DNA from: Escherichia phage vB_EcoS_fKuEco01 | Sequence record: MT711525.1 | Strand: one strand, 5' to 3' | Length of the DNA stretch: 40,825 bases | Shown: one piece after another, positions 1 to 40,825 of the stretch | Layout of the letters: each line of letters starts with the position of its first letter | Position numbering within the stretch: the first letter of the stretch is position 1 | Program-made: the position numbers and the translations under genes | Notes under the pieces: generated by a model | Databases searched by the model: none | What the model was told of the DNA's origin: nothing | Seen by the model: the letters and a program-made list of their open reading frames with translations, nothing else

Positions 1-1251
1 ATGAGTATTCAGCTATCCGCACCGCAGGCACTGTTCCTGAATTGCGATAACAAATACAAAGCCTATGTCGGCGGCTTCGGCAGCGGAAAGACATTTGTTG
101 GCTGCCTTGACCTGCTTACGTTTATGCTCAAGCATCCAGGTACGCGCCTGGGTTACTTCGGCCCGACATACCCGGCTATCCGTGACATCTTCTACCCGAC
201 ATTTGAGGAAGCCGCTAACCTGCTCGGCCTCGATGTGCTGGTTAAATCTGGCGACAAAGAAGTCGTGGTTACTCGCGGTAAGACGGTGCTAGGTACAGTT
301 ATCTGCCGTTCTATGGATAACCCAGGCTCGATAGTCGGCTTCAAAATCGCCGCGGCGGTCGTGGATGAGCTTGATGTATTGAGCCGTGAGAAAGCTGAGC
401 TGGCGTGGAACAAAATTGTCGCCCGTATGCGTCTTGTTATTCCTGGTGTAATTAACCACATCTCTGTCACCACGACACCGGAAGGGTTCAAGTTCGTCTA
501 CGCCAAGTTCAAAGAGAACCCGACGCCGAGTTACTCGATGGTGCAGGCTTCTACACACGAGAACGCGCGATTCCTGCCGCCTGACTACATTAGCTCACTG
601 ACCGAGACTTACCCCGCGCAACTGATTAACGCGTACCTGAACGGTGAGTTCGTTAACCTGACATCCGGCAGCGTGTATTATGCGTATGACCGTCGCAAGC
701 ACCGCAGCAAAGAGACAATTCAACCGGGCGATACACTGTACATCGGGCAGGACTTCAACGTTACGAAGAACGCCAGCGCCGTGTATGTGCAACGTAAAGA
801 CGGCTGGCACGCGGTGGCAGAACTGAAAGGTCTGTTTGATACGCCGGACACCGTGCGTGTAATTACTGAGAAGTGGAAGTCGCAGGGCCACCGCATAGTC
901 GTTTACCCGGACGCCAGCGGCAAGAACCGCAAGACCAACTCGGCGTCAATCTCAGATATTGCGTTACTCCAGCAGGCCGGTTTCGATGTTCGCGCTAAAT
1001 CCGCCAACCCTCCGGTTAAAGACCGTGTTTTAGCCGTGAATACCGCACTGGAAAAAGGTAAGCTGTGGGTTAATGACCACTTATGCCCCGAGATAGCGAA
1101 GACGCTGGAGCAGCAGGCATACGATGATAACGGAGAGCCAGCTAAAGACGGCATCATTGACCATATGGCGGATGCTCTCGGCTATCCTGTAGTTTACGAG
1201 ATGCCGGTGGTTAAACCAGTAATCAACATCCCGGTGACTTTCGCACTTTAA
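1..1251 (+). CDS. terL: terminase large subunit
   Basis: 416-aa ORF with N-terminal Walker A (GGFGSGKT); lies immediately upstream of the portal gene. Confidence 0.85.
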   Translation: MSIQLSAPQALFLNCDNKYKAYVGGFGSGKTFVGCLDLLTFMLKHPGTRLGYFGPTYPAIRDIFYPTFEEAANLLGLDVLVKSGDKEVVVTRGKTVLGTVICRSMDNPGSIVGFKIAAAVVDELDVLSREKAELAWNKIVARMRLVIPGVINHISVTTTPEGFKFVYAKFKENPTPSYSMVQASTHENARFLPPDYISSLTETYPAQLINAYLNGEFVNLTSGSVYYAYDRRKHRSKETIQPGDTLYIGQDFNVTKNASAVYVQRKDGWHAVAELKGLFDTPDTVRVITEKWKSQGHRIVVYPDASGKNRKTNSASISDIALLQQAGFDVRAKSANPPVKDRVLAVNTALEKGKLWVNDHLCPEIAKTLEQQAYDDNGEPAKDGIIDHMADALGYPVVYEMPVVKPVINIPVTFAL

Positions 1252-1262
1252 GAGGACAACAA

Positions 1263-2756
1263 ATGGTTTCCGCAAACATTAACGCAGGGCAAGGGCAGAA
1301 CGTTAAAACCCGCCACCGCCAGTACGAAGAGTATTTCCCTAAGTGGCAGAAGGTGCGACATGCGCTTTCTGGCGACCTGACATCGTATCTACGTGACGTC
1401 AGTAAGAACGAGCCGGACCCGGTTTACGGTCGCCAGCGTCAGGCTGAATACGAAGCGGGGGCAATTTGCTACAACTTCACCAAGCGAACGCTTTCAGGCA
1501 TGGTCGGCAGCGTAATGCGCAAAGACCCCGAGATGATTATTCCGTCTCAGATGGAATACCTGACCACTAACTGTGACGGGTCGGGCGTTGGCCTGTGGCA
1601 GCACGCACAGGATACTCTGTATGAGATTGATGCTGTTGGTCGCGGTGGCTTGCTGGTTGACGCCCCCGCGGTAGAAGTAGCTACCATGGCAGAGCAAAAC
1701 GAGGGTTTACTAAATCCAACAATCGCTTTCTACACCGCAGAGAATATCATCAACTGGCGTCTCCAGCGCGTCGGGTCTGTTAATCGTGTGGTTATGGTTG
1801 TATTGCGTGAGGAATACGAGTACACCGATGGCGCGGATGAGTTCAGCCCCAACTACGGCGAGCAATACCGCGTCCTTGATATTTTCGAAGGCCAGTATCG
1901 CCAGCGTCTGTACCGCTTTAACCAGAAAGGTGCACTGATGGAAGGTGGCTATATCGAAATATTCCCGAAACTCGGTAATATTCCGGTCGGGGTGATTCCG
2001 TTCACGTTCATCGGCGCGGGAAATAACGACTCAACCCCTGACGATGCACCTTTGCTGCCGTTGGCTGAACTTAATATCGGGCACTTCCGCAACAGCGCGG
2101 ACAATGAGGAGTCCAGCTTCGTCGTAGGCCAGCCTACTCTGTTCATCGCCCCCGGTGAGAACATGAGCATGGGACAATGGAAAGAAGCCAACCCTCACGG
2201 AGTGCGTATGGGGTCACGTTCTGGCCATAACATCGGTTACGGCGGCAATGCGTTTCTGGTCCAGGCCAGTGAGAACAACCTAGCCAAGCAGAACATGTTG
2301 GATAAAGAGAACCAGGCAATCCAGATTGGTGCACAGCTTATTACCCCGACGCAGCAAATCACCGCGGAATCGGCACGCCTGCAACGCGGCGCTGATACGT
2401 CCGTTATGGCAACAATCGCACGTAACGTAAGCATGGCGTATACCGATGCGTTGCGCTGGGTCGCGGGTATGCTTGGGATTAGCGACAGCACTGAAATTGA
2501 GTTCAAACTGAACATGGAGTTCTTCCTGCAACCAATGACCGCTCAGGACCGCGCGCAGTGGATGGCGGATATTAACGCGGGCCTGTTACCGGCTACCGCT
2601 TACTATGCTGCGTTGCGTAAGGCGGGGGTAACTGACTGGACAGACGAGGACATTCAGAACGCTATCGAGGATGCGCCTCTGCCATTAGGTGCTGTTGCTC
2701 AGGTGGCTGGGGAGATTCCGCAGTCGGCGCAGCAAAAAGACCCCACCCAGCAGTAA
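1263..2756 (+). CDS. portal protein
   Basis: 497-aa ORF directly after terL with AAGAGG ribosome-binding site; size and position typical of portal. Confidence 0.75.
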   Translation: MVSANINAGQGQNVKTRHRQYEEYFPKWQKVRHALSGDLTSYLRDVSKNEPDPVYGRQRQAEYEAGAICYNFTKRTLSGMVGSVMRKDPEMIIPSQMEYLTTNCDGSGVGLWQHAQDTLYEIDAVGRGGLLVDAPAVEVATMAEQNEGLLNPTIAFYTAENIINWRLQRVGSVNRVVMVVLREEYEYTDGADEFSPNYGEQYRVLDIFEGQYRQRLYRFNQKGALMEGGYIEIFPKLGNIPVGVIPFTFIGAGNNDSTPDDAPLLPLAELNIGHFRNSADNEESSFVVGQPTLFIAPGENMSMGQWKEANPHGVRMGSRSGHNIGYGGNAFLVQASENNLAKQNMLDKENQAIQIGAQLITPTQQITAESARLQRGADTSVMATIARNVSMAYTDALRWVAGMLGISDSTEIEFKLNMEFFLQPMTAQDRAQWMADINAGLLPATAYYAALRKAGVTDWTDEDIQNAIEDAPLPLGAVAQVAGEIPQSAQQKDPTQQ

Positions 2757-2766
2757 GTTCACATAT

Positions 2767-2788
2767 AGCCCCGAAAGGGGCTTTCTTA
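2767..2788 (+). terminator. GC-rich hairpin (GCCCC-GAAA-GGGGC) with U-rich tail after portal
   Basis: agccccgaaaggggct followed by ttcttat; same hairpin sequence recurs at 4335-4356. Confidence 0.5.
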
Positions 2789-2792
2789 TAGT

Positions 2793-3869
2793 ATGCTATT
2801 AACTTTAGCGCCACAGGGTTTATCTATGAGCTTACTTACATCACTAATCAGCCACCAGATATGGCTGCAACGCACCGCATCCGGTGAGGTGAAAGACCTC
2901 GCGCCGTTCATTAAGGAGATGCGGGACGAAATCAAACGGCAGGTGCTGCTATTCGGCGACGACGGTCGCAGCACTGCGCGACTGAATAAACTGTTACGTG
3001 ACCTTGAAGAAGTACTGACAGGACTTACTGGTGACTGGCAAACAAAGCTGGCAGAAGACCTCAAGGAACTGGCGGTGTATGAAGCTGAGTGGAACGTAAA
3101 GACCCTGTCCGCCAACGTAGATGCGGAATTTGTTACGCCCACCGCCGAACAGGTGTGGGCCGCTGCTGAGTTTCAGCCATTATCATTGAGTGGCAAGCCA
3201 GTTGATTTCACTAAACTGATGTCAGGTTGGGGTGAAACGGAAGTAGCACGTCTTGTAACCGGCGTTAAGATGGGCTTTGTACAAGGTCAAACAACACGGC
3301 AGATTGTTAAGAATGTAGTAGGCGCCGGTGGGCTGGCTGACATCTCTGAGCGTAACGCCGCTACCGTCATCCGCACCGCGCTGTCTCACGTGTCCAACGA
3401 AGCCCGTAACGAGACGTACCGCCAGAACGACGACATCATCGAGAAGTACGAGTGGGTGTCAACGCTTGACAGCCGCACCAGTACGATTTGCAGGGTAAGA
3501 GACGGGATGACGTGGGAAATTGGTAAGGGGCCGATGCCCCCTGCCCATCCGAACTGCCGGTCGTGCACGGCTCCGGTAATCAGTTCCGAGTTCGACTTCC
3601 TCGATAAAGGCGCAAAACGCGCGGCTAAAGGCGCGGAAGGTGGCACTCAGGTAAGCGTAGACACCACTTACTACGAGTTCCTTAAACAACAACCGGCGTG
3701 GTTTCAGGACCAGGCGCTCGGCCCGGTGCGAGGTAAGATTTTCCGTAACAGCGGTATACCGCCGGAAGAGTTTCGCGTAATATCTGTAGATGGTTTCGGG
3801 AATCCGCTCACGCTTAAGCAGATGGCGGAACTCGATAAACGTGTTGCTGATTATCTGAAAGGGGAATAA
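2793..3869 (+). CDS. head morphogenesis protein (Mu gpF / SPP1 gp7-like)
   Basis: 358-aa ORF; C-terminal AHPNCRSCT motif typical of the Mu-F family; alternative in-frame start at 2826. Confidence 0.7.
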   Translation: MLLTLAPQGLSMSLLTSLISHQIWLQRTASGEVKDLAPFIKEMRDEIKRQVLLFGDDGRSTARLNKLLRDLEEVLTGLTGDWQTKLAEDLKELAVYEAEWNVKTLSANVDAEFVTPTAEQVWAAAEFQPLSLSGKPVDFTKLMSGWGETEVARLVTGVKMGFVQGQTTRQIVKNVVGAGGLADISERNAATVIRTALSHVSNEARNETYRQNDDIIEKYEWVSTLDSRTSTICRVRDGMTWEIGKGPMPPAHPNCRSCTAPVISSEFDFLDKGAKRAAKGAEGGTQVSVDTTYYEFLKQQPAWFQDQALGPVRGKIFRNSGIPPEEFRVISVDGFGNPLTLKQMAELDKRVADYLKGE

Positions 3870-4330
3870 TGATGGGCTTTTTCAAAGTAACTGACGTACC
3901 GTCTCGTCGCGTAGTCCAGTACGCCCGCGTGTCTGGCTCTGGCGAGAACGTGGTGTTTATTGAAGACGAAAGTGTACTCGGAACACCAGTGGACGATATG
4001 CCGTTTGCGGACAAGACCGGTATTGCGCTGCCAGCGGCAGGTATGCTTTATGAGATTCAGTACCTGGCGGATGCTGGTGATGTGTATTTCTCCGTACAAC
4101 CGCAGGACGCTGAACTGGCAGACGGCAGCGCAAATATCGCTGTCGAAGTTAAGGCGGGCAAAGCACCATATGCGCTGACCTGGTACAAAGACGGGAAGGA
4201 AGTGGTAAACGCCCCGGAAGAGGCTCTGTCTCTGACGGTTAACGCAGTTGGTGAATACTTCGTTAAAGTCACTGATGCCGACGGTATAGAGGCCGTAAGT
4301 AAAGCAGCGAAGGTTACTAAGCCAGAATAA
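3869..4330 (+). CDS. hypothetical virion-associated protein, possible Ig-like domain
   Basis: 153-aa ORF, start overlaps upstream stop (TAATG); beta-rich C-terminal segment. Confidence 0.45.
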   Translation: MMGFFKVTDVPSRRVVQYARVSGSGENVVFIEDESVLGTPVDDMPFADKTGIALPAAGMLYEIQYLADAGDVYFSVQPQDAELADGSANIAVEVKAGKAPYALTWYKDGKEVVNAPEEALSLTVNAVGEYFVKVTDADGIEAVSKAAKVTKPE

Positions 4331-4334
4331 ACTG

Positions 4335-4356
4335 AAGCCCCGAAAGGGGCTTTTTA
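4335..4356 (+). terminator. rho-independent terminator
   Basis: agccccgaaaggggc hairpin followed by TTTTT. Confidence 0.7.
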
Positions 4357-4405
4357 GTGCCTGTGATTATTCCAGTTATTCCACTCAATTGTAAATGTTG
4401 GAATA

Positions 4406-4421
4406 AACTATTCGAATAGTT
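4406..4421. promoter_or_regulatory. perfect 16-bp palindrome AACTATTCGAATAGTT (operator-like), overlapping the -35 of the downstream promoter
   Basis: exact reverse-complement symmetry read from the sequence; flanked by TTATTCC/GGAATAA repeats at 4367-4406. Confidence 0.55.
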
Positions 4422-4448
4422 GACTTTTCACCAAAAATGTGCTAAGCT
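4420..4448 (+). promoter_or_regulatory. sigma70-type promoter (TTGACT-17 bp-TGcTAAGCT)
   Basis: -35 TTGACT at 4420-4425, 17-bp spacer, extended -10 TGc-TAAGCT at 4443-4448. Confidence 0.6.
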
Positions 4449-4451
4449 CCA

Positions 4452-4562
4452 CCTGAGCTTGTGAAGTATGAACAAGCGACCGCGGCGCGGGCAGGTAACG
4501 GAGCGGGACGTAAGTCCTGAGTGTAGTTACGCTGACGCGTTCGGAAGGGCCATACTCTATTG
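4452..4562 (+). ncRNA. conserved promoter-proximal RNA element, copy 1 (function unknown; candidate cis-acting leader or small RNA)
   Basis: two conserved blocks identical or near-identical to 34316-34428, separated by a divergent ~35-nt centre; 1-nt indel between copies breaks any shared reading frame. Confidence 0.5.
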
Positions 4563-4628
4563 CTTGTGTAAAAAGTAACTGGTTTACTGAGATTACGCCG
4601 TTTCTATGTTTAAATGATAAGGACTAGC

Positions 4629-4655
4629 GCCCCGCTTTAAGGCGGGGCTTTACTT
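4629..4655 (+). terminator. terminator-like hairpin (GCCCCGC-N6-GCGGGGC) with TTTACTT tail
   Basis: 7-bp GC stem followed by a U-rich tract, between the RNA element and Rz. Confidence 0.45.
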
Positions 4656-4672
4656 ATCGAGAAAGGGGAAAC

Positions 4673-5059
4673 ATGAATCTTAAAGCAACTGTCGTAGCGG
4701 GAGCATGTTTCATCATCCTGGCTTACGCACACGGCATCTACCAGTATCGCAGCGGCTGGAACGGAGGCCGGGCGAATCTCGTTTCGCAGCAACAGCAGAA
4801 AGCACAGGCTGAGTTAGCTAAGAAAACACAACGGCAGCAGCAGGATGAATCGAAGGCCGCCGCCGCTGATAACGAAGGCAAGACGAAATCAGAGGTAATC
4901 ACCCGTGAAGTCGTTAAGTACATTAAAACGCCTGGCCGCAGCGTGTGCACTTTTGACCCTGAGCGCGTGCAGCTCAAGTCCCGCGCCGTCGCAAACGCCA
5001 ATTCCATCCCCGGATACGACGATGATGCAGCCGCCGTGCAAACTGGCACTGCCAAGTAA
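4673..5059 (+). CDS. Rz: i-spanin (Rz-like)
   Basis: 128 aa; N-terminal transmembrane helix then a charged, Gln/Ala-rich periplasmic domain; overlaps Rz1 in the +1 frame. Confidence 0.6.
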   Translation: MNLKATVVAGACFIILAYAHGIYQYRSGWNGGRANLVSQQQQKAQAELAKKTQRQQQDESKAAAADNEGKTKSEVITREVVKYIKTPGRSVCTFDPERVQLKSRAVANANSIPGYDDDAAAVQTGTAK

Positions 5060-5168
5060 CGACGCGGACGAGGATTTAGCTATTGACGTCCAGAACGCAG
5101 AATGTGTACGGCAACTGAGACTTAAAGTGTTCATGTTGCAGGATTACGTGAGGAATATTCTGGAATAG
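4905..5168 (+). CDS. Rz1: o-spanin (Rz1-like lipoprotein)
   Basis: 87 aa; signal peptide with lipobox LTLSAC; Pro-rich mature part; starts inside Rz in the +1 frame. Confidence 0.6.
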   Translation: MKSLSTLKRLAAACALLTLSACSSSPAPSQTPIPSPDTTMMQPPCKLALPSNDADEDLAIDVQNAECVRQLRLKVFMLQDYVRNILE

Positions 5169-5247
5169 TTGCCTTGTATGTTGGAATAATTTATTCTTGA
5201 CATGTAAATCCGGGTGGCCCGGATTCCAACGTCCAGGGGACCTACTG

Positions 5248-5874
5248 ATGAGCGAAGAAGTGAAAGACGAAACTATCGAACAACAAGAGACTAAGACCAC
5301 GTTTACCAAAGAAGAAGTTGACGCGCTGGTATCCGGTCTTAAAGCTAACAACGAGAAACTCTTGTCTGAAAAGAAAGCTGCCGCCGCTGCCGCGAAAGAA
5401 GCCGCAGATGCGAAGCTGAAAGCCGAACAGGAACGCGCAAAACAGAACGGCGAACTTGAGGCATTCGAGAAAACGTTGCGCAGTCAGTATGAGCCAGTAC
5501 TCGCCGAGAAAGACGGTAAGATTAGCAAAATGGCTGAGCGTATCCTCGGCGCAGAACGTAAATCAGTTATCAGCCAGTTGTCTGGCATGTTGATTGATGA
5601 GAGCGCAGCGGATATTATCGCTATGATGGTCAAGACCGAATTTGACGGCGATGACGTTGTGACCAAGTTCACAGGTGCGGACGGTAATGTCATCACCACC
5701 GACGCAGAGCAATTTAAAAAGTATCTGCGTGAGCACAAAGCATTCTCACATCTGATTAAAGCAGATGCAGCAACCGGCGGCGGGGCTTCCGGTAACAAAA
5801 ATTCTACTGGCGGGGCCGGTGGTACGGACGTAATTCAACAAAAACTTAACGCCAAATACGGCAAACGAGGATAA
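5248..5874 (+). CDS. scaffolding protein
   Basis: acidic, Ala/Lys/Glu-rich coiled-coil protein directly upstream of major capsid gene; ATG at 5248 preceded by CAGGGGA; track ORF starts at TTG 5197. Confidence 0.6.
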   Translation: MSEEVKDETIEQQETKTTFTKEEVDALVSGLKANNEKLLSEKKAAAAAAKEAADAKLKAEQERAKQNGELEAFEKTLRSQYEPVLAEKDGKISKMAERILGAERKSVISQLSGMLIDESAADIIAMMVKTEFDGDDVVTKFTGADGNVITTDAEQFKKYLREHKAFSHLIKADAATGGGASGNKNSTGGAGGTDVIQQKLNAKYGKRG

Positions 5875-5880
5875 GAGATT

Positions 5881-6849
5881 ATGGCTCTGTCAGATATGAA
5901 GGTTTATAACGACGATATCGTCGGTACCACTATCGAACTGCTTGGTCAGAAAACTGACCAGTTTAACGCGGCCTCCGGTGGTGCAATTGTACTGTCTACT
6001 GCCTCATGGCGCGGTGATTTCTCCCGTGAGTCTTTCTTTAACCAGATTGCCTCCGCTAAACGCCGCGTTGACCGTTACGCCGCTATCGCGTCTCAGGCAG
6101 CTACCGCGCTGACTCAGGGCGAGCATGTAGGCGTTAAAGTCGCTGGCGGCTTCGGACCGGTACTGTTCGAGCCTGCGCAAATGACCTGGCTGAACGAAGA
6201 CCCGGCAAGCGCGATTCGTGCTATTTCCGAAGGCTTCTCTGACGCACTGTTAGCGGACCAGCTCAACACCGCTGTTGGTGCCGCCGTTGCCGCGGTATCG
6301 GGTCAGACTGCACTGGTTAACGATGTATCCGCGACCGCTGGCTTGTCCCTGAACGTGCTGAACAACAGCCACGCTAAATTCGGCGACCAGTCTCAGTTGT
6401 TGGTCACTGACATCATGACCGGTGCTGCTTATCACACGCTGGTAGATAAAGCGCTGACTAACGCAAACCAGCTGTTCGTTGCCGGTAACGTTATGGTTGT
6501 CGATGTTCTCGGCAAGCGTTACGTAATTTCCGACATCCCTGCGCTGTACGAAGCTGGCACCCCGAACAAGACTAAGGTTCTGTCCGTAGTTGCGAACGGC
6601 ATCATCGTTGATAATGCTTCTGACATTATCAGCAACATTGACACCAGCAACGGTAACACCCGCATCCAGACCACCTGGCAGGCGGACTACAGCTTCGGCC
6701 TGAAACTGAAAGGCTACAGCTGGGACGTTACCAACGGCGGTAAATCTCCGCTGGACGCAGAACTGTTCACCGCGACTAACTGGGACAAAGCTGTTGCCGA
6801 GAACAAGCACACCCTCGGTACTCTGGCAATCGCCGACGCAGACCTGTAA
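5881..6849 (+). CDS. major capsid protein
   Basis: 322-aa ORF after scaffold, followed by a strong terminator; position typical. Confidence 0.75.
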   Translation: MALSDMKVYNDDIVGTTIELLGQKTDQFNAASGGAIVLSTASWRGDFSRESFFNQIASAKRRVDRYAAIASQAATALTQGEHVGVKVAGGFGPVLFEPAQMTWLNEDPASAIRAISEGFSDALLADQLNTAVGAAVAAVSGQTALVNDVSATAGLSLNVLNNSHAKFGDQSQLLVTDIMTGAAYHTLVDKALTNANQLFVAGNVMVVDVLGKRYVISDIPALYEAGTPNKTKVLSVVANGIIVDNASDIISNIDTSNGNTRIQTTWQADYSFGLKLKGYSWDVTNGGKSPLDAELFTATNWDKAVAENKHTLGTLAIADADL

Positions 6850-6867
6850 CACGGTTAGTAGTAAAAA

Positions 6868-6892
6868 CAAAGGGGCTTCGGCCCCTTTTTAC
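6868..6892 (+). terminator. rho-independent terminator after capsid gene
   Basis: aaaggggcttcggcccc hairpin followed by TTTTT. Confidence 0.75.
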
Positions 6893-6906
6893 TAGGAGAA
6901 ATTAAA

Positions 6907-7074
6907 GTGGAAATTAAATACGTACCAATGCCAATTACCATCGAGCAGAAGCGCGAGTATAACCGTCAGGGGTTCCGTGTGGTAGATGCTCGTTTCGCAC
7001 CAGAAGGCACCGTGGTAGAATCGGCTAAAGAAGAGACACCACGCCGCCAGCGCCGGGCGAAATCAGAGGAATAA
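6907..7074 (+). CDS. small hypothetical protein
   Basis: GTG start 9 nt after AGGAG, or ATG at 6928; about 55 aa; below the ORF-track length cutoff. Confidence 0.3.
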   Translation: MEIKYVPMPITIEQKREYNRQGFRVVDARFAPEGTVVESAKEETPRRQRRAKSEE

Positions 7075-7077
7075 TTT

Positions 7078-7590
7078 ATGCCGCTAATCGTGGAAGACGG
7101 GTCGATAGTACCTAACGCTGACAGTTACGTTAGTCTGGCTGACGCCCGCGCGTTAGCGGCTAATTACGGTCTTGGGTTACCGGCAGACGATACCGCCGCA
7201 GAGGTGGCCCTGCGCAACGGCGCTACTTATGTTGGGCTTGCGGAACCTCAGATGTGCGGGCGTCGCGTATCCGCTGAACAGTCTCTGGCGTACCCACGTA
7301 CAGGAACAACACTAAACGGCTTCACCGTAGCGGATAATGTTATCCCGTCGCAGTTAATCCGGGCACAAGTAATCGCTGCGATTACGTATGGTGCGGGTAC
7401 TGATGTTCGGGCTAACTCAGATGGGCGTTCCGTGCAGACTGAGCGTGTTGAGGGTGCGGTAACAGTGACATACTTCAACAACGGCAACAGTGGCGCCACA
7501 ACCGCTATTACCGCTGCGGACGACGCATTACGCCCGTTACTGTGTGGTGGTCTTAACAATGGCTTCTCGTTTAATGTGTACCGGGGTTAA
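7078..7590 (+). CDS. hypothetical head-tail region protein
   Basis: 170-aa ORF with RBS; position between capsid and tail genes. Confidence 0.5.
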   Translation: MPLIVEDGSIVPNADSYVSLADARALAANYGLGLPADDTAAEVALRNGATYVGLAEPQMCGRRVSAEQSLAYPRTGTTLNGFTVADNVIPSQLIRAQVIAAITYGAGTDVRANSDGRSVQTERVEGAVTVTYFNNGNSGATTAITAADDALRPLLCGGLNNGFSFNVYRG

Positions 7591-7592
7591 AA

Positions 7593-7769
7593 ATGGCGAA
7601 GACTAAATCTGAGATATTTACCCTTATAGGGCAGGAGTTACCCGACAACACGACGGGGCTTATCACTCCGGCCAAGCCGCGCGGCGTATATCCGCAAGTT
7701 GCTACCGTAACCGCATGGGGTACAGCACCATCCGCATTACTGGTTATTTCGAGACTGGAGGCCGCCTGA
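7593..7769 (+). CDS. hypothetical protein
   Basis: 58-aa ORF starting 3 nt after the upstream stop. Confidence 0.35.
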   Translation: MAKTKSEIFTLIGQELPDNTTGLITPAKPRGVYPQVATVTAWGTAPSALLVISRLEAA

Positions 7770-7863
7770 TGAATAAGTTCACATGTGGTGTAGTTTTTGG
7801 TTTTCTTACCGCGGTAGTCTTGCACAGTTACGGTGTTCTTTTGACGCTGCAAGAGGTGCTAAA

Positions 7864-8223
7864 ATGAGCACCGCTTTCAGTAAACGTATGCAAGGCGTGG
7901 GTACGCACCTGCTAACCAAATTCGGTAGCACGGTATCTCTGATTCGCGCTGGTTCAAAAGTATGGGATGAAGTTCTCGGTGAGTACGTCTGGTCTGCGGA
8001 TGAAGTGTTGCCGTTGAAGGCCGTTCCGGTTCCGGTAAACGCGGGACTGGTAAACGGTACGACGATTCAGGCTGGCGACATGATTGTTAAAGCCGATTAC
8101 AGCGTCGTTCCGAAGATGGAAGACAAGGTGCAATTCGGCGGCGAGCAATGGTCCATCGTAGCTATTGAGAAGAAGATGGTTAACGATGACGTCGTGGCGT
8201 ACTTTATTCAGGTGAGAAAATGA
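7864..8223 (+). CDS. hypothetical head-tail protein
   Basis: ATG at 7864 preceded by AAGAGGTG; track ORF 7783-8223 has a longer unsupported N-terminus. Confidence 0.5.
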   Translation: MSTAFSKRMQGVGTHLLTKFGSTVSLIRAGSKVWDEVLGEYVWSADEVLPLKAVPVPVNAGLVNGTTIQAGDMIVKADYSVVPKMEDKVQFGGEQWSIVAIEKKMVNDDVVAYFIQVRK

Positions 8224-8615
8224 GTTTCGCGCTCGATGTCTCTAAGTTCGTGGAAAAGGCGAAGAAGAACCCTGAGAAGGTGATGCGTCAGGTGTCTATC
8301 AAGCTGTTTTCCGCTATTATAAAGGCGAGTCCGGTAGACACGGGCCGCTTTCGTATGAACTGGATGGCATCTGGCGGTACTCCTGCTTCCGGGATTACGG
8401 ACGCTAAGGATAAATCAGGAAACACAGCAACCGGAAACGCTACGAGTTTCGTGCTGAAAGCCGCTGACTGGCATGAGTTCACGCTGACAAATAATCTGCC
8501 GTATGCGCAACGGCTGGAGTATGGTTGGTCGCAACAGGCGCCAGCCGGGGTTGTAAGGACTAATGTGTCTCGCTTCCAGCAACTCATTAACGAAGAAGCC
8601 AACAAGGTGAAATGA
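8220..8615 (+). CDS. hypothetical head-tail joining / tail completion protein
   Basis: 131-aa ORF translationally coupled to both neighbours (ATGA overlaps). Confidence 0.5.
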   Translation: MSFALDVSKFVEKAKKNPEKVMRQVSIKLFSAIIKASPVDTGRFRMNWMASGGTPASGITDAKDKSGNTATGNATSFVLKAADWHEFTLTNNLPYAQRLEYGWSQQAPAGVVRTNVSRFQQLINEEANKVK

Positions 8616-9028
8616 TGGGCTACTTTGAGGACTTAACAAAAGCGTTCGATGTTCCGCTGGTAGCCTTCGGAACCGCCAACGGCATCAAGGTCGCGCTTGA
8701 AAACATCGACGCGCCGACGTCAACCGATACGCCATATCTGGCAAGTTACATGTTACTGGCGGATACCGAGCAAGCAGATTTGTTCTTCACGGAACAACGC
8801 GCGGGTGTTTATCAGGTCGACATTAACTACGCATCGGTGAAAGGTAGCGCGCCAATCAATAAAATGGCAGACTTACTTAACACGGCATTCAAAGCAGGTA
8901 AGTCATTTTCTCGTAACGACATCTGCGCCGAGGTTCAATCGGTTAGCCTGGGGCCGCTGATTGTAGAAAACGGATGGGCCAAACGACCATTGTCAATTAA
9001 CTTTATTGCATTCACCAAGAGGCTGTGA
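8612..9028 (+). CDS. hypothetical tail protein (possible tail terminator)
   Basis: 138-aa ORF immediately upstream of the major tail protein. Confidence 0.45.
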   Translation: MMGYFEDLTKAFDVPLVAFGTANGIKVALENIDAPTSTDTPYLASYMLLADTEQADLFFTEQRAGVYQVDINYASVKGSAPINKMADLLNTAFKAGKSFSRNDICAEVQSVSLGPLIVENGWAKRPLSINFIAFTKRL

Positions 9029-10197
9029 ATATGGCTACAACTCCTTTTAAGGGCGCGAATACTGCGCAATTCTATGTGGCAGAAACTACCCCTGGCGTAA
9101 CACCGACTAACCCGGTCTGGTCGCCATTGCGTAACACAGGTGGCGTTCCTGCCATTACCCGCGACACGCTGACCTCCAACGAACTGGACGGCAGCCGTGA
9201 AACTACGTCAATCCGCACCGGTAACAAGCAGGTTAGCGGAGAATACGCTATTGAGCTTAGCTCGAAAAGCCAGGACGACTGGCTGGCGGGAGCTTTAGGC
9301 TCTACATGGCAATCCGGTAGTTCTCTGACCGGGCTATCAATTACCGTCGCGCCTGCAGGCAAGACCTTTACCCGTGCCGAAGGTAGCTTTATTTCTGACG
9401 GCGTTGAAGTGGGCGACCTGATTGCGTTTACCGGCTTAACCGGTGACAACGCAAAACCGTTTATCGTAACTGCAGTAGAGGCGCGGGTAGTGACCGGGGC
9501 GGGTATCCAGCATACCCTGACCACAGAGACAGTAACTACCGCCGCTAAGACAGGGGATAAACTGGAAACGGGAGGCCAGTGCAAGACGTTCTCTATTCTC
9601 ACCTGGTACAAAGGCCAGTGCGGCGGGACTGACGCGTACACACTAACCAAAGGCGTGGAAGTTTCTGGTTTTACCATCGAACAGGCTGTTAACGCTATGG
9701 TAACTGGCAGCTTCCCGTTCATCGGTCGCAGTCAGGAGATTCTCACCACGCAGCCGTCTGGTTCTGATTTCTCCTCTGTTACGTTTGGTGACGAGCCATT
9801 CTCCTCGGTCGATGTTTCTGTGTTCGACGGTTCTACGCCGTTGCGTTGCGACAGCCTGACCATCACCAACGACAACAGCGCGTCCGCACAGTTCGAACTC
9901 GGCAACACTAACGTAGCGTTTGTGGAGCGTAGCCGAGCAGCTAACACCTTCTCCATCTCCGGTAAGCTGTACGACATGGCGATGATTCAGAAGTTTATCA
10001 ACGAGCAGCAGGTGGAGATTAACTCTATTCTGGCTGGGGTAAACGGGGCTATGTCTTTCAGTTTGAAACGTGCAGAACTTACGGCGGTTACACCTGAGAT
10101 TGGAGGACCTGAGTCAATCACTCAGTCTATTGAAGGCCAGGCTACTGGCAACCAGTACCAGTCGTCTATTGTTATTCAGCGTATCACATACGCATAA
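9025..10197 (+). CDS. major tail protein
   Basis: 390-aa Thr/Ser/Gly-rich beta-type protein upstream of chaperone pair and tape measure. Confidence 0.6.
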   Translation: MNMATTPFKGANTAQFYVAETTPGVTPTNPVWSPLRNTGGVPAITRDTLTSNELDGSRETTSIRTGNKQVSGEYAIELSSKSQDDWLAGALGSTWQSGSSLTGLSITVAPAGKTFTRAEGSFISDGVEVGDLIAFTGLTGDNAKPFIVTAVEARVVTGAGIQHTLTTETVTTAAKTGDKLETGGQCKTFSILTWYKGQCGGTDAYTLTKGVEVSGFTIEQAVNAMVTGSFPFIGRSQEILTTQPSGSDFSSVTFGDEPFSSVDVSVFDGSTPLRCDSLTITNDNSASAQFELGNTNVAFVERSRAANTFSISGKLYDMAMIQKFINEQQVEINSILAGVNGAMSFSLKRAELTAVTPEIGGPESITQSIEGQATGNQYQSSIVIQRITYA

Positions 10198-10201
10198 AAC
10201 T

Positions 10202-10224
10202 AAGGCCCCGTTTGGGGCCTTTTT
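10202..10224. terminator. bidirectional terminator hairpin AAGGCCCC-GTTT-GGGGCCTT
   Basis: 8-bp GC stem with T-runs on both strands at a convergent gene junction; exact reverse complement recurs at 22728-22747. Confidence 0.7.
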
Positions 10225-10225
10225 C

Positions 10226-10780
10226 TTACAAACCTAATCTTAAAGCAATGCCTATAGCGTTCGATTTAACGTAACCCGGTATGATGTAGGTGTCATAATC
10301 TTTTACACCATCAATATCGTACAGGTAACCGCGGCTGTCCCCTTCAAACGTATGGCCGTCTCTGTGCAAGCGGACGATTCTCACATCATGCCCCGCGGCA
10401 ACGATAGGGGCTACTTCGCTGGCGAACCCGCCATCAGACACCACAAAAACTTCGTCGCCGTCGGGCAAGTTTCCGGCAAGATACTTACCGAAATAATCAT
10501 CACCGAATACCGGTTTAATGAATTGCTCGGAAATGGCAATCATGAACTGACGCCGAGACAACCCGTTAAGGAAACCCTCTGGCTTTTCTTTCCGCGCCCG
10601 GTCGTCGTAGCCGTCGAGAAACTCGCGGTAAGCATCCTGGCCTAACGCAGCCATAGCAATATTGAACATCGGATTCTTGAAACTGGCGACACCCTTCGCA
10701 AAGCCCATTTCTACCAGCGCCCTAGCAAGTGTGTCTTTCCCGCAGCCCGCAGGACCATTAAGAATAATTACCTTAGCCAT
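10226..10780 (-). CDS. P-loop kinase, dNMP-kinase-like
   Basis: 184 aa; N-terminal Walker A GPAGCGKDT resembling T4 gp1-type nucleotide kinases. Confidence 0.65.
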   Translation of the reverse strand: MAKVIILNGPAGCGKDTLARALVEMGFAKGVASFKNPMFNIAMAALGQDAYREFLDGYDDRARKEKPEGFLNGLSRRQFMIAISEQFIKPVFGDDYFGKYLAGNLPDGDEVFVVSDGGFASEVAPIVAAGHDVRIVRLHRDGHTFEGDSRGYLYDIDGVKDYDTYIIPGYVKSNAIGIALRLGL

Positions 10781-11265
10781 TATTTATCACTCCCATGTGG
10801 TTTTAAGTGTGTAGAGTTCCCGTTACAGTCGTATTCAGTAACTGCGTGAGTGGTTATGCCGAGTTCGCGGAAATGCTTTATTACCGCTGGAGAGTCGTCG
10901 AATGCACACAAGATTCTCTCCGGCCCAATAGCACGCAACACCTCTTCTTTAATTACGATGTCTTTTCTGTTGTCGTGTTTGCTGCGCATGATTAACTGAT
11001 AAAATTCGACGCGGTGGCGCTGCAACCACATTCTGGTTTCTTTTTCCGCGTCATCACTACGGCCTGTTAAGATAATAACGGCATAGCGACGATTAAGGGC
11101 GTTACACAGTTCGATGTTATCTTTAATGGGTGCATCGTCTTTGCACGCCATGTTAAATGGTTTCCACGCCCAGGTTTCGCCGTAGTTATCTTTCGGCAGC
11201 AGGTGTAAACGATGAGTACCATCTGCCAATGTCCCGTCTAAATCGAAAATCACAATATCTTTCAT
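10780..11265 (-). CDS. HAD-family phosphatase resembling the T4 Pnkp 3'-phosphatase domain
   Basis: 161 aa; N-terminal DLDGT motif and a C-terminal segment matching the T4 polynucleotide kinase/phosphatase domain as recalled. Confidence 0.65.
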   Translation of the reverse strand: MKDIVIFDLDGTLADGTHRLHLLPKDNYGETWAWKPFNMACKDDAPIKDNIELCNALNRRYAVIILTGRSDDAEKETRMWLQRHRVEFYQLIMRSKHDNRKDIVIKEEVLRAIGPERILCAFDDSPAVIKHFRELGITTHAVTEYDCNGNSTHLKPHGSDK

Positions 11266-12392
11266 CCAAGCATCTCCGGTGAAATAGTTAAACGTGCGAC
11301 CTCGCCATATTCGGCGCTATAAGTAATTACGTTTGCACTGCGGCCCGACATCCACCCACCGCGGGAGGCATATGCATCTTTAGCCGCGAGAGTGCGGTGT
11401 TGCTCAACAATCATGTTACGGCTTTCTACAATCTTTTGGTGGTGCAGGTGACCCACGTGGGCGTAGCTGTAAACACTCTCGCCGAACGCTTTGCGGAACT
11501 TGGCAATCATAACCGGTTCGATAGCGTCGAATCGTGCTTTATGCCCATGATGGAAGAACAGCGTCGTTTTGCCGTGTTGCACCATCTTGTAAACATCCGG
11601 CGACGTATCGACGAACACACGCGGTTCATTGTCGTACAGCGTACTAAACATCTCAGCTAACCAAATCATTCCGCTTTCGTCGTGGTTACCTTGCACGATA
11701 AGCAAGCGAACATTTTTATGTTTAACGAGAGCCATATCAATGACACGGCGGACCATACGAATCATGTAGCGTACAAGTTTCTGATAGCGGGCGTCAGCGT
11801 CAAGAACATGACCACTGGCAGGTGTAACGGCGTCCAGACTATCGAAATGCGCAAGGTCGCCCAGCAGATTAATAACTCCTGTTCCGGCATCCGGTGCTTT
11901 CTGGAACGCTGCGTCGAACCAGCGGGAGAACAGGTCTTCCGCAATCTTCATGTCCCAGTCGTCGCCGCTCTCGTCAGCCCAGGCCAGCATACCGAGATGG
12001 AAATCAGACACAGTGTAAAGGTTGAGTAGCTTGTCGTCTCGTTTGGCGCGAACGGCTTTAACAGGTGCAACTGGTGTAATCTCCGACTTCATGCCTTCGA
12101 TTACGGCTTTCATCAATTCAACCTGACGTTCGGCATCGGTGTCGGTCTTAACCCATTGCAACTTGGTGTTGCCAAACTCATCCACCAGTGATGATGTTCC
12201 TTTAATCTTGTAGCCGTCCGGTACAAGGTAACTAACGTCACGCCCGTGGCCTACACCTTTCTTAGCCAGCTTCGCTTTACGTATACGAATAACGCGGTCG
12301 GAGATGCCGTATTTACGGGCGATGTCGATATTCTTCATACCGGCGTTCAATTCTTCCTGTAACTGTTCGTCGGTTATTTTCTTCCTGGCCAT
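11262..12392 (-). CDS. HTH domain fused to calcineurin-like metallophosphoesterase (SbcD/Mre11-like motifs)
   Basis: 376 aa; motifs DFHLG, GDLAHFD, GNHDE, HHGH, GHLHH; basic N-terminal helix-turn-helix-like region. Confidence 0.7.
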   Translation of the reverse strand: MARKKITDEQLQEELNAGMKNIDIARKYGISDRVIRIRKAKLAKKGVGHGRDVSYLVPDGYKIKGTSSLVDEFGNTKLQWVKTDTDAERQVELMKAVIEGMKSEITPVAPVKAVRAKRDDKLLNLYTVSDFHLGMLAWADESGDDWDMKIAEDLFSRWFDAAFQKAPDAGTGVINLLGDLAHFDSLDAVTPASGHVLDADARYQKLVRYMIRMVRRVIDMALVKHKNVRLLIVQGNHDESGMIWLAEMFSTLYDNEPRVFVDTSPDVYKMVQHGKTTLFFHHGHKARFDAIEPVMIAKFRKAFGESVYSYAHVGHLHHQKIVESRNMIVEQHRTLAAKDAYASRGGWMSGRSANVITYSAEYGEVARLTISPEMLG

Positions 12393-12429
12393 GCTTATTC
12401 CTCGTGTTTAGGATTTGTCCTATACTAGC

Positions 12430-12636
12430 TCACTTCTCTTTGACATTCGAGTTGCACGCCCAGATTAAGATAAATACCCACGGCAGCAGAACCCAACCAA
12501 GAAACAGATTAGCCATGAATATCGCTAACTTCGCTTTATGGCTACGGAAGTACGCAACCAGGAAAGGCGCGAAATAAGCTAGCAGTGCAAACAGAATTAA
12601 GGAAACTGGTAAACTTGACATTTTAAACCCCTTCAT
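12430..12636 (-). CDS. small two-TM membrane protein, resembles superinfection-immunity (Imm-type) proteins
   Basis: 68 aa (63 from second ATG at 12621); hydrophobic helices with LGWxxxPW-ILIWA-like motif; first gene after the island promoter. Confidence 0.5.
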   Translation of the reverse strand: MKGFKMSSLPVSLILFALLAYFAPFLVAYFRSHKAKLAIFMANLFLGWVLLPWVFILIWACNSNVKEK

Positions 12637-12651
12637 TGTTGGTGTAAGTGA

Positions 12652-12680
12652 ATAGTACCCTATTATATTGGGGTGTGCAA
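12652..12680 (-). promoter_or_regulatory. early-type promoter TTGCACAC-17-TACTATTCACTTA driving the minus-strand island
   Basis: reverse complement of 12645-12690 matches the promoter units at 34582-34610 and 35875-35903. Confidence 0.55.
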
Positions 12681-12788
12681 GTAATGTGATAGAATAAGTT
12701 TGCGCCTAGTGTCGCACACGAAAAGCGGGTGGTTCCCGTCTGGCGCATTTATCGTTAACCTGTAACCTCTTAACCAAAGGATTAAAGA

Positions 12789-13205
12789 ATGAAACTTTCT
12801 GATTTTTATTTCGAAGAGAAAGCACTGGTAGGCAAGAAGATGCCCATTCTGCTGCCAAACGGCGAAGACTCCGGTGAATGGCTTAACGTTGTAAGTCCCG
12901 ATGCGGATGTCGCCGTTAAAGCGGGGCGTGCTTTCATTATTGCGTACCGTCGCGGGTTGGCGCGTTTCGAAGAACTGGAAAAAGCCGCCAAAGAATCCGG
13001 CGACTATACTGAATATAACCTGGCTATTAACGAACTGGCGGAAGACCTCAACCGGCAACTCGCGGCAGAAGTCGTAAACGGCTGGAGCTTTGATGAGCCT
13101 TTCTCTAAAGAAGCATTTAACAAATTGCTGGACCAGTTCAAGGCATTAGGCACACAGGTAGCAGCGTTCCATAACGCTGAGCGCAAAGCATTACAGGAAA
13201 AGTAG
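12789..13205 (+). CDS. tail assembly chaperone (G-like)
   Basis: 138-aa acidic protein immediately upstream of tape measure; ends at a shifty AAG-TAG context. Confidence 0.6.
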   Translation: MKLSDFYFEEKALVGKKMPILLPNGEDSGEWLNVVSPDADVAVKAGRAFIIAYRRGLARFEELEKAAKESGDYTEYNLAINELAEDLNRQLAAEVVNGWSFDEPFSKEAFNKLLDQFKALGTQVAAFHNAERKALQEK

Positions 13206-13237
13206 ACGCGCTGTACAGGTTCGCCACCTATGAGTTT

Positions 13238-13570
13238 GTGGATAAGCATAAAATCAGAGAGTTTGATTCTATAGCCGACGGACACGAACAGGCGCTTATC
13301 GCGATGGGTGTAATCGATAAGAAAAAACGTGCAGCGCGACGGGGTGGGCCAGAATGCCCGCCCCTTTTTATATCCACCTTCGAGACGTACTGCGACATTA
13401 AGTTTACGCGACACGTGCGCGAGGACGCTGTAGTATTGTTCGCAAGAGAATCCGTTACGTGGCAAGACCTGAAAGCCTATCTCGATGTTACGCAAAAACA
13501 GCTTAGCCTGTTCGAGATAGACATTATCATGGGCTTAGAAGCAATCTTTGAAGGTAGAAATCATGGCTGA
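13238..13570 (+). CDS. tail assembly chaperone frameshift extension (GT-like)
   Basis: -1 frame relative to 12789-13205, open from 13181; overlaps the upstream ORF by 25 nt; ends overlapping tape-measure start. Confidence 0.5.
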   Translation: MDKHKIREFDSIADGHEQALIAMGVIDKKKRAARRGGPECPPLFISTFETYCDIKFTRHVREDAVVLFARESVTWQDLKAYLDVTQKQLSLFEIDIIMGLEAIFEGRNHG

Positions 13571-15836
13571 TACCGCTAGCTTGATCGTACGAGTATCATC
13601 GACCGGCGTCGATAAAACCACATCACAACTGAACGGGCTTACCAAAGCCGCGGGGGCCGCCGCCGCTGCCGTTGTCAGTCTGGAAACTGCCAAACAGGTG
13701 TTCAGTGCGCTGGTGGACTCCCAGCGCAACTTCGATAAGCTGAACTCCGGCCTCATCACAATGACCGGGAGCGCTGAGAACGCGGCTAAGGCTTTCAGCG
13801 TCCTGCAACAGTTCGCAAAAGAAACCCCATATGGCCTTAACCAGGCGGTGGAAGGCTTTACTAAGCTGGTGGCCCTCGGCCTGAACCCAAGCAAAGAGGC
13901 GTTAATCTCCTACGGCAACACCGCCGCTGCGATGGGTAAAGACCTTAATCAGATGATTGAGGCTGTGGCGGACGCCAGTACATTTGAGTTTGAGCGACTG
14001 AAAGAGTTCGGTATCAAGTCTTCCCAACAGGCAGATACCGTTTCGTTCACGTTCCGCGGCGTCACCACCACGGTTAAAAAGAACTCCGAAGAGATTCAGA
14101 AATACCTGCTAAACATCGGCAACACCGATTTCGCCGGGGCGATGGAGACGCGCTCTAAGACGATAGACGGTCAGTTGTCGAGCCTGGCGGACTCCTTTGA
14201 TGGCCTTGTACTTGCGGTAGCGCAATCCGGTTTCGGCGACGCCGTAGGTGAGCAAGCCGCGAAGGCAGAAGACGCTATTTCGGCACTCACCGACGCCATT
14301 GCGTCTAATGAGATAGCCGCCACGCTCCAGGATTGGGTGACACTGTTCAATGAATCATTCAAGTTTATTTCTGATGCCTTAAACGACCTGGCATACGATA
14401 CCGAGGACAAATCCGCGGATATGTCAGACTCGCTGGGTACTATACCGGATGCTATCCGTGAATGGTTGCCTGACATCCAGCAGACGTTTCACGAGGTTAT
14501 TGCGTGGTTCCAGCGCATTGACGATTACGCCGTAGCGTTAGGTCAGACCCTCGCAGACGTGTTTGATCCGAGCAAAACGGCAGCACTCACATTTAAAAAC
14601 CTGACCGCAGAAGCTGACGCCGCATACGCCGCCAGCATAAAACGCGCCGAGGCCGAATCACAGGCCATCACCAACAGGTCTAAGCAGCGTAAGAAAGAAA
14701 TTGAGGAACAGCGCAAGCAGTACAACGAGCGTAAGAAGCAAGAAATAGACTTAGCCAGCCTTGTTAATAAAAAGGGCGGAACTGGTGGGGTGGGGACAAC
14801 CGACGATAAAGCAGCAAAAGCCGCCGCCAAGAAAGCAGAGCAATTGCGGAATCAGGCGCAAGATTACCTCGACACTTTGGCCCGTCAGAACAACGACGAG
14901 TTAAAGGCTATCGACGCGCAGGAACAGCAGAAACTGGCTAAGGCAAAAGAGTTCTACAGCCAGGGCGCGTTGTCCCTGAAAGAATATGAACAAGCTAAAA
15001 CAGCTATCGTCCTCGAAGCCGGGCAAAAACGACAAGATGAACTGGATAAACGCCAGAAAGAAGCCCAGGAAAAGCAGCAGAAAGGTGACGACTTCATGGC
15101 TCAGATTATGGGTCAGAACGCTACTGAGCTTGAGCTTCTCGACATCCAGGAACAGCAGAAGTTGGCGGTCGCAGATAAGTACCGCGAACAGGGTCTGATT
15201 AGCGAGAAGCAGTATCAGGCCGCGCTTAACGCCATCAACGAGCAGTACGCCACGAAACGTGCCGATGCAACGGCAACGGCCTTTGGTAACATGGCCTCAA
15301 ACATCGGGTCTGCGTTGGGTGAGGCTTCTGGCGCGTACAAGGCATTCGCTATCGTACAGGCCACTATCGCCACGTACACCGCAGCTATTGAGGCGTACAA
15401 GTCAACGGCAGCTATCCCTGTAGTTGGCCCGTTCCTGGCCCCTGTAGCCGCTGCCGCTGCCGTTGGTGCAGGTATGGCGCAGGTTTCCGCTATCCGGTCC
15501 GCGCGTGAACAGGGCGGACAGTTATCCGCAGGGCAGGCTTCCACCATCGCAGAACGCGGTAAACCAGAAGTTATTATGCCGGCTGGCGCATCTCGTGTTC
15601 GCACAGCACAGCAGATGAAAGAAATTATGGGGCAAAACGGGTCTTCTTCCGGCCCGTCTAATGTTACTATCGTAAACAACACGAGTTCTCAAATCGGCAA
15701 CGTATCCACTGAGCAAGATGATGAAGGCCGTTTGCGAATCATCATCGAGGAGCAGGTGGCTGCCTCTTTGCAGAACAGCAACAGCAAGATTAGCAAGGCC
15801 CGCAAAGCCACAAGAAATGCGCCGGGGTTTAAATAA
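13563..15836 (+). CDS. tape measure protein
   Basis: about 757 aa, Ala/Gln/Lys-rich with long coiled-coil segments; ATG 13563 after GAAGGTAG; track start is TTG 13548. Confidence 0.8.
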   Translation: MADTASLIVRVSSTGVDKTTSQLNGLTKAAGAAAAAVVSLETAKQVFSALVDSQRNFDKLNSGLITMTGSAENAAKAFSVLQQFAKETPYGLNQAVEGFTKLVALGLNPSKEALISYGNTAAAMGKDLNQMIEAVADASTFEFERLKEFGIKSSQQADTVSFTFRGVTTTVKKNSEEIQKYLLNIGNTDFAGAMETRSKTIDGQLSSLADSFDGLVLAVAQSGFGDAVGEQAAKAEDAISALTDAIASNEIAATLQDWVTLFNESFKFISDALNDLAYDTEDKSADMSDSLGTIPDAIREWLPDIQQTFHEVIAWFQRIDDYAVALGQTLADVFDPSKTAALTFKNLTAEADAAYAASIKRAEAESQAITNRSKQRKKEIEEQRKQYNERKKQEIDLASLVNKKGGTGGVGTTDDKAAKAAAKKAEQLRNQAQDYLDTLARQNNDELKAIDAQEQQKLAKAKEFYSQGALSLKEYEQAKTAIVLEAGQKRQDELDKRQKEAQEKQQKGDDFMAQIMGQNATELELLDIQEQQKLAVADKYREQGLISEKQYQAALNAINEQYATKRADATATAFGNMASNIGSALGEASGAYKAFAIVQATIATYTAAIEAYKSTAAIPVVGPFLAPVAAAAAVGAGMAQVSAIRSAREQGGQLSAGQASTIAERGKPEVIMPAGASRVRTAQQMKEIMGQNGSSSGPSNVTIVNNTSSQIGNVSTEQDDEGRLRIIIEEQVAASLQNSNSKISKARKATRNAPGFK

Positions 15837-16336
15837 TGAGCGACTTATATTTCCCACGTAGCCTTAAGCCAATTGTATCGAAAGGTTACTCAATGACCAG
15901 ACGTAACAACGTCTGGAGTGTAGATTTAGCCGGTGGCGGGGTGCGTCAGGGCCGTGACACGTATTACGACGTGTTCCCTGTTAGCGTAACCCTGATTACA
16001 TCCGCAATGGGGCGACAGGCGTTTCTGTCGTTCCTCGAAAAAGTAGACGGCGGTGCGTCAAGTTTCTGGATGGCGCACGACTTTGGCATGGGTATCGAGG
16101 ATTATCAGGTAACCATTACGTCCACTATCGCCGAGTCCACCGAAGACGGGATTAACTGGACAATCACCTTCACGGCAACCGCCGAGAAATCACCGTTCCA
16201 GGACCTTGAGAACCAATGCCTGATTAACAATCTTCCGGATTTGTACGGTTGCTATGGTGACGGGCTGGGGTGTTTCCTTAAAGCCTACGGAACCGCGCAA
16301 TCAACGTTTCCACGAATTTGGGACCCGATGCAATGA
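15836..16336 (+). CDS. minor tail protein (gpM-like position)
   Basis: 166-aa ORF, start overlaps tape-measure stop. Confidence 0.55.
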   Translation: MSDLYFPRSLKPIVSKGYSMTRRNNVWSVDLAGGGVRQGRDTYYDVFPVSVTLITSAMGRQAFLSFLEKVDGGASSFWMAHDFGMGIEDYQVTITSTIAESTEDGINWTITFTATAEKSPFQDLENQCLINNLPDLYGCYGDGLGCFLKAYGTAQSTFPRIWDPMQ

Positions 16337-16848
16337 GTCAGGAATCAGTAGAAGCAGCCTACCGCCGTAAGCTGGCGTCGAACCCAGATGGTGAGATGGA
16401 CTACATCACGTTGCAAATCAGCCACCCGTTGCTGTCGAAGACGTACTATCTTGTGCGCGGGCTGCAGGAACTTACGGCGACACTGGAAACCGGCGAAACT
16501 ATCACATTCGAACCCACCCCGATGGAAGCGTCGGGGGCTGCTAACAACAGTGATATGGACCAGACGACGACGTTTACTCTACCGGATATTCTCAATCAAC
16601 TGGACGATGAGATGGATAAAATCCCGATGAGTAACACCGAGTTGCCGAAATTCGTCTTCCGCCGTTATGTCAGTACCGACCTGTCTTATCCGGCGGACGG
16701 CCCGGTCGTGTACGAGTTACAGGCTATCAACCAGGAGAAAGGCGAGTTCTCCGCAGATGTCGGTACACCTATGCTGAACCAACGAAGCACTGGTATACTG
16801 ATGACACCTAAAGAGATACCGTTATTACGCGGCCTGTTGACCACATGA
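16333..16848 (+). CDS. minor tail protein (gpL-like position)
   Basis: ATG 16333 overlaps upstream stop (ATGA); track start is TTG 16318. Confidence 0.5.
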   Translation: MSQESVEAAYRRKLASNPDGEMDYITLQISHPLLSKTYYLVRGLQELTATLETGETITFEPTPMEASGAANNSDMDQTTTFTLPDILNQLDDEMDKIPMSNTELPKFVFRRYVSTDLSYPADGPVVYELQAINQEKGEFSADVGTPMLNQRSTGILMTPKEIPLLRGLLTT

Positions 16849-17210
16849 ATATTAACGACTACACGGGCATACCTTACGACTTTCGCAAACGCAATTGCTG
16901 GCATCACGTGCGCATTGTCCGCGCGGATGCAGGGTTAGAAACCCCTGCGTTCGACGTTACAAGCCCTACGGCAATTAACGAAGCGTTTGACGAAGGCCAC
17001 CGTGACACGAAGGGGCTTACAAAAATTGATAAGCCTGAAAACTTCTGCGCGGTGCTTATGGGTTATCGCCGTGGTGGTCGTATCGTGTGGCACGCAGGAG
17101 TATACTTCGACGGGATGGTTAGCCATTGCGAGCTTGCTTCTCGTCAGGTACGGCTTGACAGGCTGGCGGACCTCAGAGACACGTACACGGAGATTGAATT
17201 TTGGCGATAA
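16845..17210 (+). CDS. tail assembly protein with NlpC/P60-like Cys/His motif (gpK-like)
   Basis: 121 aa with NCWHH ... VWHAG ... SHCE arrangement. Confidence 0.5.
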   Translation: MNINDYTGIPYDFRKRNCWHHVRIVRADAGLETPAFDVTSPTAINEAFDEGHRDTKGLTKIDKPENFCAVLMGYRRGGRIVWHAGVYFDGMVSHCELASRQVRLDRLADLRDTYTEIEFWR

Positions 17211-19714
17211 TCCTGCACTACACGCGAAACGCTGATGGCGCTTTCGACCGTACAAAACACGTCGGGATGCCGATGGAGTTTGTCGTTAACCGTATCCCGG
17301 ACGGCGTGCCGGTGCGCGTCTACCTCGGCGAAATTGGTGATGATACCGACGTAACTGACGACTTCGACGCACTCAAAGACGAAGACGCCGTGTACCACAT
17401 TATAGAGGGTGCTGGTAGCGGGGCGCTTGGTGCCGTTAGTAAGGTGTTCGGTTTTATCCTTAAGCCAATCGCTAAGTTGTTTGGTCTGAACATGTCCGCA
17501 AACGCCAACTATACGGCGACTAACAACCAGACAACATCACCAAATAACAGCCTCACAGACCGCTCAAACAAACCACGCCCTTACGAGCGCTCCTATGACA
17601 TCTGCGGGACTGTGCAGACAATCCCTAACGACCTGATGCAGACGTATAAAGCGTTCAACTCCACGGGTGCTTTGCTGGAGTATTCGTATTATGACGCGGG
17701 GCGTGGGCATCTGCATATTGAGGCTGATGGCGTAACGGAAGGCGACACCCTGATAAGCGACATCACAGGTTCTTCTGTTGCCGTATACGCGCCGTATACC
17801 TCCCCGAACAACACCACATCGCCGCAACTACAAATCGGCGACGTCATTGATCAGAAACTCTATGTGACATACTCCAACGACGACGTTGACGGTATTGTGC
17901 TGAAAGCGCCAAACGACATCGGAGCTAACCCAAGCTCCGACGGCACCGCCAAACGTATTTCAAACACCGGCTACATTTATGACCCGTCGGGTGATTCTGC
18001 TTTTTCTGAGTTTCTTAGCGTCGGAGATGTCGCGGTGCTGAGCAACTTTGACGTTGCTGATGTCACTAACCTGAACGGCTCGTTTGAGGTTTTATACGTT
18101 GACGACTTCGAAGTAAGATTAGCGGTAAACGGTGCGTCTAACTGGGCGGCGTTGACCAGCGGGCAGACGTACACGTTAACAGAGCGTTCAGATACGTTTA
18201 TGGGCCCGAGCAACACCTATGACGTATCCCTTACCGACTGGTATTACATGGTGCGCGGAGAAGTTGACCGAGTACTTGCTAACGTTGCCGGGCAGAACGG
18301 CCTCTACAAATACGACGGTGGCTATAATCGCACCAGCGTAACGGTAGAACTCCAGTACCAGATGATTGACTCTCGGCGCAACCCATTGAGCGATATTTAC
18401 ACAGTACAGGCTACAATTACCGGTAATAGCACGGATTACGTCGGTACGTCTATCTACGGGCAATTGCCTACTGCATCGCGTTTCCGCGCCCGTATGCGCC
18501 GTATAACGAATTTTGATAAGGACTACAACGGTACAGTAAGCGACGAGATAACCTTCATCAACCTGTACGGGCAGTCGCTGGACACAACCCCACACTACGG
18601 CAACCGAACTACCGTGCATTGCGCACGTAAACAGACGCCGCGTGCCGCCAGTATCGACAACCCAGAACTGCGCATGATTGCGACCGAGATGTGCTACAAA
18701 TATCTGGGTAATGGGGTATTCGACCCAGTAATGACGCCTAATACACAGGCGGTGCAGTCGCTAATCAGACTGGCGCGTGACCCGGCGGTTGGTAATCTGG
18801 AGCTGACAACGGCAAACATGGACAAGTTACTCGCCGTGCAGGAAGAGATTGAATCTTATTTTGGCAGCGAATTAGCCGGGCAATTCTGCTACACGTTCGA
18901 CGACTACGACACGACTATGCAGGACATTGTTCAGACCATAGCTGAAGCCGTGTTCTGTACTGCGTACCGTAAAGGCGCGGACATTATGCTGCGTTTCGAC
19001 CGTCCGGTTGCAGGGCCTGAAATGGTGTTCACCCACCGTAGTAAGACGACCGGTACGGAGAAATGGACACGCACGTTCAACGATTCGACAACCTACGATA
19101 GCCTGTCGTTCTCATACATCGACCCGGATATTAACGTACAGGAAACGATTTACATCCCGGAAGAACTGGGTGCAAACACCGAGGAATACGAATCGAAGGG
19201 CGTGCGCAACTATCAGCAGGCGTACTGGCTGGCGTGGCGTCGCTATCAGCGCAATGCGTTAAGTAAAGTTGTCGTAGAGTTCGAAGCTACTGAAGAAGGT
19301 GCGCTCGCTACCCCCGGCGGCGTAATCAGCGTGGTTAAAGGCTCGCGTATTGCGCCACAAGACGGCTATGTTGTTGCCGTTAATGGGCTTACGCTGACGC
19401 TGTCGCAGCCTGTTACGTTTACCGCGGGCGATGACCACTCCATCATCCTCAAGAAGCGCGACGGCTCTGTACAGAGTATCTCCGTTATAAAAGGAGGCCA
19501 CGACCGCGAGGTGATTATGCTATCGGCGCCGGAGGAAGCAATCTACACGGGGAATAGCGCGCTAAAAACTGAGTTTTCATTCGGCAACGAAGCAAGGCAT
19601 AATGCTCAGAAGATAGTTGTTTCTTCAATCGACCCGGGCGACGACCGCACGGTCAAGATTACTGGCTACAACTATGACGACGGATTCTATAAATACGACG
19701 GCGTCGCGCCATAA
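17201..19714 (+). CDS. tail tip / central fibre protein (gpJ-like)
   Basis: 837-aa ORF after K-like gene; track start is TTG 17201, in-frame ATG at 17267. Confidence 0.6.
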   Translation: MAIILHYTRNADGAFDRTKHVGMPMEFVVNRIPDGVPVRVYLGEIGDDTDVTDDFDALKDEDAVYHIIEGAGSGALGAVSKVFGFILKPIAKLFGLNMSANANYTATNNQTTSPNNSLTDRSNKPRPYERSYDICGTVQTIPNDLMQTYKAFNSTGALLEYSYYDAGRGHLHIEADGVTEGDTLISDITGSSVAVYAPYTSPNNTTSPQLQIGDVIDQKLYVTYSNDDVDGIVLKAPNDIGANPSSDGTAKRISNTGYIYDPSGDSAFSEFLSVGDVAVLSNFDVADVTNLNGSFEVLYVDDFEVRLAVNGASNWAALTSGQTYTLTERSDTFMGPSNTYDVSLTDWYYMVRGEVDRVLANVAGQNGLYKYDGGYNRTSVTVELQYQMIDSRRNPLSDIYTVQATITGNSTDYVGTSIYGQLPTASRFRARMRRITNFDKDYNGTVSDEITFINLYGQSLDTTPHYGNRTTVHCARKQTPRAASIDNPELRMIATEMCYKYLGNGVFDPVMTPNTQAVQSLIRLARDPAVGNLELTTANMDKLLAVQEEIESYFGSELAGQFCYTFDDYDTTMQDIVQTIAEAVFCTAYRKGADIMLRFDRPVAGPEMVFTHRSKTTGTEKWTRTFNDSTTYDSLSFSYIDPDINVQETIYIPEELGANTEEYESKGVRNYQQAYWLAWRRYQRNALSKVVVEFEATEEGALATPGGVISVVKGSRIAPQDGYVVAVNGLTLTLSQPVTFTAGDDHSIILKKRDGSVQSISVIKGGHDREVIMLSAPEEAIYTGNSALKTEFSFGNEARHNAQKIVVSSIDPGDDRTVKITGYNYDDGFYKYDGVAP

Positions 19715-19768
19715 GGCAGCGGTTTCTCCGATGGATTCAGCAATGGTTTTAATTAAAGAGGACTCTAT

Positions 19769-22723
19769 ATGTCAAGCGGATGTGGTGACGTTTTAAGCCT
19801 GGCGGATTTACAGACCGCCAAGAAGCACCAGATTTTTGAAGCCGAGGTTATCACGGGTAAATCCGGCGGAGTAGCCGGGGGTGCAGATATTGATTACGCG
19901 ACAAACCAGGTTACAGGGCAGACCCAGAAGACACTACCTGCCGTGTTGCGTGATGCTGGTTTTAAACTGGCAGATTTTGATTTCACGTCAGGCGGTACAC
20001 TATCCGCTAACGACCGAAACACCGCAGTTTTGTGGCCGTCGTCCTCTGGTGGCGATGGGGATTGGTACCATTGGTTGGGCGCTCTGCCAAAAACTATCCC
20101 GGCGTCATCTTCTCCGCAGTCCACCGGTGGCGTGGCAGATGGGGCGTGGCAGCCTGTCGGGTCGGTCATACTGCGGCAGCAAATATCTGATGTAAACGGT
20201 GCAATTCTGTACCCAGATTTACATGTGGCGCGATGGAAGGACGAATACGACCCGCGCGCATGGGGCGCCGTGGGCGACGGCGTAACTGATGATACTCAAT
20301 CTATTTTTAATGTATTAGCAGCTTCCCACAACAATTGGATTATAGACGGCAGGGGCTTGACTTATAAAGTTTCCCAATTACCTGACATTAGTAAATTTAA
20401 GAATGCTGCATTCGTTTACGAGCGCGTAGCTGGGCAACCGCTTACTTATGTAGCTGATGGCTTCTTTAACAGCTCACTAACTAAGGTGACGGATACTCCG
20501 TTCTACAACGCATGGACGCAGGATAAAACTTTCGTCTACGACAATGTTATTTACGCTCCCTTTATGGCAGGCGAACGACATGGCGTTCAAAACTTACATG
20601 TAGCTTGGGTTCGCTCTGGTGACGACGGGCAGACTTGGTCAATGCCTGAGTGGTTGACCCCAATCCATGCTGACTATAATGCTAGTGTTTCCGCGGACAG
20701 AGTTAACTACCACTGCATGAGCATGGGTACGTGCGGCAACCGATTATATGCAGTTATAGAAACCCGCTACTTATCTAATATGCGGATGAAGAAGGCAGAA
20801 CTTTGGTCACGCCCAATGCCGTATTTTAGACACCCAACCGGCGGAATAACTATTAGTTCTGGTTCCACTACTGCTACCATTGTTATAGAAAATCACGGCC
20901 TAAAAGCAGGAGATGCGGTTAACTTCTCTAATACATCGGCAACTGGCGTATCGGGTAATATGACGGTTGCGTCTATAATTAACCGAAATACGTTCACTGT
21001 TACGCTCTCAAGCCCGGCGAGTTCCACCATAAACAATGCGGGTGTTACCTGGAACTTCGCAACGCGATTCTGGGACAGCCCGTGGGAAATTACCGAATTG
21101 CCTGAGGTAGCATACTCCACTAACGCTGATTTGTGTGTCACGGAGACACATAGTTTTGCGGTTATAGACGATGTTAACTACACTATCGCTGTCGGCTATC
21201 ACAACGGCGATGTGTCCCCTAGGCGTCTCGGTGTCTTGTATTTTAGTAACGTGTATGACAATCCTGGCGTATTCGTTCGTCGCACTGTCGCTCAGGCATA
21301 CGCTGATAACGCTTCTGAGCCGTGCGTGAAAAGTTATGGTGGTGTGTTATACCTTACCACACGCGGCACATTACCTACTTCCCCTGGCTCTACACTGGCG
21401 ATGAGCACCGATTCTGGGCAAAACTGGAGCTACTTGCGATTTCCGAACAATGTACATCACTCCAATCTTCCGTTCGCTAAAGTAGGTGACTATCTCTACA
21501 TCTTTGGTACAGAACGTGCCTTTGGTGAGTGGGAAGGTGGTGAGCAGGACAGCCGCTATGAAGGTTCGTATCCGAGGACCTTTATGTGCAAAGTTAATGT
21601 GTCGTCCTGGCCTTCATCTTTAGATGATGTTCAGTGGTTTAATATTACCGACCAAATATACCAGGGTCATATCGTTAACTCTGCTGTCGGCGTCGGCTCG
21701 GTCTGTGTTAAAGATGGCTGGTTGTACTATATCTTTGGTGGGGAAGACTTCTTCTCTCCCTGGAGCATAGGGGATAACAGTGCGAAGTTATGGTACAAAC
21801 ATGATGGGCATCCGGCTGACTTATATAGCTACCGGATAAAGATTGAAGACCACCCGTATGTATCCCGTGATTTCAAATACGGAGCAACTCCTAACCGTAC
21901 ACTACCTGTCGCCATGGGGGTAGATGGTGTACGTCATGTAGGGGCACCTTTAACATTTGATAATGATGTAAGCGTGTACTCACTGCATGTAACGGGGCTG
22001 AAATACGATGGTACACAACAGTCCGCCGTGCGTGCACAGTTTGATGGTGATTACGGGCTGATTTCAAAAACAGTCCCCACTAAAAACCCATCGGGTCAAA
22101 GACTGATAGTTAGCGGTGGTGATGGTGCATCCCGTTCCGATGGTGCGTTGCTGCAACTGTACGGGGCAAACCATGCAAAGCCTAACAGGGCTATTATGTA
22201 TGCGTCAGGAGGCTTCTACTCATACAACAATTTTCTTCCTTACTTAGACTCGCGAGTGTCTTTAGGTTCGGCAGGTAATAGGTGGACTACGGTGTACGCG
22301 ACCACCGGTACGATAAATACGTCTGATGGTACACTTAAGACGAATAAAGAGGAAATTGAGGGACAACTCCTTACCGCATGGGAAGATATACATGTAATAT
22401 CTTTTAAGTGGCTTGAAAGCCTAGCAATCAAGGGTGACACTGCAAGGATACACTTCGGTGTGATAGCCCAAGATGTGCGAGACATCTTGGTCAACCATGG
22501 GCTTATGGAGAAAGATTCTACCGATTGTAAATATGCTTTCTTGTGCTACGACCCAATTGAAGCTGCGTATGATATTGATGAAGATGGCCAGACTGTACAA
22601 GTATCCCCTCCCGGCGGCAGATGGGGGGTTAGGGCGGACCAGATGTTCTTCATAGAGATTGCCTATCAGCGTAAGAAGATGCGCGAGTTCGAGAAGAGGC
22701 TGGCAGCACTAGAAGATAAATAA
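19769..22723 (+). CDS. tailspike with sialidase (endosialidase-like) catalytic region and C-terminal intramolecular chaperone domain
   Basis: 984 aa; two Asp-box motifs SGDDGQTW and STDSGQNW; C-terminal segment resembles peptidase-S74-type chaperone domains; strong RBS. Confidence 0.7.
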   Translation: MSSGCGDVLSLADLQTAKKHQIFEAEVITGKSGGVAGGADIDYATNQVTGQTQKTLPAVLRDAGFKLADFDFTSGGTLSANDRNTAVLWPSSSGGDGDWYHWLGALPKTIPASSSPQSTGGVADGAWQPVGSVILRQQISDVNGAILYPDLHVARWKDEYDPRAWGAVGDGVTDDTQSIFNVLAASHNNWIIDGRGLTYKVSQLPDISKFKNAAFVYERVAGQPLTYVADGFFNSSLTKVTDTPFYNAWTQDKTFVYDNVIYAPFMAGERHGVQNLHVAWVRSGDDGQTWSMPEWLTPIHADYNASVSADRVNYHCMSMGTCGNRLYAVIETRYLSNMRMKKAELWSRPMPYFRHPTGGITISSGSTTATIVIENHGLKAGDAVNFSNTSATGVSGNMTVASIINRNTFTVTLSSPASSTINNAGVTWNFATRFWDSPWEITELPEVAYSTNADLCVTETHSFAVIDDVNYTIAVGYHNGDVSPRRLGVLYFSNVYDNPGVFVRRTVAQAYADNASEPCVKSYGGVLYLTTRGTLPTSPGSTLAMSTDSGQNWSYLRFPNNVHHSNLPFAKVGDYLYIFGTERAFGEWEGGEQDSRYEGSYPRTFMCKVNVSSWPSSLDDVQWFNITDQIYQGHIVNSAVGVGSVCVKDGWLYYIFGGEDFFSPWSIGDNSAKLWYKHDGHPADLYSYRIKIEDHPYVSRDFKYGATPNRTLPVAMGVDGVRHVGAPLTFDNDVSVYSLHVTGLKYDGTQQSAVRAQFDGDYGLISKTVPTKNPSGQRLIVSGGDGASRSDGALLQLYGANHAKPNRAIMYASGGFYSYNNFLPYLDSRVSLGSAGNRWTTVYATTGTINTSDGTLKTNKEEIEGQLLTAWEDIHVISFKWLESLAIKGDTARIHFGVIAQDVRDILVNHGLMEKDSTDCKYAFLCYDPIEAAYDIDEDGQTVQVSPPGGRWGVRADQMFFIEIAYQRKKMREFEKRLAALEDK

Positions 22724-22727
22724 AACT

Positions 22728-22750
22728 AAGGCCCCAAACGGGGCCTTTTC
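22728..22750. terminator. bidirectional terminator hairpin AAGGCCCC-AAAC-GGGGCCTT
   Basis: exact reverse complement of the hairpin at 10202-10221; sits at the convergent junction of tailspike and replication module. Confidence 0.7.
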
Positions 22751-22751
22751 T

Positions 22752-22889
22752 CTACTCTTCTGATAACTTCTCCAGTACAAACGCCAGTTGCGCATTAGCG
22801 GCGTCTCTCTGCTGCCGTAGCCGTAGAACCTCCTCCTCAAGTTCCTTGATACGTTTTTGCAATGCCGGAATCGGGGCTATGATGTTCAT
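22752..22889 (-). CDS. small coiled-coil protein
   Basis: 45-aa ORF whose ATG overlaps the SNF2 helicase stop (ATGA); leucine-heptad content. Confidence 0.3.
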   Translation of the reverse strand: MNIIAPIPALQKRIKELEEEVLRLRQQRDAANAQLAFVLEKLSEE

Positions 22890-24310
22890 TTCTTACCTCG
22901 TCTCTTCATGTAATTAAGCAACTCTTCCTGGACCGATTTCTTCTCGTCAGTACGCGAGGCAACAACCTCGTCCAGCGTGTCTTTAGCAACGATGTGATAG
23001 AGGAACACTGGTCGCTCATGGCCCGCCTGCTTCTGGCGCACCGGGCCTATACGCTCGACAACCTGCAAATAGTGCTCAAGGTTCCAGCCTTGCGAAATAA
23101 ACGCCAGATGATGTCCGCCGTCCTGTAAATTCAAACCATGGCCGGCTGACGCGGGGTGAACGCACAAAATCTCGATTTCACCCCGATTCCACGCTTCCAT
23201 CTGCTTATTACCTTTCGCACCTTTGGCAAACGCCTGCGCCTGTGGGAATCGCTTAAGGATGCGCTCCAGTTCGTGCTTGAACTGATAAGCCACAAGTAAC
23301 GGTGCGCCCTGTAGCTCCTCAACAATCGACTCAAGCGCGTCCAGTTTCGTATCGTGTACTTTCTCCCAGTCTTTGGTTGCCTCACCGTCTGGCCCCGACA
23401 CATATACGGCACCGGAGGCAATCTGCAAACACTTTGACGTCTTCGCCGCCGCGTTAGCCGCTTCAACTTCTCCGCTCTCCAGTTCCGCGAATAACTTCTC
23501 CTCCATATCTAGGTACGCCTGACGTGCCTTCTTCGGCAGGTCGATTTCAACCGGCACTATAATAGGTGCTTCACACCCAAACCACTCAGCGGCGTCAATA
23601 GTGAGACTAATGTCCTTCATCTTCTGGTGGATCTCATTATCTGCACCAGGACGCGCATGATACTCCCGCGCCATCGCCGACTTACCTTTCTGTACCGAGT
23701 TAAACCATCGGTAGGTGAATGCCGTATATGAGGACCCCAGGCGCTCGCCGGCGTCGATAAACCAGTTCTGACCCCACAGGTCCTTGAGGCCGTTTGGTGA
23801 GGGCGTGCCGGTAAGGTTTATAAAACGCTTAACCTTTCCAAACGCCACCTTACTGAGCGCCTTTGCCCGCTTGCTACCACCTGAACGGCTGCGGAATGAT
23901 TTCAGCTTCGTGCTTTCGTCGGCGACGATAACGGTAAAAGGCCAGTCGTCTTTGCCGTAGTAGTCAATCAGCCATTCGATAACTTCGTAGTTTGTACACA
24001 CCACGTTAGCGTCTGATTCCAGCGCCGCGATGCGGCGCTTCTCTGAACCTGTCGCGTCTACGACACGCAGACATGGGAAATTCCATTTCTCTTGCTCTGC
24101 CGGCCATGTGCCGGACGCAACACGTAAAGGAGCCAGAATTAACACGCGGTCGTCGTCCGTAAGTTGCCCGTTGCGGAACAGGCGGTTTAAAGTCCACAGG
24201 ACGCTGCCAGTCTTCCCGGCGCCCATGCTCGCCCAAATATTACAGCGATGGTGCTGCAACATGAACGAGGTCATGAGCTTCTGGTATTCGCGCCTTTGAA
24301 ACTTACTCAT
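22886..24310 (-). CDS. SNF2/DEAD-like helicase
   Basis: 474 aa; Walker A MGAGKTG and DEST box (VADEST). Confidence 0.75.
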   Translation of the reverse strand: MSKFQRREYQKLMTSFMLQHHRCNIWASMGAGKTGSVLWTLNRLFRNGQLTDDDRVLILAPLRVASGTWPAEQEKWNFPCLRVVDATGSEKRRIAALESDANVVCTNYEVIEWLIDYYGKDDWPFTVIVADESTKLKSFRSRSGGSKRAKALSKVAFGKVKRFINLTGTPSPNGLKDLWGQNWFIDAGERLGSSYTAFTYRWFNSVQKGKSAMAREYHARPGADNEIHQKMKDISLTIDAAEWFGCEAPIIVPVEIDLPKKARQAYLDMEEKLFAELESGEVEAANAAAKTSKCLQIASGAVYVSGPDGEATKDWEKVHDTKLDALESIVEELQGAPLLVAYQFKHELERILKRFPQAQAFAKGAKGNKQMEAWNRGEIEILCVHPASAGHGLNLQDGGHHLAFISQGWNLEHYLQVVERIGPVRQKQAGHERPVFLYHIVAKDTLDEVVASRTDEKKSVQEELLNYMKRRGKK

Positions 24311-25127
24311 TTACGGCCCCCATAAACGCCTTTATAAATTCGGCGGCTACTTGCGGGACGATGGCATTGCCGTAACCGCGCAATCGTCCCACTCTTGCGG
24401 GTATCCCATTAGCCAGCGGGAATGCGCCGGGTTCAACCGGCCGGAACTTTCCATCACGGCATCCGAGCCAGTCAGCATCTGACCAGAAGCCGTGGTGCGG
24501 GTTGGTTGACTCGCTTTCAATCCCTGCTCTGTTGAGTAGTCCAGCCTGTCGAATGTTCTGTCCCTCCCGCCCGTGCGAATCACTGTCTCTCCGCTCCCTC
24601 TGAAGTCGTTCGCACACGGTGTTGGCCAGTTGCTGCGCTCCGAAGAACAATCGATTCCTTTTGTGCGGTGCGCCGACGCTACAAGCTGGGAGTACGGCAA
24701 ACCCGACGGCGTAGTCTTCTCTTTCCAGGTGAGTTTGTAAATCGCACATCCACGATTTTGCAATTGCTGCCGCAACCTGCTCCCCAAAGATAACTGGAGG
24801 GCGGCACTCGCTGATGAGGTCGAGGAACACAGGTGCGAGGTGTCTCTGGTCGAACTGTCCGAGTTGCTTTCCTGCCGTGCTAAACGGTTGGCAAGGCGGG
24901 CTTCCCGTCCAGAGAGGCGCATCTTCCGGAACTCCCGCAAGTCTGAGCGCGAGAGGCCAGCCGCCGATACCAGCGAAAAAATGACACTGGGTGAACCCGT
25001 CAAGGTCTTCTGGTCTAACTTCGGTAATGCTTCTTTCATCTACAACTCCAAAAGGTATGTGACCCTGTTTTATTAATTCACGCAGCCACGCGGCTGCGCC
25101 TTTATCCCATTCGTTGTAATAGTTCAT
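24303..25127 (-). CDS. DNA (cytosine-5) methyltransferase
   Basis: 274 aa; motif I FAGIGGW, motif [12 protein letters not shown]-terminal GNAIVPQV. Confidence 0.75.
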
Positions 25128-25315
25128 TTCGCCACCAGAACCAGTTCCTTACGCCCGAACGCCGTAACGTTTCCTGTTACATCTTCGATAACCAGTTTAC
25201 CGTTCGACTCGACGAACACCGTATCAACGGCAACAGGGTGGCGGGTCTTAACGTTGAAAATCATATCGCCAGGTACGATGTCACGTGCTGGTTTACGGTC
25301 ATATTCGTGTTTCAT
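25124..25315 (-). CDS. hypothetical protein
   Basis: 63-aa ORF, first gene downstream of the minus-strand promoter at 25349-25377. Confidence 0.45.
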   Translation of the reverse strand: MKHEYDRKPARDIVPGDMIFNVKTRHPVAVDTVFVESNGKLVIEDVTGNVTAFGRKELVLVAK

Positions 25316-25345
25316 TTCTCAATTCCTTATATTGTTGGTGTGTGA

Positions 25346-25645
25346 TTAACTATAATAGCTCGCTATTAGGTCGTCAACCTGTTTAAACGAACCAACGATA
25401 AAAACATTTGCACCGCGTTTACGCATCCGCTCGTGCTCACGTATCTGGTGCGGGTCTGGCTTCGTGTTTTCGTCTTTCTTAACCTCGACGAACCATATGA
25501 CGCCGCCAGGGAGAATTACCAGCAGGTCGGGAGCGCCGGAGCGCCCCTCGTAGGAGAGCTTACGAACGAGGCCGCCGATGGCCTCGAATCGCTCTTTTGC
25601 GTATTTCTGTATTTTGCCTTCCGGTGTCATGAGCGCGGAATCCAA
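25346..25645 (-). CDS. VRR-NUC domain nuclease
   Basis: PD-(D/E)XK-like PDLLVIL ... FVEVKKDE arrangement; likely true start ATG at 25630. Confidence 0.65.
   Translation of the reverse strand: MDSALMTPEGKIQKYAKERFEAIGGLVRKLSYEGRSGAPDLLVILPGGVIWFVEVKKDENTKPDPHQIREHERMRKRGANVFIVGSFKQVDDLIASYYS
25349..25377 (-). promoter_or_regulatory. sigma70 promoter TTGACG-17-TATAGT
   Basis: near-consensus hexamers; lies within the 3' end of the VRR-NUC gene. Confidence 0.5.
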
Positions 25646-25982
25646 GTAAGGAAAGCCCCGCCTAGAACGGCAACGCCAACAAACTTAAAGAACAGGCCGT
25701 AACAGAACATCGCGGCTATTCCCGCACCGAGTAACAGCGCGAGCATGGTTACTATCGTCCAAAATACAAACATTGTCATAATACGCACCCCTCACGTTTC
25801 GTATGTTCAATACCACAGCGCGGGCAGATTCGACAGTCTTCTTCATAAAACCAGTAAATTTTCATTCCAGCACCCACAGATAAATTGCGATGAACATGCC
25901 CAATATGGCAACCATCATGCCGTATTGACCCTCGTGACAGTAGACACCGGCAGCAAATCCCGCCAGTACCGCGATAATCAGT

Positions 25983-28163
25983 TTACTTGGCATAACGCTT
26001 CATCTCCGCGCCTTCTGCTACAAGAGGGAACCCCTCGGCCCACTCTGGTAATTCGCACATCAATCGTTCCAGTTCTGCGACATTGTATTCTGGTAAATCT
26101 GGTGTCTCGCAGATAATCTCATCGTGAACATGAAGCACAATCGGGTAGCCGTTTGCTTCGACGTTCAGCAGTGCATTAGCCAACAAATCACGGCACAGCG
26201 CCTGAGTGCAGTTTTCCACCAGTTTACCAGAGTAGGTGTACTGGAAGCCCCACTGACGGGTTAACTGGTTTTCGCCCTGGTACTTGATGCGCACGTTGGT
26301 AGACACCTTCCCGTCTTCGTCTGTCTCTTTCGACACGCTTAACCCGACGCCAGGGTATGACATAACTCGACCAGACGGCAACGTCATACGCAACCACCAA
26401 CCGGCGACTTTGTTGCCGTTGTTGTCCGTTTCTACGTTGCGCGAAAACTTAACTCCCCGCGGCCCTGCGGTGAACTCTTTGCCCGGATTGCGGATAGCTG
26501 CCATAGCTGCGTCTTCAATATCCCGCCAGAAAGCTACTGTTTCCGGGTGTGACTCACGCCACATACGCTTGATAGCGTCGCAGGTACGCCACACTTTCTT
26601 ATCAAGAATATAAGATGGTCGGTCATCATTTTCACCTGGACGTGGTGGTCGCTTGGCTTCCTGAATACGCGCCCACTCATATCCACGTGCGGTAGCAGCC
26701 CAGATGTGGTCGGGGAAAGTCCCGTCCATTGTTTTTGCCATATCAACAAGGTCAAGGCCGAGGTTCTTGGCGAACTGTACGAATGCGCCGACACCACCCG
26801 CGTAGCCAAGTCCAAGTTCGCATGCCTTACCAATCTGGCGTAAGTCTTTACGTTCTTTCTTAATGTAATCCGGCTCCATGCCGAACATCTTGCCTGCGGT
26901 TACGCAGTAAATATCCAGCCCGGCACGGAACGTATCAAGCGCGGTTTCTTCGCCAGCCAGCCACGCCAAACCGCGGCCTTCAACGTTCGAGTAGTCGGCG
27001 ACGACAAACTTATACCCGGCTTCCGGGATAATGCAGCTGCGAACCGTAGATGCCGTTAGCTTGGCTACATCAAAACGGCGATGTGCTCGGCCCTTAAGTA
27101 ATGCTGAAATACCTTTATCCAGTTCATCATCGTGATAGTACCCACGCGCCAGGTTCTGCGGCTGGAAGCCTTTACCCGCAAATCGTAACGTACGTTTAGC
27201 TCCACCATACTGGATGCAACCGCGACGGCGGTCGTCAGACGAGCGGCCTAACAGCAGCGGGTTATATTTCGTTGATGCAGTGGATGCCGCCCCGAGGCGC
27301 ATTTCTATAATCGTGCGGGCGTCGTCCGGTAAATCATCGTCAGCAAGCAGGTCGTTAAGCGTAGACTTCTGCGCGTTGTGGATGCGATGCGCAGGCGCCA
27401 GTTCACGCAGAATCGGCAGGAAGTCCTTACCTGTAAGCGAGCCGCCGTATTTACGTTGGGCTTCTTCCTGTAACTGTGCCTTGTGTTTCTCCACAGCTTC
27501 AATTGCGGCTTCCGCCAGCGCAACGTCGACCTTAAACCCGCGGTCGTTAATTAACTGGTCCAGTTCCAGTACACGGTCTTCGAACTCGGAGTTACCCCAA
27601 CGCGGCAACTTATGGAACACTTCACGCATCGCGGTGATGTCGCTAACGGCGTACTTGATGAACAGCGCCCACTCATCCGGGTGCGTTTCAGCAGTGTAGC
27701 GGCGAATTTTGTAGTTCTTCGGCGTCGGTTTAGAGAAACGCTGAATAAGCGCTTTGCCTCGTTTGTCTTTCGCGTTGTCTGCAGACACGCCAAGCACTTC
27801 GCACAATGCGTCGAGTGAACCCGGCAGCGCGTGACGAAACGCCCAAATCATCGTATCAATGGTGTTGCTTACGGGAATATCAAAACCCCAGCAGTGCTTC
27901 ATGATGAGTCTGTCGAACATTGAGCCGTTGTGCCACACCATCTTAATACGGCTGTTTGGTTTCACCAGACGGCGTAACGCGCGGTGCAAATCACCCGGCA
28001 TGTCGCTGCCGTTGGTGCAATCCCATACCTGCACAGGCTCGTCGTCAAAAGCATATGTGCAGATTAGAACTTCGGTGGTTGGATGTTCGGCGTAAGCGTA
28101 GGAGCCGACTTTCTTCAAATCGGCTTCTGAGAATGTTTCAAAGTCTAAGAACAGGTAACTCAT
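25983..28163 (-). CDS. DNA polymerase, family A, with 3'-5' exonuclease domain
   Basis: 726 aa; exo motif DFETFS; polymerase motifs DYSNVEGR, K-x-Y-G block and HVHDEI. Confidence 0.85.
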   Translation of the reverse strand: MSYLFLDFETFSEADLKKVGSYAYAEHPTTEVLICTYAFDDEPVQVWDCTNGSDMPGDLHRALRRLVKPNSRIKMVWHNGSMFDRLIMKHCWGFDIPVSNTIDTMIWAFRHALPGSLDALCEVLGVSADNAKDKRGKALIQRFSKPTPKNYKIRRYTAETHPDEWALFIKYAVSDITAMREVFHKLPRWGNSEFEDRVLELDQLINDRGFKVDVALAEAAIEAVEKHKAQLQEEAQRKYGGSLTGKDFLPILRELAPAHRIHNAQKSTLNDLLADDDLPDDARTIIEMRLGAASTASTKYNPLLLGRSSDDRRRGCIQYGGAKRTLRFAGKGFQPQNLARGYYHDDELDKGISALLKGRAHRRFDVAKLTASTVRSCIIPEAGYKFVVADYSNVEGRGLAWLAGEETALDTFRAGLDIYCVTAGKMFGMEPDYIKKERKDLRQIGKACELGLGYAGGVGAFVQFAKNLGLDLVDMAKTMDGTFPDHIWAATARGYEWARIQEAKRPPRPGENDDRPSYILDKKVWRTCDAIKRMWRESHPETVAFWRDIEDAAMAAIRNPGKEFTAGPRGVKFSRNVETDNNGNKVAGWWLRMTLPSGRVMSYPGVGLSVSKETDEDGKVSTNVRIKYQGENQLTRQWGFQYTYSGKLVENCTQALCRDLLANALLNVEANGYPIVLHVHDEIICETPDLPEYNVAELERLMCELPEWAEGFPLVAEGAEMKRYAK

Positions 28164-28178
28164 TATTTTTGACCCTTA

Positions 28179-28203
28179 GTAAAAAGGCCCAATGAAGGGC
28201 CTT
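28179..28203 (-). terminator. hairpin with U-run between SSB-like gene and polymerase gene (attenuator-like)
   Basis: AGGCCC-N6-GGGCCT stem followed on the minus strand by TTTTT. Confidence 0.45.
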
Positions 28204-28222
28204 AGTTAAATTGATTCAGATA

Positions 28223-28849
28223 TTAGCGACGACGACGCTCGCGGCGCGGTGCTTCATCTTCTTCGTCGTCTTCCAGGTCATTTACGCTGGCAGCGACTTT
28301 AGAACCGCCAAACGCTTTGCCTTCGCCAATGTATTTAATCGCCAGCAGGTTAACGCCGAGGACTTTATATTTCTGACTGAACCAGATTTCAACGCTTACG
28401 TTAGCGACGCAGCCGCTGTAAACCTGTTCACCTTCAATCTGTTCGCCGTCTACATTGAAGTCCTGTTCTACCTGAGTCTCGCCTTTTTTAGAGGTTACAA
28501 TCAGTGGCTGTTTCTGTGCCTTCGCCTTGAAGTAGAAGCCTTCCGGGAAGTCTTCAAACGGATTGTCGCGCTCGGCAATGTCTTTAATCGCACATTTATC
28601 CATGTGCTTACCTTCGCCGTAGTTGGACTTCATCCACTTCTCAGCGGCAGCTGCGCCCAACGCTTCTTCAACCACAGCGTAAACGGTGTCGTAGAGCGCG
28701 TCGATTTGTGCGTGGTCAGACGGCAGGATGATAGTCGCGCTGTACTGGCCTTTAGTGATTGAGCCATCATCGTTTTCACGGTCTTTTTCGCGTTCGAATA
28801 CGTTAACCCATGCAGTGTTTACTTTACGCAGATTCAGTTTAATACCCAT
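28223..28849 (-). CDS. putative ssDNA-binding protein (DUF2815-like) with acidic C-terminal tail
   Basis: 208 aa; C-terminal DDEEDE tail; position next to polymerase. Confidence 0.45.
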   Translation of the reverse strand: MGIKLNLRKVNTAWVNVFEREKDRENDDGSITKGQYSATIILPSDHAQIDALYDTVYAVVEEALGAAAAEKWMKSNYGEGKHMDKCAIKDIAERDNPFEDFPEGFYFKAKAQKQPLIVTSKKGETQVEQDFNVDGEQIEGEQVYSGCVANVSVEIWFSQKYKVLGVNLLAIKYIGEGKAFGGSKVAASVNDLEDDEEDEAPRRERRRR

Positions 28850-28902
28850 CGTGATTTCTCGCTTTTCAGTTTACTCCGGGAACTGCCCGGCCAGTGATTA
28901 GA

Positions 28903-28931
28903 ACTATAATAGCTAACTATTCAGGTGTCAA
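28903..28931 (-). promoter_or_regulatory. sigma70 promoter TTGACA-17-TATAGT with GAATAGTTAGCTAT in spacer
   Basis: consensus -35 and near-consensus -10 read on the minus strand. Confidence 0.6.
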
Positions 28932-28935
28932 CACT

Positions 28936-30201
28936 TTATTCCAAATCTTCTTCACTAACCTGATTCCACTCAGGACGTTTGTCGTCTGCCGTTGCGAGAC
29001 ATGGTGCGCCTGGCTTACGGGTAATAAACGGCTCAAGCGCTGCCATCTCATCCGCCGAAAGAACTTTTGCTGCCTCCGTAGGGGTCATCAATACCTCTTT
29101 TTTGAGAATGTCGCCGTGTGACACTTCAATCGCATCGGCATCTTTCCACGCACGGCTGCCCATCTTACCTTCAACCAGCTTGTACCCAGGAACTTTCTTA
29201 CCGGAATGCAATGCGGCGGTCATCGCTTTCTCAACCTTGTCGATGTGCTGGCGTAACAGCGGCAACTTCTCATACTCAACTACGAGTTGCTCCGTCGTCA
29301 GTTCCAGCACAAAGTCGTCTTCAAGTTCTTCCGCCAGTACAGAATTAACCGTCTTTGTACGCGCGGCACACTGTTCAGAGAACCGGCACCACTGGCAACC
29401 ATCTACTGACGGCTTAAAGTCTGACGCTTTCAGGTTCTTCTTACCGCGGAAATATGCATCAAGTGCTAACAGTGCTCGTTTTTGTGCGAACTTAGCGAAC
29501 AGTTCCAGGCCTTCAACCGAGATATCCCACTCCGACGCACCCCCAGCGTACGGCTGGAAGATGACCAGGCGCACTGCTGTGATGTTATAACGTCTCTTGA
29601 GTCGGCGATAAACACCGAGAGCGTAAAGCATAAGCTGCTTGTTTTCTTTCGCTTCAACACGATGCCGTCCAGTTTTAAGGTCGCCAATAATGAGCATGTG
29701 CTCGTCGGTGTTCGCCAGTTCCTGGACAGCAACGAGGTCAGCCGTTCCGAACGTCTCGACACCTTCATACCCAGGATGCAATACCTCAGTAAGATTGACT
29801 CGCATTTCCAGCTTGGCGTAAGTCGCTACGTCGATAATCGCTTTGCAGTAGTCGGTGTACTTGCGCACCTGCTCGATCATGTCCGCCGTAATCAGTACCG
29901 CGCCTTTCATCGGGCTGATTAGCGCCTTAATCTGGCCTTTACCCTCATCCAGCACATAAGCGCCAACTTCACGCTCTAATGGCAGAGCAGTGCCTTTGAT
30001 GTACTGGTTAAGATGCATCTCGGCTATGGTGTGCATAGCTGTGCCTAATACCGCGGCTTTACCGGACGTGTTAGGAATATCTTTTTCACAGGCCAGAGAA
30101 GCCGGGCAGGTTAGCCACTTTTTAGCGCCTGACGGTGATAGTAAGGCGTGTACATCGTTATTGCCGCCGCGTTCCTTTAAAATCATACCCTGCTCTCCCA
30201 C
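28936..30201 (-). CDS. PD-(D/E)XK nuclease, Cas4/RecB-like, with cysteine cluster
   Basis: IIGDLKTG-type nuclease motif; N-terminal CPASLAC and C-terminal CQWCRFSEQC cysteines; probable ATG start at 30186. Confidence 0.55.
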   Translation of the reverse strand: MGEQGMILKERGGNNDVHALLSPSGAKKWLTCPASLACEKDIPNTSGKAAVLGTAMHTIAEMHLNQYIKGTALPLEREVGAYVLDEGKGQIKALISPMKGAVLITADMIEQVRKYTDYCKAIIDVATYAKLEMRVNLTEVLHPGYEGVETFGTADLVAVQELANTDEHMLIIGDLKTGRHRVEAKENKQLMLYALGVYRRLKRRYNITAVRLVIFQPYAGGASEWDISVEGLELFAKFAQKRALLALDAYFRGKKNLKASDFKPSVDGCQWCRFSEQCAARTKTVNSVLAEELEDDFVLELTTEQLVVEYEKLPLLRQHIDKVEKAMTAALHSGKKVPGYKLVEGKMGSRAWKDADAIEVSHGDILKKEVLMTPTEAAKVLSADEMAALEPFITRKPGAPCLATADDKRPEWNQVSEEDLE

Positions 30202-30455
30202 TGGTCAATTAAATGTCGTGTCTTATGGTCGCAGTGCATAGCCCAGCCATACATCGACTCGAAGACGTAAAAGTCCGGTTTGGCGAAAGTCGTGCGCTTA
30301 ATCTGCGACACGTGGCGGCCTATATCTTTAGGCCGTGGTACTTTGCCTAAGTACGCCATCTCTTCCATCTGGTGTGCCCCGGACGGCGCACGCAATAACC
30401 ATAGCGCATCTGTGTTATCCCGCCTGTCCACGGCGCGGTAGAGTTGGTAAATCAT
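30183..30455 (-). CDS. hypothetical protein
   Basis: 90-aa ORF. Confidence 0.45.
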   Translation of the reverse strand: MIYQLYRAVDRRDNTDALWLLRAPSGAHQMEEMAYLGKVPRPKDIGRHVSQIKRTTFAKPDFYVFESMYGWAMHCDHKTRHLIDQWESRV

Positions 30456-30498
30456 AATCCCGACCCTCAGTTAAAGCGGCCCGAAGGCCGCGGGATAG

Positions 30499-30969
30499 TT
30501 ATTCTTCTTCGAAATACTTGTTCTTGATTGCTGTCAGGCGCTCCAGATACTCAGCCAGGTCTTCGTCTTTAATCGCTGCAATCTTCATCTTCTTACCGGT
30601 AAACTCTTCCAGCAGTTCGTCAGAATCGTCGCACGCGGCATCGCTTGGGCCTTCGTTAATCGCATCGTCGATAGCCTGAATCTGGTCGCGCAGAGACTGG
30701 TAATCGACTTCTTCTTTCTCTTCTTCCGGCTCTGGCGTTGGCTCCTCTACTTTAGCTTTACGCGGCTTGCGCTTCGGCTTCTCTTCTTCTGCTGGTTTAG
30801 TGTCAATGGTGTCTTCACCTTCTACCGGGATTTCTTTCGTTACTTCTTTCACAACAGTAGGCTCTATTGTTGCAGTTTCGGCAACGACAACTTGTTTCGC
30901 ACTGTTCGCAGCAATCAGTTCATGTGCAACTACGAAACGTTCCAGTAATACTAAGAATTTCTCTAACAT
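30499..30969 (-). CDS. highly acidic protein of unknown function
   Basis: 156 aa, Glu/Asp-rich with a short basic patch; first gene after promoter 31001-31030. Confidence 0.5.
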   Translation of the reverse strand: MLEKFLVLLERFVVAHELIAANSAKQVVVAETATIEPTVVKEVTKEIPVEGEDTIDTKPAEEEKPKRKPRKAKVEEPTPEPEEEKEEVDYQSLRDQIQAIDDAINEGPSDAACDDSDELLEEFTGKKMKIAAIKDEDLAEYLERLTAIKNKYFEEE

Positions 30970-31000
30970 TTGTTTCTCTCCTCTCGTTTGGTATGGGCTA

Positions 31001-31030
31001 ACTATAATAGCTAACTATTCATGTTGTCAA
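31001..31030 (-). promoter_or_regulatory. sigma70 promoter TTGACA-18-TATAGT with GAATAGTTAGCTAT in spacer
   Basis: consensus hexamers; divergent from the HTH gene at 31095. Confidence 0.6.
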
Positions 31031-31094
31031 TGGGCTTTTCTAAAATAATTAATATGGTACTATTCACATATCAACTGACTAAGGAGTAATTGGC

Positions 31095-31310
31095 ATGCAA
31101 CCATCTGAACTAGGTATCCGTGTAGAGCAACGCCGTAAAGAACTCGGTATCTCCCAGCGCCATCTGGCTGTCCTGGCCGGTGTTTCCCAAGGCGCGATTA
31201 ACCAGCTGGCACTTGGGGTAACTCAGGACGTCCGCCCAGCGACGCTGTTTAAACTGGCGGAAGTGCTGCAAGTAGACGCCAAGTGGCTGGCGTTGGGTGA
31301 AGGGGCTTAA
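31095..31310 (+). CDS. XRE-family helix-turn-helix transcriptional regulator (Cro/CI-like)
   Basis: 71 aa; ISQRHLAVLAGVSQGAINQL HTH; AGGAG RBS; transcribed divergently from the replication genes. Confidence 0.7.
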   Translation: MQPSELGIRVEQRRKELGISQRHLAVLAGVSQGAINQLALGVTQDVRPATLFKLAEVLQVDAKWLALGEGA

Positions 31311-31326
31311 CGCCCTTTATTTTTAC

Positions 31327-33588
31327 CTATTCCAAATCCTCCTCTGTCACTGTCAGCATTTCATTCGGTTCGTATATCGTCTTCGGAATCTTGTTGTCGT
31401 TTATGCCCCACGGCAGCCGGTACTGCTTAGGTATGGGCCTGTTGTTGTTATCCAGACCCGAGACGATAATCCCGGCCTCATGCATCTCTTCCAGTTTCTT
31501 TCGAAGGTCGTTATTAGCGTTAATCGGTACGCCGTAACTATCTTCTTTCGCCGCTTTGACGATAGCTGACATAGAGAACCCTCGCTTGTCGTCGCCTTGC
31601 TCCTGCAATTTACCTAATGCGTAAATAACCGTAGCCTCTTTGGAATCCAGTTTCTCGAACTGGCCTACCTTTTCTTTAACGGCTTCCTTCTGTTCGTCAG
31701 TCATACCTTCTACTTTCTTCACAAAGACAGAGAAGGCGTTGAAGTTGACAAAGACATCAATATGCGGATTTCCCGCGTCAAAATCGCGCACATCATCACT
31801 GCTATACCCTTCCGGAAGCCCCATGAAGTTGTGAGTTGGTTCTTTCTTTTCCGGCGGCTCCGCTATCTGAATCTTCTGTATTACGAATCCTCTGGCTTTC
31901 TGCCGTTCTCCATTTCGGTTCTTTATGTGATACAGGTTTATCTCTAAGTTATTGTCGTTGTCTGGTTTATGCAGGAACATCCCGTTATCGATGGAGTTGT
32001 GAAAATCACTTCCACCCTTCGGCATCATGCCGTTTTCAGACGGAACAGTTTCGTCGATGTTTTTAGTCGGGTGCACCATAGCGCCTACCGCAGCGTTAAG
32101 CGTCGACGCTATTTCGTTAAGCGCCTGCGCCGCTTCTTTCATAGACCGGTTGTCGTTCTCGTCGAAGCCCGGTATGCAAGTTTGTAGAGTATCAAACGTA
32201 ACCTTTACAATTTTCTCTTCACCGGCGACACGGCGCATCATTCTCACCGCCTGGCGACGCCATGCTTCGTCGAGGAGGTTACACCCATCTGCAACACAAT
32301 CGATAATGTGTAAGCGGTCGAGGCTATCGCCAAGTGCAATCTGCAAAGATTTTTTATGTCTCTCGAACGACTGCGCACCTTCGCCCGCGAAGATAAATGC
32401 GTGACCTTCTGCGACCTCAGCACCACCGAACGCATATCTTTTTTCGGCGGCGATAGCAGCGTCAATCGCCATACTAAATGTTGACTTACCAGTGTGGGAC
32501 TTTGCGCAAATGTAGAACGATTCGTTGGTCTGCATAAGGCCGTCTACTACGGGGTAAGCAGGTTCTTTTTCTACTTCCGGCTCGTCTTCGAGGTCTTCAA
32601 GCGTACAAGTTACAGGCTCCTCGTTCTCTGTGCGGTGCAGTTCTTCAATCTCTTCGTCCGGTAAGTCAGGCAAAGCCGCACGAATGCTGTTAATACTGAT
32701 AGGTTGCTTGTCTACGTTAAGCTCGTCGGGCAGGCCGCACATACGCAAGGCCAAATGTTGCCGACGGTTAAGCTCGGTACAAGCGCCGTTGTTTGTGTGC
32801 TGGCACACGAAGCGCACCTCTTTACCGTCAAGCATGATGCTGGTGGAGCCTTTGCCTGTATGCAGATGTTCGTTCGGACATGGCACTTCATACCCTCGGC
32901 CGGAAGATAAAGCGTCAAGGCCCAGCTCGGCTTCGCAGAAATGAGCTATATCTGCGTTAAGCCCGTGCTCATCGGCGGCAAGTGTCTTAGCCTCGCGTTT
33001 ACGCAGCCCCATCTCTTCGGCTTTCTTGATGTACCGCTCCGCACGGATAACACGCCCTTCTGTAACCGTTATCTTAGACTCTTTATGCGGCAGGTAGATG
33101 AGGCGGTTGCCGTCTTCCGTGCAGTGGTCGCGCAGCGATTCATCTATTTCTAACTCGGCACAAATAGCACGTTGCACCATCCACGCGTCGTTAGAGTTAA
33201 ACGGCGTGCGAGCTGGAACCAGAACGCGGAATGCGTAATCCCCGTTTTTACACGCGTGCTGGTGTGACGCCGTTGTATGCAGAATGTTGAAGAACGGCGC
33301 ATTCTTAAATTTGCGTGTCAGGTTGCGGTACTGAGTACGGTTGAGATGGTCAAAGTCGAACTTAACCACACTGTCTTCCAGAATCGCGTTCTTACGGCGA
33401 CCACCAACAGGTGCGATAGCTTTCTGTTTAATCTTGGCGGCGTCGTACTCTTCCTTAGTCCACGACGGGTCCACGGATAAACGCTTCGATGTATCACAGA
33501 CATACTCCACAAACTGCTCCAGCGGCATTTCACGCGCTACAGGGTTTTTATCGAATGTGTTACGCAGCGTCGCAAAAACAATATTCAT
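31327..33588 (-). CDS. primase-helicase
   Basis: 753 aa; Cys/His zinc-binding segment; P-loop AKSHTGKST. Confidence 0.65.
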   Translation of the reverse strand: MNIVFATLRNTFDKNPVAREMPLEQFVEYVCDTSKRLSVDPSWTKEEYDAAKIKQKAIAPVGGRRKNAILEDSVVKFDFDHLNRTQYRNLTRKFKNAPFFNILHTTASHQHACKNGDYAFRVLVPARTPFNSNDAWMVQRAICAELEIDESLRDHCTEDGNRLIYLPHKESKITVTEGRVIRAERYIKKAEEMGLRKREAKTLAADEHGLNADIAHFCEAELGLDALSSGRGYEVPCPNEHLHTGKGSTSIMLDGKEVRFVCQHTNNGACTELNRRQHLALRMCGLPDELNVDKQPISINSIRAALPDLPDEEIEELHRTENEEPVTCTLEDLEDEPEVEKEPAYPVVDGLMQTNESFYICAKSHTGKSTFSMAIDAAIAAEKRYAFGGAEVAEGHAFIFAGEGAQSFERHKKSLQIALGDSLDRLHIIDCVADGCNLLDEAWRRQAVRMMRRVAGEEKIVKVTFDTLQTCIPGFDENDNRSMKEAAQALNEIASTLNAAVGAMVHPTKNIDETVPSENGMMPKGGSDFHNSIDNGMFLHKPDNDNNLEINLYHIKNRNGERQKARGFVIQKIQIAEPPEKKEPTHNFMGLPEGYSSDDVRDFDAGNPHIDVFVNFNAFSVFVKKVEGMTDEQKEAVKEKVGQFEKLDSKEATVIYALGKLQEQGDDKRGFSMSAIVKAAKEDSYGVPINANNDLRKKLEEMHEAGIIVSGLDNNNRPIPKQYRLPWGINDNKIPKTIYEPNEMLTVTEEDLE

Positions 33589-33713
33589 TTCTTTTTCTCC
33601 GCACGTTCTAAGGCTTCCTGCATACGGCGCATTGCGCGGTTCATCTTTACTGGTGCGAAGAAATCAGCGCCGTGTTTCTGGCGGCGTAGCTGTGGAACTA
33701 TTAACTTCGTCAT
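33585..33713 (-). CDS. small basic protein
   Basis: 42-aa ORF whose stop overlaps the primase start (ATGA). Confidence 0.3.
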   Translation of the reverse strand: MTKLIVPQLRRQKHGADFFAPVKMNRAMRRMQEALERAEKKK

Positions 33714-33763
33714 TGTATAATCCTTGTGCTTACTTTGATGATTTATGCTTCGGCCCCGACGTT

Positions 33764-33997
33764 CTAGCGTTGGGGTTTCTTTTGTCTACGCACCGCATTA
33801 ACCCACTCTCCTTCGCTACGGTAAAAACTGCAATCAAGGATATCCTCTATAGAAAATTTAACTATTTTAGTGGGTCCACAAAAGTTATAAGGGAAAAGTT
33901 CTACATAACACCCATCGTCGGTTATATTTGACGCAATCTTGAAATAATATTTAATGCTGCCGTCTTCGCGGAAGCTACAACCCATACGCCCAATCAT
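33764..33997 (-). CDS. hypothetical protein (AT-rich gene)
   Basis: 77-aa ORF with lower GC than its neighbours. Confidence 0.4.
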   Translation of the reverse strand: MIGRMGCSFREDGSIKYYFKIASNITDDGCYVELFPYNFCGPTKIVKFSIEDILDCSFYRSEGEWVNAVRRQKKPQR

Positions 33998-34176
33998 TTC
34001 ACGTTCTCCTTAATCCATGCTTCAACTTTATTACGGTCAAATGTTCCAGGCAAACGGCGACCCATAACCTTAATACAACAATCCGGGAATTTACCACTGC
34101 GTAACCAGTTATTAATTGTCTGACGTGTCACCCCAATACGCTCGGCTACTTCATTCTGGGTCATGTAATGTTGCAT
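33994..34176 (-). CDS. small HTH DNA-binding protein (AlpA/excisionase-like fold)
   Basis: ATG 34176 preceded by AGGAG; MTQNEVAERIGVTRQTINNW motif; track ORF extends to GTG 34248. Confidence 0.55.
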   Translation of the reverse strand: MQHYMTQNEVAERIGVTRQTINNWLRSGKFPDCCIKVMGRRLPGTFDRNKVEAWIKENVK

Positions 34177-34207
34177 TTTTAAATCTCCTGTTTGTTTGGT
34201 GAAGCCA

Positions 34208-34236
34208 AGTATAGGATAGCGGGAATGTAAAAGCAA
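34208..34236 (-). promoter_or_regulatory. promoter TTGCTT-17-TATACT for the HTH gene
   Basis: hexamers read on the minus strand; divergent from the promoter at 34284. Confidence 0.4.
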
Positions 34237-34283
34237 CCAAAACACCACACAAAGTTACTAAGATGCAAAAGATGCTACTGGTA

Positions 34284-34312
34284 TTGACTTTTACTGAGAA
34301 ATATGGTAAGCT
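34284..34312 (+). promoter_or_regulatory. sigma70-type promoter (TTGACT-17 bp-TGgTAAGCT)
   Basis: same architecture and -10 as the promoter at 4420-4448. Confidence 0.6.
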
Positions 34313-34315
34313 CGT

Positions 34316-34428
34316 CCTGAGCTTGTGAAGTATGAACAAGCGACCGCGGTGCGCGGCAGGCGAAACGAGCACGTCTCGACGTGTGGAGTGAGTCTCGCTG
34401 ACGCATTCGGAAGGGCCAAAGTCTATTG
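34316..34428 (+). ncRNA. conserved promoter-proximal RNA element, copy 2
   Basis: shares conserved 5' and 3' blocks with 4452-4562; central segment differs. Confidence 0.5.
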
Positions 34429-34499
34429 TAATTCCCGCCTAATTATCTAAGTTACTGATTTGCCGTAGGTTAGAACCGCCAGCTCACTCACTCACTCTT

Positions 34500-34530
34500 G
34501 GTGCCTTCGGCACCACGTTCGTTTCGTTTC
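34500..34530 (+). terminator. terminator-like hairpin GGTGCC-UUCG-GCACC with U-rich tail
   Basis: tetraloop hairpin followed by acgttcgtttcgtttcg. Confidence 0.4.
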
Positions 34531-34581
34531 GCTCGCTACCCCCTTAAACGAAAGAATCACAACGGCAACGTAACTAATCTC

Positions 34582-34610
34582 TTGCACACCCCAACATAAT
34601 AGGATACTAT
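34582..34610 (+). promoter_or_regulatory. early-type promoter TTGCAC-17-TACTAT with conserved leader
   Basis: near-identical unit at 35875-35903 and, on the minus strand, 12652-12680. Confidence 0.55.
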
Positions 34611-34644
34611 TCACTTATCGAAACGAGACAGAGGAGTGAGGGTT

Positions 34645-34830
34645 ATGTTTAAACGTGGTCAGTTGGTTAAATGCGCCGACGATAAACACGGCATAATTGA
34701 ATTAAAATCTGCTTTATTTCCAGGAAAGTACGTAGTTACCGTGCAAAATGTGAGAGGAGTAAATTCACAAATATACGTAGCGGAGGAGAACTTAAAACTC
34801 ATCGGCAACAATTTTAAATTTAAAGGGTGA
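34645..34830 (+). CDS. hypothetical early protein (AT-rich)
   Basis: ATG 34645 after GAGGAG; track ORF starts at GTG 34636. Confidence 0.45.
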   Translation: MFKRGQLVKCADDKHGIIELKSALFPGKYVVTVQNVRGVNSQIYVAEENLKLIGNNFKFKG

Positions 34831-34834
34831 AGTG

Positions 34835-35035
34835 ATGGAAGAATTATTTGAAGAACTGAAACATCATGATTTCGAGGAAATATATTTCGTAGCTGAACGC
34901 TACGAGGTGCATCTGGCGGACGGTATAACGGTTATTACATCTACCAGCGAGCGAATGTTAAATAGCTTACGAGCAATACGAACGGCATCGAATCATGATG
35001 CTTGTGCCGACGACTCTGAGGGAGGTTGCCGTTAA
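34835..35035 (+). CDS. hypothetical early protein
   Basis: 66-aa ORF with RBS. Confidence 0.45.
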   Translation: MEELFEELKHHDFEEIYFVAERYEVHLADGITVITSTSERMLNSLRAIRTASNHDACADDSEGGCR

Positions 35036-35214
35036 TGCGAATCCGTATAACTGACCGCAGGCTTATCCGTATAACTGACCGCAGGCTTATAGATTTCTGT
35101 ATCTCGGTAGGTGATGTTTTTCCGGCGTTCAGCATCAACCATTATGGTTTTATGATTGAGTACAAAGGGTCGTTATTGTTCGTGTATCGGGATGAATGTG
35201 AGGTTCTGGTATGA
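35035..35214 (+). CDS. hypothetical protein containing an in-frame 24-bp tandem duplication
   Basis: ATG overlaps upstream stop (TAATG); repeat encodes IRITDRRL twice. Confidence 0.35.
   Translation: MRIRITDRRLIRITDRRLIDFCISVGDVFPAFSINHYGFMIEYKGSLLFVYRDECEVLV
35043..35090. repeat. exact 24-bp tandem duplication (CCGTATAACTGACCGCAGGCTTAT x2)
   Basis: two perfect adjacent copies read from the sequence. Confidence 0.9.
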
Positions 35215-35366
35215 GAGAAGCATTTGAACGGTGGGCTGTGGTCGAGGGTCTGCCGGTTAACAAGGGTTCAAAGAAAGAGTACCTGAACGTTAAGACGCGT
35301 CTCGCGTGGCGGGCGTGGAAAGCTGGTGTGCAATCCTTGATTGAAAGAGGTGTGAGGTATGGGTGA
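35211..35366 (+). CDS. hypothetical protein
   Basis: 51-aa ORF coupled to neighbours by overlapping stop/start. Confidence 0.35.
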   Translation: MREAFERWAVVEGLPVNKGSKKEYLNVKTRLAWRAWKAGVQSLIERGVRYG

Positions 35367-35559
35367 GTGGATTAAGTGTAGTGAGATGCTGCCGGGTAAT
35401 GGGTATACGGATAAAGAGTTCCTGGTGTATGAAACGTTAAATAACGCAGTTCAGCACGATTATTACATAGTTCCTGATGACGGGAGAAAGCCTTTCTGGA
35501 ATCACTACGATAAGTACGTGACGCACTGGATGCCGTTACCCGAGCCGCCAGAAGTGTGA
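35359..35559 (+). CDS. hypothetical protein (possibly DUF551-like)
   Basis: 66 aa; C-terminal HWMPLPEPP motif. Confidence 0.45.
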   Translation: MGEWIKCSEMLPGNGYTDKEFLVYETLNNAVQHDYYIVPDDGRKPFWNHYDKYVTHWMPLPEPPEV

Positions 35560-35693
35560 TGTTCAATAGTTTGGGATTTTACTGAGTGACTTACGCTGCT
35601 ACACAGCAGCGTACAACTTTAACTTAGTGTCGTCAAAAGGCGACACTTTCATCAAACGCAACAATCGAAGCGACTATTGCAGGAGATGCAACA

Positions 35694-35867
35694 ATGATTA
35701 CTAAAGAACAGGCTGAACGACTAATCACGTTAATCGACACGATGGTTGATGCTAAAACCGATTTAGCAACGGCGACAGAGGAATCCGCTACCTGGTCGCT
35801 TGAAGAAAGAGAAGCAGAAGCGGAAAGGGAGTTACTGGCGTTCATCGACTCTATAACACACCAATAA
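35694..35867 (+). CDS. hypothetical protein
   Basis: 57-aa ORF with AGGAG RBS; below the ORF-track cutoff. Confidence 0.4.
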   Translation: MITKEQAERLITLIDTMVDAKTDLATATEESATWSLEEREAEAERELLAFIDSITHQ

Positions 35868-35874
35868 AATTTAC

Positions 35875-35903
35875 TTGCACACTGGGATAGAATAGGCTAC
35901 TAT
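35875..35903 (+). promoter_or_regulatory. early-type promoter TTGCAC-17-TACTAT with conserved leader
   Basis: matches the unit at 34582-34610 including the AACGAGAGGAG leader. Confidence 0.55.
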
Positions 35904-35933
35904 TCATTTACACAAACGAGAGGAGAGACAGAG

Positions 35934-36071
35934 ATGGGCTGGTACGGTAGCTGTACTTTAGGCGAACTGTTAGATGCTTACGAAATAATGGGTAGCACTT
36001 CGGTGTGTGACGGCGACACTAAATCGCTGCTAGTCGGGGTGGATGAGAAAAGGGGTGAAGCTGATGAGTAA
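35934..36071 (+). CDS. hypothetical protein
   Basis: 45-aa ORF with GAGGAG RBS. Confidence 0.3.
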   Translation: MGWYGSCTLGELLDAYEIMGSTSVCDGDTKSLLVGVDEKRGEADE

Positions 36072-36609
36072 CAAAAACGAAATATTTGAGTACCTGATCG
36101 ACCAGCTACGGCAGCAGGTAAATAACAGCCGGAGCGAAGACCTGGCGCATGAGGTGCAGTCACTTAAGAATCAGTTACGTGATGCGTCGGCGCAGATTAA
36201 GGAGTTGCGGGAAGACAACATTAAGAAATCTGAGCACATATCGCACCTGACAGGGCAAGTTAAGGAGTTGCATCTGGCATTGGTCGAGGCTACTGGTGAC
36301 GTGGAGGCATACAAACTTATCCGCAAAGGTGCGTACGGTTCGGAGCAATCTGGTTGCCGAAAAGAAGATACGCAGGAATGTGACCACAATTGGATTATCG
36401 CTCCAGGATTGTTTATTGCCGAAGGCCACAAGGACAACGTGCCCGGTAGCCGGTTTTGCTGCGAATGCGGCAAGCGTGAGTGGGACGGACTTGAGTATGG
36501 GCCAACAGCCTGTACACGGGAGTGCAAACACAGTTTCTATTATGTAATAACAGATGGCTCCGCGCCGTTCGGTACGAAAGTATGTAAAACGTGCGGGGAA
36601 TACTTCTGA
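36064..36609 (+). CDS. coiled-coil protein with C-terminal Cys-rich zinc-ribbon-like region
   Basis: N-terminal heptad-rich half; C-terminal CDHNW, CCECG, CTRECKH and CKTCG cysteine groups. Confidence 0.5.
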   Translation: MSNKNEIFEYLIDQLRQQVNNSRSEDLAHEVQSLKNQLRDASAQIKELREDNIKKSEHISHLTGQVKELHLALVEATGDVEAYKLIRKGAYGSEQSGCRKEDTQECDHNWIIAPGLFIAEGHKDNVPGSRFCCECGKREWDGLEYGPTACTRECKHSFYYVITDGSAPFGTKVCKTCGEYF

Positions 36610-36812
36610 TGACCAGCATCTTATTTATCTGGGTACTGTCGGCGGGCCAGATGCAACTAGCGGCATCGGAAACGTTTTATTCGATGGAGGCGTGCCAGTC
36701 CGCGGCACGCGCCGCAGAGAACGCACACTTCCTGTTTCAGGGTGACAAGCCCAACGATTCAGAGGTACGCGCTATCTGCTCACCTAAGCGACTTGGGAAA
36801 CAGGAGAAGTGA
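36609..36812 (+). CDS. small secreted or membrane-anchored protein
   Basis: 67 aa with hydrophobic N-terminal signal-like segment and two Cys. Confidence 0.4.
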   Translation: MTSILFIWVLSAGQMQLAASETFYSMEACQSAARAAENAHFLFQGDKPNDSEVRAICSPKRLGKQEK

Positions 36813-36814
36813 TT

Positions 36815-37021
36815 ATGGTACAGAGATATGATTTAACAGAAGACTGCGTGAGTGGCACGGTAGATATAACGCCTGTCCCGGACTCGCATGAAGGGCGTTA
36901 TGTGGCCTACGAAGATTACGCGAAACTGGAGCGCAAACTGCGTGAGCTTGCTAAGCAGGTAGTAAACAGTCCGTGCGACTGGAAGACGGATGAATTGGCG
37001 CGCGAGATTCTCGGAATATGA
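36815..37021 (+). CDS. hypothetical protein
   Basis: ATG 36815 after CAGGAG. Confidence 0.45.
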   Translation: MVQRYDLTEDCVSGTVDITPVPDSHEGRYVAYEDYAKLERKLRELAKQVVNSPCDWKTDELAREILGI

Positions 37022-37311
37022 GCCTGGCAACTGACATCCTGAAACGAAGCGGCCTTGCGCCGCTGTCGCCGAGAGCTAAAACACAGATATACAAGCGCCG
37101 CCGTAACGCGCTGTACCCTGAGATTCAGGCCCGACGCAAAGCTATCCGCGCCTGTGGCTTCCAGAACGGGAAGGCCGTGAATCTCGGTGAGTTCAAAACA
37201 CAGGAACGTGCAGCTATAGCTAATCGGTTATTTAATTACTGGAAATCGCTTGGATACGATGATATTCCGACGAAACCACAGAGACGACAATACATCTGGA
37301 GACATAAATAA
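37018..37311 (+). CDS. hypothetical basic protein
   Basis: 97-aa ORF. Confidence 0.45.
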   Translation: MSLATDILKRSGLAPLSPRAKTQIYKRRRNALYPEIQARRKAIRACGFQNGKAVNLGEFKTQERAAIANRLFNYWKSLGYDDIPTKPQRRQYIWRHK

Positions 37312-37341
37312 ACCGTTATTAAGATAATTCCTAACCGTGCT

Positions 37342-37381
37342 ATCCTCCAGTTACTGCATACTTAATACGCACCTGGAGGAT
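37342..37381 (+). promoter_or_regulatory. RNA hairpin predicted to sequester the holin ribosome-binding site
   Basis: 9-bp inverted repeat ATCCTCCAG / CTGGAGGAT; right arm contains the GGAGGA Shine-Dalgarno of the TTG-start holin gene. Confidence 0.45.
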
Positions 37382-37386
37382 TCATC

Positions 37387-37695
37387 TTGGATAAATTTAC
37401 TGAAACAGTGACAGGCTGGCTTCTCGCTGCCGCACTAGCCGGAGGGGTTATCGGACTACGACAACATAAGTCCGTTATTTCCGGCCCTATCGACGGCTTC
37501 TGCTTCATTGCAACTGGCTTCACTTGCGCCGTATTTGGTGCGCCTCTCGCGGCTCAATGGTTCGGTATTACCGGTGAGCGCGAGATAGCTGGCCTTGGCT
37601 TCATCATCGCTATTCTCTGGATGCCTATCTATTCCCGTCTCTCCAGTATCGTCGCTGGAGAATACATCGCGCGTCGAGGAGGCACAGATGAATGA
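37387..37695 (+). CDS. holin-like membrane protein
   Basis: 102 aa with three hydrophobic segments; TTG start; directly upstream of second membrane protein and endolysin. Confidence 0.5.
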   Translation: MDKFTETVTGWLLAAALAGGVIGLRQHKSVISGPIDGFCFIATGFTCAVFGAPLAAQWFGITGEREIAGLGFIIAILWMPIYSRLSSIVAGEYIARRGGTDE

Positions 37696-37960
37696 GTTAT
37701 TCTGGTTCGGCGGTATGCTGGCAATCGGCGGCACATCGCTGTTTAATGTATACCCTCCGAGCGTGGATGACGGGCTGTTTGGTCGGGTGCTCTATATCCT
37801 GACTGCTATCGTCTGCGCTGCCGGATGTATCCACCTGTTACAGGGCAGCATGTCACCAACGCTGCCTGAGACATTAATCACATTAGTTGCGCTGCGCCAG
37901 ATTCGTCAGGCGTGGTTGTCATACGGAGGATATAAGCGTGTCTCGAAATATTTCAGATAA
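37688..37960 (+). CDS. second small membrane protein of the lysis cassette (holin or antiholin candidate)
   Basis: 90 aa, two hydrophobic segments; GAGGAGG RBS. Confidence 0.45.
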   Translation: MNELFWFGGMLAIGGTSLFNVYPPSVDDGLFGRVLYILTAIVCAAGCIHLLQGSMSPTLPETLITLVALRQIRQAWLSYGGYKRVSKYFR

Positions 37961-38426
37961 TGGATTGCATTTTACCGCTGCATTTGAGGGATTCCGCGGA
38001 ACTGCGTATCGTGCTACGCCGAACGAGAAGTACCTGACTATAGGCTATGGTCACTATGGGCCGGACGTAACACCCGGCAAGACCATCACCCCCGGACAAG
38101 GCCTCCTGTTACTGAATCGCGATATGGCTAAGGCCGTAGCTGCGGTCGATGCAGCAGCACACCATTCGCTGACACAGGCACAGTTCGACGCTGTGTGCGA
38201 CCTGGTCTATAACGCAGGTGCTGGTGTGATAGCAGCTACTACCGGAACCGGTAAGGCGCTGCGTTCGGGTGATATTACGACGCTGCGGGCTAAGCTGGCG
38301 CTGTTCATCAACCAGAACGGCAAACCGTTACTTGGCCTGCGTCGCCGTACCGCAGGACGTCTGGCATTGTTCGACGGTAAACCGTGGCAGGAGGCTGAGG
38401 CAATCGGGCGTGCGGTGAAAGGTTGA
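37938..38426 (+). CDS. endolysin, lysozyme (glycoside hydrolase family 24-like)
   Basis: resembles P22 gp19-type lysozymes as recalled; GTG start 37938 after GGAGGA; track ORF starts upstream at 37887. Confidence 0.75.
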   Translation: MSRNISDNGLHFTAAFEGFRGTAYRATPNEKYLTIGYGHYGPDVTPGKTITPGQGLLLLNRDMAKAVAAVDAAAHHSLTQAQFDAVCDLVYNAGAGVIAATTGTGKALRSGDITTLRAKLALFINQNGKPLLGLRRRTAGRLALFDGKPWQEAEAIGRAVKG

Positions 38427-38490
38427 CACCTAAGACCAATCAGACGATACTTAAATCACCTCCTGTTCCATCCCTCTGCTCTCCAGTTTT

Positions 38491-38522
38491 ATCCCGGCCC
38501 TGACCCAGCCGGGATTTTTTTT
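38491..38522 (+). terminator. strong rho-independent terminator after lysis cassette
   Basis: ATCCCGGC ... GCCGGGAT hairpin followed by eight T. Confidence 0.8.
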
Positions 38523-38544
38523 ATCTGTCTTCTGTAATGGCTAG

Positions 38545-38573
38545 TTGACTATTACCTTAGACCCTATTATATT
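38545..38573 (+). promoter_or_regulatory. sigma70 promoter TTGACT-17-TATATT
   Basis: near-consensus hexamers upstream of the ORF at 38607. Confidence 0.55.
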
Positions 38574-38606
38574 TACTCCATCGACAACGAGAACGGAGTA
38601 GAGAAA

Positions 38607-38756
38607 ATGAAAATCACAGACATCGAAGCATTCAAAGACGCACAACTGATGGCACGCATCGCCGTTAGTAACCTGAGCAACAGCATTCCAGCGGACGCGT
38701 TCTGGTTCGCTGCGATGCAGACACTTAAAGCAGCTTACGCAGGAGAGAAGAAATGA
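38607..38756 (+). CDS. hypothetical protein
   Basis: 49-aa ORF. Confidence 0.4.
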   Translation: MKITDIEAFKDAQLMARIAVSNLSNSIPADAFWFAAMQTLKAAYAGEKK

Positions 38757-38911
38757 GCGAGTCAGAAGGAAATATCACGACACCATCCGCCGGGAAGAAA
38801 GTCAACCGCACCCCGTTCCCGACACGAGAGGAACTGATGAAACGTAACAGTTTCCCTGGGCCGGACAAGAACAAGTATCTTAATCGCATGTGGGGAGAGC
38901 GTAAAGAATGA
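38753..38911 (+). CDS. hypothetical protein
   Basis: 52-aa ORF, overlapping ATGA junctions with both neighbours. Confidence 0.4.
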   Translation: MSESEGNITTPSAGKKVNRTPFPTREELMKRNSFPGPDKNKYLNRMWGERKE

Positions 38912-39093
38912 CTGACCGCGAATACGAAAAGATGATGGTAGAGGCTGTTAACGGCGGCGTAGACATCGGACACGTGATGCACGTCCTGAATACTAAAATC
39001 GCGGTAGCTGAGCAAATGGTTGAGTCGCTTTATGAGACGCGCCGTGAACTGATTAACCGCTTCAACCTGAACAAAGGTGACACCAATGCCTAA
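38908..39093 (+). CDS. hypothetical protein
   Basis: 61-aa ORF. Confidence 0.45.
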   Translation: MTDREYEKMMVEAVNGGVDIGHVMHVLNTKIAVAEQMVESLYETRRELINRFNLNKGDTNA

Positions 39094-39334
39094 AATCACA
39101 ATCGCATCGCTCGAGCGCCGTATTCTGGTGCTTGAGTCGGAGAAACAGACGTTAGGCGGGCAACTGTCAATTAACGGTGAGTACCAGTTAGCCGCATTTA
39201 AGGTTCTTCTCATGTTGTTGAGAGGAGAAGAGGAAAAGATGAACGCCTGCGAGCATGATTACCGCCTGCATTTAGTTGATGGGGTGCATCGAGCCACATG
39301 CTTAAAATGCGGTAAAGCGTATGAAAGCGCCTGA
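39086..39334 (+). CDS. hypothetical protein with Cys/His zinc-finger-like motif
   Basis: ATG 39086; CEHDY ... CLKCG motif; track start is GTG 39077. Confidence 0.45.
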   Translation: MPKITIASLERRILVLESEKQTLGGQLSINGEYQLAAFKVLLMLLRGEEEKMNACEHDYRLHLVDGVHRATCLKCGKAYESA

Positions 39335-39503
39335 ACCCGTAGTTATCGATGGCGTCCTGTGGAAACCATACTCGGTTAACCACATCGACGCCGACGGGAA
39401 GAAGTTCAGCTTCTACATTTTTGCAATTAGCCGTGAGCACGCCGCCTGTGTGGTCGATGATATACGAGAAACGGCGTGGCTCGGTGATGAGATAGTGGGG
39501 TGA
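39321..39503 (+). CDS. hypothetical protein
   Basis: 60-aa ORF. Confidence 0.45.
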   Translation: MKAPEPVVIDGVLWKPYSVNHIDADGKKFSFYIFAISREHAACVVDDIRETAWLGDEIVG

Positions 39504-39505
39504 AT

Positions 39506-39676
39506 ATGTTCAGTGACATCAACGCAGCAATCGAAGAGGCAATCTGGCGTCGTTACAACGGCGAGCAACAACGGCACTTTTGCCTGGTGCAACGCGGTAA
39601 CATGGTTGCCGTAGTGCAGGACCGCGATAACAAATATCCGAATGCGATGTGGACAACGAGGAATTTCTTAGGATGA
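39506..39676 (+). CDS. hypothetical protein
   Basis: 56-aa ORF. Confidence 0.35.
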   Translation: MFSDINAAIEEAIWRRYNGEQQRHFCLVQRGNMVAVVQDRDNKYPNAMWTTRNFLG

Positions 39677-39909
39677 TTACCAGCATTCCAAACCTGATTA
39701 AAGAATACGGCACGATGGCTGAGACATGCCGACAAACCGGCATCAACGAAATGACGGTTGCCAAGTACAGCAAAGACGTTAACTGCGAGCGCCATGTAAT
39801 TTATAACAATCGTCTGATGACGCACGTTAAGACAAGCCCGGTGTTATTCACGCGCAGGGGTATTACTAAAACAGAGCAACGTATTGCTAAAGAGGGGAGT
39901 GGGGAATGA
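39673..39909 (+). CDS. hypothetical protein
   Basis: ATG overlapping upstream stop; track ORF starts at GTG 39649. Confidence 0.45.
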   Translation: MITSIPNLIKEYGTMAETCRQTGINEMTVAKYSKDVNCERHVIYNNRLMTHVKTSPVLFTRRGITKTEQRIAKEGSGE

Positions 39910-40064
39910 TTAGTATTCTGGAGTTCATCGACAACCAAGTTTGGTACGAGCCAGAGTTAAATAAGTATTCAGTTAATGGGAAAATATTTCGGCGCAAAGG
40001 CCAGGCAGAGCGTTACGCAGCTAAACTATACCGTCAGCTTGTCAAGGATGGTTTCTTCAAATGA
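39906..40064 (+). CDS. hypothetical protein
   Basis: 52-aa ORF. Confidence 0.4.
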   Translation: MISILEFIDNQVWYEPELNKYSVNGKIFRRKGQAERYAAKLYRQLVKDGFFK

Positions 40065-40165
40065 GACTACTAATCATCCCTAACGCCCGGGCCATTCCCG
40101 TAGCTAACGACCATTACGGCGGCGACGGTAAAAGAGCACCACGCCACGGCCTATACAACTGATAC

Positions 40166-40188
40166 AAGCCCTCTACCGAGGGCTTTTC
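40166..40188 (+). terminator. terminator hairpin AAGCCCTC-TACC-GAGGGCTT with T-run
   Basis: 8-bp stem followed by TTTT. Confidence 0.6.
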
Positions 40189-40283
40189 TGTACATCCTGC
40201 CCAATCACCCTATATAATCCCTTTAGACGCGTAGGGCGCGTCTGGTGCGCTCTGATGGTCAGACGCATATGCAAGGGGATTAT

Positions 40284-40825
40284 ATGAAGCTGAAACTCAA
40301 GCAGCCATCGCCAGAGGTGATGCAAGCTGCACATGAAGAAGCTGTTAGCGCAAACCGCCGACGTAAACGACAGCGTGGGAAACAGAGCCTTTATCAATCG
40401 TCCCGTAATTCCGCCGCGTTGTGGGACCCGGACTATTGCGACGCGTTAATCGAGTTCTTCGACCGTACGTCGTGGGAACTTGTGCCTACGTCCAAGGGTG
40501 ACGAACGTCCGCTGATTCAGGATAAACCGCCGTCACTGGCCCGCTTCGCCTCACACATCGGCGTAACTATCCCGATTATTAAGCTGTGGCTGCGTGAGAT
40601 TCCCGCATTTGCAGAAGCCTATGAAACAGCACAGGCGCTGGAAGAGGCATATTTCACTGAGACAGGGGCCGCGGGCATCTCTGCTACGTTCGCCGCAGCT
40701 AAACTGGGCCTCGGTAAAGAGAAACCAGTCGAATCCACCGAAGAAACGGCACCGACTGAGATTATTTTTAGTGTTGCAGAGCCTGTAGGTAAAATTGTAA
40801 CAACGAATATGGGTGAGGTAGAGGA
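40284..40825 (+). CDS. terS: terminase small subunit (3'-truncated by window end)
   Basis: ORF open to the last base; helix-rich protein with HTH-like segment; immediately upstream of terL in the permuted map; alternative ATG at 40269. Confidence 0.5.
   Translation, partial: MKLKLKQPSPEVMQAAHEEAVSANRRRKRQRGKQSLYQSSRNSAALWDPDYCDALIEFFDRTSWELVPTSKGDERPLIQDKPPSLARFASHIGVTIPIIKLWLREIPAFAEAYETAQALEEAYFTETGAAGISATFAAAKLGLGKEKPVESTEETAPTEIIFSVAEPVGKIVTTNMGEVE

Follow-up and report, generated by a model that had tools for sequence, protein, structure and literature searches.

Among described phage control elements, the operators of 434 Cro and of P22 C2/Cro belong to the Cro/CI type, dyads of 14 to 18 bp with conserved outer half-sites and a variable center, copies of which lie over core promoters, including that of the regulator's own gene. 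The P22 operators have a 6-N4-6 layout. The p4 sites of phi29 and the cooperative CI sites of lambda are short repeats at whole-helical-turn spacing, located upstream of or within two promoters for different gene blocks. The lambda PR'-6S RNA-tR' unit combines a strong, constitutive-looking promoter with a terminated transcript of ~200 nt, immediately followed by genes for lysis (spanin) and head proteins. In the Kagunavirus phage fBC-Eco01, a repeated element of approximately seven copies (tgAATAGTa-ccTATTat-T) was identified with PHIRE as "phage-specific promoters" and assigned to a phage RNA polymerase (PMC9825357). The literature yielded no transcript mapping for Guernseyvirinae. The window analyzed here, the whole 40,825-nt sequence of MT711525.1, is a complete genome of a Kagunavirus (a Guernseyvirinae siphovirus). 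It contains a 16-bp gapped palindrome, M1, with the sequence (T/G)AATAG-N4-CTATT(A/C), which resembles the P22 operators and has the dyad length, conserved outer half-sites, and promoter positions of the 434 and P22 sites. It also contains GGAATA/TATTCC hexamers, M2, in two arrays, E1 (4368-4413) and E2 (5152-5196), that are arranged like the phi29 p4 and cooperative CI sites, and a predicted promoter, P_A, that resembles lambda PR' in its strength, its product, and its position.

M1, E1, and P_A meet in a 342-bp gap between a gene for a Hoc-like head-decoration protein (3869-4330) and the spanin genes (4673-5168). This region was 100% identical in Escherichia phage vB_EcoS-UTI89UKE1 and 95 to 99% identical in approximately 180 records of E. 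coli and Salmonella phages. No similar sequence was present in 5,426 E. coli genomes, which ruled out a host origin of the region. A strong terminator 5' of the cluster is an 18-mer that is repeated at 2767-2784. The features of the gap are listed below; relative types and genera are described further on.

4335-4352, unstranded: bidirectional intrinsic terminator that ends the Hoc-like gene and forms the left limit of the regulatory region
4368-4382, plus strand: left part of E1, the M2 direct repeat TATTCC-AGT-TATTCC with a 9-bp period, invariant across three genera
4383-4399, plus strand: A/T-rich spacer of E1, within which AATTGTAAATGT is kept throughout type 1 and to some extent in Jerseyvirus
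4400-4413, plus strand: right part of E1, the M2 inverted repeat GGAATA-AAC-TATTC, which gives the left half of the palindrome and is centered at about -48 from the predicted start
4406-4421, unstranded: perfect 16-bp palindrome AACTATTCGAATAGTT, which joins M2 (TATTC) to the left arm of M1 (GAATAG)
4414-4429, unstranded: M1-type operator GAATAG-TTGA-CTTTTC (GAATAGTTGACTTTTC), matching at 11 of 12 arm positions and lying over the -35
4420-4448, plus strand: predicted promoter P_A, with -35 TTGACT, a 17-bp spacer, and an extended -10, TGcTAAGCT (4440-4448); predicted start at about 4455
4455-4650, plus strand: RNA-A, a structured noncoding RNA that ends at a terminator (4629-4648), just before the spanin genes (4673-5168)

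The repeats reported in the initial annotation of this region were present. The direct repeats TTATTCCA occur at 4367-4374 and 4376-4383, their inverted copy TGGAATAA at 4399-4406, and the perfect palindrome at 4406-4421, where its right edge overlaps the -35 hexamer TTGACT (4420-4425) by 2 bp. The conserved M2 unit within the direct repeats is TATTCC, and the first T of TTATTCCA varies in relatives. Clusters of at least three GGAATA/TATTCC hexamers within 50 bp were found twice in the genome; of 300 simulations, 2 contained one such cluster and none contained two. The sequence GAATAG-N4-CTATTC, with at most one mismatch, was present in 6 copies compared to 0.07 expected, and M1 was the commonest gapped palindrome both in this genome and in a Jerseyvirus genome. 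Both the hexamer clustering and the gapped palindrome depart strongly from chance expectation. Perfect palindromes of 16 bp or more were seen once, with 0.65 expected per simulated genome and one present in 47% of simulations, and the palindrome alone is therefore unremarkable.

Conservation among close relatives was examined in 30 distinct sequences from viral contigs. Positions 4368-4382 and 4388-4431 were nearly invariant, and a high degree of polymorphism was found at 4383, 4385, and 4386 and at the promoter-spacer positions 4432, 4433, 4439, and 4442. This alternation of near-invariant blocks and polymorphic gaps shows purifying selection on the cluster. The sequence to the left of 4368 was unrelated between subgroups of close relatives, which places the start of the functional block at the first TATTCC. 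The P_A hexamers were invariant and the P_A spacer was polymorphic in these relatives, so that P_A behaves like a real promoter. The cluster is confirmed as an observation, and its pattern of conservation indicates that it is functional.

Comparison with more distant phages (Jerseyvirus NC_073178, Cornellvirus NC_021775, and a pattern search of viral contigs) revealed three versions of the region.

Type 1 (some Salmonella phages and Kagunavirus, including this phage): inverted repeat followed by GAATAG; -35 TTGACT
Type 2 (most Jerseyvirus): inverted repeat followed by AAAAAG; -35 TAGACT or TATACT
Type 3 (Cornellvirus-like): inverted repeat followed by AAAAAG or CAAAAG; -35 TGGATT or TGGACT

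Common to all three types were TATTCC-N3-TATTCC, an A/T-rich spacer of 16 to 17 bp, and GGAATA-N3-TATTC. E1 has 23 hexamer positions, and every one of them was identical in Kagunavirus, Jerseyvirus, and Cornellvirus. Differences were seen in the spacers, in the N3 bases, and in the flank on the upstream side, and the flanking genes shared only 59 to 73% DNA identity across the genera. The inverted repeat at 4400-4413 was conserved in L044 and L045. The sequence GAATA-N3-TATTC was found exactly twice in the genome, at 4401 in E1 and at 5184 in E2. The second array and its candidate promoter are as follows.

5152-5196, plus strand: array E2, GGAATA-TTCT-GGAATA(G), a spacer, and GGAATA-ATT-TATTC, at the scaffold/capsid promoter
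5169-5197, plus strand: candidate promoter P_E2, predicted with -35 TTGCCT, a 17-bp spacer, and -10 TATTCT

Downstream (3') of P_E2 lie a covarying 5' hairpin (5207-5225) and then the scaffold gene (5248). The E2 core was 87 to 95% identical across genera, and the array was retained in Kagunavirus, Jerseyvirus, and Cornellvirus, though not with every hexamer. The first E2 hexamer, absent in Cornellvirus, falls inside the last part of the o-spanin open reading frame (ORF), and its conservation may reflect coding for the o-spanin C terminus. The TTATTCCA repeats had been counted as part of a site common to many promoters, but they belong to a different motif, M2, which occurs in two arrays only and is kept in Cornellvirus without the common operator. 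Since Cornellvirus keeps M2 and lacks M1, the two motifs are separate systems, and the comparison across genera assigns the TTATTCCA repeats to a second system that is more deeply conserved than M1.

The same comparison bears on the perfect palindrome, which the initial annotation took for the operator of a common regulator, with ACTATTC as its half-site at all promoters. In favor of that reading, which is very unlikely, the palindrome is nearly invariant in the 30 close relatives, abuts the -35, and has GAATAG/CTATTC in common with the recurring sites. Elsewhere, however, the arms are always arranged as GAATAG-N4-CTATTC, whereas in the palindrome they are everted (CTATTC-GAATAG) and without a gap, so that 6 of 12 arm positions match the shared M1 site in register and 4 of the 10 core positions are mismatched. 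A rigid helix-turn-helix (HTH) dimer would be unable to read both arrangements. Furthermore, the left half is kept across the genera, but Jerseyvirus type 2 and Cornellvirus have TATTC-AAAAAG where type 1 has TATTC-GAATAG. The palindrome is thus specific to the type 1 clade, and its right half, GAATAG, a type 1-specific M1 arm, is two substitutions from the AAAAAG of both other genera. The number of such palindromes expected by chance (~0.65 per genome) also counts against a role as an operator. These results identify the perfect palindrome as an accidental junction at which the last pentamer of M2 (TATTC) meets the left arm of M1 (GAATAG); the M1-type operator GAATAGTTGACTTTTC itself consists of the right half of the palindrome plus the -35. 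The right half might instead be a fifth M2 pentamer, because GAATAG-TTG abuts the -35 at P_E2 as well.

A role of the repeats as nucleic acid structure, with hairpins or a cruciform formed by the TTATTCCA and TGGAATAA arms and by the palindrome, is extremely improbable. Two adjacent hairpins can be drawn, and one relative carries a paired change (TTATTCT...AGAATAA). The hairpin potential of the region was weak, however (z = -1.24; 25 of 200 shuffles folded at least as well), and the pairing was broken in other relatives. The first TATTCC is unpaired in such a structure and yet equally conserved, and the three hexamers of E2 stand in one orientation.

A palindromic site does recur in many early and rightward/late promoters, but that site is M1 and not the perfect palindrome, and one of its copies overlaps the -35 of the promoter at 4420-4448. 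Six further ACTATTC/GAATAGT sites had been proposed and were found (5163, 12650, 28916, 31014, 34606, and 35899, some of which had been placed 1 to 3 nt away), together with a seventh at 31059. ACTATTC was enriched compared to shuffled sequence (9 copies versus 3.9 expected, a number reached by 2 of 100 shuffles), but the true recurring unit is the gapped palindrome. In promoter orientation, each of the other ACTATTC sites is one arm of M1 except the copy at 5163, which is part of E2 and matches the left M1 arm only, with 3 mismatches. M1 has conserved arms around a variable center of 4 bp, which is the dyad layout of a Cro/CI-type (XRE HTH) operator. In a scan of intergenic sequences, M1 was found in nearly every credible sigma-70 promoter, all of these promoters being consensus predictions; the exceptions were P_B, a paralog of P_A, and, weakly, P_E2. 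The M1 sites beyond the one at P_A are as follows.

12650-12665, minus strand: M1 operator in the core of the leftward promoter TTGCAC-N17-TACTAT
25353-25368, minus strand: M1 operator in the core of the leftward promoter TTGACG-N17-TATAGT
28907-28922, minus strand: M1 operator in the core of the leftward promoter TTGACA-N17-TATAGT
31005-31020, minus strand: M1 operator in the core of TTGACA-N18-TATAGT, a leftward promoter that diverges from the HTH gene
31050-31065, plus strand: M1 operator with 2 mismatches, covering the -10 (TACTAT) of the promoter that serves the HTH gene itself
34597-34612, plus strand: M1 operator in the core of the rightward early promoter TTGCAC-N17-TACTAT
35890-35905, plus strand: M1 operator GAATAGGCTACTATTC, a perfect copy, in the core of the rightward promoter TTGCAC-N17-TACTAT
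38539-38554, plus strand: M1 site GGCTAG-TTGA-CTATTA, covering the -35 of a promoter (TTGACT-N17-TATATT) that leads into the terminase and head genes

The position of M1 differed between promoter families. The right arm of M1 supplies the -10 in the TTGCAC-N17-TACTAT family (34597, 35890, and, on the minus strand, 12650), and M1 takes up the spacer in the TTGACR-N17/18-TATAGT family, made up of the leftward promoters at 25353, 28907, and 31005. ACTATTC does not serve as one half-site everywhere, as had been suggested, since it contributes to the -10 (TACTATtc) of one of these families and falls in the spacer of the other. M1 lies over the -35 in two rightward promoters, those with the -35 at 4420 and 38545, and the site at 38539 has the same design as that at 4414-4429. 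In most Kagunavirus the 38539 site reads GACTAG-TTGA-CTATTA (11 of 12 arm positions), in this phage its left arm is GGCTAG (10 of 12), and in all Jerseyvirus listed it reads TAATAG-TTGA-CTAGTA (11 of 12). The mismatch falls in opposite arms in Kagunavirus and Jerseyvirus while 11 of 12 positions are kept, which suggests that the site is maintained by selection. The right arm at P_A, CTTTTC, is also found in P_B, which has no left arm, and part of the 11-of-12 match at P_A is therefore inherited promoter sequence. Cornellvirus was without M1 and had instead a shifted operator, TATTA-N6-TAATA, at 9 sites compared to 0.73 expected.

The candidate M1-binding protein is encoded beside two of these sites.

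31095-31310, plus strand: 71-amino-acid XRE/HTH_3 protein (Pfam), candidate M1-binding repressor; closest solved relative, phage 434 Cro

The protein matched 434 Cro along its full length (E = 1.8e-6), and P22 C2 was also matched. The suggestion that a phage HTH protein is the regulator gains some support, in that this XRE-type gene adjoins two copies of M1, as an autoregulated repressor gene would; the sites at 31005 and 31050 flank its promoter region, and the latter lies over the gene's own -10. Its Cornellvirus counterpart is 41% identical and is accompanied by a different operator. The Jerseyvirus counterpart is ~50% identical, and M1 is kept there despite a different recognition helix, such that the recognition-helix residues of the orthologues do not track operator type. 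A second HTH protein, HTH_17 (33994-34176), was present in Kagunavirus and Jerseyvirus and was not found in Cornellvirus, a phyletic pattern that matches that of M1. The recognition helices and this phyletic pattern both weigh against the HTH_3 protein as the M1 binder. Most likely, a dimer of the 434-Cro-like protein encoded at 31095-31310 binds M1 and blocks RNA polymerase.

The predicted product of P_A, RNA-A, is ~200 nt in length and has an unlinked paralog at approximately 34319-34520. The paralogous promoter P_B (34284-34313) has the same core as P_A and no upstream array. An annotated ORF of 36 codons (4468-4578) is out of frame in the paralog, which places the conservation at the RNA level. 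A multihelix 5' domain with five compensatory pairs was recovered from eleven type 1 variants; a cross-genus MAFFT alignment gave no usable consensus structure, and only the type 1 set did. RNA-A had no hit in Rfam at gathering or permissive thresholds, and no tRNA or tmRNA was predicted by ARAGORN. A leftward promoter inside E1 (TTTACA-N18-AATAAT, with a TG extension) was considered and dropped, as most relatives have lost its -10, although this promoter may serve an inserted leftward gene in Cornellvirus.

From the motifs, their statistics, their promoter-relative positions, and their conservation, all of which were observed, the transcription start, the binding proteins, and the sign of regulation can be inferred. 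The preferred reading, which has about an even chance of being correct, is that the two abutting motifs control P_A negatively, through a Cro-like repressor at M1 and a second factor at M2. Upstream control of P_A, a strong sigma-70 promoter, would reside in positions 4367-4429; P_A would direct synthesis of the ~200-nt structured RNA, and read-through would probably feed the spanin genes. A Cro-like dimer bound to M1 (4414-4429), over the -35, would exclude RNA polymerase, and a second, multimeric factor would bind E1 and its twin E2; this factor may be a conserved phage HTH protein (e.g., NinH/Fis-like) or a host nucleoid protein. Negative control by the M2 factor is favored by the array-less core of P_B, by the near-invariance of E1 in 30 type 1 sequences, and by the M2 hexamers that fall within the P_E2 spacer and -10 and, in Cornellvirus-type (type 3) sequences, within the spacer of P_A. 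The weak -35 elements of P_E2 (TTGCCT) and of P_A in Jerseyvirus and Cornellvirus count against repression and would suit an activator at M2.

Under that alternative, which is unlikely but carries some weight, E1, with or without the palindrome, would be a platform on which a phage late activator bound to M2 switches on P_A and P_E2, with a dyad at about -41.5 like a class II site. Phage late promoters are commonly activator dependent. The palindrome center (4413/4414) would lie at about -41.5 if the start is at 4455, a start placed from the position of the -10 only, and the P_A -35 is weak in Jerseyvirus (TATACT/TAGACT) and Cornellvirus (TGGATT/TGGACT), as is that of P_E2. However, the -41.5 dyad is absent in the genera with the weak -35, and P_A in this phage does not have the poor -35 of a class II promoter but rather TTGACT with an extended -10. 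Because P_B has the same core without an array, the P_A core looks self-sufficient. The hexamers over the spacer and -10 at P_E2 and at the Cornellvirus-type P_A are in repressor positions. The conserved sequence also did not resemble an UP element, for which an A-tract or otherwise A/T-rich stretch would be expected at -38 to -59, as positions -41 to -36 read GAATAG here and AAAAAG in Jerseyvirus and Cornellvirus and the conserved positions form discrete hexamers, not A-tracts.

A rather unlikely alternative places a host nucleoid-associated or global regulator on M2 (e.g., with Lrp-like wrapping), where it would silence or tune the two morphogenesis promoters according to host state. The Lrp consensus is a 15-bp site with half-sites AGAATA/TATTCT 1 bp apart, and Lrp sites are phased at ~30 bp. 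GGAATA/TATTCT is one base from this half-site (5 of 6 positions), the hexamer pairs are 32 bp apart in E1 and ~30 bp apart in E2 with A/T-rich spacers, and the hexamers are invariant across three genera despite diverged phage regulators. Against a host regulator, the within-pair spacing in M2 is N3 versus N1 in the Lrp consensus, a gap 2 bp longer; E. coli genomes have no region similar to this one; and a conserved phage protein with a NinH-like HTH is an equally good candidate. In a comparison by eye with consensus sequences, the conserved positions did not fit DnaA boxes or sites for IHF, Fis, CRP, FNR, or ArcA, nor those for CpxR, TyrR, IclR, NanR (GGTATA repeats), the RcsAB box, Tus/Ter, or TrpR. 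Several partial matches to host-factor consensus sequences fell in positions that vary between genera.

With respect to the second factor in the preferred, negative-control reading, one phage-encoded candidate was identified.

39649-39909, plus strand: NinH/Fis-like HTH protein, candidate M2 factor, conserved in all three genera

The Pfam score of this protein was below the family threshold. It was 59 to 67% identical across genera, with a largely conserved HTH region, and was the only small DNA-binding candidate besides the HTH_3 protein that is conserved in all three genera. The NinH protein of lambda is a DNA-binding, DNA-bending dimer (PMC7166090). A host nucleoid protein is equally possible as the M2 binder, because the hexamers are invariant while phage regulators diverge. 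The HTH_17 protein was ruled out as an M2 binder, as it is absent from Cornellvirus, which keeps M2, and a 73-amino-acid protein (36591-36812) was ruled out as a regulator because it resembles a small membrane or secreted protein.

It is quite unlikely that E1, E2, and the two paralogous structured RNAs together make up an undescribed late-gene switch common to all Guernseyvirinae; in one version of such a switch, a Fis-like or host nucleoid complex could gate the promoter, and the RNA could act on transcription in a put-like or 6S-like manner. The M2 arrays mark two promoters upstream of morphogenesis genes and thereby offer a handle on the factor that times Guernseyvirinae late expression, and the structured RNA-A gains a defined regulatory setting. 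M1, as a putative Cro-type operator, covers almost every promoter of these phages, which are widely used in therapy.

Compared to described systems, the overall arrangement is a standard phage regulatory architecture and involves no new principle. In contrast to the lambdoid Cro/CI systems, this phage is virulent and has no CI/Cro pair and no tripartite OR/OL; its M1 sites are scattered over at least nine promoters in both gene blocks, and the perfect palindrome is not such an operator. Relative to lambda PR', the arrays here lie upstream of the -35 and not between the -35 and -10, and no Pfam hit to a Q-family protein was obtained among 20 phage proteins scanned. RNA-A differs from lambda 6S RNA in having a conserved structure and an unlinked paralog. 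M2 differs from the phi29 p4 and lambda CI arrays in hexamer sequence, in its mix of direct and inverted pairs, and in its putative binding protein. The PHIRE element of fBC-Eco01 is the same repeated element as M1, and no RNA polymerase gene was present in the annotation of a near-identical relative. In contrast to the assignment of that element to a phage RNA polymerase, M1 is dyad symmetric and lies inside sigma-70-type promoters, which fits an operator, and the element published as a phage RNA polymerase promoter in Kagunavirus papers is better read as a Cro-type operator.

Two transcription units in the genome were predicted to yield related structured RNAs.

4455-4650 and 34319-34520: paralogous pair of structured non-coding RNAs that have separate promoters and terminators

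Both RNAs are preceded by a promoter of the form TTGACT-N17-TGnTAAGCT and have in common a 5' domain of ~100 nt, among the variants of which five compensatory base pairs were found. Neither RNA matched Rfam, tRNA, or tmRNA. Diverged counterparts were located in the Jerseyvirus genome NC_073178 (about 6910-7085) and the Cornellvirus genome NC_021775 (about 25486-25700). Within the span of the first RNA, GenBank annotates a "hypothetical protein" (4468-4578), which is probably not a real gene. Adjoining the -35 element of the second RNA promoter on its upstream side is a direct repeat, AAGATGC-AA-AAGATGC (34260-34278), which is kept in relatives and may represent a site for a further factor.

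Among the head genes, an 18-nt terminator hairpin, AGCCCCGAAAGGGGCTTT, was present in two identical copies, closing the portal gene (2767-2784) and the Hoc-like head-decoration gene (4337-4354). Immediately 3' of the first copy and ahead of the MuF-like head gene lies TTATAGTATGCTATTA (2786-2801), a site resembling M1, the operator-like gapped palindrome that recurs in promoters of this phage; no recognizable promoter was found there, and the same sequence occurs in the Jerseyvirus genome (position 4115). A further element is associated with the scaffold and capsid genes.

5207-5225: conserved hairpin, core CCGGGTGGCCCGG, where the scaffold/capsid mRNA is predicted to begin

The hairpin flanks covary between genera (AAATCCGGG...CCCGGATT versus ACACCGGG...CCCGGTGT), and the element is probably a 5' stabilizer or processing site. 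The major capsid protein (5881-6849) had no detectable homolog in the compared Jerseyvirus and Cornellvirus genomes (tblastn, E < 1e-3), whereas the neighboring genes were 54-89% identical, a sequence pattern that points to exchange of the capsid gene by gene replacement.

30499-30969, minus strand: first gene downstream of the strong leftward promoter at 31030, coding for a highly acidic protein of 156 aa

This protein was assigned to no Pfam family, is kept in all three genera (Kagunavirus, Jerseyvirus, and Cornellvirus), and could be a DNA mimic or nucleoid-protein inhibitor.

NC_021775, 13750-14039: some six copies of GGGGGAGA, a G-rich iteron-like repeat, adjoining the helicase-primase gene

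The same Cornellvirus region contains GTGAATAGTTAT twice and is probably a replication origin. The promoter-embedded palindrome of this genome is a different one, TATTA(G/C)-N4-(G/C)TAATA (9 sites versus 0.73 expected across the whole genome); compared with Kagunavirus and Jerseyvirus, its specificity has probably been switched naturally.

Follow-up and report, generated by a model that had tools for sequence, protein, structure and literature searches.

Genomic setting of the two leaders

The window, the whole 40,825-nt stretch of DNA analysed here, is a Kagunavirus (Guernseyvirinae) genome that carries two copies of a leader element on its + strand. Around the first copy, window positions 4300–4700 match about 170 phage records at 96–100% identity, the best being Escherichia phage vB_EcoS-UTI89UKE1; these records are mainly named Escherichia or Salmonella phages, together with 11 Kagunavirus, and those whose taxonomy was fetched all belong to Guernseyvirinae. 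In the records of relatives, the copy-1 element lies between a Hoc-like/fibritin gene and an Rz-like spanin gene, where it is either unannotated or overlain by small "hypothetical protein" calls. The first gene downstream of it in the window is the i-spanin gene (4673–5059), annotated in relatives as an Rz-like spanin, which is led by the Shine-Dalgarno sequence AAAGGGG and its ATG at 4662–4675 on the + strand. The copy-1 (late) promoter leads into the spanin, scaffold, capsid and connector genes. The copy-2 (early) promoter diverges from an HTH gene on the − strand (33994–34248) and leads into about a dozen small ORFs without assigned function, followed by holin and endolysin genes (37387–38426).

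Canonical terminators follow the portal gene (2767–2782), the capsid gene (6871–6888, continued by UUUUUAC) and the endolysin gene (38494–38512). Additionally, G+C-rich canonical hairpins are found after the Hoc-like gene (4335–4352) and at an operon end (10202–10221), and two TTGACA/TTGACT promoters of the ordinary type, at 38423 and 38545, restart transcription past the endolysin terminator. A PHROGs search of the 20 ORFs of the rightward operon (33764–40788) returned neither a Q-like nor an N-like protein.

The two elements follow promoters of one type. Specifically, the pattern TTGACTTTT-N6-AAAT-N-TG-N-TAAGCT occurs at only two places in the window, 4420–4448 and 34284–34312, both on the + strand, and the 29-nt form TTGACTTTTNNNNNNAAATNTGNTAAGCT gave no match in 100 shuffles with up to 3 mismatches allowed. 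In the late promoter, the −35 hexamer TTGACT (4420–4425) and the −10 hexamer TAAGCT (4443–4448) are separated by a 17-bp spacer, which contains a TG at 4440–4441. Among the variants this TG, at −15/−14, is invariant and position −13 varies. The −10 hexamer agrees with TATAAT at three of six positions but keeps −12T, −11A and −7T, which together with the invariant TG argues that the promoters of both copies are of the extended −10 (TGn) sigma-70 type. The promoter called in the first-pass annotation therefore stands, whereas its description as near-consensus sigma70 does not, as TAAGCT is far from consensus and a sigma-70 scan leaves the site unlisted. From the usual spacing, transcripts are predicted to start at about G4455 and G34319, 2 nt before the first hairpin, and the element begins at about +2 relative to the predicted start at both promoters. 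The same promoter precedes every early copy found; three other + strand promoters of the window are without an element.

Just upstream of the late promoter (4367–4406) lie two direct TTATTCC repeats and one inverted copy (GGAATAA). The motif has 11 matches in the window, three of which cluster here, at 4367, 4376 and 4400 (− strand). Upstream of the late leaders of SLMP1 and L059, which have diverged, the repeats persist; upstream of copy 2 they are absent. They are a likely candidate site for a DNA-binding regulator of late timing.

Two hairpins and a single-stranded tail make up the conserved element

Variants of the element were gathered from IMG/VR, phage records and metagenomes, and a covariance model (R1) built from 13 of them matches the window only at 4449–4569 (145 bits, E = 3e-40) and 34313–34435 (107.9 bits, E = 4e-29). 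The invariant 13-mer TTCGGAAGGGCCA likewise occurs exactly at two places, 4540–4552 and 34406–34418, and has four matches when up to 2 mismatches are allowed, against 0.81 expected. Both of the roughly 110-nt copies proposed in the first-pass annotation are thus recovered, with no others. The end that it had assigned to the first copy, at 4562, falls short, as the conserved leader runs on through further blocks to a long hairpin at 4616–4658.

In copy 1, the 5′-terminal hairpin HP1 (4457–4477, + strand) pairs GCUUGU with ACAAGC around the loop GAAGUAUGA. Its basal GCU/AGC is conserved, and its upper part is replaced by ACGCU-UUC-AGCGU in Jerseyviruses and by GUUC-UAC-GAAC in the L059 locus. 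The long hairpin HP2 (4480–4544, + strand) has an invariant base, CCG-C(bulge)-GGYGCG ... CGCRUU-CGG, which comprises a bulged C (C4483), two invariant tandem G·U pairs (G at 4484–4485) and one covarying pair. Further up, HP2 consists of a middle helix CAG-GUAAC/GUUAC-G-CUG, an internal loop GGAG/AGUGUA and an apical helix CGGGAC-GUAA-GUCCUG at 4504–4519. HP2 is followed by a single-stranded tail (4545–4562, + strand), in which AAGGGCCA is nearly invariant (one G-for-A and one U-for-C variant), the next three positions are free and the closing UCUAUUG is again nearly invariant. Copy 2 (34313–34435, + strand) has the same parts: HP1 at 34321–34341, HP2 at 34344–34410, the tail AAGGGCCA at 34411–34418 and UCUAUUG at 34422–34428.

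In late leaders, the tail runs into GCUUGUG (4562–4568, + strand), a direct repeat of the HP1 5′ arm (4457–4463). This repeat, which follows the invariant UAUUG, covaries with its HP1 partner by lineage: both occurrences read GCUUGUG in Kagunavirus, GCUUUCAG in Jerseyvirus and CUUCG in L059. In the L001 locus the two occurrences lie at about 1482–1489 and about 1531–1538, and early copies are without the repeat. One possibility is an alternative helix that joins the HP1 3′ arm to the tail; another is that the repeat is the trace of an insertion or duplication.

The apical part of HP2 (4490–4533, + strand) is variable. At least five types of this centre exist, all of them helical, in which pairing is kept via compensatory changes, and most keep an internal loop (G)GAGC / GAGUG(U)AG. 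Centres are exchangeable between late and early copies: the early copies of L044 and L052 bear a late-type centre, and the late copy of Ec1-ASingh bears the centre of the L016 early copy. In the Salmonella phage SLMP1, the centre is absent and HP2 is closed by GGAC, a form that corresponds to that of fmb-p1 minus the 42 nt between ACGC repeats. The centre had been described as differing completely between the window copies and as a swapped module between two conserved blocks; it is rather the dispensable, exchangeable tip of one long hairpin, forming its apical half and keeping the internal-loop motif. Because the centre can be deleted, as in SLMP1, the functional core is predicted to be about 60 nt, comprising HP1, the HP2 base and the tail AAGGGCCA-NNN-UCUAUUG. 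The invariant nucleotides cluster at the HP2 base and its 3′ flank, and variation and deletion fall in the loops, the three free tail positions and the whole centre. This combination of an invariant base, bulge, G·U pairs and single strand with variable loops indicates, as judged from the alignments, a specific binding surface.

Compensatory changes argue for a strand-specific RNA fold

RNAalifold, run on a plain MAFFT alignment of 13 variants, recovered HP1 and HP2 independently. With the proposed structure placed on this alignment, 91.9% of the cells are paired, compared with 28–40% in slid controls; covariation scores 0.149 versus 0.068 in shuffles, none of 500 of which reach it. In a model-fitted alignment of 25 distinct sequences, which is biased towards structure so that the MAFFT figures are the conservative estimate, 95.3% of the cells are paired against 30–41% in slid controls, and double changes are found in 14 pairs against 5.6 in shuffles (again 0 of 500). 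The covarying pair of the HP2 base is C-G in 12 sequences, U-A in 10 and A-U in 2, and the two neighbouring G·U pairs are unchanged across sequences, which sets the functional strand as +. Support for HP1 comes mainly from its conserved GCU/AGC base and replaced upper part. Single-sequence minimum-free-energy (MFE) folds of the window copies have HP2 in common, with HP1 in the copy-2 fold only; their z-scores are unremarkable (−1.5 and −0.9), and folding is poorer on the minus strand. Both hairpins do form in the MET sequence and in the full leader folded from the predicted start. Taken together, these comparisons show that the element is a conserved, strand-specific, structured RNA at the predicted 5′ end of both transcripts. 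An RNA-level element is what the first-pass annotation had suspected, and the compensatory changes, the strand-specific fold and the position directly after the promoter in both copies bear this out.

Several further features were considered and rejected. A P1 helix (CCU/AGG) proposed by RNAalifold would use a CCU that lies upstream of the predicted start and reads ACU in L016-type copies. The HP1 loop (AGUAUG) could pair with CAUACU of the tail as a pseudoknot, perfectly so in the late copy of the window, but the natural tails UAG, UAA and AAG break the pairing, and it is absent from early and Jerseyvirus copies. The tail hairpin seen in the MFE fold of the late leader is not conserved. As for coding, the ATG in the HP1 loop opens ORFs of 17–23 codons that are unlike between copies and absent in Jerseyviruses.

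A long conserved hairpin in the late leader

The extended hairpin HP3 (4616–4658, + strand) has about 17 bp, with a core GCCCCGCU-UUAA-GGCGGGGC at 4629–4648 and a lower stem GAUAAG/CUUAUC. A terminator scan reports the hairpin at 4629–4648, and its tail, UUUACUUAUC, forms part of the conserved lower stem. In Jerseyviruses this tail is UUAGCGUAUA and pairs with a covarying upstream segment, giving a lower stem of UAUACG/CGUAUA in place of GAUAAG/CUUAUC. Compensatory changes are found in both the upper and lower stems in SLMP1 and MET, and the L016 form is a perfect 18-bp palindrome. Since the lower stem covaries and the Jerseyvirus tail is UUAGCGUAUA, selection appears to act on a helix of 17–18 bp, not on a U-tract. 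The terminator annotated at 4629–4655 is therefore retained as a hairpin pattern, which the scan detects, but is weakened as a terminator: its U-tract is unconserved, and the hairpin is the top of a longer conserved helix. HP3 could be an RNase III-type processing site adjoining the spanin ribosome-binding site.

The copy-2 leader contains a hairpin of its own, UGGUGCC-UUC-GGCACCA (34499–34515, + strand), which is weakly terminator-like with a poor U-tract, CGUUCGUUUC. Just before it, at 34483–34497, lies a (CTCA)n microrepeat, CTCACTCACTCACTC.

Distribution of the element

BLAST places the element at 244 sites in 202 records, and a second copy is present in about one fifth of Guernseyvirinae genomes. 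R1 detects a single (late) copy in the SLMP1 genome and weak homologues, at 19 bits, on L059 and L061. With filters off, it finds no third copy in the window or in the SLMP1 rightward leader and no match in 70 more distant loci with capsid identities of 55–86%. As a second copy occurs in only about one fifth of the genomes and none lies at the SLMP1 rightward promoter, one site per operon is no general rule. No element-like sequence was found in 5,426 E. coli genomes, and the sole match among 185,579 species genomes (GTDB) is a phage contig filed under a Bacillota MAG. This 6.2-kb contig, JAEWLW010000073.1, carries a complete early-type element at 2130–2252 (99.7 bits) and is almost certainly a mis-binned Kagunavirus contig. 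With no match in E. coli and the only GTDB match mis-binned, a bacterial or prophage origin was rejected. The motif GUCUAUU was also dropped as a wider signature, as it is too short and chance explains most of its matches.

Between the window and the Jerseyvirus Salmonella phage ER10, positions 4401–4700 are 96–98% identical, compared with 83–92% for the upstream genes and 45–80% for the downstream genes, so that nothing else in the morphogenesis region compared is as well conserved as the leader. The L058 locus, whose capsid is 94% identical, has another late leader with a very stable fold (z −4.4); this leader, at about 985–1120, comprises a 5′ hairpin, a long hairpin capped by GUAA and a tail that is degenerate, AUCGGGGAUAGUCUAUUC. 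The module can be replaced.

In SLMP1, about 1.1 kb of leader without ORFs (2229–3359, − strand) lies behind the rightward promoter. Several hairpins and an approximately 34-nt tandem duplication (GGUGGAUAAUUCCUGGGGUAUCGUGGUGGCGGG) are present in it, and it has only the block UAUCUGAA...GCCGUAGAUU in common with the copy-2 leader of the window. Record OR594183.1 (vB_EcoM_SHAK7858) is filed as Autographiviridae/Kayfunavirus yet has a Guernseyvirinae early promoter and element, so its taxonomy or name looks wrong, and the 164-kb record PP935706.1, with three places, may be a chimeric assembly. The Guernseyvirinae literature contains no description of the element, and its published promoter and terminator lists are predictions only.

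Comparison with known leader RNAs

A search of the whole window against Rfam 15 gave no match at the gathering threshold, the best sub-threshold hit reaching 16 bits (E ~1). This agrees with the earlier statement that the sequence was not recognised as a known RNA family. The lack of a match at both gathering and E-value thresholds led us to reject curated ribozymes, riboswitches and phage sRNAs as candidates. In a control, Rfam also finds nothing in the put region of phage HK022, as it holds no put family, so its silence is uninformative about put. We located putL and putR in HK022, with putL numbering in agreement with the cryo-EM paper (PMC9378689). In that paper putL, about 70 nt long with two stems, begins at the PL start site and acts without protein. 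Homology to the put RNAs would show in features such as the stem II core (for example GGAUGA) and the stem I/II junction. R1 has no match in the HK022 genome at E values up to 10, and Smith-Waterman alignment of the element with putL or putR gives p ≥ 0.1, against a control score of 35 for putL versus putR (shuffles 13.6 ± 2.2).

The likeness to put is one of layout. Both appear to be promoter-proximal, two-stem nascent RNAs with bulges and non-Watson–Crick pairs; both occur up to twice per genome with terminators downstream, in phages without an identifiable N- or Q-type protein. The element has two stem-loops after its predicted start and a minimal natural form of about 60 nt (SLMP1), but its stem proportions are unlike those of put, its HP1 is short and shows nothing of the triplex found in put stem I, and its conserved single-stranded 3′ tail is without a put counterpart. 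A put RNA is defined by cis-acting read-through of terminators that requires no phage protein and is lost on mutation of the β′ zinc-binding domain. Additionally, put belongs to lambdoid temperate phages, whereas the element belongs to virulent siphoviruses and is mostly present in one copy per genome. The put-type resemblance noted in the first-pass annotation therefore holds as an analogy of layout and fails as sequence homology. Its alternative comparison, with lambda PR′-qut-tR′, finds no support, as the 20 rightward-operon ORFs include no Q-like protein and the conserved features are covarying RNA helices.

In the lambda nutL/N-leader, PL is followed by boxA and boxB, an RNase III hairpin and the ribosome-binding site of N. 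The late leader is laid out alike, with a promoter, an RNA element and a long hairpin before the first ribosome-binding site, in a leader of about 220 nt. Unlike lambda nut, the element has no 15-nt boxB-type hairpin, its apical loops vary and an N-like protein was not found among the ORFs searched. A boxA (CGCUCUUA-like) match is absent from both window copies, in which ACUCUAUUG or GUCUAUUG comes closest, as does GCUCUAUUG in Jerseyviruses. The ompA 5′ UTR and the T7 gene 10 leader share with the element a hairpin about 2 nt from the 5′ end (here a predicted one), ahead of highly expressed structural genes. These stabilisers act by structure alone, whereas the element has long invariant sequences, a bulge and G·U pairs.

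Possible functions of the leader

The element represents an undescribed RNA family that is limited to Guernseyvirinae, and it probably acts on the downstream behaviour of the host RNA polymerase or the mRNA. By analogy with the systems above, we tentatively propose that it is a promoter-proximal, cis-acting RNA that modifies elongation in a put- or nut-like manner, an account that we regard as plausible but short of probable. The core would serve as a recognition surface, acting in cis on the elongation complex that has just transcribed it; in a put-like version the RNA would bind RNA polymerase directly, and in a nut-like version it would assemble factors on the polymerase. The leader hairpin would then not stop the modified polymerase, and neither would the strong terminators of the rightward lysis and morphogenesis units, such as that at 6871–6888, and HP3 might later serve as a processing or stability site, as in the lambda PL–nutL–RNase III hairpin–N leader. 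Action on the elongation complex is favoured by the position of the element at the start of transcripts from two dedicated promoters, and the canonical terminators inside the downstream units count for read-through. As no Q- or N-like protein was found in the rightward operon, a factor-independent or host-factor mechanism is weakly favoured. Against action on elongation stand the lack of similarity to put, a leader hairpin whose terminator character is unconserved, the presence of a second copy in only about one fifth of the genomes and the three + strand promoters without an element. A more specific version, that the element is a second class of nascent RNA, unrelated to put in sequence, which binds E. 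coli/Salmonella RNA polymerase directly and confers resistance to terminators and pauses, seems to us rather doubtful as it stands; it would imply that virulent Guernseyvirinae rely on unmodified host polymerase for their lysis and capsid operons and dispense with a phage antiterminator protein.

The 5′-terminal hairpin fits an mRNA stabiliser equally well, which also counts against action on elongation. The leader could be a stabilising 5′ UTR for high expression, in which HP1 and HP2 shield the 5′ end from RppH and RNase E, HP3 serves for stability or RNase III cleavage and the Shine-Dalgarno-like AAGGG is a ribosome stand-by or stabiliser site, in the manner of the ompA 5′ hairpin, the T7 gene 10 leader or Bacillus STAB-SD. 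In every lineage HP1 begins 0–2 nt from the predicted start, the genes behind the leader are those of the scaffold and capsid operon, AAGGG is similar to AAAGGGG, the Shine-Dalgarno sequence of the phage itself, and HP3 provides a conserved helix of 17–18 bp adjoining the ribosome-binding site; the different but equally structured leader of L058 also points to a generic structural role. Such hairpins, however, need no set sequence, yet at least 13 nt are invariant in all forms of the element in addition to the bulge and G·U pairs. The Shine-Dalgarno-like tract is followed by no conserved start codon or ORF, and the mini-ORFs are unlike between copies. We consider this account unlikely, though a serious rival that explains part of the data, and we grant the same standing to an operator RNA for a phage or host RNA-binding protein (a translational repressor, autoregulator or timing factor). 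Here the HP2 base and the AAGGGCCA tail would be the binding site, whose occupancy would set the translation or decay of the lysis and capsid mRNAs. An invariant bulge, tandem G·U pairs and a single-stranded purine tract typify protein recognition, and the GGA motifs in the tail and internal loop, being of the kind that suits CsrA-type binding, would fit such a protein. Both element-bearing units hold lysis genes (holin/endolysin at 37387–38426 and spanin at 4673), and a partner could hide among the rightward-operon ORFs, which are mostly without assigned function, but no candidate RNA-binding protein was found among the ORFs scanned. Moreover, the element lies about 110–220 nt upstream of the first ribosome-binding site without overlapping it, and the early and late centres differ within one genome, so that the centre is no shared specificity determinant.

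Two further accounts detach the element from the downstream message. An independent, trans-acting small RNA of about 200 nt, made up of the promoter, the element and HP3 as terminator and comparable to lambda 6S/oop or P4 CI RNA, is suggested by the spacing of about 200 nt from the promoter through the structured RNA to a terminator-pattern hairpin in copy 1 and by a hairpin at similar distance in copy 2. We think it very unlikely, as the U-tracts are weak and unconserved and the downstream genes lack another promoter. It also lacks a complementary phage target (with up to 2 mismatches on both strands, the tail 13-mer has near-matches only at 8666 on the + strand and 14878 on the − strand) and any similar sequence in E. 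coli genomes. Least probable of all is a DNA-level or R-loop role, either as an operator for the divergent HTH protein or as a transcription-primed replication origin that combines a promoter, a G-rich RNA and an AT-rich unwinding region, as in T4 oriF/oriG or ColE1 RNA II. Copy 2 does lie in a divergent low-GC region by a primase/helicase gene, at the cumulative GC skew minimum, and an AT-rich stretch follows the element; GC skew, however, follows gene orientation and is uninformative. The universal copy is the late one, which lies within the structural module at a place where the skew has no inflection. The centre is deletable, and G·U pairs with compensatory changes point to RNA folding from one strand.

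Implications

When phages of E. coli and Salmonella are isolated for therapy, K1G-, Jersey- and SETP3-like Guernseyvirinae are among the most frequent finds, and to our knowledge almost nothing is known about how they programme host RNA polymerase. For a leader that had been left unannotated or taken for small hypothetical proteins, a covariance model and clear mutational targets are now available. If the element does modify polymerase, put would cease to be the only phage RNA class of that kind, and a compact 60-nt part would be available for terminator-proof transcription units. Should the element turn out to be a protein operator or a stabiliser, it would still mark the control point of capsid and lysis gene expression in Guernseyvirinae.

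Follow-up and report, generated by a model that had tools for sequence, protein, structure and literature searches.

The window analysed here is the 40,825-nucleotide sequence MT711525.1 of Escherichia phage vB_EcoS_fKuEco01, a Kagunavirus that is 99.8% identical to phage vB_EcoS_fTaEco03 (MT711528). Four minus-strand genes form an island within the tail module, between the tail-tube gene and the tail chaperone gene. The open reading frames lie exactly where the initial annotation had placed them. The features of the island and the related sites elsewhere in the window are as follows.

9025-10197, plus strand: tail-tube gene, flanking the island
10202-10221, both strands: bidirectional intrinsic terminator hairpin, AAGGCCCC-GTTT-GGGGCCTT, common to the convergent tail-tube gene and the island
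10226-10780, minus strand: predicted T4 gp1-type deoxynucleoside monophosphate (dNMP) kinase, 184 aa, P-loop GPAGCGKDT
10780-11265, minus strand: stand-alone HAD phosphatase of the Pnkp 3'-phosphatase type, 161 aa, motif I DLDGT
11262-12392, minus strand: predicted HTH-fused binuclear metallophosphoesterase (MPE), probably a nuclease, 376 aa
12430-12636, minus strand: mechanical open reading frame of 68 aa; the likely product is a shorter Imm-type superinfection immunity protein (12430-12621, 63 aa) with two transmembrane helices
12645-12681, minus strand: island promoter, class A; -35 TTGCAC at 12680-12675, 17-nt spacer, -10 TACTAT at 12657-12652
12789-13205, plus strand: tail assembly chaperone gene, the other flank; the tape-measure gene is next
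25354-25367, minus strand: palindrome in a class B promoter (TTGACG-17-TATAGT) of the minus-strand replication gene block
28908-28921, minus strand: palindrome in a class B promoter (TTGACA-17-TATAGT) that precedes the genes for DUF2815 and DNA polymerase
31006-31019, minus strand: palindrome in a class B promoter (TTGACA-18-TATAGT, 11/12 matches), about 75 nt from a divergent XRE repressor gene
31095-31310, plus strand: XRE/Cro-type HTH protein, 71 aa
34581-34617, plus strand: class A promoter with operator motif, copy 2, followed by small plus-strand genes
35874-35910, plus strand: class A promoter with operator motif, copy 3

The start and stop codons of the three enzyme genes overlap: the MPE and HAD genes share ATGA, the HAD and kinase genes TAATG. 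The three are translationally coupled. The likely start of the immunity gene is the ATG at 12621 rather than the mechanical start at 12636, because a GAAGGGG Shine-Dalgarno sequence lies 6 nt upstream and the resulting leader equals in length those of the other two promoter copies. At the far end of the island, a hairpin of 8 bp, 6 of them G-C, begins 4 nt past each of two convergent stop codons. It is followed by a T-run on both strands and has an energy of -15.5 kcal/mol on one strand and -17.5 kcal/mol on the other (z -3.2 and -3.8 relative to shuffles), which bears out the bidirectional terminator proposed for this edge. Another small hairpin, at 12695-12745 on the upstream side of the island promoter, has no statistical support (z -0.68). 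The arrangement is best explained as one transcription unit that runs from the promoter through the Imm, HTH-MPE, HAD and kinase genes to the terminator.

The island promoter is part of a 37-nt motif, CTTGCACAC...TACTATTCAnTTA, which occurs in exactly three copies in the window and in none in shuffled sequence. It is of the same type as the promoters at 34582 and 35875, as the initial annotation had suggested. An operator-like palindrome, AATAGnnnnCTATT, overlaps the island promoter at 12651-12664. The window contains 6 such sites, with 0.05 expected; the other five also lie in promoters, three of them ahead of replication genes. Jerseyvirus, the sister genus, keeps the palindrome, though displaced by 3 nt relative to the promoter hexamers. 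Repeated promoters have been listed for phage Golestan (PMC7203180). The palindrome in the island promoter is new here and is not described in the deposited Kagunavirus records.

Co-regulation of the island with non-structural genes is supported. The best candidate for binding the shared palindrome is the XRE protein, a putative regulator, since its gene adjoins the operator at 31006-31019. The protein matches PF01381 (HTH_3) at 9.7e-12, and MT711528 lists it as a DicA-like repressor. Binding of the palindrome by the HTH of the MPE was also considered and found no support; the repressor gene beside one operator is a simpler candidate. The promoter type suggests that the island may be expressed early. 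The only transcriptome is an RNA-seq data set from Kagunavirus K1B4. It places the Imm gene in one class with the methylases and DNA polymerase and separates it from the structural genes; that class peaks later than 100 min, not early, in an unsynchronised infection (PMC12645636). Literature searches for Kagunavirus promoters and virion proteomics gave no useful result.

The protein families agree with those read from the sequence in the initial annotation. The first gene product, described there as a small two-TM protein resembling superinfection immunity proteins, matches PF14373 at 3.8e-12 (46.3 bits, cut-off 27.9) and phrog_1039 at 1e-22. The two hydrophobic stretches can be read directly in the sequence. 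It shares with T4 Imm the Pfam family, the small size and the two transmembrane helices. Its exclusion activity is putative, and some Kagunaviruses differ in carrying an unrelated secreted protein of 108 aa in its place.

The kinase had been likened to T4 gp1 on the basis of its P-loop. It matches phrog_139 at 3.8e-46, and T4 gp1 falls into the same PHROG (1.8e-65) over the same profile region. In a Foldseek search with the AF2 model (pLDDT 93), the best match is T4 gp1 itself (1DEK; rank 1, E 1.7e-5, TMq 0.65). The P-loop has the form GxxxxGKDT, with GPAGCGKDT aligning to GVKRSGKDT of T4 gp1, and 34 homologues all retain G14, K15, D16 and T17. Direct comparisons reach less far. HMMER searches of PDB sequences with the kinase alone or with a 9-sequence profile gave P-loop matches only and did not recover 1DEK, and when that profile was compared with T4 gp1 by hhalign, the alignment was confined to the P-loop region, with 53% probability. 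The assignment to gp1 therefore depends on common PHROG membership and the fold search. No match was found to the kinase half of the Pnkp-type PHROG 505 (positions 1-160), T4 Pnkp chains are absent among the top 50 fold matches, and PF13671 is matched at E 0.016 only, over the P-loop span alone. By profile and predicted fold, the enzyme is a T4 gp1-type dNMP kinase and not a polynucleotide kinase. It differs from gp1 in length (184 aa vs 241 aa) and is only 19% identical to it. T4 gene 1 also lies among morphogenesis genes (57A, 3, 2, 4).

The HAD protein follows the 3'-phosphatase domain of T4 Pnkp, as had been proposed. It matches PF25109 (HAD_PNKP) at 6.7e-20 (72.1 bits, cut-off 27.6) over 140 of 143 profile positions, and phrog_415 at 8e-67. 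Its best PDB matches are Capnocytophaga Pnkp1 (4xrp, 1.7e-6), followed by T4 Pnkp (PseT; 5uj0 and 1ltq). The motifs FDLDGT, LTGRS, NRKDIVIKEE and FDDS align with the DxDGT, (S/T)GR, RKDxVxKEE and DD motifs of both enzymes. Unlike these, the window protein stands alone: a Pnk-type kinase domain is neither fused to it nor encoded next to it, and an RNA ligase partner is missing from the phage.

The MPE consists of a tri-helical HTH (residues 8-44), which the structure model predicts with confidence, a β-hairpin and helix (61-104) and the MPE domain (119-376). The five motifs noted in the initial annotation (DxH, GD, GNH(D/E), H and GHxH) are invariant across 52 diverse homologues. The invariant residues are D130, H132, G178, D179, N236, H237, H282, G314 and H317; H315 is conserved in at least 90%. 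A word-indexed search returned only homologues of at least 97% identity, and the diversity of the set comes from a search of representative sequences. The protein belongs to a large phage family of its own, with 4622 clusters at 50% identity. It scores below the gathering cut-off of the Pfam calcineurin-like model, and its profile finds PDB sequences only at E ~0.1, those of Mre11 and SbcD. The fold matches are generic (TM 0.41-0.47), with the cyclic-nucleotide phosphodiesterase Rv0805 ranking fifth in Foldseek.

In the model, the MPE most closely resembles the nucleases PolD-DP1, SbcD and Mre11, and not the λ-phosphatase-type module of Pnkp. The HTH-MPE is probably a DNA-binding nuclease. It departs from Mre11/SbcD and the PolD DP1 exonuclease in several respects: identity is 11-18%, at the TM values given above, an N-terminal HTH and β-hairpin are present rather than capping or OB domains, and the phage lacks a Rad50/SbcC or polymerase partner gene. 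No SMC-like open reading frame (Rad50/SbcC ATPase) was found in the window.

The island is already known as an annotated DNA/nucleotide-metabolism cassette. Deposited Kagunaviruses (fTaEco03, K1G, K1ind1-3 and Golestan) are 96-99.8% identical to it in DNA over its whole length. MT711528 names a putative deoxynucleotide kinase, a putative polynucleotide kinase/phosphatase, a metallophosphoesterase and a superinfection immunity protein. The sequence is no different, but these records hold names only, without function, operator palindrome or cross-family synteny.

The gene-neighbourhood comparison called for in the initial annotation shows that the enzyme order recurs in distant phages. Webervirus KP1801 (gp37-35) has MPE, HAD and kinase genes in the same order, as does Pantoea phage AAS23 (gp38-40), whose authors filed all three as nucleotide-metabolism enzymes and detected the MPE homologue in virions (PMC8004638). 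In both phages, which stand here for Drexlerviridae and their relatives, the orthologues are 41-60% identical to the window proteins and lie on one strand. There, however, the trio belongs to a DNA-metabolism block that directly precedes the lysis genes, not to the tail module, and has no Imm gene in front. A literature search combining Drexlerviridae with metallophosphoesterase found nothing. In the Autographiviridae phage Ahp1, the same HAD and kinase follow an MPE of a different family (phrog_221), and genes for exonuclease and endonuclease VII surround the three. In Ahp1 and a Seunavirus, the genes of 324 aa that precede the kinase gene were ruled out as orthologues of the window MPE by BLASTP and hhalign; the Seunavirus protein has no similarity to it. 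Across non-Kagunavirus viral contigs, a HAD gene lies upstream of the kinase homologue, on the same strand and within 2.2 kb, in 50 of 64 (78%).

Other genomes break up the set. The MPE is solitary in Dhillonvirus and Vibrio phages, and in Tls the three genes are dispersed, with the MPE far from the HAD and kinase. Jerseyvirus keeps only Imm and MPE, with an HNH endonuclease and an Ant-like protein in place of HAD and kinase (Imm-MPE-HNH-small ORF-Ant). The three enzymes are thus not obligatorily linked.

Our preferred reading, to which we give a little less than even probability, is that the three enzymes form a DNA-breakdown and precursor line that is expressed, together with Imm, within the non-structural regulon of the phage, to which the island would supply accessory functions. 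Imm, a small member of the T4 Imm family, would sit in the inner membrane and keep out the DNA of superinfecting phages. Through its HTH, a Mn2+/binuclear nuclease of the Mre11/SbcD/PolD-DP1 type would be tethered to DNA, presumably the host chromosome, and digest it to 5'-dNMPs. The Pnkp-type HAD may then dephosphorylate the 3' position of DNA ends or of nucleoside 3',5'-bisphosphates, where a phosphate would otherwise stand in the way of digestion or reuse. The gp1-type kinase would convert dNMPs to dNDPs, from which host nucleoside diphosphate kinase would make dNTPs for phage replication. This reading is supported by the families and folds, the overlapping codons, the recurrent gene order and the palindrome that the island has in common with replication-gene promoters. 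Points against it include the generic fold matches of the MPE, with Rv0805 among them, the break-up of the set in other genomes and the late peak of the Imm class in K1B4. Known E. coli DNases leave 3'-OH ends, so that DNA salvage may not require a 3'-phosphatase. The detection of the MPE homologue in AAS23 virions suggests that it might act when the DNA enters the cell, or earlier. The initial annotation had offered manipulation of the nucleotide pool, as in phages with modified bases, as its alternative. Nucleotide and DNA metabolism indeed fits better; the modified bases do not, as Kagunaviruses are highly sensitive to restriction-modification systems.

The reading preferred in the initial annotation was a nucleic-acid end-healing set directed against host defence nucleases. 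The HAD would act on 3'- or 2',3'-cyclic phosphates and the kinase on 5'-OH ends, the MPE would trim, and host LigA or RtcB would seal the cut tRNA or DNA. The best solved relative of the HAD is indeed the Pnkp1 of a bacterial RNA-repair complex, and the HAD and kinase genes are adjacent or close in most relatives, like a split Pnkp. In Clostridium thermocellum Pnkp, moreover, an MPE module is the healing phosphoesterase. We nevertheless consider this reading unlikely. The kinase groups with T4 gp1 and not with the kinase half of PHROG 505, the MPE is nearest to DP1, SbcD and Mre11 and not to λ-phosphatase-like enzymes, and Jerseyvirus lacks both HAD and kinase. Healing-and-sealing systems (T4 Pnkp with Rnl1; bacterial Pnkp/Hen1) involve a ligase and a polynucleotide 5'-kinase, and neither was found. 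The lack of a visible ligase had been noted before: none is annotated in the HHpred-annotated record MT711528, no open reading frame of at least 180 aa in the window is left unassigned, and none fits a ligase. A 3'-phosphatase would also destroy the substrate of RtcB, and the Guernseyvirinae are restricted by the tRNA-cleaving Ec2ApeA. About as improbable is a dedicated, uncharacterised phage pathway, either ligase-less end processing, in which the gp1-like kinase acts on 5'-OH ends and the host seals, or a virion-borne or early nuclease-phosphatase set that counters host nucleases or nucleotide-based immune signals.

It is possible, if rather doubtful, that the genes form no functional unit and occupy an accessory 'moron' slot, their adjacency reflecting shared horizontal transfer and regulation. 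The cargo does vary, as the Jerseyvirus replacement and the secreted protein in the place of Imm illustrate, and the solitary MPEs and the dispersal in Tls point the same way. The overlapping codons across all three enzyme genes argue against it, as do the same order, found in three or more phage families and in one case with a non-orthologous MPE, and the retention of an upstream HAD at most of the distant kinase loci. A role in counter-defence, in which the MPE and/or HAD would destroy nucleotide immune signals (cyclic or 3'-phosphorylated oligonucleotides, dinucleotide activators) and the kinase restore dNTP pools, appears very improbable. It would suit the Rv0805 match, the promoter type shared with other non-structural genes and the patchy distribution of these accessory genes. 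The HTH, however, points to DNA as the substrate of the MPE. Kagunaviruses are not notably defence-resistant in BASEL phenotyping, and Ec2ApeA, which restricts them, is activated by deoxydinucleotides. PADLOC defence-related models gave no matches, and an NCBIfam search yielded nothing useful.

The cassette would represent a portable three-gene set of small siphophages, comprising a putative nuclease, a 3'-phosphatase and a dNMP kinase; its importance is modest. Pnkp-type phosphatases in such phages appear to pair with nucleotide kinases and not with polynucleotide kinases, so that the database label 'polynucleotide kinase' is misleading for these genes. The HTH-MPE family is large, and the Kagunaviruses of the BASEL collection make it tractable. 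The six-site operator may provide a simple, testable model of the way in which a virulent phage of 41 kb keeps structural and non-structural transcription apart.

Over the 2.9 kb around the island, identity is 99.8% with Escherichia phage vB_EcoS_fTaEco03 (MT711528) and 96-98% with K1G and K1ind1-3. These phages all belong to Kagunavirus, subfamily Guernseyvirinae. MT711528, whose annotation has HHpred support, served as the near-identical reference record. Its plus strand carries the terminase, head and tail genes in the usual layout. The minus-strand replication block encodes a helicase, methylases, DNA polymerase, a Cas4-like nuclease and a primase-helicase, and a second plus-strand block contains small genes followed by the lysis genes. 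The window also contains two minus-strand ORFs nested in different frames. The outer one (24303-25127) encodes a C-5 cytosine methylase (PF00145); the inner one (24347-25039, 230 aa) has no Pfam match, and MT711528 labels it an Mte8-like methyltransferase. In the block of small plus-strand genes, a 24-nt unit, ATCCGTATAACTGACCGCAGGCTT, forms a perfect tandem duplication of 2.1 copies (35041-35090, plus strand).

Four opposite-strand genes (10226-12636) interrupt the tail module at the place described in the initial annotation, with the tail-tube gene (9025-10197) on one side and the tail assembly chaperone gene (12789-13205) on the other:

10226-10780, minus strand, P-loop kinase (184 aa)
10780-11265, minus strand, Pnkp-type HAD phosphatase (161 aa)
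11262-12392, minus strand, HTH-fused metallophosphoesterase (MPE, 376 aa)
12430-12636, minus strand, Imm, longest form of the ORF

Stop and start codons overlap as ATGA at the MPE/HAD junction and as TAATG at the HAD/kinase junction.

In HMMER searches of the kinase against Pfam, NCBIfam and the PDB, the P-loop alone is visible. The protein matches PHROG 139 at 3.8e-46, and T4 gp1 (from NC_000866) matches the same region at 1.8e-65. The best PDB match of its AlphaFold model (pLDDT 93) is the T4 dNMP kinase (1DEK, E 1.7e-5, TMq 0.65), with no T4 Pnkp chain among the top 50 fold matches. In PHROG 505, which is of the Pnkp type, the window kinase has no match to the kinase half. Profile and predicted fold together identify the protein as a gp1-family nucleotide kinase and not a polynucleotide kinase, in line with the gp1-like P-loop recognized initially. 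In T4, gene 1 (L031, the T4 locus, 2650-3375) lies among the morphogenesis genes 57A, 3, 2 and 4, a setting similar to that of the window kinase inside the tail module.

The HAD protein scores 72 bits against PF25109 (HAD_PNKP; cut-off 27.6) and matches the phosphatase half of PHROG 505. Among solved structures it is closest to Pnkp1 and to the phosphatase domain of T4 Pnkp, and the motifs DxDGT, (S/T)GR, RKDxVxKEE and DD all align with theirs, confirming its assignment to the T4 3'-phosphatase type.

The MPE belongs to a very large family of 4622 clusters at 50% identity (E up to 0.001). In phage records it occurs in Guernseyvirinae, Dhillonvirus and Drexlerviridae, as well as in Vibrio, Campylobacter, Rhizobium and Flavobacterium phages. 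As anticipated, the protein combines an HTH with all five metallophosphoesterase motifs, in which every metal-binding or catalytic residue is invariant among 52 diverse members. The model (pLDDT 92) contains a tri-helical HTH (residues 8-44), a β-hairpin and a helix, followed by the MPE domain; weak GerE/LuxR-type matches agree with the N-terminal HTH. Foldseek ranks Mre11, PolD DP1 and Rv0805 at the top. With a DNA-binding domain fused to it, the nuclease-like MPE is probably a DNA nuclease; the fold match is too distant to fix the substrate. The orthologous phosphoesterase of Pantoea phage AAS23, gp38, was found in purified virions by LC-MS/MS (PMC8004638), and by analogy the MPE may be virion-associated. 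Free-standing HNH endonuclease genes adjoin the HTH-MPE gene in three unrelated lineages, suggesting that homing endonucleases target this conserved gene:

L003 (Tls), 3326-3997, endY
L006 (Jerseyvirus), 4671-5171, HNH endonuclease
L005 (Vibrio phage), 5241-5750, HNH endonuclease

Imm matches PF14373 over the cut-off, which upholds its designation as a superinfection-immunity-like protein. Comparison of the leaders across the three copies of the promoter motif, together with a Shine-Dalgarno sequence (GAAGGGG) preceding the ATG at 12621, makes this start more likely than the ORF's first ATG (12636). A 41-codon ORF spanning the island promoter (12623-12748, minus strand), annotated as a CDS in MT711528 (TE3_021), is probably not a gene. 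Imm is absent from 5 of the 16 Kagunavirus contigs retrieved via the kinase. In the one inspected, L020 (IMGVR_UViG_3300045988_039442, 2997-3323), the gene behind the same promoter encodes, instead of Imm, a protein of 108 aa whose N-terminus resembles a signal peptide; this protein has no match in Pfam or PADLOC. The position of the island's first gene seems to be exchangeable and may hold exclusion functions.

The MPE-HAD-kinase trio is present in all 16 of these Kagunavirus contigs and recurs across phage families. Webervirus KP1801 carries it in the same order, directly ahead of the lysis genes, and in AAS23 it corresponds to gp38-40, which the authors classed as nucleotide-metabolism enzymes (PMC8004638). 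In Tls all three enzyme genes are present but dispersed, while in Dhillonvirus and Vibrio phages the MPE is solitary. The Autographiviridae phage Ahp1 encodes an MPE of a different family (phrog_221, with Pfam Metallophos barely over the cut-off). The same HAD (phrog_415) and kinase come after it, and it lies among exonuclease and endonuclease VII genes. In the sister genus Jerseyvirus (Salmonella phage horsemountain, L006 4671-6195), Imm and MPE occupy the same tail-tube/chaperone site, but what follows them is an HNH endonuclease, a 76-aa ORF and an Ant-like anti-repressor; HAD and kinase are absent. Sixty-four viral contigs from outside Kagunavirus that carry a kinase homologue were compared. 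In 50 of them HAD precedes the kinase on the same strand by no more than 2.2 kb; the distance is at most 160 nt in 13, and in 8 the HAD is itself immediately preceded by the MPE. The HAD-kinase pair thus constitutes the stable core, which an MPE accompanies often, not always.

The tail-tube and kinase genes converge on a common hairpin (10202-10221). It is terminator-like on either strand, with folding energies of -15.5 and -17.5 kcal/mol, far under those of shuffled sequence, in agreement with the bidirectional terminator proposed at this edge. The island promoter is, as predicted, of the same type as two others: it is part of a 37-nt motif (core TTGCAC-17-TACTAT) with three copies in the window and none expected. 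Within it lies the palindrome AATAGnnnnCTATT, which occurs six times (0.05 expected), each time inside a sigma-70-like promoter of a non-structural operon:

12651-12664, minus strand, class A, island promoter
34598-34611, plus strand, class A, operon of small genes
35891-35904, plus strand, class A, operon of small genes
25354-25367, minus strand, class B, replication block
28908-28921, minus strand, class B, replication block
31006-31019, minus strand, class B, replication block

The three class A promoters (TTGCAC-17-TACTAT) serve the island and two plus-strand small-gene operons; the three class B promoters (TTGAC[AG]-17/18-TATAGT) belong without exception to the minus-strand replication block. 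The Jerseyvirus island promoter retains the palindrome despite a 3-nt displacement relative to the hexamers, which speaks for an operator rather than a simple component of the promoter. The six sites look like the operator set of a phage-wide switch. The obvious candidate regulator would be a 71-aa XRE-type HTH (HTH_3) repressor, encoded about 75 nt from one site:

31095-31310, plus strand, repressor gene

In temporal RNA-seq of Kagunavirus K1B4, Imm fell into one group with the methylases and DNA polymerase and not with the genes for head and tail; the infection was unsynchronised, and the peak of this group came later than 100 min (PMC12645636). Co-regulation of the island with non-structural genes is therefore supported by both the common operator and this grouping. 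The early timing initially proposed is not supported.

In the best-supported reading, the island combines a superinfection-exclusion gene with an accessory cassette that breaks down DNA and supplies precursors. The HTH-tethered nuclease would digest DNA, the 3'-phosphatase would remove blocking 3'-phosphates, and the gp1-type kinase would direct dNMPs towards dNTPs. We infer the substrates and the order of the three enzymes; the observations themselves comprise only family and fold assignments, operon structure, synteny and the operator. The initial annotation preferred a nucleic-acid end-healing set, for which the 3'-phosphatase had been matched with a kinase and a phosphoesterase. This is less likely: the kinase is of the gp1 family, the MPE resembles nucleases, a ligase is missing, Jerseyvirus has neither HAD nor kinase, and Guernseyvirinae are reportedly sensitive to Ec2ApeA, a tRNA nuclease. 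A ligase, which was not visible to the initial annotation either, is neither annotated in MT711528 nor found among window ORFs of at least 180 aa, each of which is a gene with another assignment. The alternative of nucleotide-pool manipulation fits better. Restriction-modification systems act strongly on BASEL Kagunaviruses (PMC11990801), which makes its extension to modified-base synthesis unlikely. A serious rival to the breakdown-and-supply cassette is that the island genes are independent cargo of a variable slot.

GenBank records and at least two papers already contain the island genes with their predicted functions. Three points are added here, none of them surprising to a specialist. 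The kinase is predicted to be gp1-like and not Pnk-like, so the common 'polynucleotide kinase' label on the HAD gene overstates the encoded function. The MPE-HAD-kinase trio is recurrent across phage families, and the six-site operator links the island to the replication regulon.

Follow-up and report, generated by a model that had tools for sequence, protein, structure and literature searches.

In Escherichia phage vB_EcoS_fKuEco01, a programmed -1 ribosomal frameshift almost certainly connects the two reading frames of the tail assembly chaperone. The 40,825-nucleotide stretch of sequence record MT711525.1 that we analysed (the window) belongs to a Kagunavirus and is 100% identical to Escherichia phage K1G over positions 12700-13650. 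There is nothing exceptional in the frameshift as such, which is the conserved G/GT device of tail chaperones and stands in GenBank for this phage, but its signal is unusual, with a slip site of four bases beside the stop and a conserved helix behind it. The slip probably occurs at an A_AAG tetramer, as a G/GT-type -1 frameshift of the siphovirus tail assembly chaperone, and would be promoted by a long-range RNA helix. This explanation draws on the observed ORF geometry, protein families, signal invariance and RNA covariation. The conserved long-range helix seems not to have been described before.

Organization of the chaperone locus

The features of the locus are listed in Table 1. The 3' end of the G ORF reads GCA TTA CAG GAA AAG TAG, with the terminal AAG at 13200-13202. 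A TGA at 13178-13180 leaves the -1 frame open from 13181, so that it overlaps the last eight codons of the G ORF, and it ends with TGA at 13568-13570. The recomputed coordinates agree with those of the original prediction, which had also correctly placed the end of the downstream ORF beyond the start of the tape measure gene. The ATG of the tape measure gene at 13563 overlaps the end of T (ATGGCTGA) and is annotated as the start at the same position in K1G and fTaEco01. The G and T ORFs are thus located directly 5' of the tape measure gene, as the G/GT type requires. A major-tail-like gene (9025-10197) is positioned upstream of G, and reverse-strand genes occupy 10226-12636 in between.

Table 1. 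Features of the chaperone locus (window positions).
Feature	Position	Strand	Remark
G-like tail assembly chaperone ORF	12789..13205	+	0-frame product, 138 aa
Shift site G_GAA_AAG	13196..13202	+	functional core A_AAG, 13199-13202
T segment, -1 frame	13202..13570	+	122 codons plus stop
0-frame stop TAG	13203..13205	+	directly 3' of shift site
Putative stimulatory helix, 5' arm (CGCGCUGUAC)	13207..13216	+	starts 4 nt after shift site
Putative stimulatory helix, 3' arm (GUGCAGCGCG)	13329..13338	+	in variable linker of T
Terminator-like hairpin GGGGUGGGC-cagaau-GCCCGCCCC, then UUUUUAUAU	13341..13373	+	in T frame, 2 nt past 3' arm
Tape measure protein gene	13563..15836	+	PHROG 1538, E 1.2e-192

Both G and T belong to tail assembly chaperone families, and PHROG 15027 covers the two of them. 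The G ORF matches profile positions 1-138 of 259 (E 7.7e-71) and the T segment positions 135-259 of 259 (E 8.4e-71). In addition, G matches the Pfam family Phage_TAC_4 (PF08748; 26.5 bits, cut-off 21.1), and T matches Phage_TAC_18 (PF23812; 67.7 bits, cut-off 27). The same ORF pair is present in every complete locus examined (87 loci, 77 of them distinct, with protein identities of 43-100%), which puts the arrangement far beyond chance. Across the 87 loci, the G ORF is 138 aa long in all but one, and the -1 ORF has 121-123 codons. The tblastn alignments of T homologues take in residues 1-122 down to 40% identity.

T would be translated solely as the C-terminal portion of a fusion, join(12789..13202, 13202..13570). 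This predicted fusion has 260 residues and matches the tail assembly chaperone ORF22B of K1G (ADA82267.1/YP_009168804.1) in every position. The frameshift has therefore already been annotated, and the proposed junction …ALQEK-VDALYRF… is part of a deposited sequence. A joined CDS is annotated in K1G, fTaEco01, fFiEco02 and Shemara, and one genome announcement states that a slippery sequence is absent (PMC6776780). From the junction onward, the relatives share the peptide K-V-x-A-L-Y/F-x-F-A. Trypsin cuts at K138 and would destroy the junction peptide that was proposed for mass spectrometry; the predicted Glu-C peptide diagnostic of the GT junction is KVDALYRFATYE. The searchable papers on Guernseyvirinae phages contain no experimental evidence for a GT product or its ratio, and the Kagunavirus transcriptome paper reports nothing on the chaperone locus or on transcript ends at the hairpin.

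The shift site and the adjacent stop codon

Only one codon of the overlap can re-pair perfectly after a -1 slip, namely AAG (13200-13202) on AAA (13199-13201). A slip from GAA to GGA would give a G.U pair in the middle position, and the other six codons cannot re-pair, which upholds the original identification of the terminal AAG as the sole slippage-compatible site. The sequence A AAG TAR occurs in every locus analysed (77/77 distinct loci; NNA AAG TAR in 33/33 representatives). Synonymous-site invariance was computed on the 33 representatives, which are <95% identical, and positions -4 to -1 are invariant among them (2.0 bits). The codon before AAG varies (GAA, GCA, GTA, GGA and AAA, encoding E, A, V, G and K) and always ends in A; among the degenerate third positions of the G ORF, only those of codons 137 and 138 never vary. 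Both the A at the preceding wobble position and the use of AAG rather than AAA are thus under selection in the representatives. In two relatives (L047 and L048), the open part of the -1 frame begins just 7 nt ahead of the stop, and the shift must take place within the last two codons. The stop codon abuts the shift site in all 33 representatives (TAG in 21, TAA in 12, TGA in none) and is followed by A in 24 and by C in 9.

The overlap in the window lacks a canonical X_XXY_YYZ heptamer: in G_GAA_AAG only the tetramer A_AAG is canonical (Z_ZZN), P-site re-pairing is imperfect, and it is essentially absent in the relatives with GCA, which counts against the proposed slip. Heptamers of the canonical kind occur in some relatives (G_GGA_AAG in L016, A_AAA_AAG in L072 and L076). 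The missing heptamer lowers the claim for a canonical heptamer, not the one for a frameshift. No tetramer is more prone to shifting in E. coli than A_AAG, which gave 5.6% frameshifting when a pseudoknot was placed 5 nt downstream and about 0.15% alone (PMC4066793). Sites of the form NNA_AAG serve B. subtilis cdd and IS1222, and in E. coli a single tRNA-Lys (mnm5s2U34) decodes both AAA and AAG (PMC5009743). No phage-encoded tRNA that might alter lysine decoding was found in the window. The site had been called non-canonical and weak; the first part of this description is correct, whereas the second does not fit the best E. coli tetramer (PMC4066793) and overlooked the helix that starts 4-5 nt downstream. 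An upstream Shine-Dalgarno-like stimulator was sought, and no conserved affinity was detected; the best mean value, -2.4 kcal/mol, lies over the slip site itself. The evidence supports a programmed -1 shift at the terminal AAG as the best reading of the locus.

A long-range RNA helix follows the shift site

Synonymous sites are also frozen at +5..+10 after the stop, in the codons GCG and YUG, whereas 20/20 other conserved degenerate codons reach <=0.88 bit at their third position. The two arms of the helix form a duplex of 10 bp, including one G.U pair, with an energy of -20.0 kcal/mol. The pair probability of the helix is about 1.0 in the window and in 30/33 representatives. An equivalent helix of 8-16 bp is present in every relative, 4-5 nt past the slip site (77/77 distinct loci). 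The location of the 3' partner depends on the clade, at about +125 or about +198 (+198..+208), and a complementary partner was found in every representative. The helix score is 9.58, compared with 6.63 +/- 1.09 for 1646 positional controls and 7.53 for the best control offset.

The pairing is supported by covariation. In the group B alignment, 88% of the cells are paired, and sliding the partner lowers this to 16-48%; four pairs vary on both sides, and 0/500 shuffles scored as high. In the group A alignment, 82% are paired, as opposed to 22-51% when slid, the covariation score is 0.371 against <=0.137 when slid, and at pair 18:141 ten sequences have CG and four have UA. The G.U pairs of the helix occur on the + strand. 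The arms encode conserved residues (A-L-Y, and in group B F-I-Q-R), so the complementarity is partly held by protein constraint. The segment 13206-13375 folds with a minimum free energy of -61.5 kcal/mol (z -3.52). RNAduplex energies were only moderately better than those of controls (-18.1 versus -12.4 +/- 3.3, with 5.6% of controls as good), a weak statistic owing to the high background from bulged and G.U-rich duplexes, and were replaced by contiguous-helix length, fixed-register counts and covariation.

Searches for a local hairpin or pseudoknot within 40-150 nt gave a mean z of about 0 to -1, and RNAalifold on the ungapped alignments returned only a trivial 3-bp stem. The helix escaped these searches because the partner strand is located over 110 nt away and differs in position between clades. 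Rfam had no match at E<=1 in 13000-13700, and no sequence-related solved structures were found. The proposed dual-luciferase reporter segment, 13170-13240, omits the 3' arm at 13329-13338 and could therefore give a false negative.

The hairpin proper (13341-13364) has nine pairs, eight of them G-C, a 6-nt loop and UUUUUAUAU directly after the stem. It forms part of the minimum free energy fold of 13206-13375. A similar hairpin with a T run is found at the same place in 17/33 representatives, with compensatory changes in the outer stem. Judged from its sequence, this GC-rich stem-loop with a U tract has the form of a putative intrinsic (Rho-independent) terminator.

The position of the long-range helix relative to the shift site

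A downstream stimulator is expected to be a stable structure that begins about 5-9 nt 3' of the motif and shows covariation; a stable helix at 4-5 nt and covariation within it were both found. The geometry of the helix is that of a classical -1 stimulator acting on A_AAG, which makes it a candidate stimulator. It is unlikely that the frameshift is real and the helix is not its stimulator, with slippage caused by A_AAG and the adjacent stop alone. The slip would then occur in the P site while the stop codon waits in the A site, which is consistent with a stop that is always adjacent, is never TGA and has A or C as the next base, and with the known "shifty stop" effects (PMC5009743). In such a case, the helix would exist for another reason. 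It could contribute to mRNA stability, protect or insulate the mostly untranslated T stretch, or, together with the hairpin that directly follows it in the window, control the expression of the tape measure protein. Furthermore, with 110-190 nt between the arms, folding may not keep pace with translation, and the helix may be unfolded when the first ribosome arrives. However, A_AAG alone yields only about 0.15% frameshifting in E. coli reporters (PMC4066793), and a ribosome holding AAG in its P site would already have taken in the first bases of the helix. The 5' arm has kept its distance of 4-5 nt in 77/77 loci although the 3' partner has moved, as a frameshift stimulator requires, and such constancy is difficult to account for if the spacing to the slip site is of no importance.

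Alternative origins of the T product

Termination at UAG followed by re-initiation at the YUG located 6 nt downstream (CUG 13211-13213) is an improbable source of T. This YUG is invariant at +8..+10, and in Jerseyvirus it is UUG, a legitimate start codon; separate ORFs are annotated from it, a 119-aa form is present in databases, and the records of Bas74_0026 and SE2 gp55 carry annotations of this type. Against this, 28/32 representatives tabulated have CUG here, which bacteria use very poorly as a start. No conserved Shine-Dalgarno sequence precedes it, the mean anti-SD duplex being no better than -2.4 kcal/mol. Re-initiation would also leave unexplained the invariant synonymous A at -4 and the preference for AAG over AAA, while the invariance of YUG is accounted for by the helix, in which C8/U8 covaries with G/A in the partner. 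Moreover, those distant homologues that carry a canonical T_TTT_TTC site clearly produce fusions.

Independent initiation at GTG 13238, which would make T the separate 110-aa protein of most automatic annotations, is very improbable. In the window, no canonical start precedes this codon in the -1 frame, and the 110-aa form is recorded on 465 contigs. However, it is replaced by GTC or GTT in relatives that are >95% identical (L003, L015, L020 and L022), its counterpart is ATA in Jerseyvirus and GTA in Cornellvirus, and in the window it follows cctatgagttt, which contains no Shine-Dalgarno sequence. The 12 residues before it are conserved throughout the subfamily, in tblastn alignments at 40-55% identity. 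In many relatives, the first start codon is at +92 to +101, or there is none in 49 codons; among the 33 representatives, the T frame has no position-conserved start codon, and five lack ATG, GTG and TTG in the first 49 codons. The loss of the codon in such close relatives disposes of the scenario that the original prediction had named as able to overturn it. Both GTG 13238 and YUG 13211 were rejected as starts of T on comparison with relatives.

A join through transcriptional slippage (RNA polymerase stuttering) or a sequencing error is barely conceivable: there is a short A run at the junction (GAAAAG), but it has four residues, far below what transcriptional slippage is known to require, and three in the GCAAAG relatives, and the two-frame arrangement recurs in 87 independently assembled loci. 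Readthrough of the zero-frame stop was also considered and rejected, as the extension is 3 to 49 codons long and not conserved.

Proposed mechanism of frameshifting

In the frameshift model with the helix as stimulator, the majority of ribosomes would read 12789-13202 and terminate at UAG 13203, producing the 138-aa G protein. A minority would slip back by one base at A_AAG, where the single E. coli tRNA-Lys would move from AAG to AAA, and would continue with GUA GAC GCG CUG… to 13570, producing the 260-aa G-T fusion. The efficiency of the shift is expected to amount to a low percentage. The fusion would, like lambda gpGT, serve as a tether between the tape measure protein and the major tail protein.

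We infer that the 10-bp helix (13207-13216/13329-13338) promotes the slip and that the adjacent stop codon has a part in it. With AAG in the A site, the first pair of the helix would be 11-12 nt downstream of the first base of the P-site codon and would thus be placed at the mRNA entry and helicase site of the ribosome. The stop codon may add a pause. It would also end the non-shifted ribosomes at the foot of the helix, so that only the few 5'-most pairs would be opened.

We put forward only tentatively, as a doubtful extension of this model, that the Guernseyvirinae carry a composite cassette, in which A_AAG as the last sense codon, an obligatory UAR stop right beside it, a 4-5 nt spacer and a helix closing a domain of 110-190 nt act together. 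In this cassette, the stop would shield the helix, keeping the ~95% or more of non-shifting ribosomes off a slowly refolding stimulator, and the 3' arm would have arisen anew at two separate places in evolution. In about half of the lineages, the hairpin within the rarely translated T could attenuate transcription of the tape measure gene, and this attenuation might be relieved by frameshifted ribosomes.

Comparison with known frameshifting systems

Xu, Hendrix and Duda reportedly described the G/GT arrangement of tail chaperones as conserved in 2004. As in phage lambda, the tape measure gene is immediately preceded by two ORFs, of which the second is in the -1 frame and has no start of its own, and a G-T fusion would arise from -1 shifting at a low level close to the end of G. 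In both phages, tRNA-Lys reads AAG in the A site, and the close relative L016 has the exact heptamer of lambda, G_GGA_AAG. Unlike lambda, the site in the window is G_GAA_AAG with imperfect P-site re-pairing, and in the GCA and GTA relatives it is essentially a tetramer. It also differs in being the last sense codon, abutting the stop, and in being followed by a conserved long-range helix; we know of no defined stimulatory structure described for lambda G/GT. In addition, a 2.4-kb reverse-strand cassette separates the major tail gene from G here.

Frameshifting in B. subtilis cdd has an upstream Shine-Dalgarno-like stimulator, whereas no such element is conserved here and the candidate stimulators are the downstream helix and the adjacent stop. 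The slip itself is alike in cdd (A_CGA_AAG) and IS1222 (G_CGA_AAG), with tRNA-Lys moving from AAG to AAA. At sites of this kind, the 5' codon need not re-pair, and shifting is inefficient without a stimulator (PMC5009743; PMC4066793). E. coli dnaX, IS3 and IS911 are likewise bacterial -1 shifts that end in A_AAG and have an RNA structure about 5-6 nt past the motif, and the construct of Sharma et al., with A_AAG and the IS3 pseudoknot at 5 nt, nearly replicates the spacing observed here (PMC4066793). In contrast to the local hairpins, pseudoknots and three-way junctions of dnaX, IS3 and IS911, the arms of the helix are 110-190 nt apart, and the locus has neither a canonical heptamer nor an SD element.

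As in BYDV (PMC7618472), a remote segment further downstream is the pairing partner of the sequence beside the shift site. That eukaryotic RNA virus, however, uses the bulge of a local stem-loop and a site 4 kb away, whereas a plain helix of 8-16 bp in a phage mRNA is found here. Burkholderia phage KL1 gp18/gp19 also has a predicted slip site directly before the stop (GGGAAAC, then TGA; PMC3483164), with a canonical heptamer and a predicted local stem-loop instead of a tetramer and a long-range helix.

Implications for recoding and for the Guernseyvirinae

If the proposed mechanism is true, the locus offers the recoding field an example of tetramer-type -1 frameshifting that occurs naturally in a phage and has been validated by evolution, and in which the 3' partner of the apparent stimulator has changed its place from clade to clade. 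Long-range stimulators of this kind go unnoticed when reporter fragments are short or scans are confined to local folding. The comparison also settles an inconsistency of annotation, as many Guernseyvirinae records call a free ORF of 110-119 aa a "chaperone". It provides a family-wide rule for the annotation of Guernseyvirinae, with the join placed after NNA_AAG where it meets TAR, for phages that are in wide use as candidates for therapy against E. coli K1 and Salmonella.

Organization of the tail assembly chaperone locus

The ORF arrangement described in the original prediction was confirmed, and its interpretation as a programmed −1 ribosomal frameshift that joins the two tail assembly chaperone ORFs (G and T) is supported by protein families, a frozen A_AAG tetramer, and a deposited fusion protein. 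Reading of the sequence and the ORF list agreed with each coordinate: the −1 frame opens behind a TGA, overlaps the eight terminal codons of G, and runs past the tape measure start. Among the eight overlap codons, AAG is the only one that can re-pair perfectly, by slipping onto AAA 13199–13201. GAA could re-pair on GGA with a G·U at the middle position, and the remaining six 0-frame codons cannot re-pair one base back.

Features of the chaperone locus (window positions)
Feature	Position	Strand	Details
G ORF	12789–13205	+	138 codons, ending GCA TTA CAG GAA AAG TAG
Last sense codon of G	13200–13202	+	AAG
Stop codon of G	13203–13205	+	TAG
−1 frame (T)	13181 to 13568–13570	+	ends at TGA; preceding TGA at 13178–13180
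Tape measure gene	from 13563	+	annotated ATG; next gene after T, overlapped by its TGA
Helix 5′ arm	13207–13216	+	CGCGCUGUAC
Helix 3′ arm	13329–13338	+	GUGCAGCGCG
Terminator-like hairpin	13341–13373	+	GGGGUGGGC-cagaau-GCCCGCCCC then UUUUUAUAU; inside T frame

Of the 259 positions in the PHROG 15027 "tail assembly chaperone" profile, the G ORF matches 1–138 and the −1 frame translation matches 135–259 (E ~1e-70 for each). The two ORFs cover adjoining parts of the profile, and therefore the family was built from fused proteins. The G and T parts pass the curated thresholds of Pfam Phage_TAC_4 and Phage_TAC_18, respectively. Escherichia phage K1G, vB_EcoS_fTaEco01, and several "Kagunavirus" records share region 12700–13650 at 100% identity, and about 100 other Kagunavirus (Guernseyvirinae) coliphages share it at 94–97%.

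In the mechanical ORF list, the tape measure gene begins at TTG 13548. The ATG of the deposited annotations is preceded by GAAGG, and its overlap with the T stop reads ATGGCTGA. A four-gene cassette on the − strand (10226–12636) separates the major-tail-like gene (9025–10197) from the chaperone genes. It comprises a 184-residue ORF with a P-loop-like motif, a polynucleotide kinase/phosphatase, a metallophosphoesterase or DNA repair exonuclease, and a superinfection immunity protein. Because this cassette intervenes, the G-GT-tape-measure operon needs its own promoter in 12637–12788; a simple sigma-70 scan finds none for it on the + strand.

Conservation of the shift site

The locus was compared with 80 related IMG/VR loci and several GenBank loci (Kagunavirus, Jerseyvirus, Cornellvirus, and Serratia phage Tsm2) that share 43–100% protein identity with the window. 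Every complete locus has the same two-ORF layout, and G ends in NNA AAG TAR. G has 138 codons in all complete loci save one (134), and the −1 frame, reading K-V-x-A-L…, continues for 121–123 codons until it enters the start of the tape measure gene.

A AAG TA, which spans −4 to +1 as counted from the stop, is invariant in a set of 33 representatives that share less than 95% identity with one another. The codon preceding AAG is GAA, GCA, GTA, GGA, or AAA, encoding five amino acids with the third base always A, and the terminal lysine codon is always AAG and never AAA. Codons 137 and 138 contain the sole never-varying degenerate third positions of the whole G ORF. In loci L047 and L048, the −1 frame carries a TAA whose end is 8 nt upstream of the G stop, which leaves the last two codons alone available for the shift. 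This pattern marks the tetramer A_AAG as a target of selection. No other Z_ZZN motif comes close to A_AAG in shift-proneness in E. coli, because the single tRNA-Lys pairs with AAA better than with AAG (PMC4066793; PMC5009743). Canonical heptamers with the adjacent stop kept occur in relatives L016 (G_GGA_AAG, identical to that of lambda) and L072 and L076 (A_AAA_AAG, identical to that of dnaX).

The stop adjoining the slip site is TAG in 21 representatives and TAA in 12, followed by A in 24 and C in nine. TGA is absent, although it would preserve Val139 in the −1 frame. The bias in the stop and the next base may provide a weak termination context, or may reflect only a preference at residue 140 (D, K, A, E, N, T).

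A long-range helix downstream of the shift site

Local folding downstream of the shift site found nothing. At the level of synonymous sites, all representatives have GCG (Ala) and YUG (Leu) at +5 to +10, counted from the G stop, whereas the 20 other conserved four- or sixfold degenerate codons vary freely (at most 0.88 bit at position 3). A partner search identified a distal complement to the 10–12 nt from +4/+5 in every representative. In the window, the arms form 10 base pairs including one G·U (−20 kcal/mol).

The 3′ partner of group A (K1G-like Kagunavirus, Jerseyvirus, and others) is located at about +125 to +135, in the variable linker of T. That of group B (fFiEco02-like Kagunavirus, Cornellvirus, Tsm2, and others) is at +198 to +208, in the segment coding for F-I-Q-R. 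The two sites are non-homologous, and both types occur inside the genus Kagunavirus (K1G versus fFiEco02). Loci L046, L047, and L050 carry both partners (+117 to +128 and +198 to +208) and look like an intermediate in partner switching.

The arms covary in Jerseyvirus (GCGUUGUUUC / GAAACAACGC), group B (GCGCUGUAUGA / UCAUACAGCGC), and loci L040 (GCGCUGUUGAA / UUCAACAGCGC) and L072 (CGCUGCAUAA / UUAUGCAGCG), and in L085 UAU/AUA is replaced by UAC/GUA. The contiguous-helix score is 9.58, versus 6.63 ± 1.09 for 1646 positional controls and 7.53 for the best of 52 control offsets. In group B, whose alignment is ungapped, 88% of cells are paired, versus 16–48% with a slid partner, and four pairs have changes on both sides, which was matched in 0 of 500 shuffles. 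The corresponding pairing in group A is 82% versus 22–51%, with a covariation score of 0.371 versus at most 0.137; at pair 18:141, ten sequences have C-G and four have U-A. The G·U pairs on the + strand argue for a constraint at the level of RNA, not DNA.

Partition-function folding of +3 to +230 gave a core pair probability of ~1.0 in 30 of the 33 representatives. At a fixed register, at least eight contiguous pairs are present in 68 of 77 distinct loci, and the others have six to seven pairs or a start at +6. All 77 place the 5′ end of the helix at +4 or +5. The 13206–13375 fold has an energy of −61.5 kcal/mol (z = −3.52), which none of 200 shuffles equalled, and contains the helix in both the minimum-free-energy and centroid structures. 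No Rfam family matches the helix region, and as far as our literature searches go, this architecture of a frameshift signal is undescribed.

Proposed mechanism of frameshifting

When GAA occupies the P site and AAG the A site, the helix begins 11–12 nt from the first base of the P-site codon. At this distance the ribosomal mRNA helicase encounters structure, and the frameshift stimulators of dnaX and IS3 are located there too. The layout is almost a copy of a construct tested by Sharma et al.: frameshifting reached 5.6% when a pseudoknot stood 5 nt downstream of A_AAG, compared with ~0.15% without the stimulator (PMC4066793). The lambda GT:G ratio is ~1:30, and a lambda-like ratio needs a shift of the order of a few percent (PMC5009743). 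The helix spacing, the likeness to this construct, and the efficiency that a lambda-like ratio would need suggest that tRNA-Lys slips during helix-resisted translocation, and that the P-site tRNA would re-pair partly or not at all. The invariably adjacent stop may add a pause, and, more speculatively, may halt non-shifting ribosomes at the foot of a helix that would be slow to refold. We infer that the helix serves the frameshift, most strongly because the distance of its 5′ arm to the slip site is fixed, while the site of the 3′ arm depends on the clade.

Annotation and alternative starts of T

RefSeq/GenBank records of K1G (ORF22A/ORF22B), fTaEco01, fFiEco02, and Salmonella phage Shemara contain a two-piece joined CDS over both ORFs. 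The 260-residue GT fusion joined at AAG (…ALQEK-VDALYRF…) is letter-for-letter ADA82267.1/YP_009168804.1, "tail assembly chaperone [Escherichia phage K1G]". In public databases, it is found on only three contigs, and mis-annotation of the chaperone frameshift locus is the rule. One 110-residue GTG-start copy of T bears the label of a Cutibacterium avidum MAG protein.

Some records start a free second ORF at CTG or TTG directly past the G stop. Re-initiation at this YUG is improbable: the codon is CUG in most lineages, a search for a conserved SD-like element found none, and the frozen A_AAG would be left unexplained. Translation from GTG 13238 with its own ribosome-binding site, the scenario named as the challenge to the original prediction, corresponds to the 110-residue form recorded on 465 contigs, and yet is highly improbable, since this codon is ATA in Jerseyvirus, GTA in Cornellvirus, and GTC or GTT even in relatives that share more than 95% identity. 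The position of the first ATG, GTG, or TTG in the T frame ranges from +8 to +140 among the 33 representatives, five of which have none in the first 49 T codons. The T protein is conserved from the junction on: K138, V139, A141, L142, F145, and A146 are invariant in a six-sequence fusion alignment (A1), and tblastn alignments reach from T residue 1 onward at 40–55% identity. Unconserved start codons combined with this conservation argue that independent initiation cannot explain the conserved T frame.

Terminator-like hairpin inside T

The terminator-like hairpin begins 2 nt past the 3′ arm of the helix. The hairpin and its T run are at the same place in 17 of the 33 representatives, and are absent in Jerseyvirus and Cornellvirus. 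Its outer stem has compensatory changes (AAG/CTT, GAG/CTC, ACG/CGT), its GGGC/GCCC core is forced by the G-P-E-C-P motif, and the covariation is only moderately clean (0.241 versus 0.230 for a +3 slide). The hairpin lies in a stretch left untranslated by most ribosomes, where it could act as an attenuator of transcription entering the tape measure gene.

Frameshift signals in distant homologues

Distant G homologues (27–32% identity) occur in Queuovirinae, Knuthellervirus, Pamexvirus, and Serratia phage Tlacuache. Five such loci (L089–L093) are from Alteromonas phage R7M, Vibrio phage 1.207.B, Pseudomonas phages PMBT14 and phiH2, and Tlacuache. None of their records annotates a joined product, and in PMBT14 and phiH2 the second ORF is not annotated at all. 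In all five, an unannotated −1 ORF extends to the tape measure start, and four contain a canonical T_TTT_TTC 18–54 nt before the G stop, some with local hairpins. The frameshift of the window is an ordinary, previously annotated member of the G/GT class. Given the canonical heptamer in four of the five distant homologues, the A_AAG-stop-long-range-helix cassette is a derived variant, so far found only in Guernseyvirinae-like loci.

Follow-up and report, generated by a model that had tools for sequence, protein, structure and literature searches.

The tailspike gene of Escherichia phage vB_EcoS_fKuEco01: a predicted K1-type endosialidase cassette on exchangeable N-terminal modules

The open reading frame (ORF) at positions 19769 to 22723 of the Escherichia phage vB_EcoS_fKuEco01 sequence (record MT711525.1, a stretch of 40,825 nucleotides that is called the window below) is almost certainly the single tailspike gene of a K1-dependent Kagunavirus, i.e., a siphophage of the K1G/K1H/63D type, with an endosialidase (GH58) cassette as its enzymatic part. 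The ORF is real, the tailspike that it encodes is a complete phage endosialidase, and no data in this analysis contradicted the assignment. The gene, its chaperone-mediated maturation, and the swapping of its cassette between phage families are already known from near-identical sequences. What we add is small, namely the exact coordinates of the joints between the modules and a warning against the use of the step in G+C content within the gene as a marker of those joints.

The tailspike gene and its surroundings

The features assigned to the gene and its immediate flanks are collected in Table 1. The gene lies between a large tail protein gene on one side and a convergent helicase gene on the other, an order that is kept in Guernseyvirinae relatives. 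The hairpin that sits between the two convergent genes is likely a bidirectional terminator. It was called on the minus strand by a terminator scan, a direct reading of the sequence finds a short TTTTCTCT run after it on the plus strand, and the records of phages Schulenburg and Ent1 have terminators marked in the corresponding position. Scans for tRNAs and Rfam families over the whole window detected no RNA genes. A Pfam scan of the products of three neighboring tail genes (15836-16333, 16845-17207, and 17201-19711), the adjacent 837-aa tail protein included, detected no family and so pointed to no binding partner of the tailspike anchor.

Table 1. Features of the tailspike gene and its flanks, in coordinates of the window (aa, residues of the 984-aa product).
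Feature	Position	Strand	Details
Ribosome-binding site AAAGAGGA	19756..19763	+	6 nt from its end to the start codon; found by inspection of the sequence
Tailspike endosialidase gene	19769..22723	+	ATG start, 984 aa plus stop codon; from the ORF list
Anchor module	19769..19954	+	aa 1-62; protein alignment with K1ind1, vB_Eco_K-01, Schulenburg, and Salmonella phage Ent1
Neck module	19955..20173	+	aa 63-135; contains Pfam Tail_spike_N (PF18668, E 1.3e-13) at aa 97-131, nt 20057-20161
5' joint of enzyme cassette	20161..20175	.	aa 131-136, around a conserved Leu-Arg (Leu135-Arg136)
Endosialidase N-terminal extension domain	20267..20467	+	aa 167-233; Pfam PF12218, E 3.7e-37, full profile length
Catalytic six-bladed beta-propeller	20468..21847	+	aa 234-693; Pfam PF12217, E 3.2e-223, profile positions 1-367 of 367
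Asp-box 1, SGDDGQTW	20615..20638	+	aa 283-290; pattern search; invariant against K1F and PNJ1809-36 in the alignment
Beta-barrel domain inserted in the propeller	20819..21067	+	aa 351-433; Pfam PF12195, E 1.8e-41, full length
Asp-box 2, STDSGQNW	21404..21427	+	aa 546-553; pattern search; S, D, G, and W invariant against K1F and PNJ1809-36
Stalk (tail-spike) domain	21848..22321	+	aa 694-851; Pfam PF12219, E 2.5e-72; ends in a triple beta-helix and includes Arg838
Predicted self-cleavage site, Thr851/Ser852	22319..22324	+	Aligned with endoNF T910/S911
C-terminal intramolecular chaperone domain (Peptidase S74)	22322..22720	+	aa 852-984; Ser852/Lys857 dyad
3' joint of cassette	22715..22717	.	At the final two or three codons
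G+C-rich hairpin AAGGCCCC-AAAC-GGGGCCTT	22728..22747	.	Sits between two convergent genes

Endosialidase domains and active site

The initial annotation had recognized two bacterial sialidase Asp-boxes in the protein and had expected a sialidase fold. Both motifs are present (Table 1), and the underlying pattern S.D.G..W occurs at least twice in only 2 of 20,000 shuffles of the protein. The fold was borne out by endosialidase-specific Pfam families and by solved endosialidase structures. In the Pfam scan, all four endosialidase families matched over their full profile length, and Peptidase_S74 and Tail_spike_N were matched as well. Among structures, PDB 4hiz (Endosialidase), which we take to be that of phi92 gp143, matched with E = 0, 1304 bits, and 78.7% identity over aa 166-851; this chain is nearly identical to the phAPEC8-like protein used in our alignment. 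The endoNF structures 1v0e/3gvl were matched by sequence with E of about 1e-228, and the alignments to 4hiz and 1v0e reach aa 848-851.

The five active-site residues of endoNF (H350, R549, E581, R596, and R647, as listed in PMC12632334) map by alignment to H271, R485, E517, R532, and R583 of the fKuEco01 protein, and all are conserved. EndoNF, the gp17 tailspike of phage K1F (1v0e, 3gvl, and 3gw6), further shares the domain order, the Asp-boxes, and the cleavage residues discussed below, at 51% overall identity, with homology that reaches into the neck from aa ~87. It differs in its carrier, which is a podovirus, and in several propeller loops, which have insertions or deletions. The chaperone domains of K1F and of the phAPEC8-like myovirus also have an insertion of ~30 aa that is absent in the fKuEco01 protein.

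C-terminal chaperone and self-cleavage

The C-terminus, likened at first to the autoproteolytic chaperone of endosialidases, does contain a Peptidase S74 domain, complete with the Ser852/Lys857 dyad and with Arg838 in place. Pfam PF13884 (Peptidase_S74) matched aa 852-912 with E = 8.7e-13, and PDB 3gw6, a construct of the endoNF chaperone, matched aa 753-984 with E = 1.7e-56; 3gud, 4uw8, and 7y5s were matched too. The Ser-Lys dyad of this chaperone domain is described in PMC8326128, and the roles of the cleavage residues in that work and in PMC4690869. In the alignment, R838, T851, S852, and K857 correspond to R897, T910, S911, and K916 of endoNF, with all four conserved. The 4hiz chain stops exactly at ...GTINT, which is aa 851 of the fKuEco01 protein.

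In the homologous domain of T5 pb1 the scissile bond is Thr-Ser, and the mature K1F protein, like pb1, is without the Ser (PMC4690869). The homology to T5 pb1 and endoNF predicts that the fKuEco01 protein is cut between Thr851 and Ser852, with the Ser departing with the chaperone. The initial annotation had placed a Ser-Asp cleavage near 22320, and it was right about the place, since the Ser-Asp pair is aa 852-853 (nt 22322-22327), but not about the bond. The computed mass of aa 1-851, 92.9 kDa, agrees with the 93 kDa given for the purified K1H orthologue "after proteolysis" (PMC5696595).

[quoted passage not shown] In the next step Ser852, with Lys857 as its activator and Arg838 of a neighboring chain taking part, would cut the Thr851-Ser852 bond and free a fragment of 15 kDa, leaving a mature spike of 93 kDa.

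Module joints and cassette exchange

As judged from comparison with related phages, the protein is built from three modules, i.e., an anchor of ~62 residues, a neck at ~63-135, and the endosialidase cassette at ~136-984. The anchor, which presumably attaches the spike to the tail tip, is nearly invariant over aa 1-62 in the four Guernseyvirinae (Kagunavirus/Jerseyvirus) tailspikes compared, and many Jersey-like phages of Salmonella have tblastn matches to aa 1-138, with 70-73% identity. The four tailspikes (K1ind1, vB_Eco_K-01, Schulenburg, and Ent1) share this anchor, a related neck, the genome position, the last codons, and the terminator with the fKuEco01 gene, but from aa ~60-136 on they carry unrelated enzyme modules and have neither an endosialidase nor an S74 chaperone domain. 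The module of K1ind1, for instance, is HK620-like according to its GenBank record, which belongs to the K1G/K1H series and notes "N-term similar to 63D and C-term similar to HK620 Tsp".

For sister phages with other enzymes, homology in the nucleotide sequence stops within or at the end of the neck, at 19944, 19963, 20019, 20038, and 20161. The neck itself exists in at least two versions among the relatives, and phage XY1 (vB_EcoS_XY1) has a Schulenburg-type neck on the same endosialidase, whose cassette is 96.1% identical in DNA. These comparisons delimit the 5' joint: homology to vB_Eco_K-01 ends at 20161, homology to XY1 resumes at 20175, the XY1 protein reads ...QTDPNLR/QQISDVNG (slash at the joint), and homology to the phAPEC8-like myovirus protein begins at aa 133. 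At the other end, homology to K1ind1, vB_Eco_K-01, and Schulenburg, all with other enzymes, is back at 22715-22717.

A megablast match to XY1 that begins only at nt 407 of the gene raised the possibility of a truncated endosialidase or a variant N-terminus in that phage, which we rejected. The circular record has a duplicated overlap of ~100 nt at its junction, an assembly artefact. Once the record ends are joined and the overlap is allowed for, the XY1 tailspike is intact, with the neck described above.

The cassette also reaches beyond the siphophages. By tblastn, aa 133-984 were found in a phAPEC8-like myovirus (74.5% identity), aa 87-984 in K1F-like phages, aa 163-984 in K1E-like phages, and aa ~820-984 in the chaperone domains of T5-like and Klebsiella fibres. 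In the myovirus, PNJ1809-36, as in 4hiz, the shared part runs from aa ~133 to the C-terminus. Since proteins of the phi92/PNJ1809-36 type are carried on a myovirus baseplate fibre, their N-terminal attachment part is unrelated, and the third-position G+C of the myovirus copy is 0.24 versus 0.47 in the fKuEco01 gene.

At the level of sequence comparison it is confirmed that the cassette, from aa ~136 to the last codons, has been swapped for unrelated enzymes in sister phages and is common to myoviruses and podoviruses. It has moved by recombination at the Leu-Arg joint (nt ~20161-20175) and at the gene end (nt ~22716). The proposal made from the fKuEco01 sequence, in which a receptor-binding module is swapped while the anchor is conserved, is shown directly by the sister phages. 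Its boundary, put at ~20290, did not hold; the joint is at nt ~20161-20175, which places it some 110-120 nt upstream of the step in G+C. The N-terminus, moreover, appears to consist of two pieces, anchor and neck, that are exchanged independently of each other.

Base composition and codon usage

The boundary just mentioned had been drawn by eye where the gene becomes richer in A+T, and as a reading of composition it was a good estimate: the best two-segment change point in raw G+C within the gene falls at nt 20282, with 0.56 to the left and 0.468 to the right, and its likelihood ratio was matched by only 8 of 1000 codon shuffles. The first ~500 nt are indeed GC-rich, but they are not merely genome-like, as had been supposed, with 0.56 against 0.51 for the whole window. 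At third codon positions no significant change point was detected inside the gene (278 of 1000 permutations), and the composition step therefore cannot be used to place the joint. Codon positions 1 and 2 have a G+C content of 0.52-0.57 up to codon 180 and of 0.40-0.54 beyond it; most of the step lies in these two positions, owing to the abundance of Gly, Ala, and Pro in the N-terminus.

We give about even chances to the explanation that the step reflects amino-acid composition, from a Gly/Ala/Pro-rich anchor and neck to a propeller and beta-helix rich in Asn, Ser, Thr, Tyr, Ile, and Lys, and is not a record of horizontal transfer, in which case modular exchange is still real but is not reported by composition. 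The distribution of the step over codon positions fits this explanation, as do the high second-position G+C of aa 1-133 (0.541, where a typical gene in the window has about 0.41) and the location of the step 110-120 nt downstream of the homology joint. The same step also recurs in the sister tailspikes of K1ind1, vB_Eco_K-01, Schulenburg, and Ent1, where the N-terminal 135 codons have 0.52-0.55 G+C and the remainder 0.47-0.49 although the enzymes are unrelated. Protein composition cannot, however, explain why the cassette is an outlier in its genome in third-position G+C (0.469 versus 0.591 +/- 0.028 in the 12 other genes that encode 300 aa or more, z = -4.3) and in synonymous codon usage (beyond all 500 of 500 control samples of the same size). 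The G+C contents of the K1F endosialidase part (0.446 versus 0.495 in its flanks) and of the phAPEC8-like copy (0.381 versus 0.386 in its own low-G+C genome) likewise fit a module that passes from genome to genome and takes on the composition of each only in part. Taken alone, the G+C step is weak evidence of exchange and no reliable marker of joints.

Near-identical relatives and capsule specificity

Phages fTaEco01/03, ULINTec2, K1G, K1H, JSSK01, and 63D carry this gene with 95-99.7% DNA identity across its full 2955 nt, and its length and position are the same. The identity is 99.5-99.7% to the tailspike genes of fTaEco01/03 and ULINTec2, 97-98% to those of K1G/K1H (K1H 97.4%), and 95.8% to the endo-N-acetylneuraminidase gene of record AB015437, whose organism line reads "Phage #D" and which we take to be 63D. 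Within the Kagunavirus/63D group the proteins show few point differences from that of fKuEco01 (99.3% identity for fTaEco03) and have the same architecture, and over its first 25 kb the window has 98.2% identity to fTaEco01. The gene is annotated as "tailspike endosialidase" in fTaEco01/03, as "endo-N-acetylneuraminidase" in ULINTec2, and as "tailspike 63D sialidase" in K1G/K1H. The 63D enzyme was reported in a review to be a homotetramer (PMC5380687), which is odd beside a trimeric chaperone and a triple beta-helix architecture.

Several of these relatives have been characterized. ULINTec2 is K1-dependent, with the narrowest host range of its set (PMC8541614), the purified K1H depolymerase degrades the K1 capsule (PMC5696595), and the JSSK01 orthologue was expressed and purified in a paper that includes a functional-assessment section (PMC11641727). 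The prediction of a K1-type depolymerase made in the initial annotation stands, given these near-identical K1-dependent or K1-degrading phages and enzymes, the endosialidase families, and the intact active site. Degradation of K1 polysialic acid by the fKuEco01 enzyme, and a K1-restricted host range, are thus supported as predictions from its homologues. The spike would bind alpha-2,8-polysialic acid and cleave it in the propeller active site formed by H271, R485, E517, R532, and R583. It would in this way let the phage tunnel through the K1 capsule, and host range would therefore be limited to K1-encapsulated E. coli.

Strict specificity for K1 may be questioned, and we consider it possible, though rather unlikely, that the enzyme also cleaves alpha-2,9 or mixed alpha-2,8/2,9 polysialic acid (the K92 capsule), which would widen the host range. 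The closest solved relative is 4hiz, with the identity given above covering the catalytic and stalk parts, and phi92 gp143 has been reported to be bifunctional on both alpha-2,8 and alpha-2,9 linkages (PMC13450770). Nevertheless, about 21% of residues differ from 4hiz, the phages with this gene were isolated and described as K1-dependent, ULINTec2 being the narrowest of its set (PMC8541614), and we found no K92 assay of any Kagunavirus enzyme. The combined proposal that K92 cleavage may add K92 hosts for siphophages called "K1-specific" and that the N-terminus would be two exchangeable pieces with a Leu-Arg joint is, as a whole, a little more doubtful still.

That the protein is a generic exo-sialidase, a BNR-repeat protein, or a catalytically dead polysialic-acid-binding spike is highly improbable: the two Asp-boxes, the only evidence in the initial annotation, are common in BNR proteins, but generic BNR_2 (PF13088) scored 14.8 bits, below its cut-off of 31.4, against E values down to 3e-223 for the endosialidase families, all five catalytic residues are conserved, and orthologues at 95-97% DNA identity have been purified, with the K1H enzyme active, so that on the sequence comparisons the generic sialidase or BNR assignment is effectively refuted.

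Significance

Endosialidase phages and enzymes are under development as therapeutics and as tools for polysialic acid research, and the precise Leu-Arg joint could serve the engineering of tailspike swaps. For the phage itself, correct recognition of the endosialidase gene predicts a host range restricted to K1.

Endosialidase identity and relatives

The tailspike gene is, as initially annotated, an ATG-initiated ORF of 984 aa at 19769..22723 on the plus strand. A Pfam scan of its product recovered a complete endosialidase architecture, with all domains over full profile length, and the generic BNR_2 sialidase family stayed below threshold (14.8 bits vs 31.4), so the protein is an endosialidase in particular, rather than a general sialidase. 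Both Asp-boxes that had been noticed are present, SGDDGQTW at aa 283-290 (nt 20615-20638) and STDSGQNW at aa 546-553 (nt 21404-21427), and they are not due to chance, since at least two matches to S.D.G..W arose in just 2 of 20,000 shuffles of the protein.

The expected sialidase fold is borne out by these domains, by solved structures and by the active site. The top solved-structure match was 4hiz, 'Endosialidase' (E=0, 1304 bits, aa 166-851; 78.7% identity, counted from the printed alignment), followed by endoNF, the gp17 tailspike of phage K1F (1v0e, 3gvl and others, E ~1e-228). When the tailspike was aligned with K1F gp17 and with the PNJ1809-36 endosialidase, from a phAPEC8-like myovirus, the endoNF active-site residues H350, R549, E581, R596 and R647 (PMC12632334) fell on H271, R485, E517, R532 and R583, i.e., five of five are conserved. 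The proposed endoNF-like C-terminal chaperone was recovered by Peptidase_S74 and by construct 3gw6, which aligns to aa 753-984 (E 1.7e-56).

Using megablast of the entire 2955-nt gene against phage records, we found relatives in vB_EcoS_fTaEco03 and fTaEco01 (99.7 and 99.6% DNA identity, annotated 'tailspike endosialidase'), ULINTec2 (99.5%), K1G (98.1%), K1H (97.4%), AB015437 (95.8%; 'Phage #D', endo-N-acetylneuraminidase), which we take to be phage 63D, and JSSK01 (95.2%). The window's first 25 kb are 98.2% identical to fTaEco01, which, with the near-identical tailspikes, makes the window a K1-dependent Kagunavirus of the subfamily Guernseyvirinae. The gene is thus already known and its family well characterised: public phage records hold near-identical copies, some of which carry an endosialidase annotation, and experiments have been done on several relatives. 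ULINTec2 depends on the K1 capsule (PMC8541614), the purified K1H enzyme degraded K1 polysaccharide and rescued mice (PMC5696595), and the JSSK01 orthologue was expressed, purified and used to raise antibodies in a paper with a functional-assessment section (PMC11641727). The predicted K1 depolymerase activity is thus supported, by experiment for this gene group in ULINTec2 and K1H and by sequence for this gene. The tailspike is 79% identical to 4hiz, presumably the structure of phi92 gp143. The window enzyme may also share the alpha-2,9/K92 activity reported for phi92 gp143 (PMC13450770).

Self-cleavage site

In the homologous chaperone of T5 pb1 the scissile bond is Thr1263-Ser1264 (PMC4690869), and in endoNF an S911/K916 dyad with Arg897 has been described (PMC8326128). 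The endoNF residues R897, T910, S911 and K916 align with tailspike R838, T851, S852 and K857, and the crystallised 4hiz chain ends in ...GTINT, at tailspike aa 851. Together, these place the predicted cut, by homology, at Thr851/Ser852 (nt 22321/22322). The computed mass of aa 1-851 (92.9 kDa; aa 852-984, 15.2 kDa) agrees with the 93 kDa at which the K1H enzyme migrates 'after proteolysis' (PMC5696595). The initial annotation of a Ser-Asp cleavage near 22320 was therefore right as to coordinate (the dipeptide is aa 852-853, from nt 22322) but not as to the bond, the likely cut being one bond upstream.

Mosaic structure and surroundings

Modular exchange, which had been proposed from composition, is directly visible in comparison with sister phages by blastn, tblastn and protein alignment. 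Joints were mapped by blastn of window 14769-27723 against sister tailspike regions; between homology stop and restart, K1ind1, vB_Eco_K-01, Schulenburg and Salmonella phage Ent1 carry unrelated enzyme modules. Sharing by part was determined by tblastn of the tailspike across all phage records. In a protein alignment of four Guernseyvirinae tailspikes, aa 1-62 (the anchor) are almost invariant, the neck beyond is more variable up to aa ~135, and after a conserved Leu-Arg divergence is total. Phage XY1 (MN927225) has a Schulenburg-type neck on the same endosialidase (96.1% DNA identity), joined between ...QTDPNLR and QQISDVNG after allowing for record overlap. These homology limits, the domain sharing and the XY1 neck show the gene to be a mosaic of three parts, i.e., anchor, neck and enzyme cassette. 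Such modularity has been noted before, in the GenBank entry of K1ind1 ('N-term similar to 63D and C-term similar to HK620 Tsp') and in a review that covers endosialidase module exchange between CUS-3, K1F and P22-type phages (PMC5380687).

We would like to note that both ends of the XY1 record fall within the tailspike gene and overlap by a duplicated stretch of ~100 nt where the circle closes; the record encodes the peptide DKVVYDPVSKTWYSYTGTLPVVVPASFNPVGNANWKPQTDP twice. Its annotated 891-aa 'endosialidase' CDS is an assembly or circularisation artefact of this overlap, the real gene being a Schulenburg-type neck plus endosialidase.

Features of the tailspike gene and its surroundings, with limits of homology (nt, window coordinates; aa, tailspike residues)
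Feature	Position	Strand	Evidence or remark
Ribosome-binding site AAAGAGGA	directly 5' of tailspike ATG	+	sequence
Tail_spike_N	aa 97-131		Pfam scan; N-terminal to every endosialidase domain
End_N_terminal	aa 167-233		Pfam scan, full profile length
End_beta_propel	aa 234-693		Pfam scan, E 3.2e-223, full profile length
End_beta_barrel	aa 351-433		Pfam scan, full profile length; insert within propeller
End_tail_spike	aa 694-851		Pfam scan, full profile length
Peptidase_S74 'chaperone of endosialidase'	aa 852-912		Pfam scan
Anchor	nt 19769-19954	+	comparison with sister phages
Neck	nt 19955-20173	+	comparison with sister phages
Enzyme cassette	nt ~20174-22716	+	comparison with sister phages
Homology to K1ind1	stops 19944, restarts 22715		blastn
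Homology to vB_Eco_K-01	stops 20161, restarts 22717		blastn
Homology to Schulenburg	stops 20019, restarts 22717		blastn
Homology to Salmonella phage Ent1	stops 20038, restarts 22786		blastn
Shared with hundreds of Jersey-like Salmonella phages	aa 1-138		tblastn, 70-73% identity
Shared with phAPEC8-like myovirus	aa 133-984		tblastn, 74.5%
Shared with K1F-like podoviruses	aa 87-984		tblastn, ~50%
Shared with K1E-like podoviruses	aa 163-984		tblastn, ~45%
Shared with T5-like and Klebsiella phage fibres	aa ~820-984 only		tblastn; chaperone domain in common
837-aa tail protein	17201..19714	+	5' of tailspike; 'tip attachment protein J' in Schulenburg record (lambda J-like)
G+C-rich hairpin	22728-22747		3' of tailspike
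45-aa ORF (MNIIAPIPALQKRIKELEEEVLRLRQQRDAANAQLAFVLEKLSEE)	22752..22889	-	between tailspike and helicase
SNF2-type helicase	22886..24310	-	
C5-cytosine methylase	24303..25127	-	

The genes upstream of the tailspike are tail genes. No Pfam family was matched at E<=0.001 by the 837-aa tail protein or the small tail proteins at 15836..16336 and 16845..17210 (both plus strand), so profile searches do not define the anchor's partner. Past the hairpin, genes lie on the minus strand, convergent with the tailspike. The junction beside the tailspike is a hotspot of mobile insertions, since its contents differ among relatives: the Ent1 orthologue (7341..9806) of the window helicase has an annotated intein with a LAGLIDADG endonuclease, Schulenburg has an HNH endonuclease and XY1 has 'primase'/'exonuclease' ORFs. 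In contrast, the window helicase has no intein, its homology to Ent1 running over 22786-24185 and then 24212-24286, spanning the Ent1 insertion.

The stop of the 45-aa ORF overlaps the helicase start; its DUF1192 and DUF4140 matches are weak and sub-threshold. Both Schulenburg and vB_Eco_K-01, each with an annotated small hypothetical gene here, conserve its DNA at 90-92%. Nested within the methylase gene is a 230-aa ORF (24347..25039, minus strand) that uses another frame of that strand. The ORF is likewise uninterrupted in K1ind1 (where it is a 'putative Mte8-like protein', 86% aa identity) and in vB_Eco_K-01 (73%, through a 40-aa insertion open in both frames), has no Pfam match, and may be a true overlapping gene. 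Scans of the whole window found no tRNA genes or Rfam families.

Base composition

The G+C step seen at ~20290 is real, with the best two-segment change point in the gene at nt 20282 (0.56 before, 0.468 after) and its likelihood ratio reached by just 8 of 1000 codon shuffles. Relative to the genome, the cassette stands out in composition: G+C at its third codon positions is 0.469 vs 0.591 +/- 0.028 (minimum 0.547) in the 12 other genes that reach 300 aa, and its synonymous-codon distance is 0.187 vs 0.068 +/- 0.022 (maximum 0.143) in 500 same-size control samples. Two tracts of the window are lowest in G+C, the cassette and ~32300..37000. The latter is deeper (minimum 0.443, 2.5-kb span from 33538), holds few ORFs of at least 100 aa, and probably represents a cluster of small early genes.

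Nevertheless, the step does not mark the module joint, which lies 110-120 nt upstream, and carries less weight as a sign of exchange than had been supposed. It arises at codon positions 1 and 2 (G+C 0.52-0.57 in the first 180, Gly/Ala/Pro-rich codons), and third positions alone give no significant change point inside the gene (278/1000 permutations). The same step occurs in K1ind1, vB_Eco_K-01, Schulenburg and Ent1 despite their unrelated enzymes (first 135 codons 0.52-0.55, rest 0.47-0.49). Composition is consistent with exchange but neither proves nor locates it; the comparative data supply both. Endosialidase copies elsewhere follow the resident genome's G+C only in part (K1F cassette 0.446 vs flanks 0.495; phAPEC8-like myovirus copy 0.381 vs 0.386), which fits a mobile module incompletely adjusted to each genome.

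Follow-up and report, generated by a model that had tools for sequence, protein, structure and literature searches.

A putative dyad operator on sigma-70-type promoters of the virulent Kagunavirus phage vB_EcoS_fKuEco01

Promoters and their shared dyad

The window analyzed here is the whole 40,825-nucleotide sequence of Escherichia phage vB_EcoS_fKuEco01 (MT711525.1), the genome of a Kagunavirus, a K1G-like virulent siphophage of E. coli; its large ORFs match K1G terminase, portal, tail proteins, helicases and DNA polymerase. The features on which the following account depends, including three minus-strand promoters designated P1–P3 (family A) and a second family of promoters (family B), are listed below.

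12651–12680, minus strand: family-B promoter, TTGCAC at 12680–12675 and TACTAT at 12657–12652, dyad at 12651–12664
25349–25377, minus strand: promoter P1, TTGACG-17-TATAGT, dyad AATAGCGAGCTATT at 25354–25367
28903–28931, minus strand: promoter P2, TTGACA-17-TATAGT, dyad AATAGTTAGCTATT at 28908–28921, intergenic
30967–30990, minus strand: 5' leader and ribosome-binding region CAAACGAGAGGAGAGAAACAAATG, common to 35913–35936 on the plus strand
31001–31030, minus strand: promoter P3, TTGACA-18-TATAGT, dyad AATAGTTAGCTATT at 31006–31019
31051–31064, plus strand: dyad variant AATATGGTACTATT over the extended -10 of the Cro-like gene
31095–31310, plus strand: gene of a 71-aa HTH_3 protein, 434 Cro-like (Pfam HTH_3, E 9.7e-12)
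33994–34176, minus strand: gene of a 60-aa HTH_17 (AlpA/Xis-like) protein, the second candidate binder
34582–34611, plus strand: family-B promoter, TTGCAC-17-TACTAT, dyad AATAGGATACTATT at 34598–34611 over the -10
35875–35904, plus strand: family-B promoter, TTGCAC-17-TACTAT, dyad AATAGGCTACTATT at 35891–35904

Promoters P1, P2 and P3 have the three highest promoter-like scores in 22000–40825; judged against sigma-70 hexamers near TTGACA/TATAAT separated by 16–18 bp, they match the consensus at 10/12, 11/12 and 11/12 positions with spacers of 17–18 bp. The initial annotation, which had described these three promoters with their hexamers and spacers and had placed them ahead of the replication genes, is thus borne out. 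P1 is not intergenic; it lies within the last 11 codons, at the 3' end, of the ORF at 25346–25645 (resolvase-like nuclease), and is followed downstream by a 63-aa ORF, a methyltransferase and a helicase. P2 precedes an Enc34-type SSB and the DNA polymerase, and P3, placed back-to-back with the Cro-like gene's promoter, precedes a 156-aa ORF, a 90-aa ORF and a DUF2800 exonuclease. The spacer shared by the three is genuine and well above chance: the 19-mer AATAGTTAGCTATTATAGT occurs three times at up to two mismatches, against 0.01 expected. The leader AACGAGAGGAG, which had been said to connect P3 with the plus-strand early promoters, is indeed present at 30978–30988 (minus) and again at 35915–35925 (plus), the likeness spanning 24 nt at 88%. 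An Rfam scan of the whole 40,825-nt sequence gave no matches, and for the hairpin in the P2 5' leader, no folding advantage over shuffled sequence was seen (z = 0.24).

The core of the spacer is a 14-bp dyad, the inverted repeat AATAG-N4-CTATT in a 5-4-5 layout, with frequent flanks of the form (G/T)AATAG...CTATT(A/C). Exact copies number six in the genome against 0.05 expected, and nine are found at up to one mismatch against 0.96 expected; no other 5-N4-5 dyad in the genome ranks as high as AATAG, the terminator stems included. All six exact copies and the variant at 31051 lie on sigma-70-like promoters, in two fixed registers 6 bp apart. In family A, the replication-module promoters, the dyad runs from approximately -25 to -12, filling the 3' portion of the spacer and contributing its final T as the opening base of the -10; in family B, it sits 6 bp further downstream, at -19 to -6, and encloses the -10 hexamer TACTAT. 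An 18-bp module, TGAATAG-N4-CTATTAT, is found in promoters in either orientation, supplying TATAGT in family A and, from the opposite strand, TACTAT in family B. The three sites noticed earlier are real but form only a part of at least seven promoter-associated dyad copies, and the spacer motif, correctly described as conserved, had not been recognized as palindromic or as present on plus-strand promoters.

Among the family-B promoters, which are early or accessory ones, that at 34582–34611 drives small rightward early ORFs, that at 35875–35904 is followed by the leader AAACGAGAGGAGAGA in common with P3, and that at 12651–12680 drives a leftward operon, situated within the tail gene cluster, with genes for superinfection immunity, an exonuclease and a kinase. 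The Cro-like gene's promoter also has its dyad in the shifted register with the TACTAT -10 inside, and here the -10 is of the extended type (TGnTACTAT; TG at 31055–31056, TACTAT at 31058–31063). The sole arm mismatch of this variant is the base that creates the TG, and the variant is conserved in 27 of 30 distinct relatives; its centre lies 45 bp from that of the P3 dyad. The presumed promoter of the HTH_17 gene (TTGCTT-17-TATACT, at about 34236–34208) has no dyad.

Conservation in related phages

We compared about 40 Kagunavirus and Jerseyvirus genomes, and found that the dyad arms are near-invariant and the central 4 bp are free to vary, even inside coding sequence. When family-A sites were collected by their downstream anchors, independently of the motif, 91 of the 97 distinct sequences had perfect arms and the other 6 had one mismatch, while each site showed 6–9 different dyad centres and the bases from the -35 to the left arm were also variable. 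The position of P1 within a gene gives a further view of this pattern. Codons beneath its arms and -10 are frozen (CTA 33/34, the rare ATA 32/34, TAT 34/34 twice, AGT 34/34) and upstream codons vary synonymously; at the codon of the dyad centre the amino acid changes among S, N, D, H and G, yet the third base C, which belongs to the arm, is kept in 34/34. In f18SE, a typical Jerseyvirus whose SSB is 77% identical, the dyad is present at P1, at P2 and at three sites of family B; the -10 is TATATT there and the centres are others. It should be mentioned that in SP-101-like phages the identity between Kagunavirus and Jerseyvirus at P1 and P2 partly stems from a recent swap of the entire replication module, with proteins 90–98% identical.

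Cornellvirus FSL SP-031 retains the orthologous promoters and has no dyad, and the dyad is therefore dispensable for promoter function. A search for a replacement dyad in Cornellvirus gave, as the commonest non-terminator dyad, CGCTA-N4-TAGCG, which falls within coding regions and resembles a chance occurrence. We regard it as supported that selection acts on the conserved spacer in its own right. The full family-A motif is lineage-restricted: an exact-pattern scan of 2.9 M viral contigs found it only in Guernseyvirinae-like contigs of 41–45 kb and in a few short or partial ones, and brought in no further groups. A scan with the degenerate family-B pattern gave mostly single chance matches in unrelated contigs.

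Operator reading, candidate binder and rival explanations

We consider it probable that the conserved spacer is the operator of a dimeric repressor that would occlude the -10; the binding, the repression, its timing and the binder are all inferred here from sequence. One subunit may contact each arm, leaving the central 4 bp uncontacted, and the bound dimer, in either register, would keep sigma-70 region 2 off the -10, by which early and replication transcription would be turned down jointly. Repression by occlusion fits because invariant arms and a free centre overlap the -10 at two registers in two promoter families; the direction of regulation is thus proposed on geometry alone. The initial annotation had suggested the spacer as a repressor or anti-sigma target: its operator-like anatomy is in favour of a regulatory target, but nothing suggests an anti-sigma one. 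Its suggestion of a temporal shut-off is a conjecture. In the only published Kagunavirus time course, that of K1B4 (PMC12645636), DNA polymerase, methylases and the superinfection-immunity gene are placed in the class that peaks last, and early shut-off of these genes is not seen; this RNA-seq, given as gene-level profiles from 5 to 120 min with a 30-min latent period, spans several infection cycles and therefore cannot resolve within-cycle timing.

The leading candidate for the binder is, tentatively and on partly conflicting evidence, the Cro-like protein at 31095–31310, which would then autoregulate through the copy of the dyad that its promoter carries. The 14-bp dyads bound by 434 Cro and repressor have conserved outer bases and a centre that is not contacted. 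The sites described here likewise are dyads, of 14 bp (operators of this type measure about 14–17 bp), with conserved arms and a variable centre, overlapping core promoter elements, and the Cro-like HTH gene adjoins such a dyad and carries the variant on its own promoter. The closest solved relative of the protein is 434 Cro, likewise of 71 aa (E 1.8e-6); its AF2 model has a pLDDT of 91 and gives 2cro as the top fold match, with 41% identity. The gene is found in every dyad-bearing locus that covers its region. The XRE-type protein named in the initial annotation is therefore favoured by its 434 Cro-like fold and by the dyad on its own promoter, but several observations count against it. Between Kagunavirus and Jerseyvirus, 4 of the 7 positions of its recognition helix differ, yet the two genera have identical 5-bp arms; an orthologue with a Jerseyvirus-like helix (TQSAISH) is present in Cornellvirus, which has no dyads; and in Jerseyvirus, the two sites beside the Cro-like gene are the degenerate ones. 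Concerning the flank base, which adjoins the arms, phages with the Kagunavirus-type helix (SQGAINQ) have G/T at 157, G/G at 31 and T/T at 35 sites, that is, G/T or G/G at 188 of 223, and those with the Jerseyvirus-type helix (SQSLITH) have T/T at 24 of 24, a correlation of flank and helix that is confounded with genus. Among distant homologues of the Cro-like protein, only two have a similar recognition helix (P0034 and P0035), and their upstream regions, which are short or unrelated, contain no AATAG dyad, so that they say nothing on whether the dyad travels with the helix.

The arguments against the Cro-like protein count in favour of an operator read by another protein, which may be the HTH_17 early protein, a further small protein of the phage or a host factor that E. 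coli and Salmonella share, a reading that we hold to be rather unlikely. HTH_17 tracks the distribution of the motif, being 82% identical in Jerseyvirus and missing in the dyad-less Cornellvirus, its presumed promoter lacks the dyad, and K1B4 gene 008, if it is the HTH_17 orthologue (a mapping inferred from gene order), is one of only four early genes. Against these stand one contig (L030) that has all dyads and no HTH_17, and a recognition helix that varies within Kagunavirus (TRQTINNW, TRRTLNNW, SPMTLNRW) while arms and flanks are unchanged; moreover, proteins of the HTH_17 (AlpA/Xis-like) type usually bind direct repeats and not tight dyads. As for a host factor, the two genera differ systematically in the flank base, which is unexpected for a shared one, and we know of no host regulator with an ATAG-N4-CTAT site; motifs of OxyR and MntR contain ATAG/CTAT, but the spacings differ. 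Carried further, the reader of the dyad would be not the Cro-like protein but a host factor or a hitherto unrecognized small protein of the phage, and might act as a single master switch of this virulent phage, which we judge unlikely. Since the module is built into promoters of either orientation, one factor could bring divergent transcription of early, accessory and replication genes under joint control, and it could also remove leftward transcription that runs into the rightward late genes.

Readings that need no repressor were also weighed. The dyad may be a positive element, either a part of a phage-RNAP promoter or a site for an activator or loading factor (MerR-type, T4 MotA-like or Q/AlpA-type), and we regard this as quite unlikely, even though the same 20-mers are given as phage promoters in the promoter listings of PHIRE-based papers (PMC7203180, Table S4; PMC9825357), the Q and AlpA binding elements also lie between -35 and -10 (PMC9371919), and K1B4 genes behind these promoters peak late (PMC12645636). 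Four related genomes (K1G, SP-101, f18SE and phiEc3) have no annotated RNA polymerase gene, so that a phage-RNAP promoter was rejected. The MerR-type spacer operator was rejected because the hexamers are near consensus with spacers of 17–18 bp, against the over-long 19–20 bp in MerR-type promoters, which the activator has to distort, and the family-B dyad covers the -10; two registers with the -10 covered in family B are, more generally, a poor placement for an activator or loader of fixed geometry. A Q/AlpA loading site was likewise set aside, since no Q-like domain was found in the scanned replication-module and early-region ORFs (the Pfam scan covered the primase-helicase along with ORFs of the replication and early regions only); AlpA of P. 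aeruginosa is a Q-like protein of eight helices (PMC9371919), none of the proteins scanned here is like it, and the HTH_17 protein has just 60 aa and no significant solved relative. It is very unlikely, in our view, that the likeness of the sites is merely inherited, with duplicated promoter-leader cassettes kept alike as module recombination junctions and no trans-acting factor. In different relatives, P2 is joined exactly at its -35 to at least five unrelated sequences, which makes it a mosaic junction, a 24-nt leader is common to P3 and the promoter with the dyad at 35891, and many of the compared genomes are closely related; but descent alone accounts neither for fixed arms beside a variable centre and linker, nor for the dyad symmetry, the 6-bp-shifted register in a second family with other -35 and -10 hexamers, or the frozen synonymous sites in the gene that contains P1.

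Significance and comparison with known systems

Phages of Kagunavirus and Jerseyvirus have been widely isolated and proposed for therapy or biocontrol against E. coli K1/UPEC and Salmonella, and their gene regulation is essentially undescribed, published annotations mislabelling the motif. The putative dyad operator on at least seven host-type promoters would define a compact regulon of early ORFs, the superinfection-immunity operon, replication genes and the regulator, for which two small candidate regulators, the Cro-like protein and HTH_17, can be named. The system is of an ordinary kind; the regulon is newly delimited, and the motif itself is already in PHIRE listings as phage-RNAP promoters. 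If the operator reading is true, it would offer an engineering handle, for adjusting timing or for promoter-operator pairs as parts, and would add a further virulent phage that retains a Cro-like circuit without lysogeny, leaving general concepts of transcription control unchanged.

The 20-mer "phage promoters" listed by PHIRE for vB_EcoS-Golestan (PMC7203180) and fBC-Eco01 (PMC9825357) are the same motif TAATAGGNTACTATTCAYTT, with the consensus tgAATAGTa-ccTATTat-T and seven copies per genome at orthologous positions. These promoter listings leave the dyad symmetry unremarked and make no division into two promoter families; the Golestan list (PMC7203180) omits the equivalents of P1 and P2, and PMC9825357, in its account of the motif, ascribes it to a phage-encoded RNA polymerase, which these phages lack. 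A search for motif strings in the main texts of the literature gave nothing relevant.

The nearest known system is 434 Cro/cI with OR/OL (also P22 c2/Cro and lambda), whose small five-helix HTH protein is the best sequence and fold match here, whose 14-bp dyad operators have conserved outer bases and a variable centre and overlap the -35 to -10 sigma-70 region, and one of whose operators lies on the divergently placed promoter of the regulator itself. The half-site differs (ACAA in 434, AATAG here), and there are no tandem operator triplets; because the phage is virulent, there is also no cI partner, integrase or lysogeny module. Instead of two control regions, the sites are scattered on at least seven promoters over 24 kb, and unlike in 434, the evidence that matches protein to operator conflicts, binding being only proposed. 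Q and AlpA elements resemble the dyad as cis elements in the spacer of phage promoters but are not dyads, and they depend on a -10-like pause signal together with a Q-like nozzle protein (PMC9371919); none of the latter was found among the scanned replication-module and early-region ORFs. The C proteins of restriction-modification systems, which appear at ranks 14–27 among the fold matches of the Cro-like protein, are also small XRE-type dimers with autoregulatory dyads over their own promoter (C.AhdI, C.BclI); their C-boxes are paired operators on one promoter that work as a concentration-dependent switch between activation and repression, whereas here single dyads lie on many promoters.

Promoters and a shared dyad in a Kagunavirus genome

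The region 24000-32000 has 98% identity to the Escherichia phages vB_EcoS_fTaEco01/03 and about 96% to K1G, which indicates that the window is a nearly complete genome of a Kagunavirus (Guernseyvirinae), a virulent siphophage, and its gene content parallels that of K1G. Structural genes are read rightward, as are the small early ORFs and lysis genes from 34.6 kb, and the replication block, at about 33.6-22.9 kb, is read leftward. Three minus-strand promoters sharing a spacer (P1-P3, family A) had been placed ahead of replication genes in the initial annotation, together with a leader shared with plus-strand promoters, and all of this was confirmed. Among promoter-like sequences in the window's right half, P1, P2 and P3 rank as the top three, and a 19-mer common to them occurs 3 times against 0.01 expected. 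P3 has the leader AACGAGAGGAG in common with the promoter at 35891 on the plus strand, with similarity extending to 24 nt. P1 lies within the final codons of a resolvase-like ORF (25346-25645).

Promoters of the window, with and without the dyad, and the genes behind them
25349-25377 (-): P1, read on the minus strand as gg TTGACG acct AATAGCGAGCTATT ATAGT; followed by a 63-aa ORF, a methyltransferase and a helicase
28903-28931 (-): P2, read on the minus strand as tg TTGACA cctg AATAGTTAGCTATT ATAGT; followed by an Enc34-type SSB and a DNA polymerase
31001-31030 (-): P3, read on the minus strand as ca TTGACA acatg AATAGTTAGCTATT ATAGT; followed by two ORFs without assigned function, then a DUF2800/PD-(D/E)XK exonuclease
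12651, 34598 and 35891: exact dyads in the second promoter family (family B), TTGCAC-17-TACTAT
31051: one-mismatch dyad AATATGGTACTATT; the start codon of the HTH gene 31095-31310 (+) follows 31 bp downstream
Ahead of the HTH_17/primase operon: predicted promoter without dyad
Before each copy of a repeated element: two predicted promoters, TTGACT-17-TAAGCT, without dyad
38423, upstream of the late genes: predicted promoter without dyad
38545-38573 (+): promoter TTGACT-17-TATATT before the late region, with the right half-site and flank only, CCCTATTATATT

The conserved part of the spacer is an inverted repeat, AATAG and CTATT separated by 4 bases, hereafter the dyad; the window holds 6 exact copies against 0.05 expected, and 9 copies at one mismatch or fewer against 0.96 expected. 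In family B the dyad is displaced by 6 bp, with the -10 hexamer inside its right half. At 31051 the mismatched base makes a TGn extended -10 ahead of TACTAT, and this promoter stands back-to-back with P3, the two dyad centres being 45 bp apart.

Other sites resemble the dyad in part. The half-site and flank at 38545 recur unchanged at 12658-12669, where they form the right half-site and its flank, and AATAG adjoins the -35 in the SP-101 equivalent of the 38545 promoter; the 38545 site is possibly an operator in degenerate or split form. A one-mismatch dyad, TATAGTATGCTATT, is found at 2787-2800 (+), directly after a terminator hairpin and across the ATG of a head-morphogenesis gene (2793). At 4405-4420 (+), AACTATTCGAATAGTT is a perfect 16-bp palindrome with the dyad half-sites in reverse, outward-facing order; it adjoins the -35 (TTGACT) of the promoter before the first copy of the repeated element and is kept in SP-101 and phiEc3.

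The repeated element, of about 120 nt, occurs at 4421-4565 and 34283-34427 (+), each copy behind its own TTGACTTTT-N14-TAAGCT promoter. Conservation covers the 5' and 3' parts of the element (GAGCTTGTGAAGTATGAACAAGCGACCGCGG ... GCTGACGCNTTCGGAAGGGCCA), and its central hairpin differs between the copies by compensatory changes in 4 pairs. A search of Rfam gave no match for this candidate phage small RNA, which is present in many relatives, Jerseyvirus SP-101 included. A 24-nt unit, ATCCGTATAACTGACCGCAGGCTT, is exactly duplicated in tandem at 35041-35088 (+) within a small early ORF.

Conservation among related phages

About 36 related loci were fetched via the SSB protein and further ones via the motif, and four complete genomes were compared (Cornellvirus FSL SP-031, Jerseyvirus FSL SP-101 and f18SE, and Kagunavirus phiEc3). 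To guard against circularity, orthologous sites were extracted by downstream-leader anchors and not by the motif. The family-A arms are perfect in 91 of 97 distinct sequences and carry a single mismatch in 6, and the central tetranucleotide has 6-9 versions per family-A site; the 4-5 bases from the -35 to the left arm and the discriminator are also variable.

P1 permits a separate check at the codon level, as its dyad and -10 are translated as L-I-A-x-Y-Y-S. The codons under the arms and the -10 are frozen (CTA 33/34, the rare ATA 32/34, TAT 34/34 twice, AGT 34/34), and those slightly upstream vary synonymously, e.g. GGT/GGG/GGC/GGA. At the dyad-centre codon the amino acid varies (S/N/D/H/G) and the arm base is kept in 34/34. 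Such frozen arm codons around a varying centre residue indicate selection on the DNA and not on the protein.

The dyad is kept in f18SE, whose SSB is only 77% identical, at P1 and P2 and at three promoters of family B; the centres differ, the -10 is TATATT, and the P3 copy has one mismatch. phiEc3 carries 8 exact dyads. No dyad was found in the Cornellvirus FSL SP-031 genome, where the orthologous promoters are TTGACT-17-TACAGT before the SSB gene and TTGCAC-18-TATAGT at the P3 position. These dyad-less promoters mark the dyad, on comparative grounds, as an added control element that is dispensable for promoter function.

At P2, at least five unrelated sequences abut the promoter exactly at the -35 in different relatives (window flank 28932-28960; related loci L003, L006, L009 and L017), indicating that P2 is a recombination junction between gene modules.

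The dyad as a proposed operator and its candidate binders

Dimeric proteins that place one reading head on each arm classically leave such a footprint, a 5-4-5 dyad whose centre is free. In family A the dyad is centred near -18.5 and in family B near -12.5, with part of the right arm belonging to the -10 in both, and a dimer on the dyad is predicted to occlude the -10 at either register. Because an activator would need a fixed geometry and would not be expected on the -10, whereas occlusion fits both registers, the dyad is plausibly a repressor site. The spacer had been proposed earlier as a repressor or anti-sigma target, and the repressor part of that proposal is plausible on the comparative evidence. 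Late transcription runs rightward, toward the two leftward operons that bear dyads (12.6 to 10.2 kb and 33.6 to 22.9 kb); a possible rationale is that turning these operons down would avoid collisions.

Our first-ranked candidate binder, given somewhat less than an even chance, is the 71-aa Cro-like protein encoded at 31095-31310, an HTH_3 protein (Pfam). Among solved structures its closest relative is phage 434 Cro, which likewise has 71 aa (E 1.8e-6 across 63 residues), and its AlphaFold model (pLDDT 91, five helices) has 2cro as the top fold match, followed by SinR-N and P22 c2. The 14-bp dyads to which 434 Cro and repressor bind are conserved in their outer bases. A dyad lies on the promoter of the Cro-like gene itself; this gene is present wherever dyads are, and is named Cro or repressor in several GenBank records. 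Against this candidate, Kagunavirus and Jerseyvirus have the arms in common although their recognition helices differ (SQGAINQ and SQSLITH), and Cornellvirus, with the helix TQSAISH, lacks the dyad; furthermore, in Jerseyvirus the left arm is lost from the gene's own promoter. The arm-flanking base appears to rescue the candidate in part. Where the helix is of the Kagunavirus type, 157 sites have G/T, 31 have G/G and 35 have T/T; where it is of the Jerseyvirus type, all 24 sites have T/T. This correlation is confounded with genus.

Most of the remaining probability is shared by the 60-aa HTH_17 protein (33994-34176 (-), AlpA/Xis-like), another phage protein and a host factor. Like the motif, HTH_17 occurs in Jerseyvirus (82% identity) and is missing from Cornellvirus, but its gene is absent from contig L030, which keeps every dyad, its helix varies within Kagunavirus over unchanged sites, and the helix variants have no effect on the arm-flanking base. 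RNA-seq of K1B4 placed the 'HTH domain' gene 008 among four early genes and the 'specific DNA binding' gene 004, beside the AAA-domain gene 005, in the middle class (PMC12645636); HTH_17 may be immediate-early, on a mapping of K1B4 genes to the window that is proposed from gene order.

Gene content and annotation around these regulators also vary. In K1G (NC_027993.1; 19146-19358 of the fetched locus) the Cro-like gene, with 98.6% identity, is missing from the RefSeq annotation. In Cornellvirus FSL SP-031 (11098-13749 of its locus) the Cro-like gene is followed, on its own strand, by a primase-helicase gene whose orientation is opposite to that in Kagunavirus and Jerseyvirus, leaving the regulator at a simple divergent junction. 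In the metagenomic Kagunavirus contig L030 (4445-5030), HTH_17 gives way to two ORFs at the start of the primase operon, one Cys-rich and of 47 aa, the other of 149 aa.

Relation to published motifs and known systems

Table S4 of the Golestan genome paper (PHIRE, PMC7203180) contains seven 20-mers such as TAATAGGATACTATTCACTT, including orthologues of the sites 2787, 12651, 31006, 31051, 34598 and 35891; the 2787 variant is also present in phiEc3 and absent from both Jerseyvirus genomes. Two genome papers list the motif by PHIRE (PMC7203180, PMC9825357), one credits it to a phage-encoded RNA polymerase (PMC9825357), and neither notes the dyad, the two promoter families or an operator role. No RNA polymerase gene is annotated in K1G, SP-101, f18SE or phiEc3. 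Our search for experiments on how transcription is controlled in Guernseyvirinae found nothing beyond the multi-cycle RNA-seq (PMC12645636). The phages that carry the proposed regulon are virulent and of interest for applications. In kind, the system is a well-delimited example of a familiar one, the Cro-type operator regulon, and its mechanism is not of a new kind.

Follow-up and report, generated by a model that had tools for sequence, protein, structure and literature searches.

Positions 34284–34428 (+) of Escherichia phage vB_EcoS_fKuEco01 (MT711525.1) hold a promoter and a structured RNA, here called copy 2, which belong to a well-supported new family of structured RNAs within the Guernseyvirinae that were searched. 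The window, i.e., the whole 40,825-nucleotide (40.8-kb) stretch of DNA that was analyzed, is a complete Kagunavirus genome (Guernseyvirinae), and it contains a second such unit, copy 1. It is proposed that copy 2 is a functional member of this family and serves as the 5′ leader of long rightward operons. As for what the leader does, we tentatively favor, at somewhat less than even confidence, a cis-acting RNA that probably confers terminator readthrough, possibly as a put- or nut-like processive antiterminator.

The gene order of the window agrees with that of annotated relatives, and around copy 2 the sequence shares 97% identity with Escherichia phage vB_EcoS_fTaEco01. The + strand carries the genes for terminase, portal, head, and tail (1–22723), the − strand those for replication (22886–34176), and from approximately 34.6 kb the + strand carries small genes without assigned function, followed by the holin, endolysin, and small terminase genes. 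Copy 2 is found in the divergent intergenic region between an HTH gene (33994–34176, −) and this + strand block, whose first gene after copy 2 begins with the ATG at 34646. The initial annotation of this stretch had described the unit as divergent from the promoter of the HTH gene and upstream of an early-type promoter, and both statements are correct: the HTH gene has its own promoter, TTGCTT-17-TATACT, on the − strand (~34237–34209), and 3′ of the copy-2 unit lies an early-type sigma-70 promoter, TTGCAC-17-TACTAT (34582–34610, +), which is repeated exactly at 12652–12680 (−), with 0 such repeats expected by chance. That annotation also placed the unit at the head of the early gene region. 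The position at an operon head is sound, but the block is not purely early, as the lysis, terminase, and portal genes follow the small unknown ones without a break. Each copy stands at the head of a long + strand operon and points in its direction, and strong + strand terminators are present within both operons (2767, 6869, 10202, and 13341). A search for tRNA and tmRNA genes found none. A replication origin at the site was considered and rejected, since the GC skew merely tracks the direction of transcription.

Several features of this landscape can be recorded in passing. The repeated 29-bp early-type promoter has the sequence TTGCACACCCCAAyATAATAGGrTACTAT; its − strand occurrence at 12652–12680 drives a − strand cassette (10226–12636) embedded within the late + strand operon, and weaker partial copies are located near 35891 and 31050. 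Within the + strand late operons or at their ends, strong terminator-like hairpins are found at 2767–2782, 6869–6888, 10202–10221, 13341–13364, and 22728–22747; those at 10202 and 22728 are bidirectional, and the one at 13341 falls within the frameshift region of the tail chaperone.

When the segment 34201–34640 was compared with the window by BLAST, a single other match was obtained, at 4420–4562 (+), with 79.6% identity over 147 nt (E = 7.6e-24); the second promoter–RNA copy that had been reported at 34284 is thus real. In the pairwise alignment of the two copies, the −35 element, the extended −10 element, and the 5′ RNA block are near-identical and a 3′ block (CGCTGACGCrTTCGGAAGGGCCAwAsTCTATTG) is kept in both, while the center has diverged, which agrees with the earlier description of conserved 5′ and 3′ RNA blocks around a differing center. 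The copy-2 promoter (34284–34312, +) consists of the −35 hexamer TTGACT (34284–34289), a 17-bp spacer, and the extended −10 element TGGTAAGCT, i.e., TGgTAAGCT (34304–34312). The two copies have the same promoter architecture, as had been claimed, and the exact pattern TTGACT-N14-TGnTAAGCT occurs at only two sites in the window, 4420 and 34284. A simple sigma-70 scan of the window does not list the copy-2 promoter, because TAAGCT fits TATAAT only at T1, A2, and T6. Judged by these motifs, 34284–34312 would act as a promoter with its +1 at G34319, 7 bases past the −10 element. It is kept in all copy-2 types (B, C, and D; see below), and its Jerseyvirus version is TTGACT/TAGACT-17-TACGCT. In every lineage – Kagunavirus copy 1 and copy 2, and Jerseyvirus copy 1 – the RNA has its own extended −10 promoter and would begin, with its first hairpin, at the predicted +1.

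The −10 hexamer is nearly duplicated across +1 (TAAGCT..TGAGCT; 34307–34323 and 4443–4459), an arrangement that also creates the DNA palindrome AAGCTC-N5-GAGCTT and that has a counterpart in phage Jersey, where the −10 element is repeated as TACGCT-ACC-TACGCT (L131, 7289–7310). This repeat might serve as an operator or as a sigma-70-dependent, promoter-proximal pause element.

The structured core of copy 2 is 110 nt long (34319–34428, +) and scores 109 bits (E = 5e-27) with the covariance model R1, against which copy 1 scores 123 bits. In the MFE fold it opens with P1, a 5′-terminal hairpin (34321–34341; GCUUGU/ACAAGC with a 9-nt loop) that begins 2 nt from the putative +1. Three of the six pairs of P1 differ on both sides between Kagunavirus and Jerseyvirus (ACGC/GCGU in the latter), the switch being from GCU/AGC to CGC/GCG. 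P1 is followed by P2, predicted to be a long irregular hairpin with internal loops (34344–34410), whose base, CCG.GGUGCG/CGCAUU.CGG, includes two invariant G-U pairs and whose distal part (34354–34400) is variable; in copy 2 the tip of P2 is the hairpin CACGUC-UC-GACGUG (34370–34383). The core ends in a conserved single-stranded tail, AAGGGCCAAAGUCUAUUG (34411–34428), which is the 3′ limit of the segment common to copy 1. The shared flanks of the two copies therefore correspond to P1, the base of P2, and the tail GAAGGGCCAnAnUCUAUUG, and the differing center corresponds to distal P2, in which pairing is preserved by compensatory changes. The tail motif GUCUAUU/CUAUAUU is also present in K1G, Jersey (copy-2 position), and Cornellvirus, whose leaders are not homologous to this one.

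Pattern scans and BLAST supplied relatives of the core from IMG/VR, GenBank, and metagenomes, and the covariance model was built on 11 sequences. It recovers 71 members from the phage DNA that was fetched and matches the window at exactly two places. Copy 2 displays the traits of the family, namely P1, a P2 with the base CCGCGGnGC...GCn'UUCGG, and the tail GAAGGGyC..yUAUUG. In the alignment of the model matches, standard pairs fill 98.3% of the paired cells, compared with 27–43% when the partners are slid by 1–3 columns; the first of these figures is somewhat inflated, because the alignment was fitted to the covariance model, but this does not affect the diversity of pair types or the tip helices that have been exchanged entirely. 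Changes on both sides are observed in 9 of 22 pairs (e.g., CG/UA/AU at 42-102 and UA/GC/AU at 52-91), and the covariation score is 0.313, compared with 0.099 in shuffled alignments, none of which (0 of 500) reaches 0.313. Members fall into types A to E, whose distal P2 sequences are unrelated, yet each of these forms a tip hairpin of 5–7 bp with a purine-rich internal loop below it. Approximately 40 bases are invariant, and they are concentrated at the base of P2 (CCGCGG/UUCGG and the tandem G-U pairs), in the purine-rich internal loop, and in the tail. The RNA structure is under selection.

These results bear on the idea, put forward in the initial annotation, of a conserved scaffold with a variable targeting or stem segment. 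A stem segment it is: the variable center is distal P2, which is paired in types A to E, and the proximal helices covary. A targeting role, by contrast, found no support. The variable bases are sequestered in a helix. In the phage + strand transcripts, the variable segment, the tail, and the linker have perfect complements of at most 9–12 nt, which is within the range of shuffled sequences. A comparison with 5,426 E. coli genomes gave no BLAST-detectable similarity and no long complement. Copy 2 is also more than a decaying local duplication, since, where the copies differ, the changes compensate one another, and each copy has been preserved in many phages.

No conserved reading frame underlies this conservation: all six frames contain stops or change frame among variants of 107–110 nt. 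The 'hypothetical proteins' annotated here are thus unlikely to be real, because no frame survives the 1–2-nt indels among variants. A start–stop element or leader peptide from a conserved UUG was also rejected, as the UUG is absent in some variants and the peptide lengths are inconsistent. Likewise, long-range pairing in copy 2 of (CUCA)n or ACUUCACUC with the P2 internal-loop strand GGAGUGAG or GAGUGUAGU was discarded: the duplex energies do not differ significantly from those of shuffles (p = 0.07, 0.74, and 0.19; 0.03 for the K1G type), and in copy 1 no pairing of the P2 internal loop with the segment 5′ of the closing hairpin is found.

Downstream of the core, copy 2 has a linker (34429–34498, +) that constitutes a second module, with UAAGUUACUGA at 34449–34458, GCCGUAGG at 34462–34469, and (CUCA)n at 34483–34497. 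This linker is partly common to the copy-1 linker and to the leaders that stand at the copy-2 position in K1G and Jersey; its C-rich, G-poor composition would make it Rho-site-like. The (CTCA)n microsatellite lies directly 5′ of the copy-2 hairpin and has 3–4 units, compared with 7 in a related contig (L083); being C-rich and G-poor, it could serve as a Rho-loading site. The unit closes with the GC hairpin UGGUGCC-UUC-GGCACCA (34499–34515, +; 7 pairs, dG ~−11 kcal/mol), after which the sequence CGTTCGTTTCGTTTCG (34516–34531) is U-rich but broken. The initial annotation had reported a hairpin followed by a U-rich tract; the hairpin is there, but the tract is interrupted (CGUUCGUUUCGUUUCG, in the region 34499–34531) and would make a poor terminator. 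With a 7-bp stem, a dG of −11 kcal/mol, and the tail CGUUCGUUUCG, 34499–34531 is at best a weak intrinsic terminator. Other copy-2 types have a different hairpin, GGGGUGGGC-UAAC-GCCCACCC, without a U tract, and among all the units compared only the Kagunavirus copy-1 hairpin resembles a competent terminator, those of Jerseyvirus copy 1 and of all copy-2 types being without a good tract. In Jerseyvirus, UAGCGUA occurs after the P2 tip hairpin and again after the closing hairpin (L131, 7353–7366 and 7463–7476).

The copy-1 unit (4420–4648, +) comprises a promoter (4420–4448), the RNA core (4455–4562), a linker (4563–4628), and a terminator hairpin (4629–4648) followed by UUUACUUAU. From the end of this hairpin it is 24 nt to the i-spanin/o-spanin ATG (4673), beyond which lie the scaffold, capsid, and tail genes; no other + strand promoter was detected between the hairpin and this ATG, and upstream of the unit a strong terminator (4334–4355) closes the terminase–portal–head operon. 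The short gap, the lack of another promoter, and the upstream terminator imply that the copy-1 RNA must form the 5′ end of the capsid/tail mRNA. The distance from the hairpin to the spanin ATG is 24–27 nt in Kagunavirus, Jerseyvirus, and Cornellvirus. Across the whole copy-1 unit, linker and hairpin included, nucleotide diversity (pi) is 0.02–0.03, compared with 0.115 in the spanin gene, so the unit is 4–6 times less diverse than the adjoining gene.

Copy 1 is present in ~450 GenBank Kagunavirus and Jerseyvirus genomes, and its position is the ancestral, near-universal one. Type A occupies this position in Kagunavirus and some Jerseyviruses (180 GenBank phage records, ~42 of which have it at two places), and type E does so in most Jerseyviruses (269 records, with a single copy in all). 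Types B, C, and D are those of the copy-2 position, where the element occurs only in a subset of Kagunaviruses, in which it has taken the place of a different leader module. The core is absent in more distant relatives (Serratia Eta, Smarc3, a Klebsiella phage, and Cornellvirus). Scans of metagenomes and genomes with the pattern CCGCGGnGC-N45-75-GCnTTCGGAAGG gave, among the matches listed, almost exclusively chance hits in GC-rich genomes, together with at least a few genuine contigs of Kagunavirus. Within the reach of the searches, the RNA family is restricted to the Guernseyvirinae.

At the copy-2 position, K1G and Jersey have a promoter and a long structured leader with an unrelated 5′ module. 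Only the downstream part of these leaders is common to copy 2 (GUCUAUU, UAAGUnACUGA...GCCGU, the GC hairpin, and the early promoter), and for this reason copy 2 is regarded as the result of a replacement event. The comparison is best explained by a transfer of the copy-1 promoter and core into an older leader, where they took the place of its promoter and 5′ module, with the shared ...UCUAUUG motif as the probable 3′ junction. Exchange between the copies continues: in contig L049 (2220–2328), an element at the copy-1 position has a D-type P2 center, which is otherwise found only in copy 2 (compare L106, L119, and L129), and its sequence indicates gene conversion between the copies. The copy-1 position of Cornellvirus has another leader, which retains AUAGUCUAUU and a GC hairpin shortly before the spanin ATG. 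On such comparisons, leader modules appear to be interchangeable. Structured leaders with promoters of their own were seen in K1G (L393, 36685–37040), in Jersey at the copy-2 position (L131, 38860–39200), and in the Cornellvirus Shemara at the copy-1 position (L389, 880–1200); what they have in common is limited to short motifs (GUCUAUU; UAAGUnACUGA..GCCGU) and the closing GC hairpin.

The function that we favor for the leader can be set out as follows. Host sigma-70 RNA polymerase would initiate at the extended −10 promoter, and the first ~110 nt would fold co-transcriptionally into P1, P2, and the single-stranded tail. The leader RNA would then work in cis on its own transcribing complex, like HK022 put or lambda nut, so that the polymerase would pass the unit's closing hairpin or terminator and the Rho-prone untranslated leader, and subsequently the strong intrinsic terminators of the lysis–packaging block (copy 2) or of the capsid–tail block (copy 1). 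We infer the transcription start, the cis action, the antitermination, and the readthrough from the arrangement of the sequence elements. A cis-acting leader is favored over an independent gene because of the position at operon heads, the context of copy 1, the low diversity, the varying closing hairpins, and the internal terminators. The closing hairpins vary between types and the core is constant, which suggests that the core does not pair with its own terminator and fits a processive mechanism; similarly, a core that is exchangeable with other leader modules, and whose P2 centers are swapped between copies, fits a context-independent cis module. Long untranslated and partly C-rich leaders such as these would be Rho-sensitive. 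No N- or Q-like protein, including N-like PHROGs, was recognized among the 20 small phage proteins scanned, which leaves room both for an RNA-only mechanism and for a factor yet to be identified. Other observations weigh against the cis-acting reading. Most closing hairpins are without a good U tract, so that the unit would have little need of antitermination at its own end, and the separate, strong early-type promoter 3′ of copy 2 makes the downstream genes independent of copy 2. Moreover, antitermination that needs no factor would leave a structural operon without temporal control, and the highly conserved AU-rich linker and hairpin would fit a stand-alone small RNA as well.

Such a small RNA, of ~200–215 nt (34319–~34530 and 4455–~4655) and ended or processed at the GC hairpin, is the main rival, possible but unlikely. 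Its targets in trans would be host or phage RNAs, unless it served as a protein sponge; the 5′ domain would be the scaffold, and the AU-rich linker or tail the interaction surface. The discrete promoter-to-hairpin unit and the terminator-like copy-1 hairpin with UUUACUUAU are what this reading predicts, as are a linker and hairpin conserved as strongly as the core, a 5′ domain common to two copies with differing linkers, and a separate promoter downstream of copy 2 that makes a leader role dispensable. However, the essential genes after copy 1 have no other detected promoter and therefore need readthrough, most types have a short U tract or none, unlike Hfq-type sRNAs, and unrelated modules stand in for the core at the same position in K1G and Jersey; the lack of above-chance complements in the phage transcripts and of matches in the E. 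coli genomes argues in the same direction. The clustering of invariant bases at the P2 base, internal loop, and tail is typical of a protein recognition site, and the leader might, rather than act as RNA alone, bind a protein encoded by the phage or the host. With a nut/N-like antiterminator or some other regulator bound there, the late operons would be controlled in time. Delayed expression is needed for structural genes, and many small proteins annotated without function are encoded just downstream. Nevertheless, we consider this reading doubtful: the scan of 20 small proteins recognized no N, Q, or other antiterminator family, no co-varying protein was found, and there is no boxA-like element, the tail varying where boxA would be constant.

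A role as a 5′-UTR stability or processing element is improbable. P1 and P2 would shield the mRNA from 5′-end-dependent RNase E decay, and the GC hairpin near the start codon would indicate where the mRNA is processed to a stable 5′ end. The onset of P1 next to the putative +1, the hairpin 24–27 nt before the ATG in three genera, and the tolerance of varied leader modules at the copy-2 position would all be compatible with this role, but a generic stabilizer needs neither ~40 invariant bases nor a conserved single-stranded tail, and a pi of 0.02 over 230 nt and the co-copying with a promoter would be unexpected. We give very little credence to the last group of explanations, i.e., a ligand-sensing riboswitch or attenuator, a non-functional recent duplication, or a small ORF. 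The aptamer-like fold upstream of a hairpin does resemble a transcriptional riboswitch, but there is no Rfam match, even at E ≤ 10, and no conserved alternative pairing of the core with the closing hairpin, and the hairpins vary freely. For a small ORF, the hypothetical proteins of several GenBank records stand against the stops or frame shifts that appear in every frame among variants with 1–2-nt indels, and the compensatory nature of the inter-copy differences speaks against a non-functional duplication.

Among known systems, the cis-acting leader proposed here most invites comparison with the put sites of phage HK022, which suppress terminators without any factor by binding the zinc-binding domain of the beta' subunit. 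As in HK022, there are two copies per phage genome, each just 3′ of a sigma-70 promoter from which a long operon starts, in a phage with an E. coli host and no recognizable dedicated antiterminator protein. The HK022 putL RNA begins at +1 and forms two irregular stem-loops (PMC9378689), a likeness in both its start at ~+1 and its two bulged stem-loops. However, the RNA described here is longer (105–110 nt vs ~74 nt), combines a short P1 and a long P2 with a conserved single-stranded tail, and heads operons that include the late structural genes of a virulent siphophage. No homology was found: the covariance model has no match in the early region of HK022, and local alignment with putL is no better than with shuffles (p = 0.13).

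The nutL/nutR sites of lambda, which with N allow readthrough of multiple terminators, and the boxB–boxA–boxC elements of rrn operons offer a second parallel, as duplicated leader RNAs at the heads of two operons in which a hairpin adjoins a conserved single-stranded element. The element here is much larger, is fixed at +1, and lacks the boxA consensus: no CGCUCUUA-like sequence is found, and the tail varies at that place (ACUCU, AGUCU, AAUCU, GUUAU). There is also a likeness to the lambda pR′–6S RNA–tR′ arrangement, in which a constitutive-looking promoter, a leader of ~200 nt, and a terminator precede the lysis and morphogenesis genes, and in which a −10-like repeat lies near +1 (here TAAGCT..TGAGCT; in Jersey, TACGCT..TACGCT). 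However, Q systems depend on a DNA binding element and the Q protein rather than on a conserved RNA fold, and the promoter spacer is not conserved between copy 1, copy 2, and Jersey. With phage small RNAs and the phage motifs of Rfam the unit shares a compact, intergenic, non-coding promoter-to-hairpin layout; unlike those, it has no Rfam 15 match and no target complementarity that could be found. At the gathering threshold, Rfam 15 gave 0 matches in the whole window, and at E ≤ 10 around both copies only chance-level matches (E ≥ 0.8). Compared by eye with their consensus sequences, ops/RfaH-like and boxA-like motifs were a misfit and were set aside.

In the literature on Kagunavirus, on the Guernseyvirinae, and on these sequence motifs, no description of the leader RNA was found, and the single Kagunavirus transcriptome paper gives results for genes only. 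Phage operon-leader regulatory RNAs are known as a kind; what is new is this family, its architecture, and the mobility of a promoter-plus-RNA cassette between operon heads. Very few systems of RNA-only or RNA-centered processive antitermination are known (HK022 put, EAR, and the leaders of conjugative elements). That the present RNA represents a further RNA-only class, unrelated to put, in which a cassette of a promoter and ~110 nt of RNA would render the polymerase of E. coli or Salmonella resistant to termination, is a bold and rather unlikely proposition. If it held, virulent Guernseyvirinae phages would drive their late operons with a portable cassette that is copied and exchanged between operon heads. 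If the RNA is an antiterminator, it would be a second, unrelated enterobacterial phage RNA of this activity and a new handle on the reprogramming of RNA polymerase by nascent RNA; it would explain how late operons of 18–20 kb are expressed through internal terminators in ~450 Kagunavirus and Jerseyvirus phages that are candidates for therapy, and it would provide a compact promoter–leader part for synthetic operons. Whatever its function, it is a new structured RNA that is mis-annotated as a 'hypothetical protein' in several GenBank records; the call at 7265–7456 of L131 (N271_gp08), for example, overlies the RNA and is probably false.
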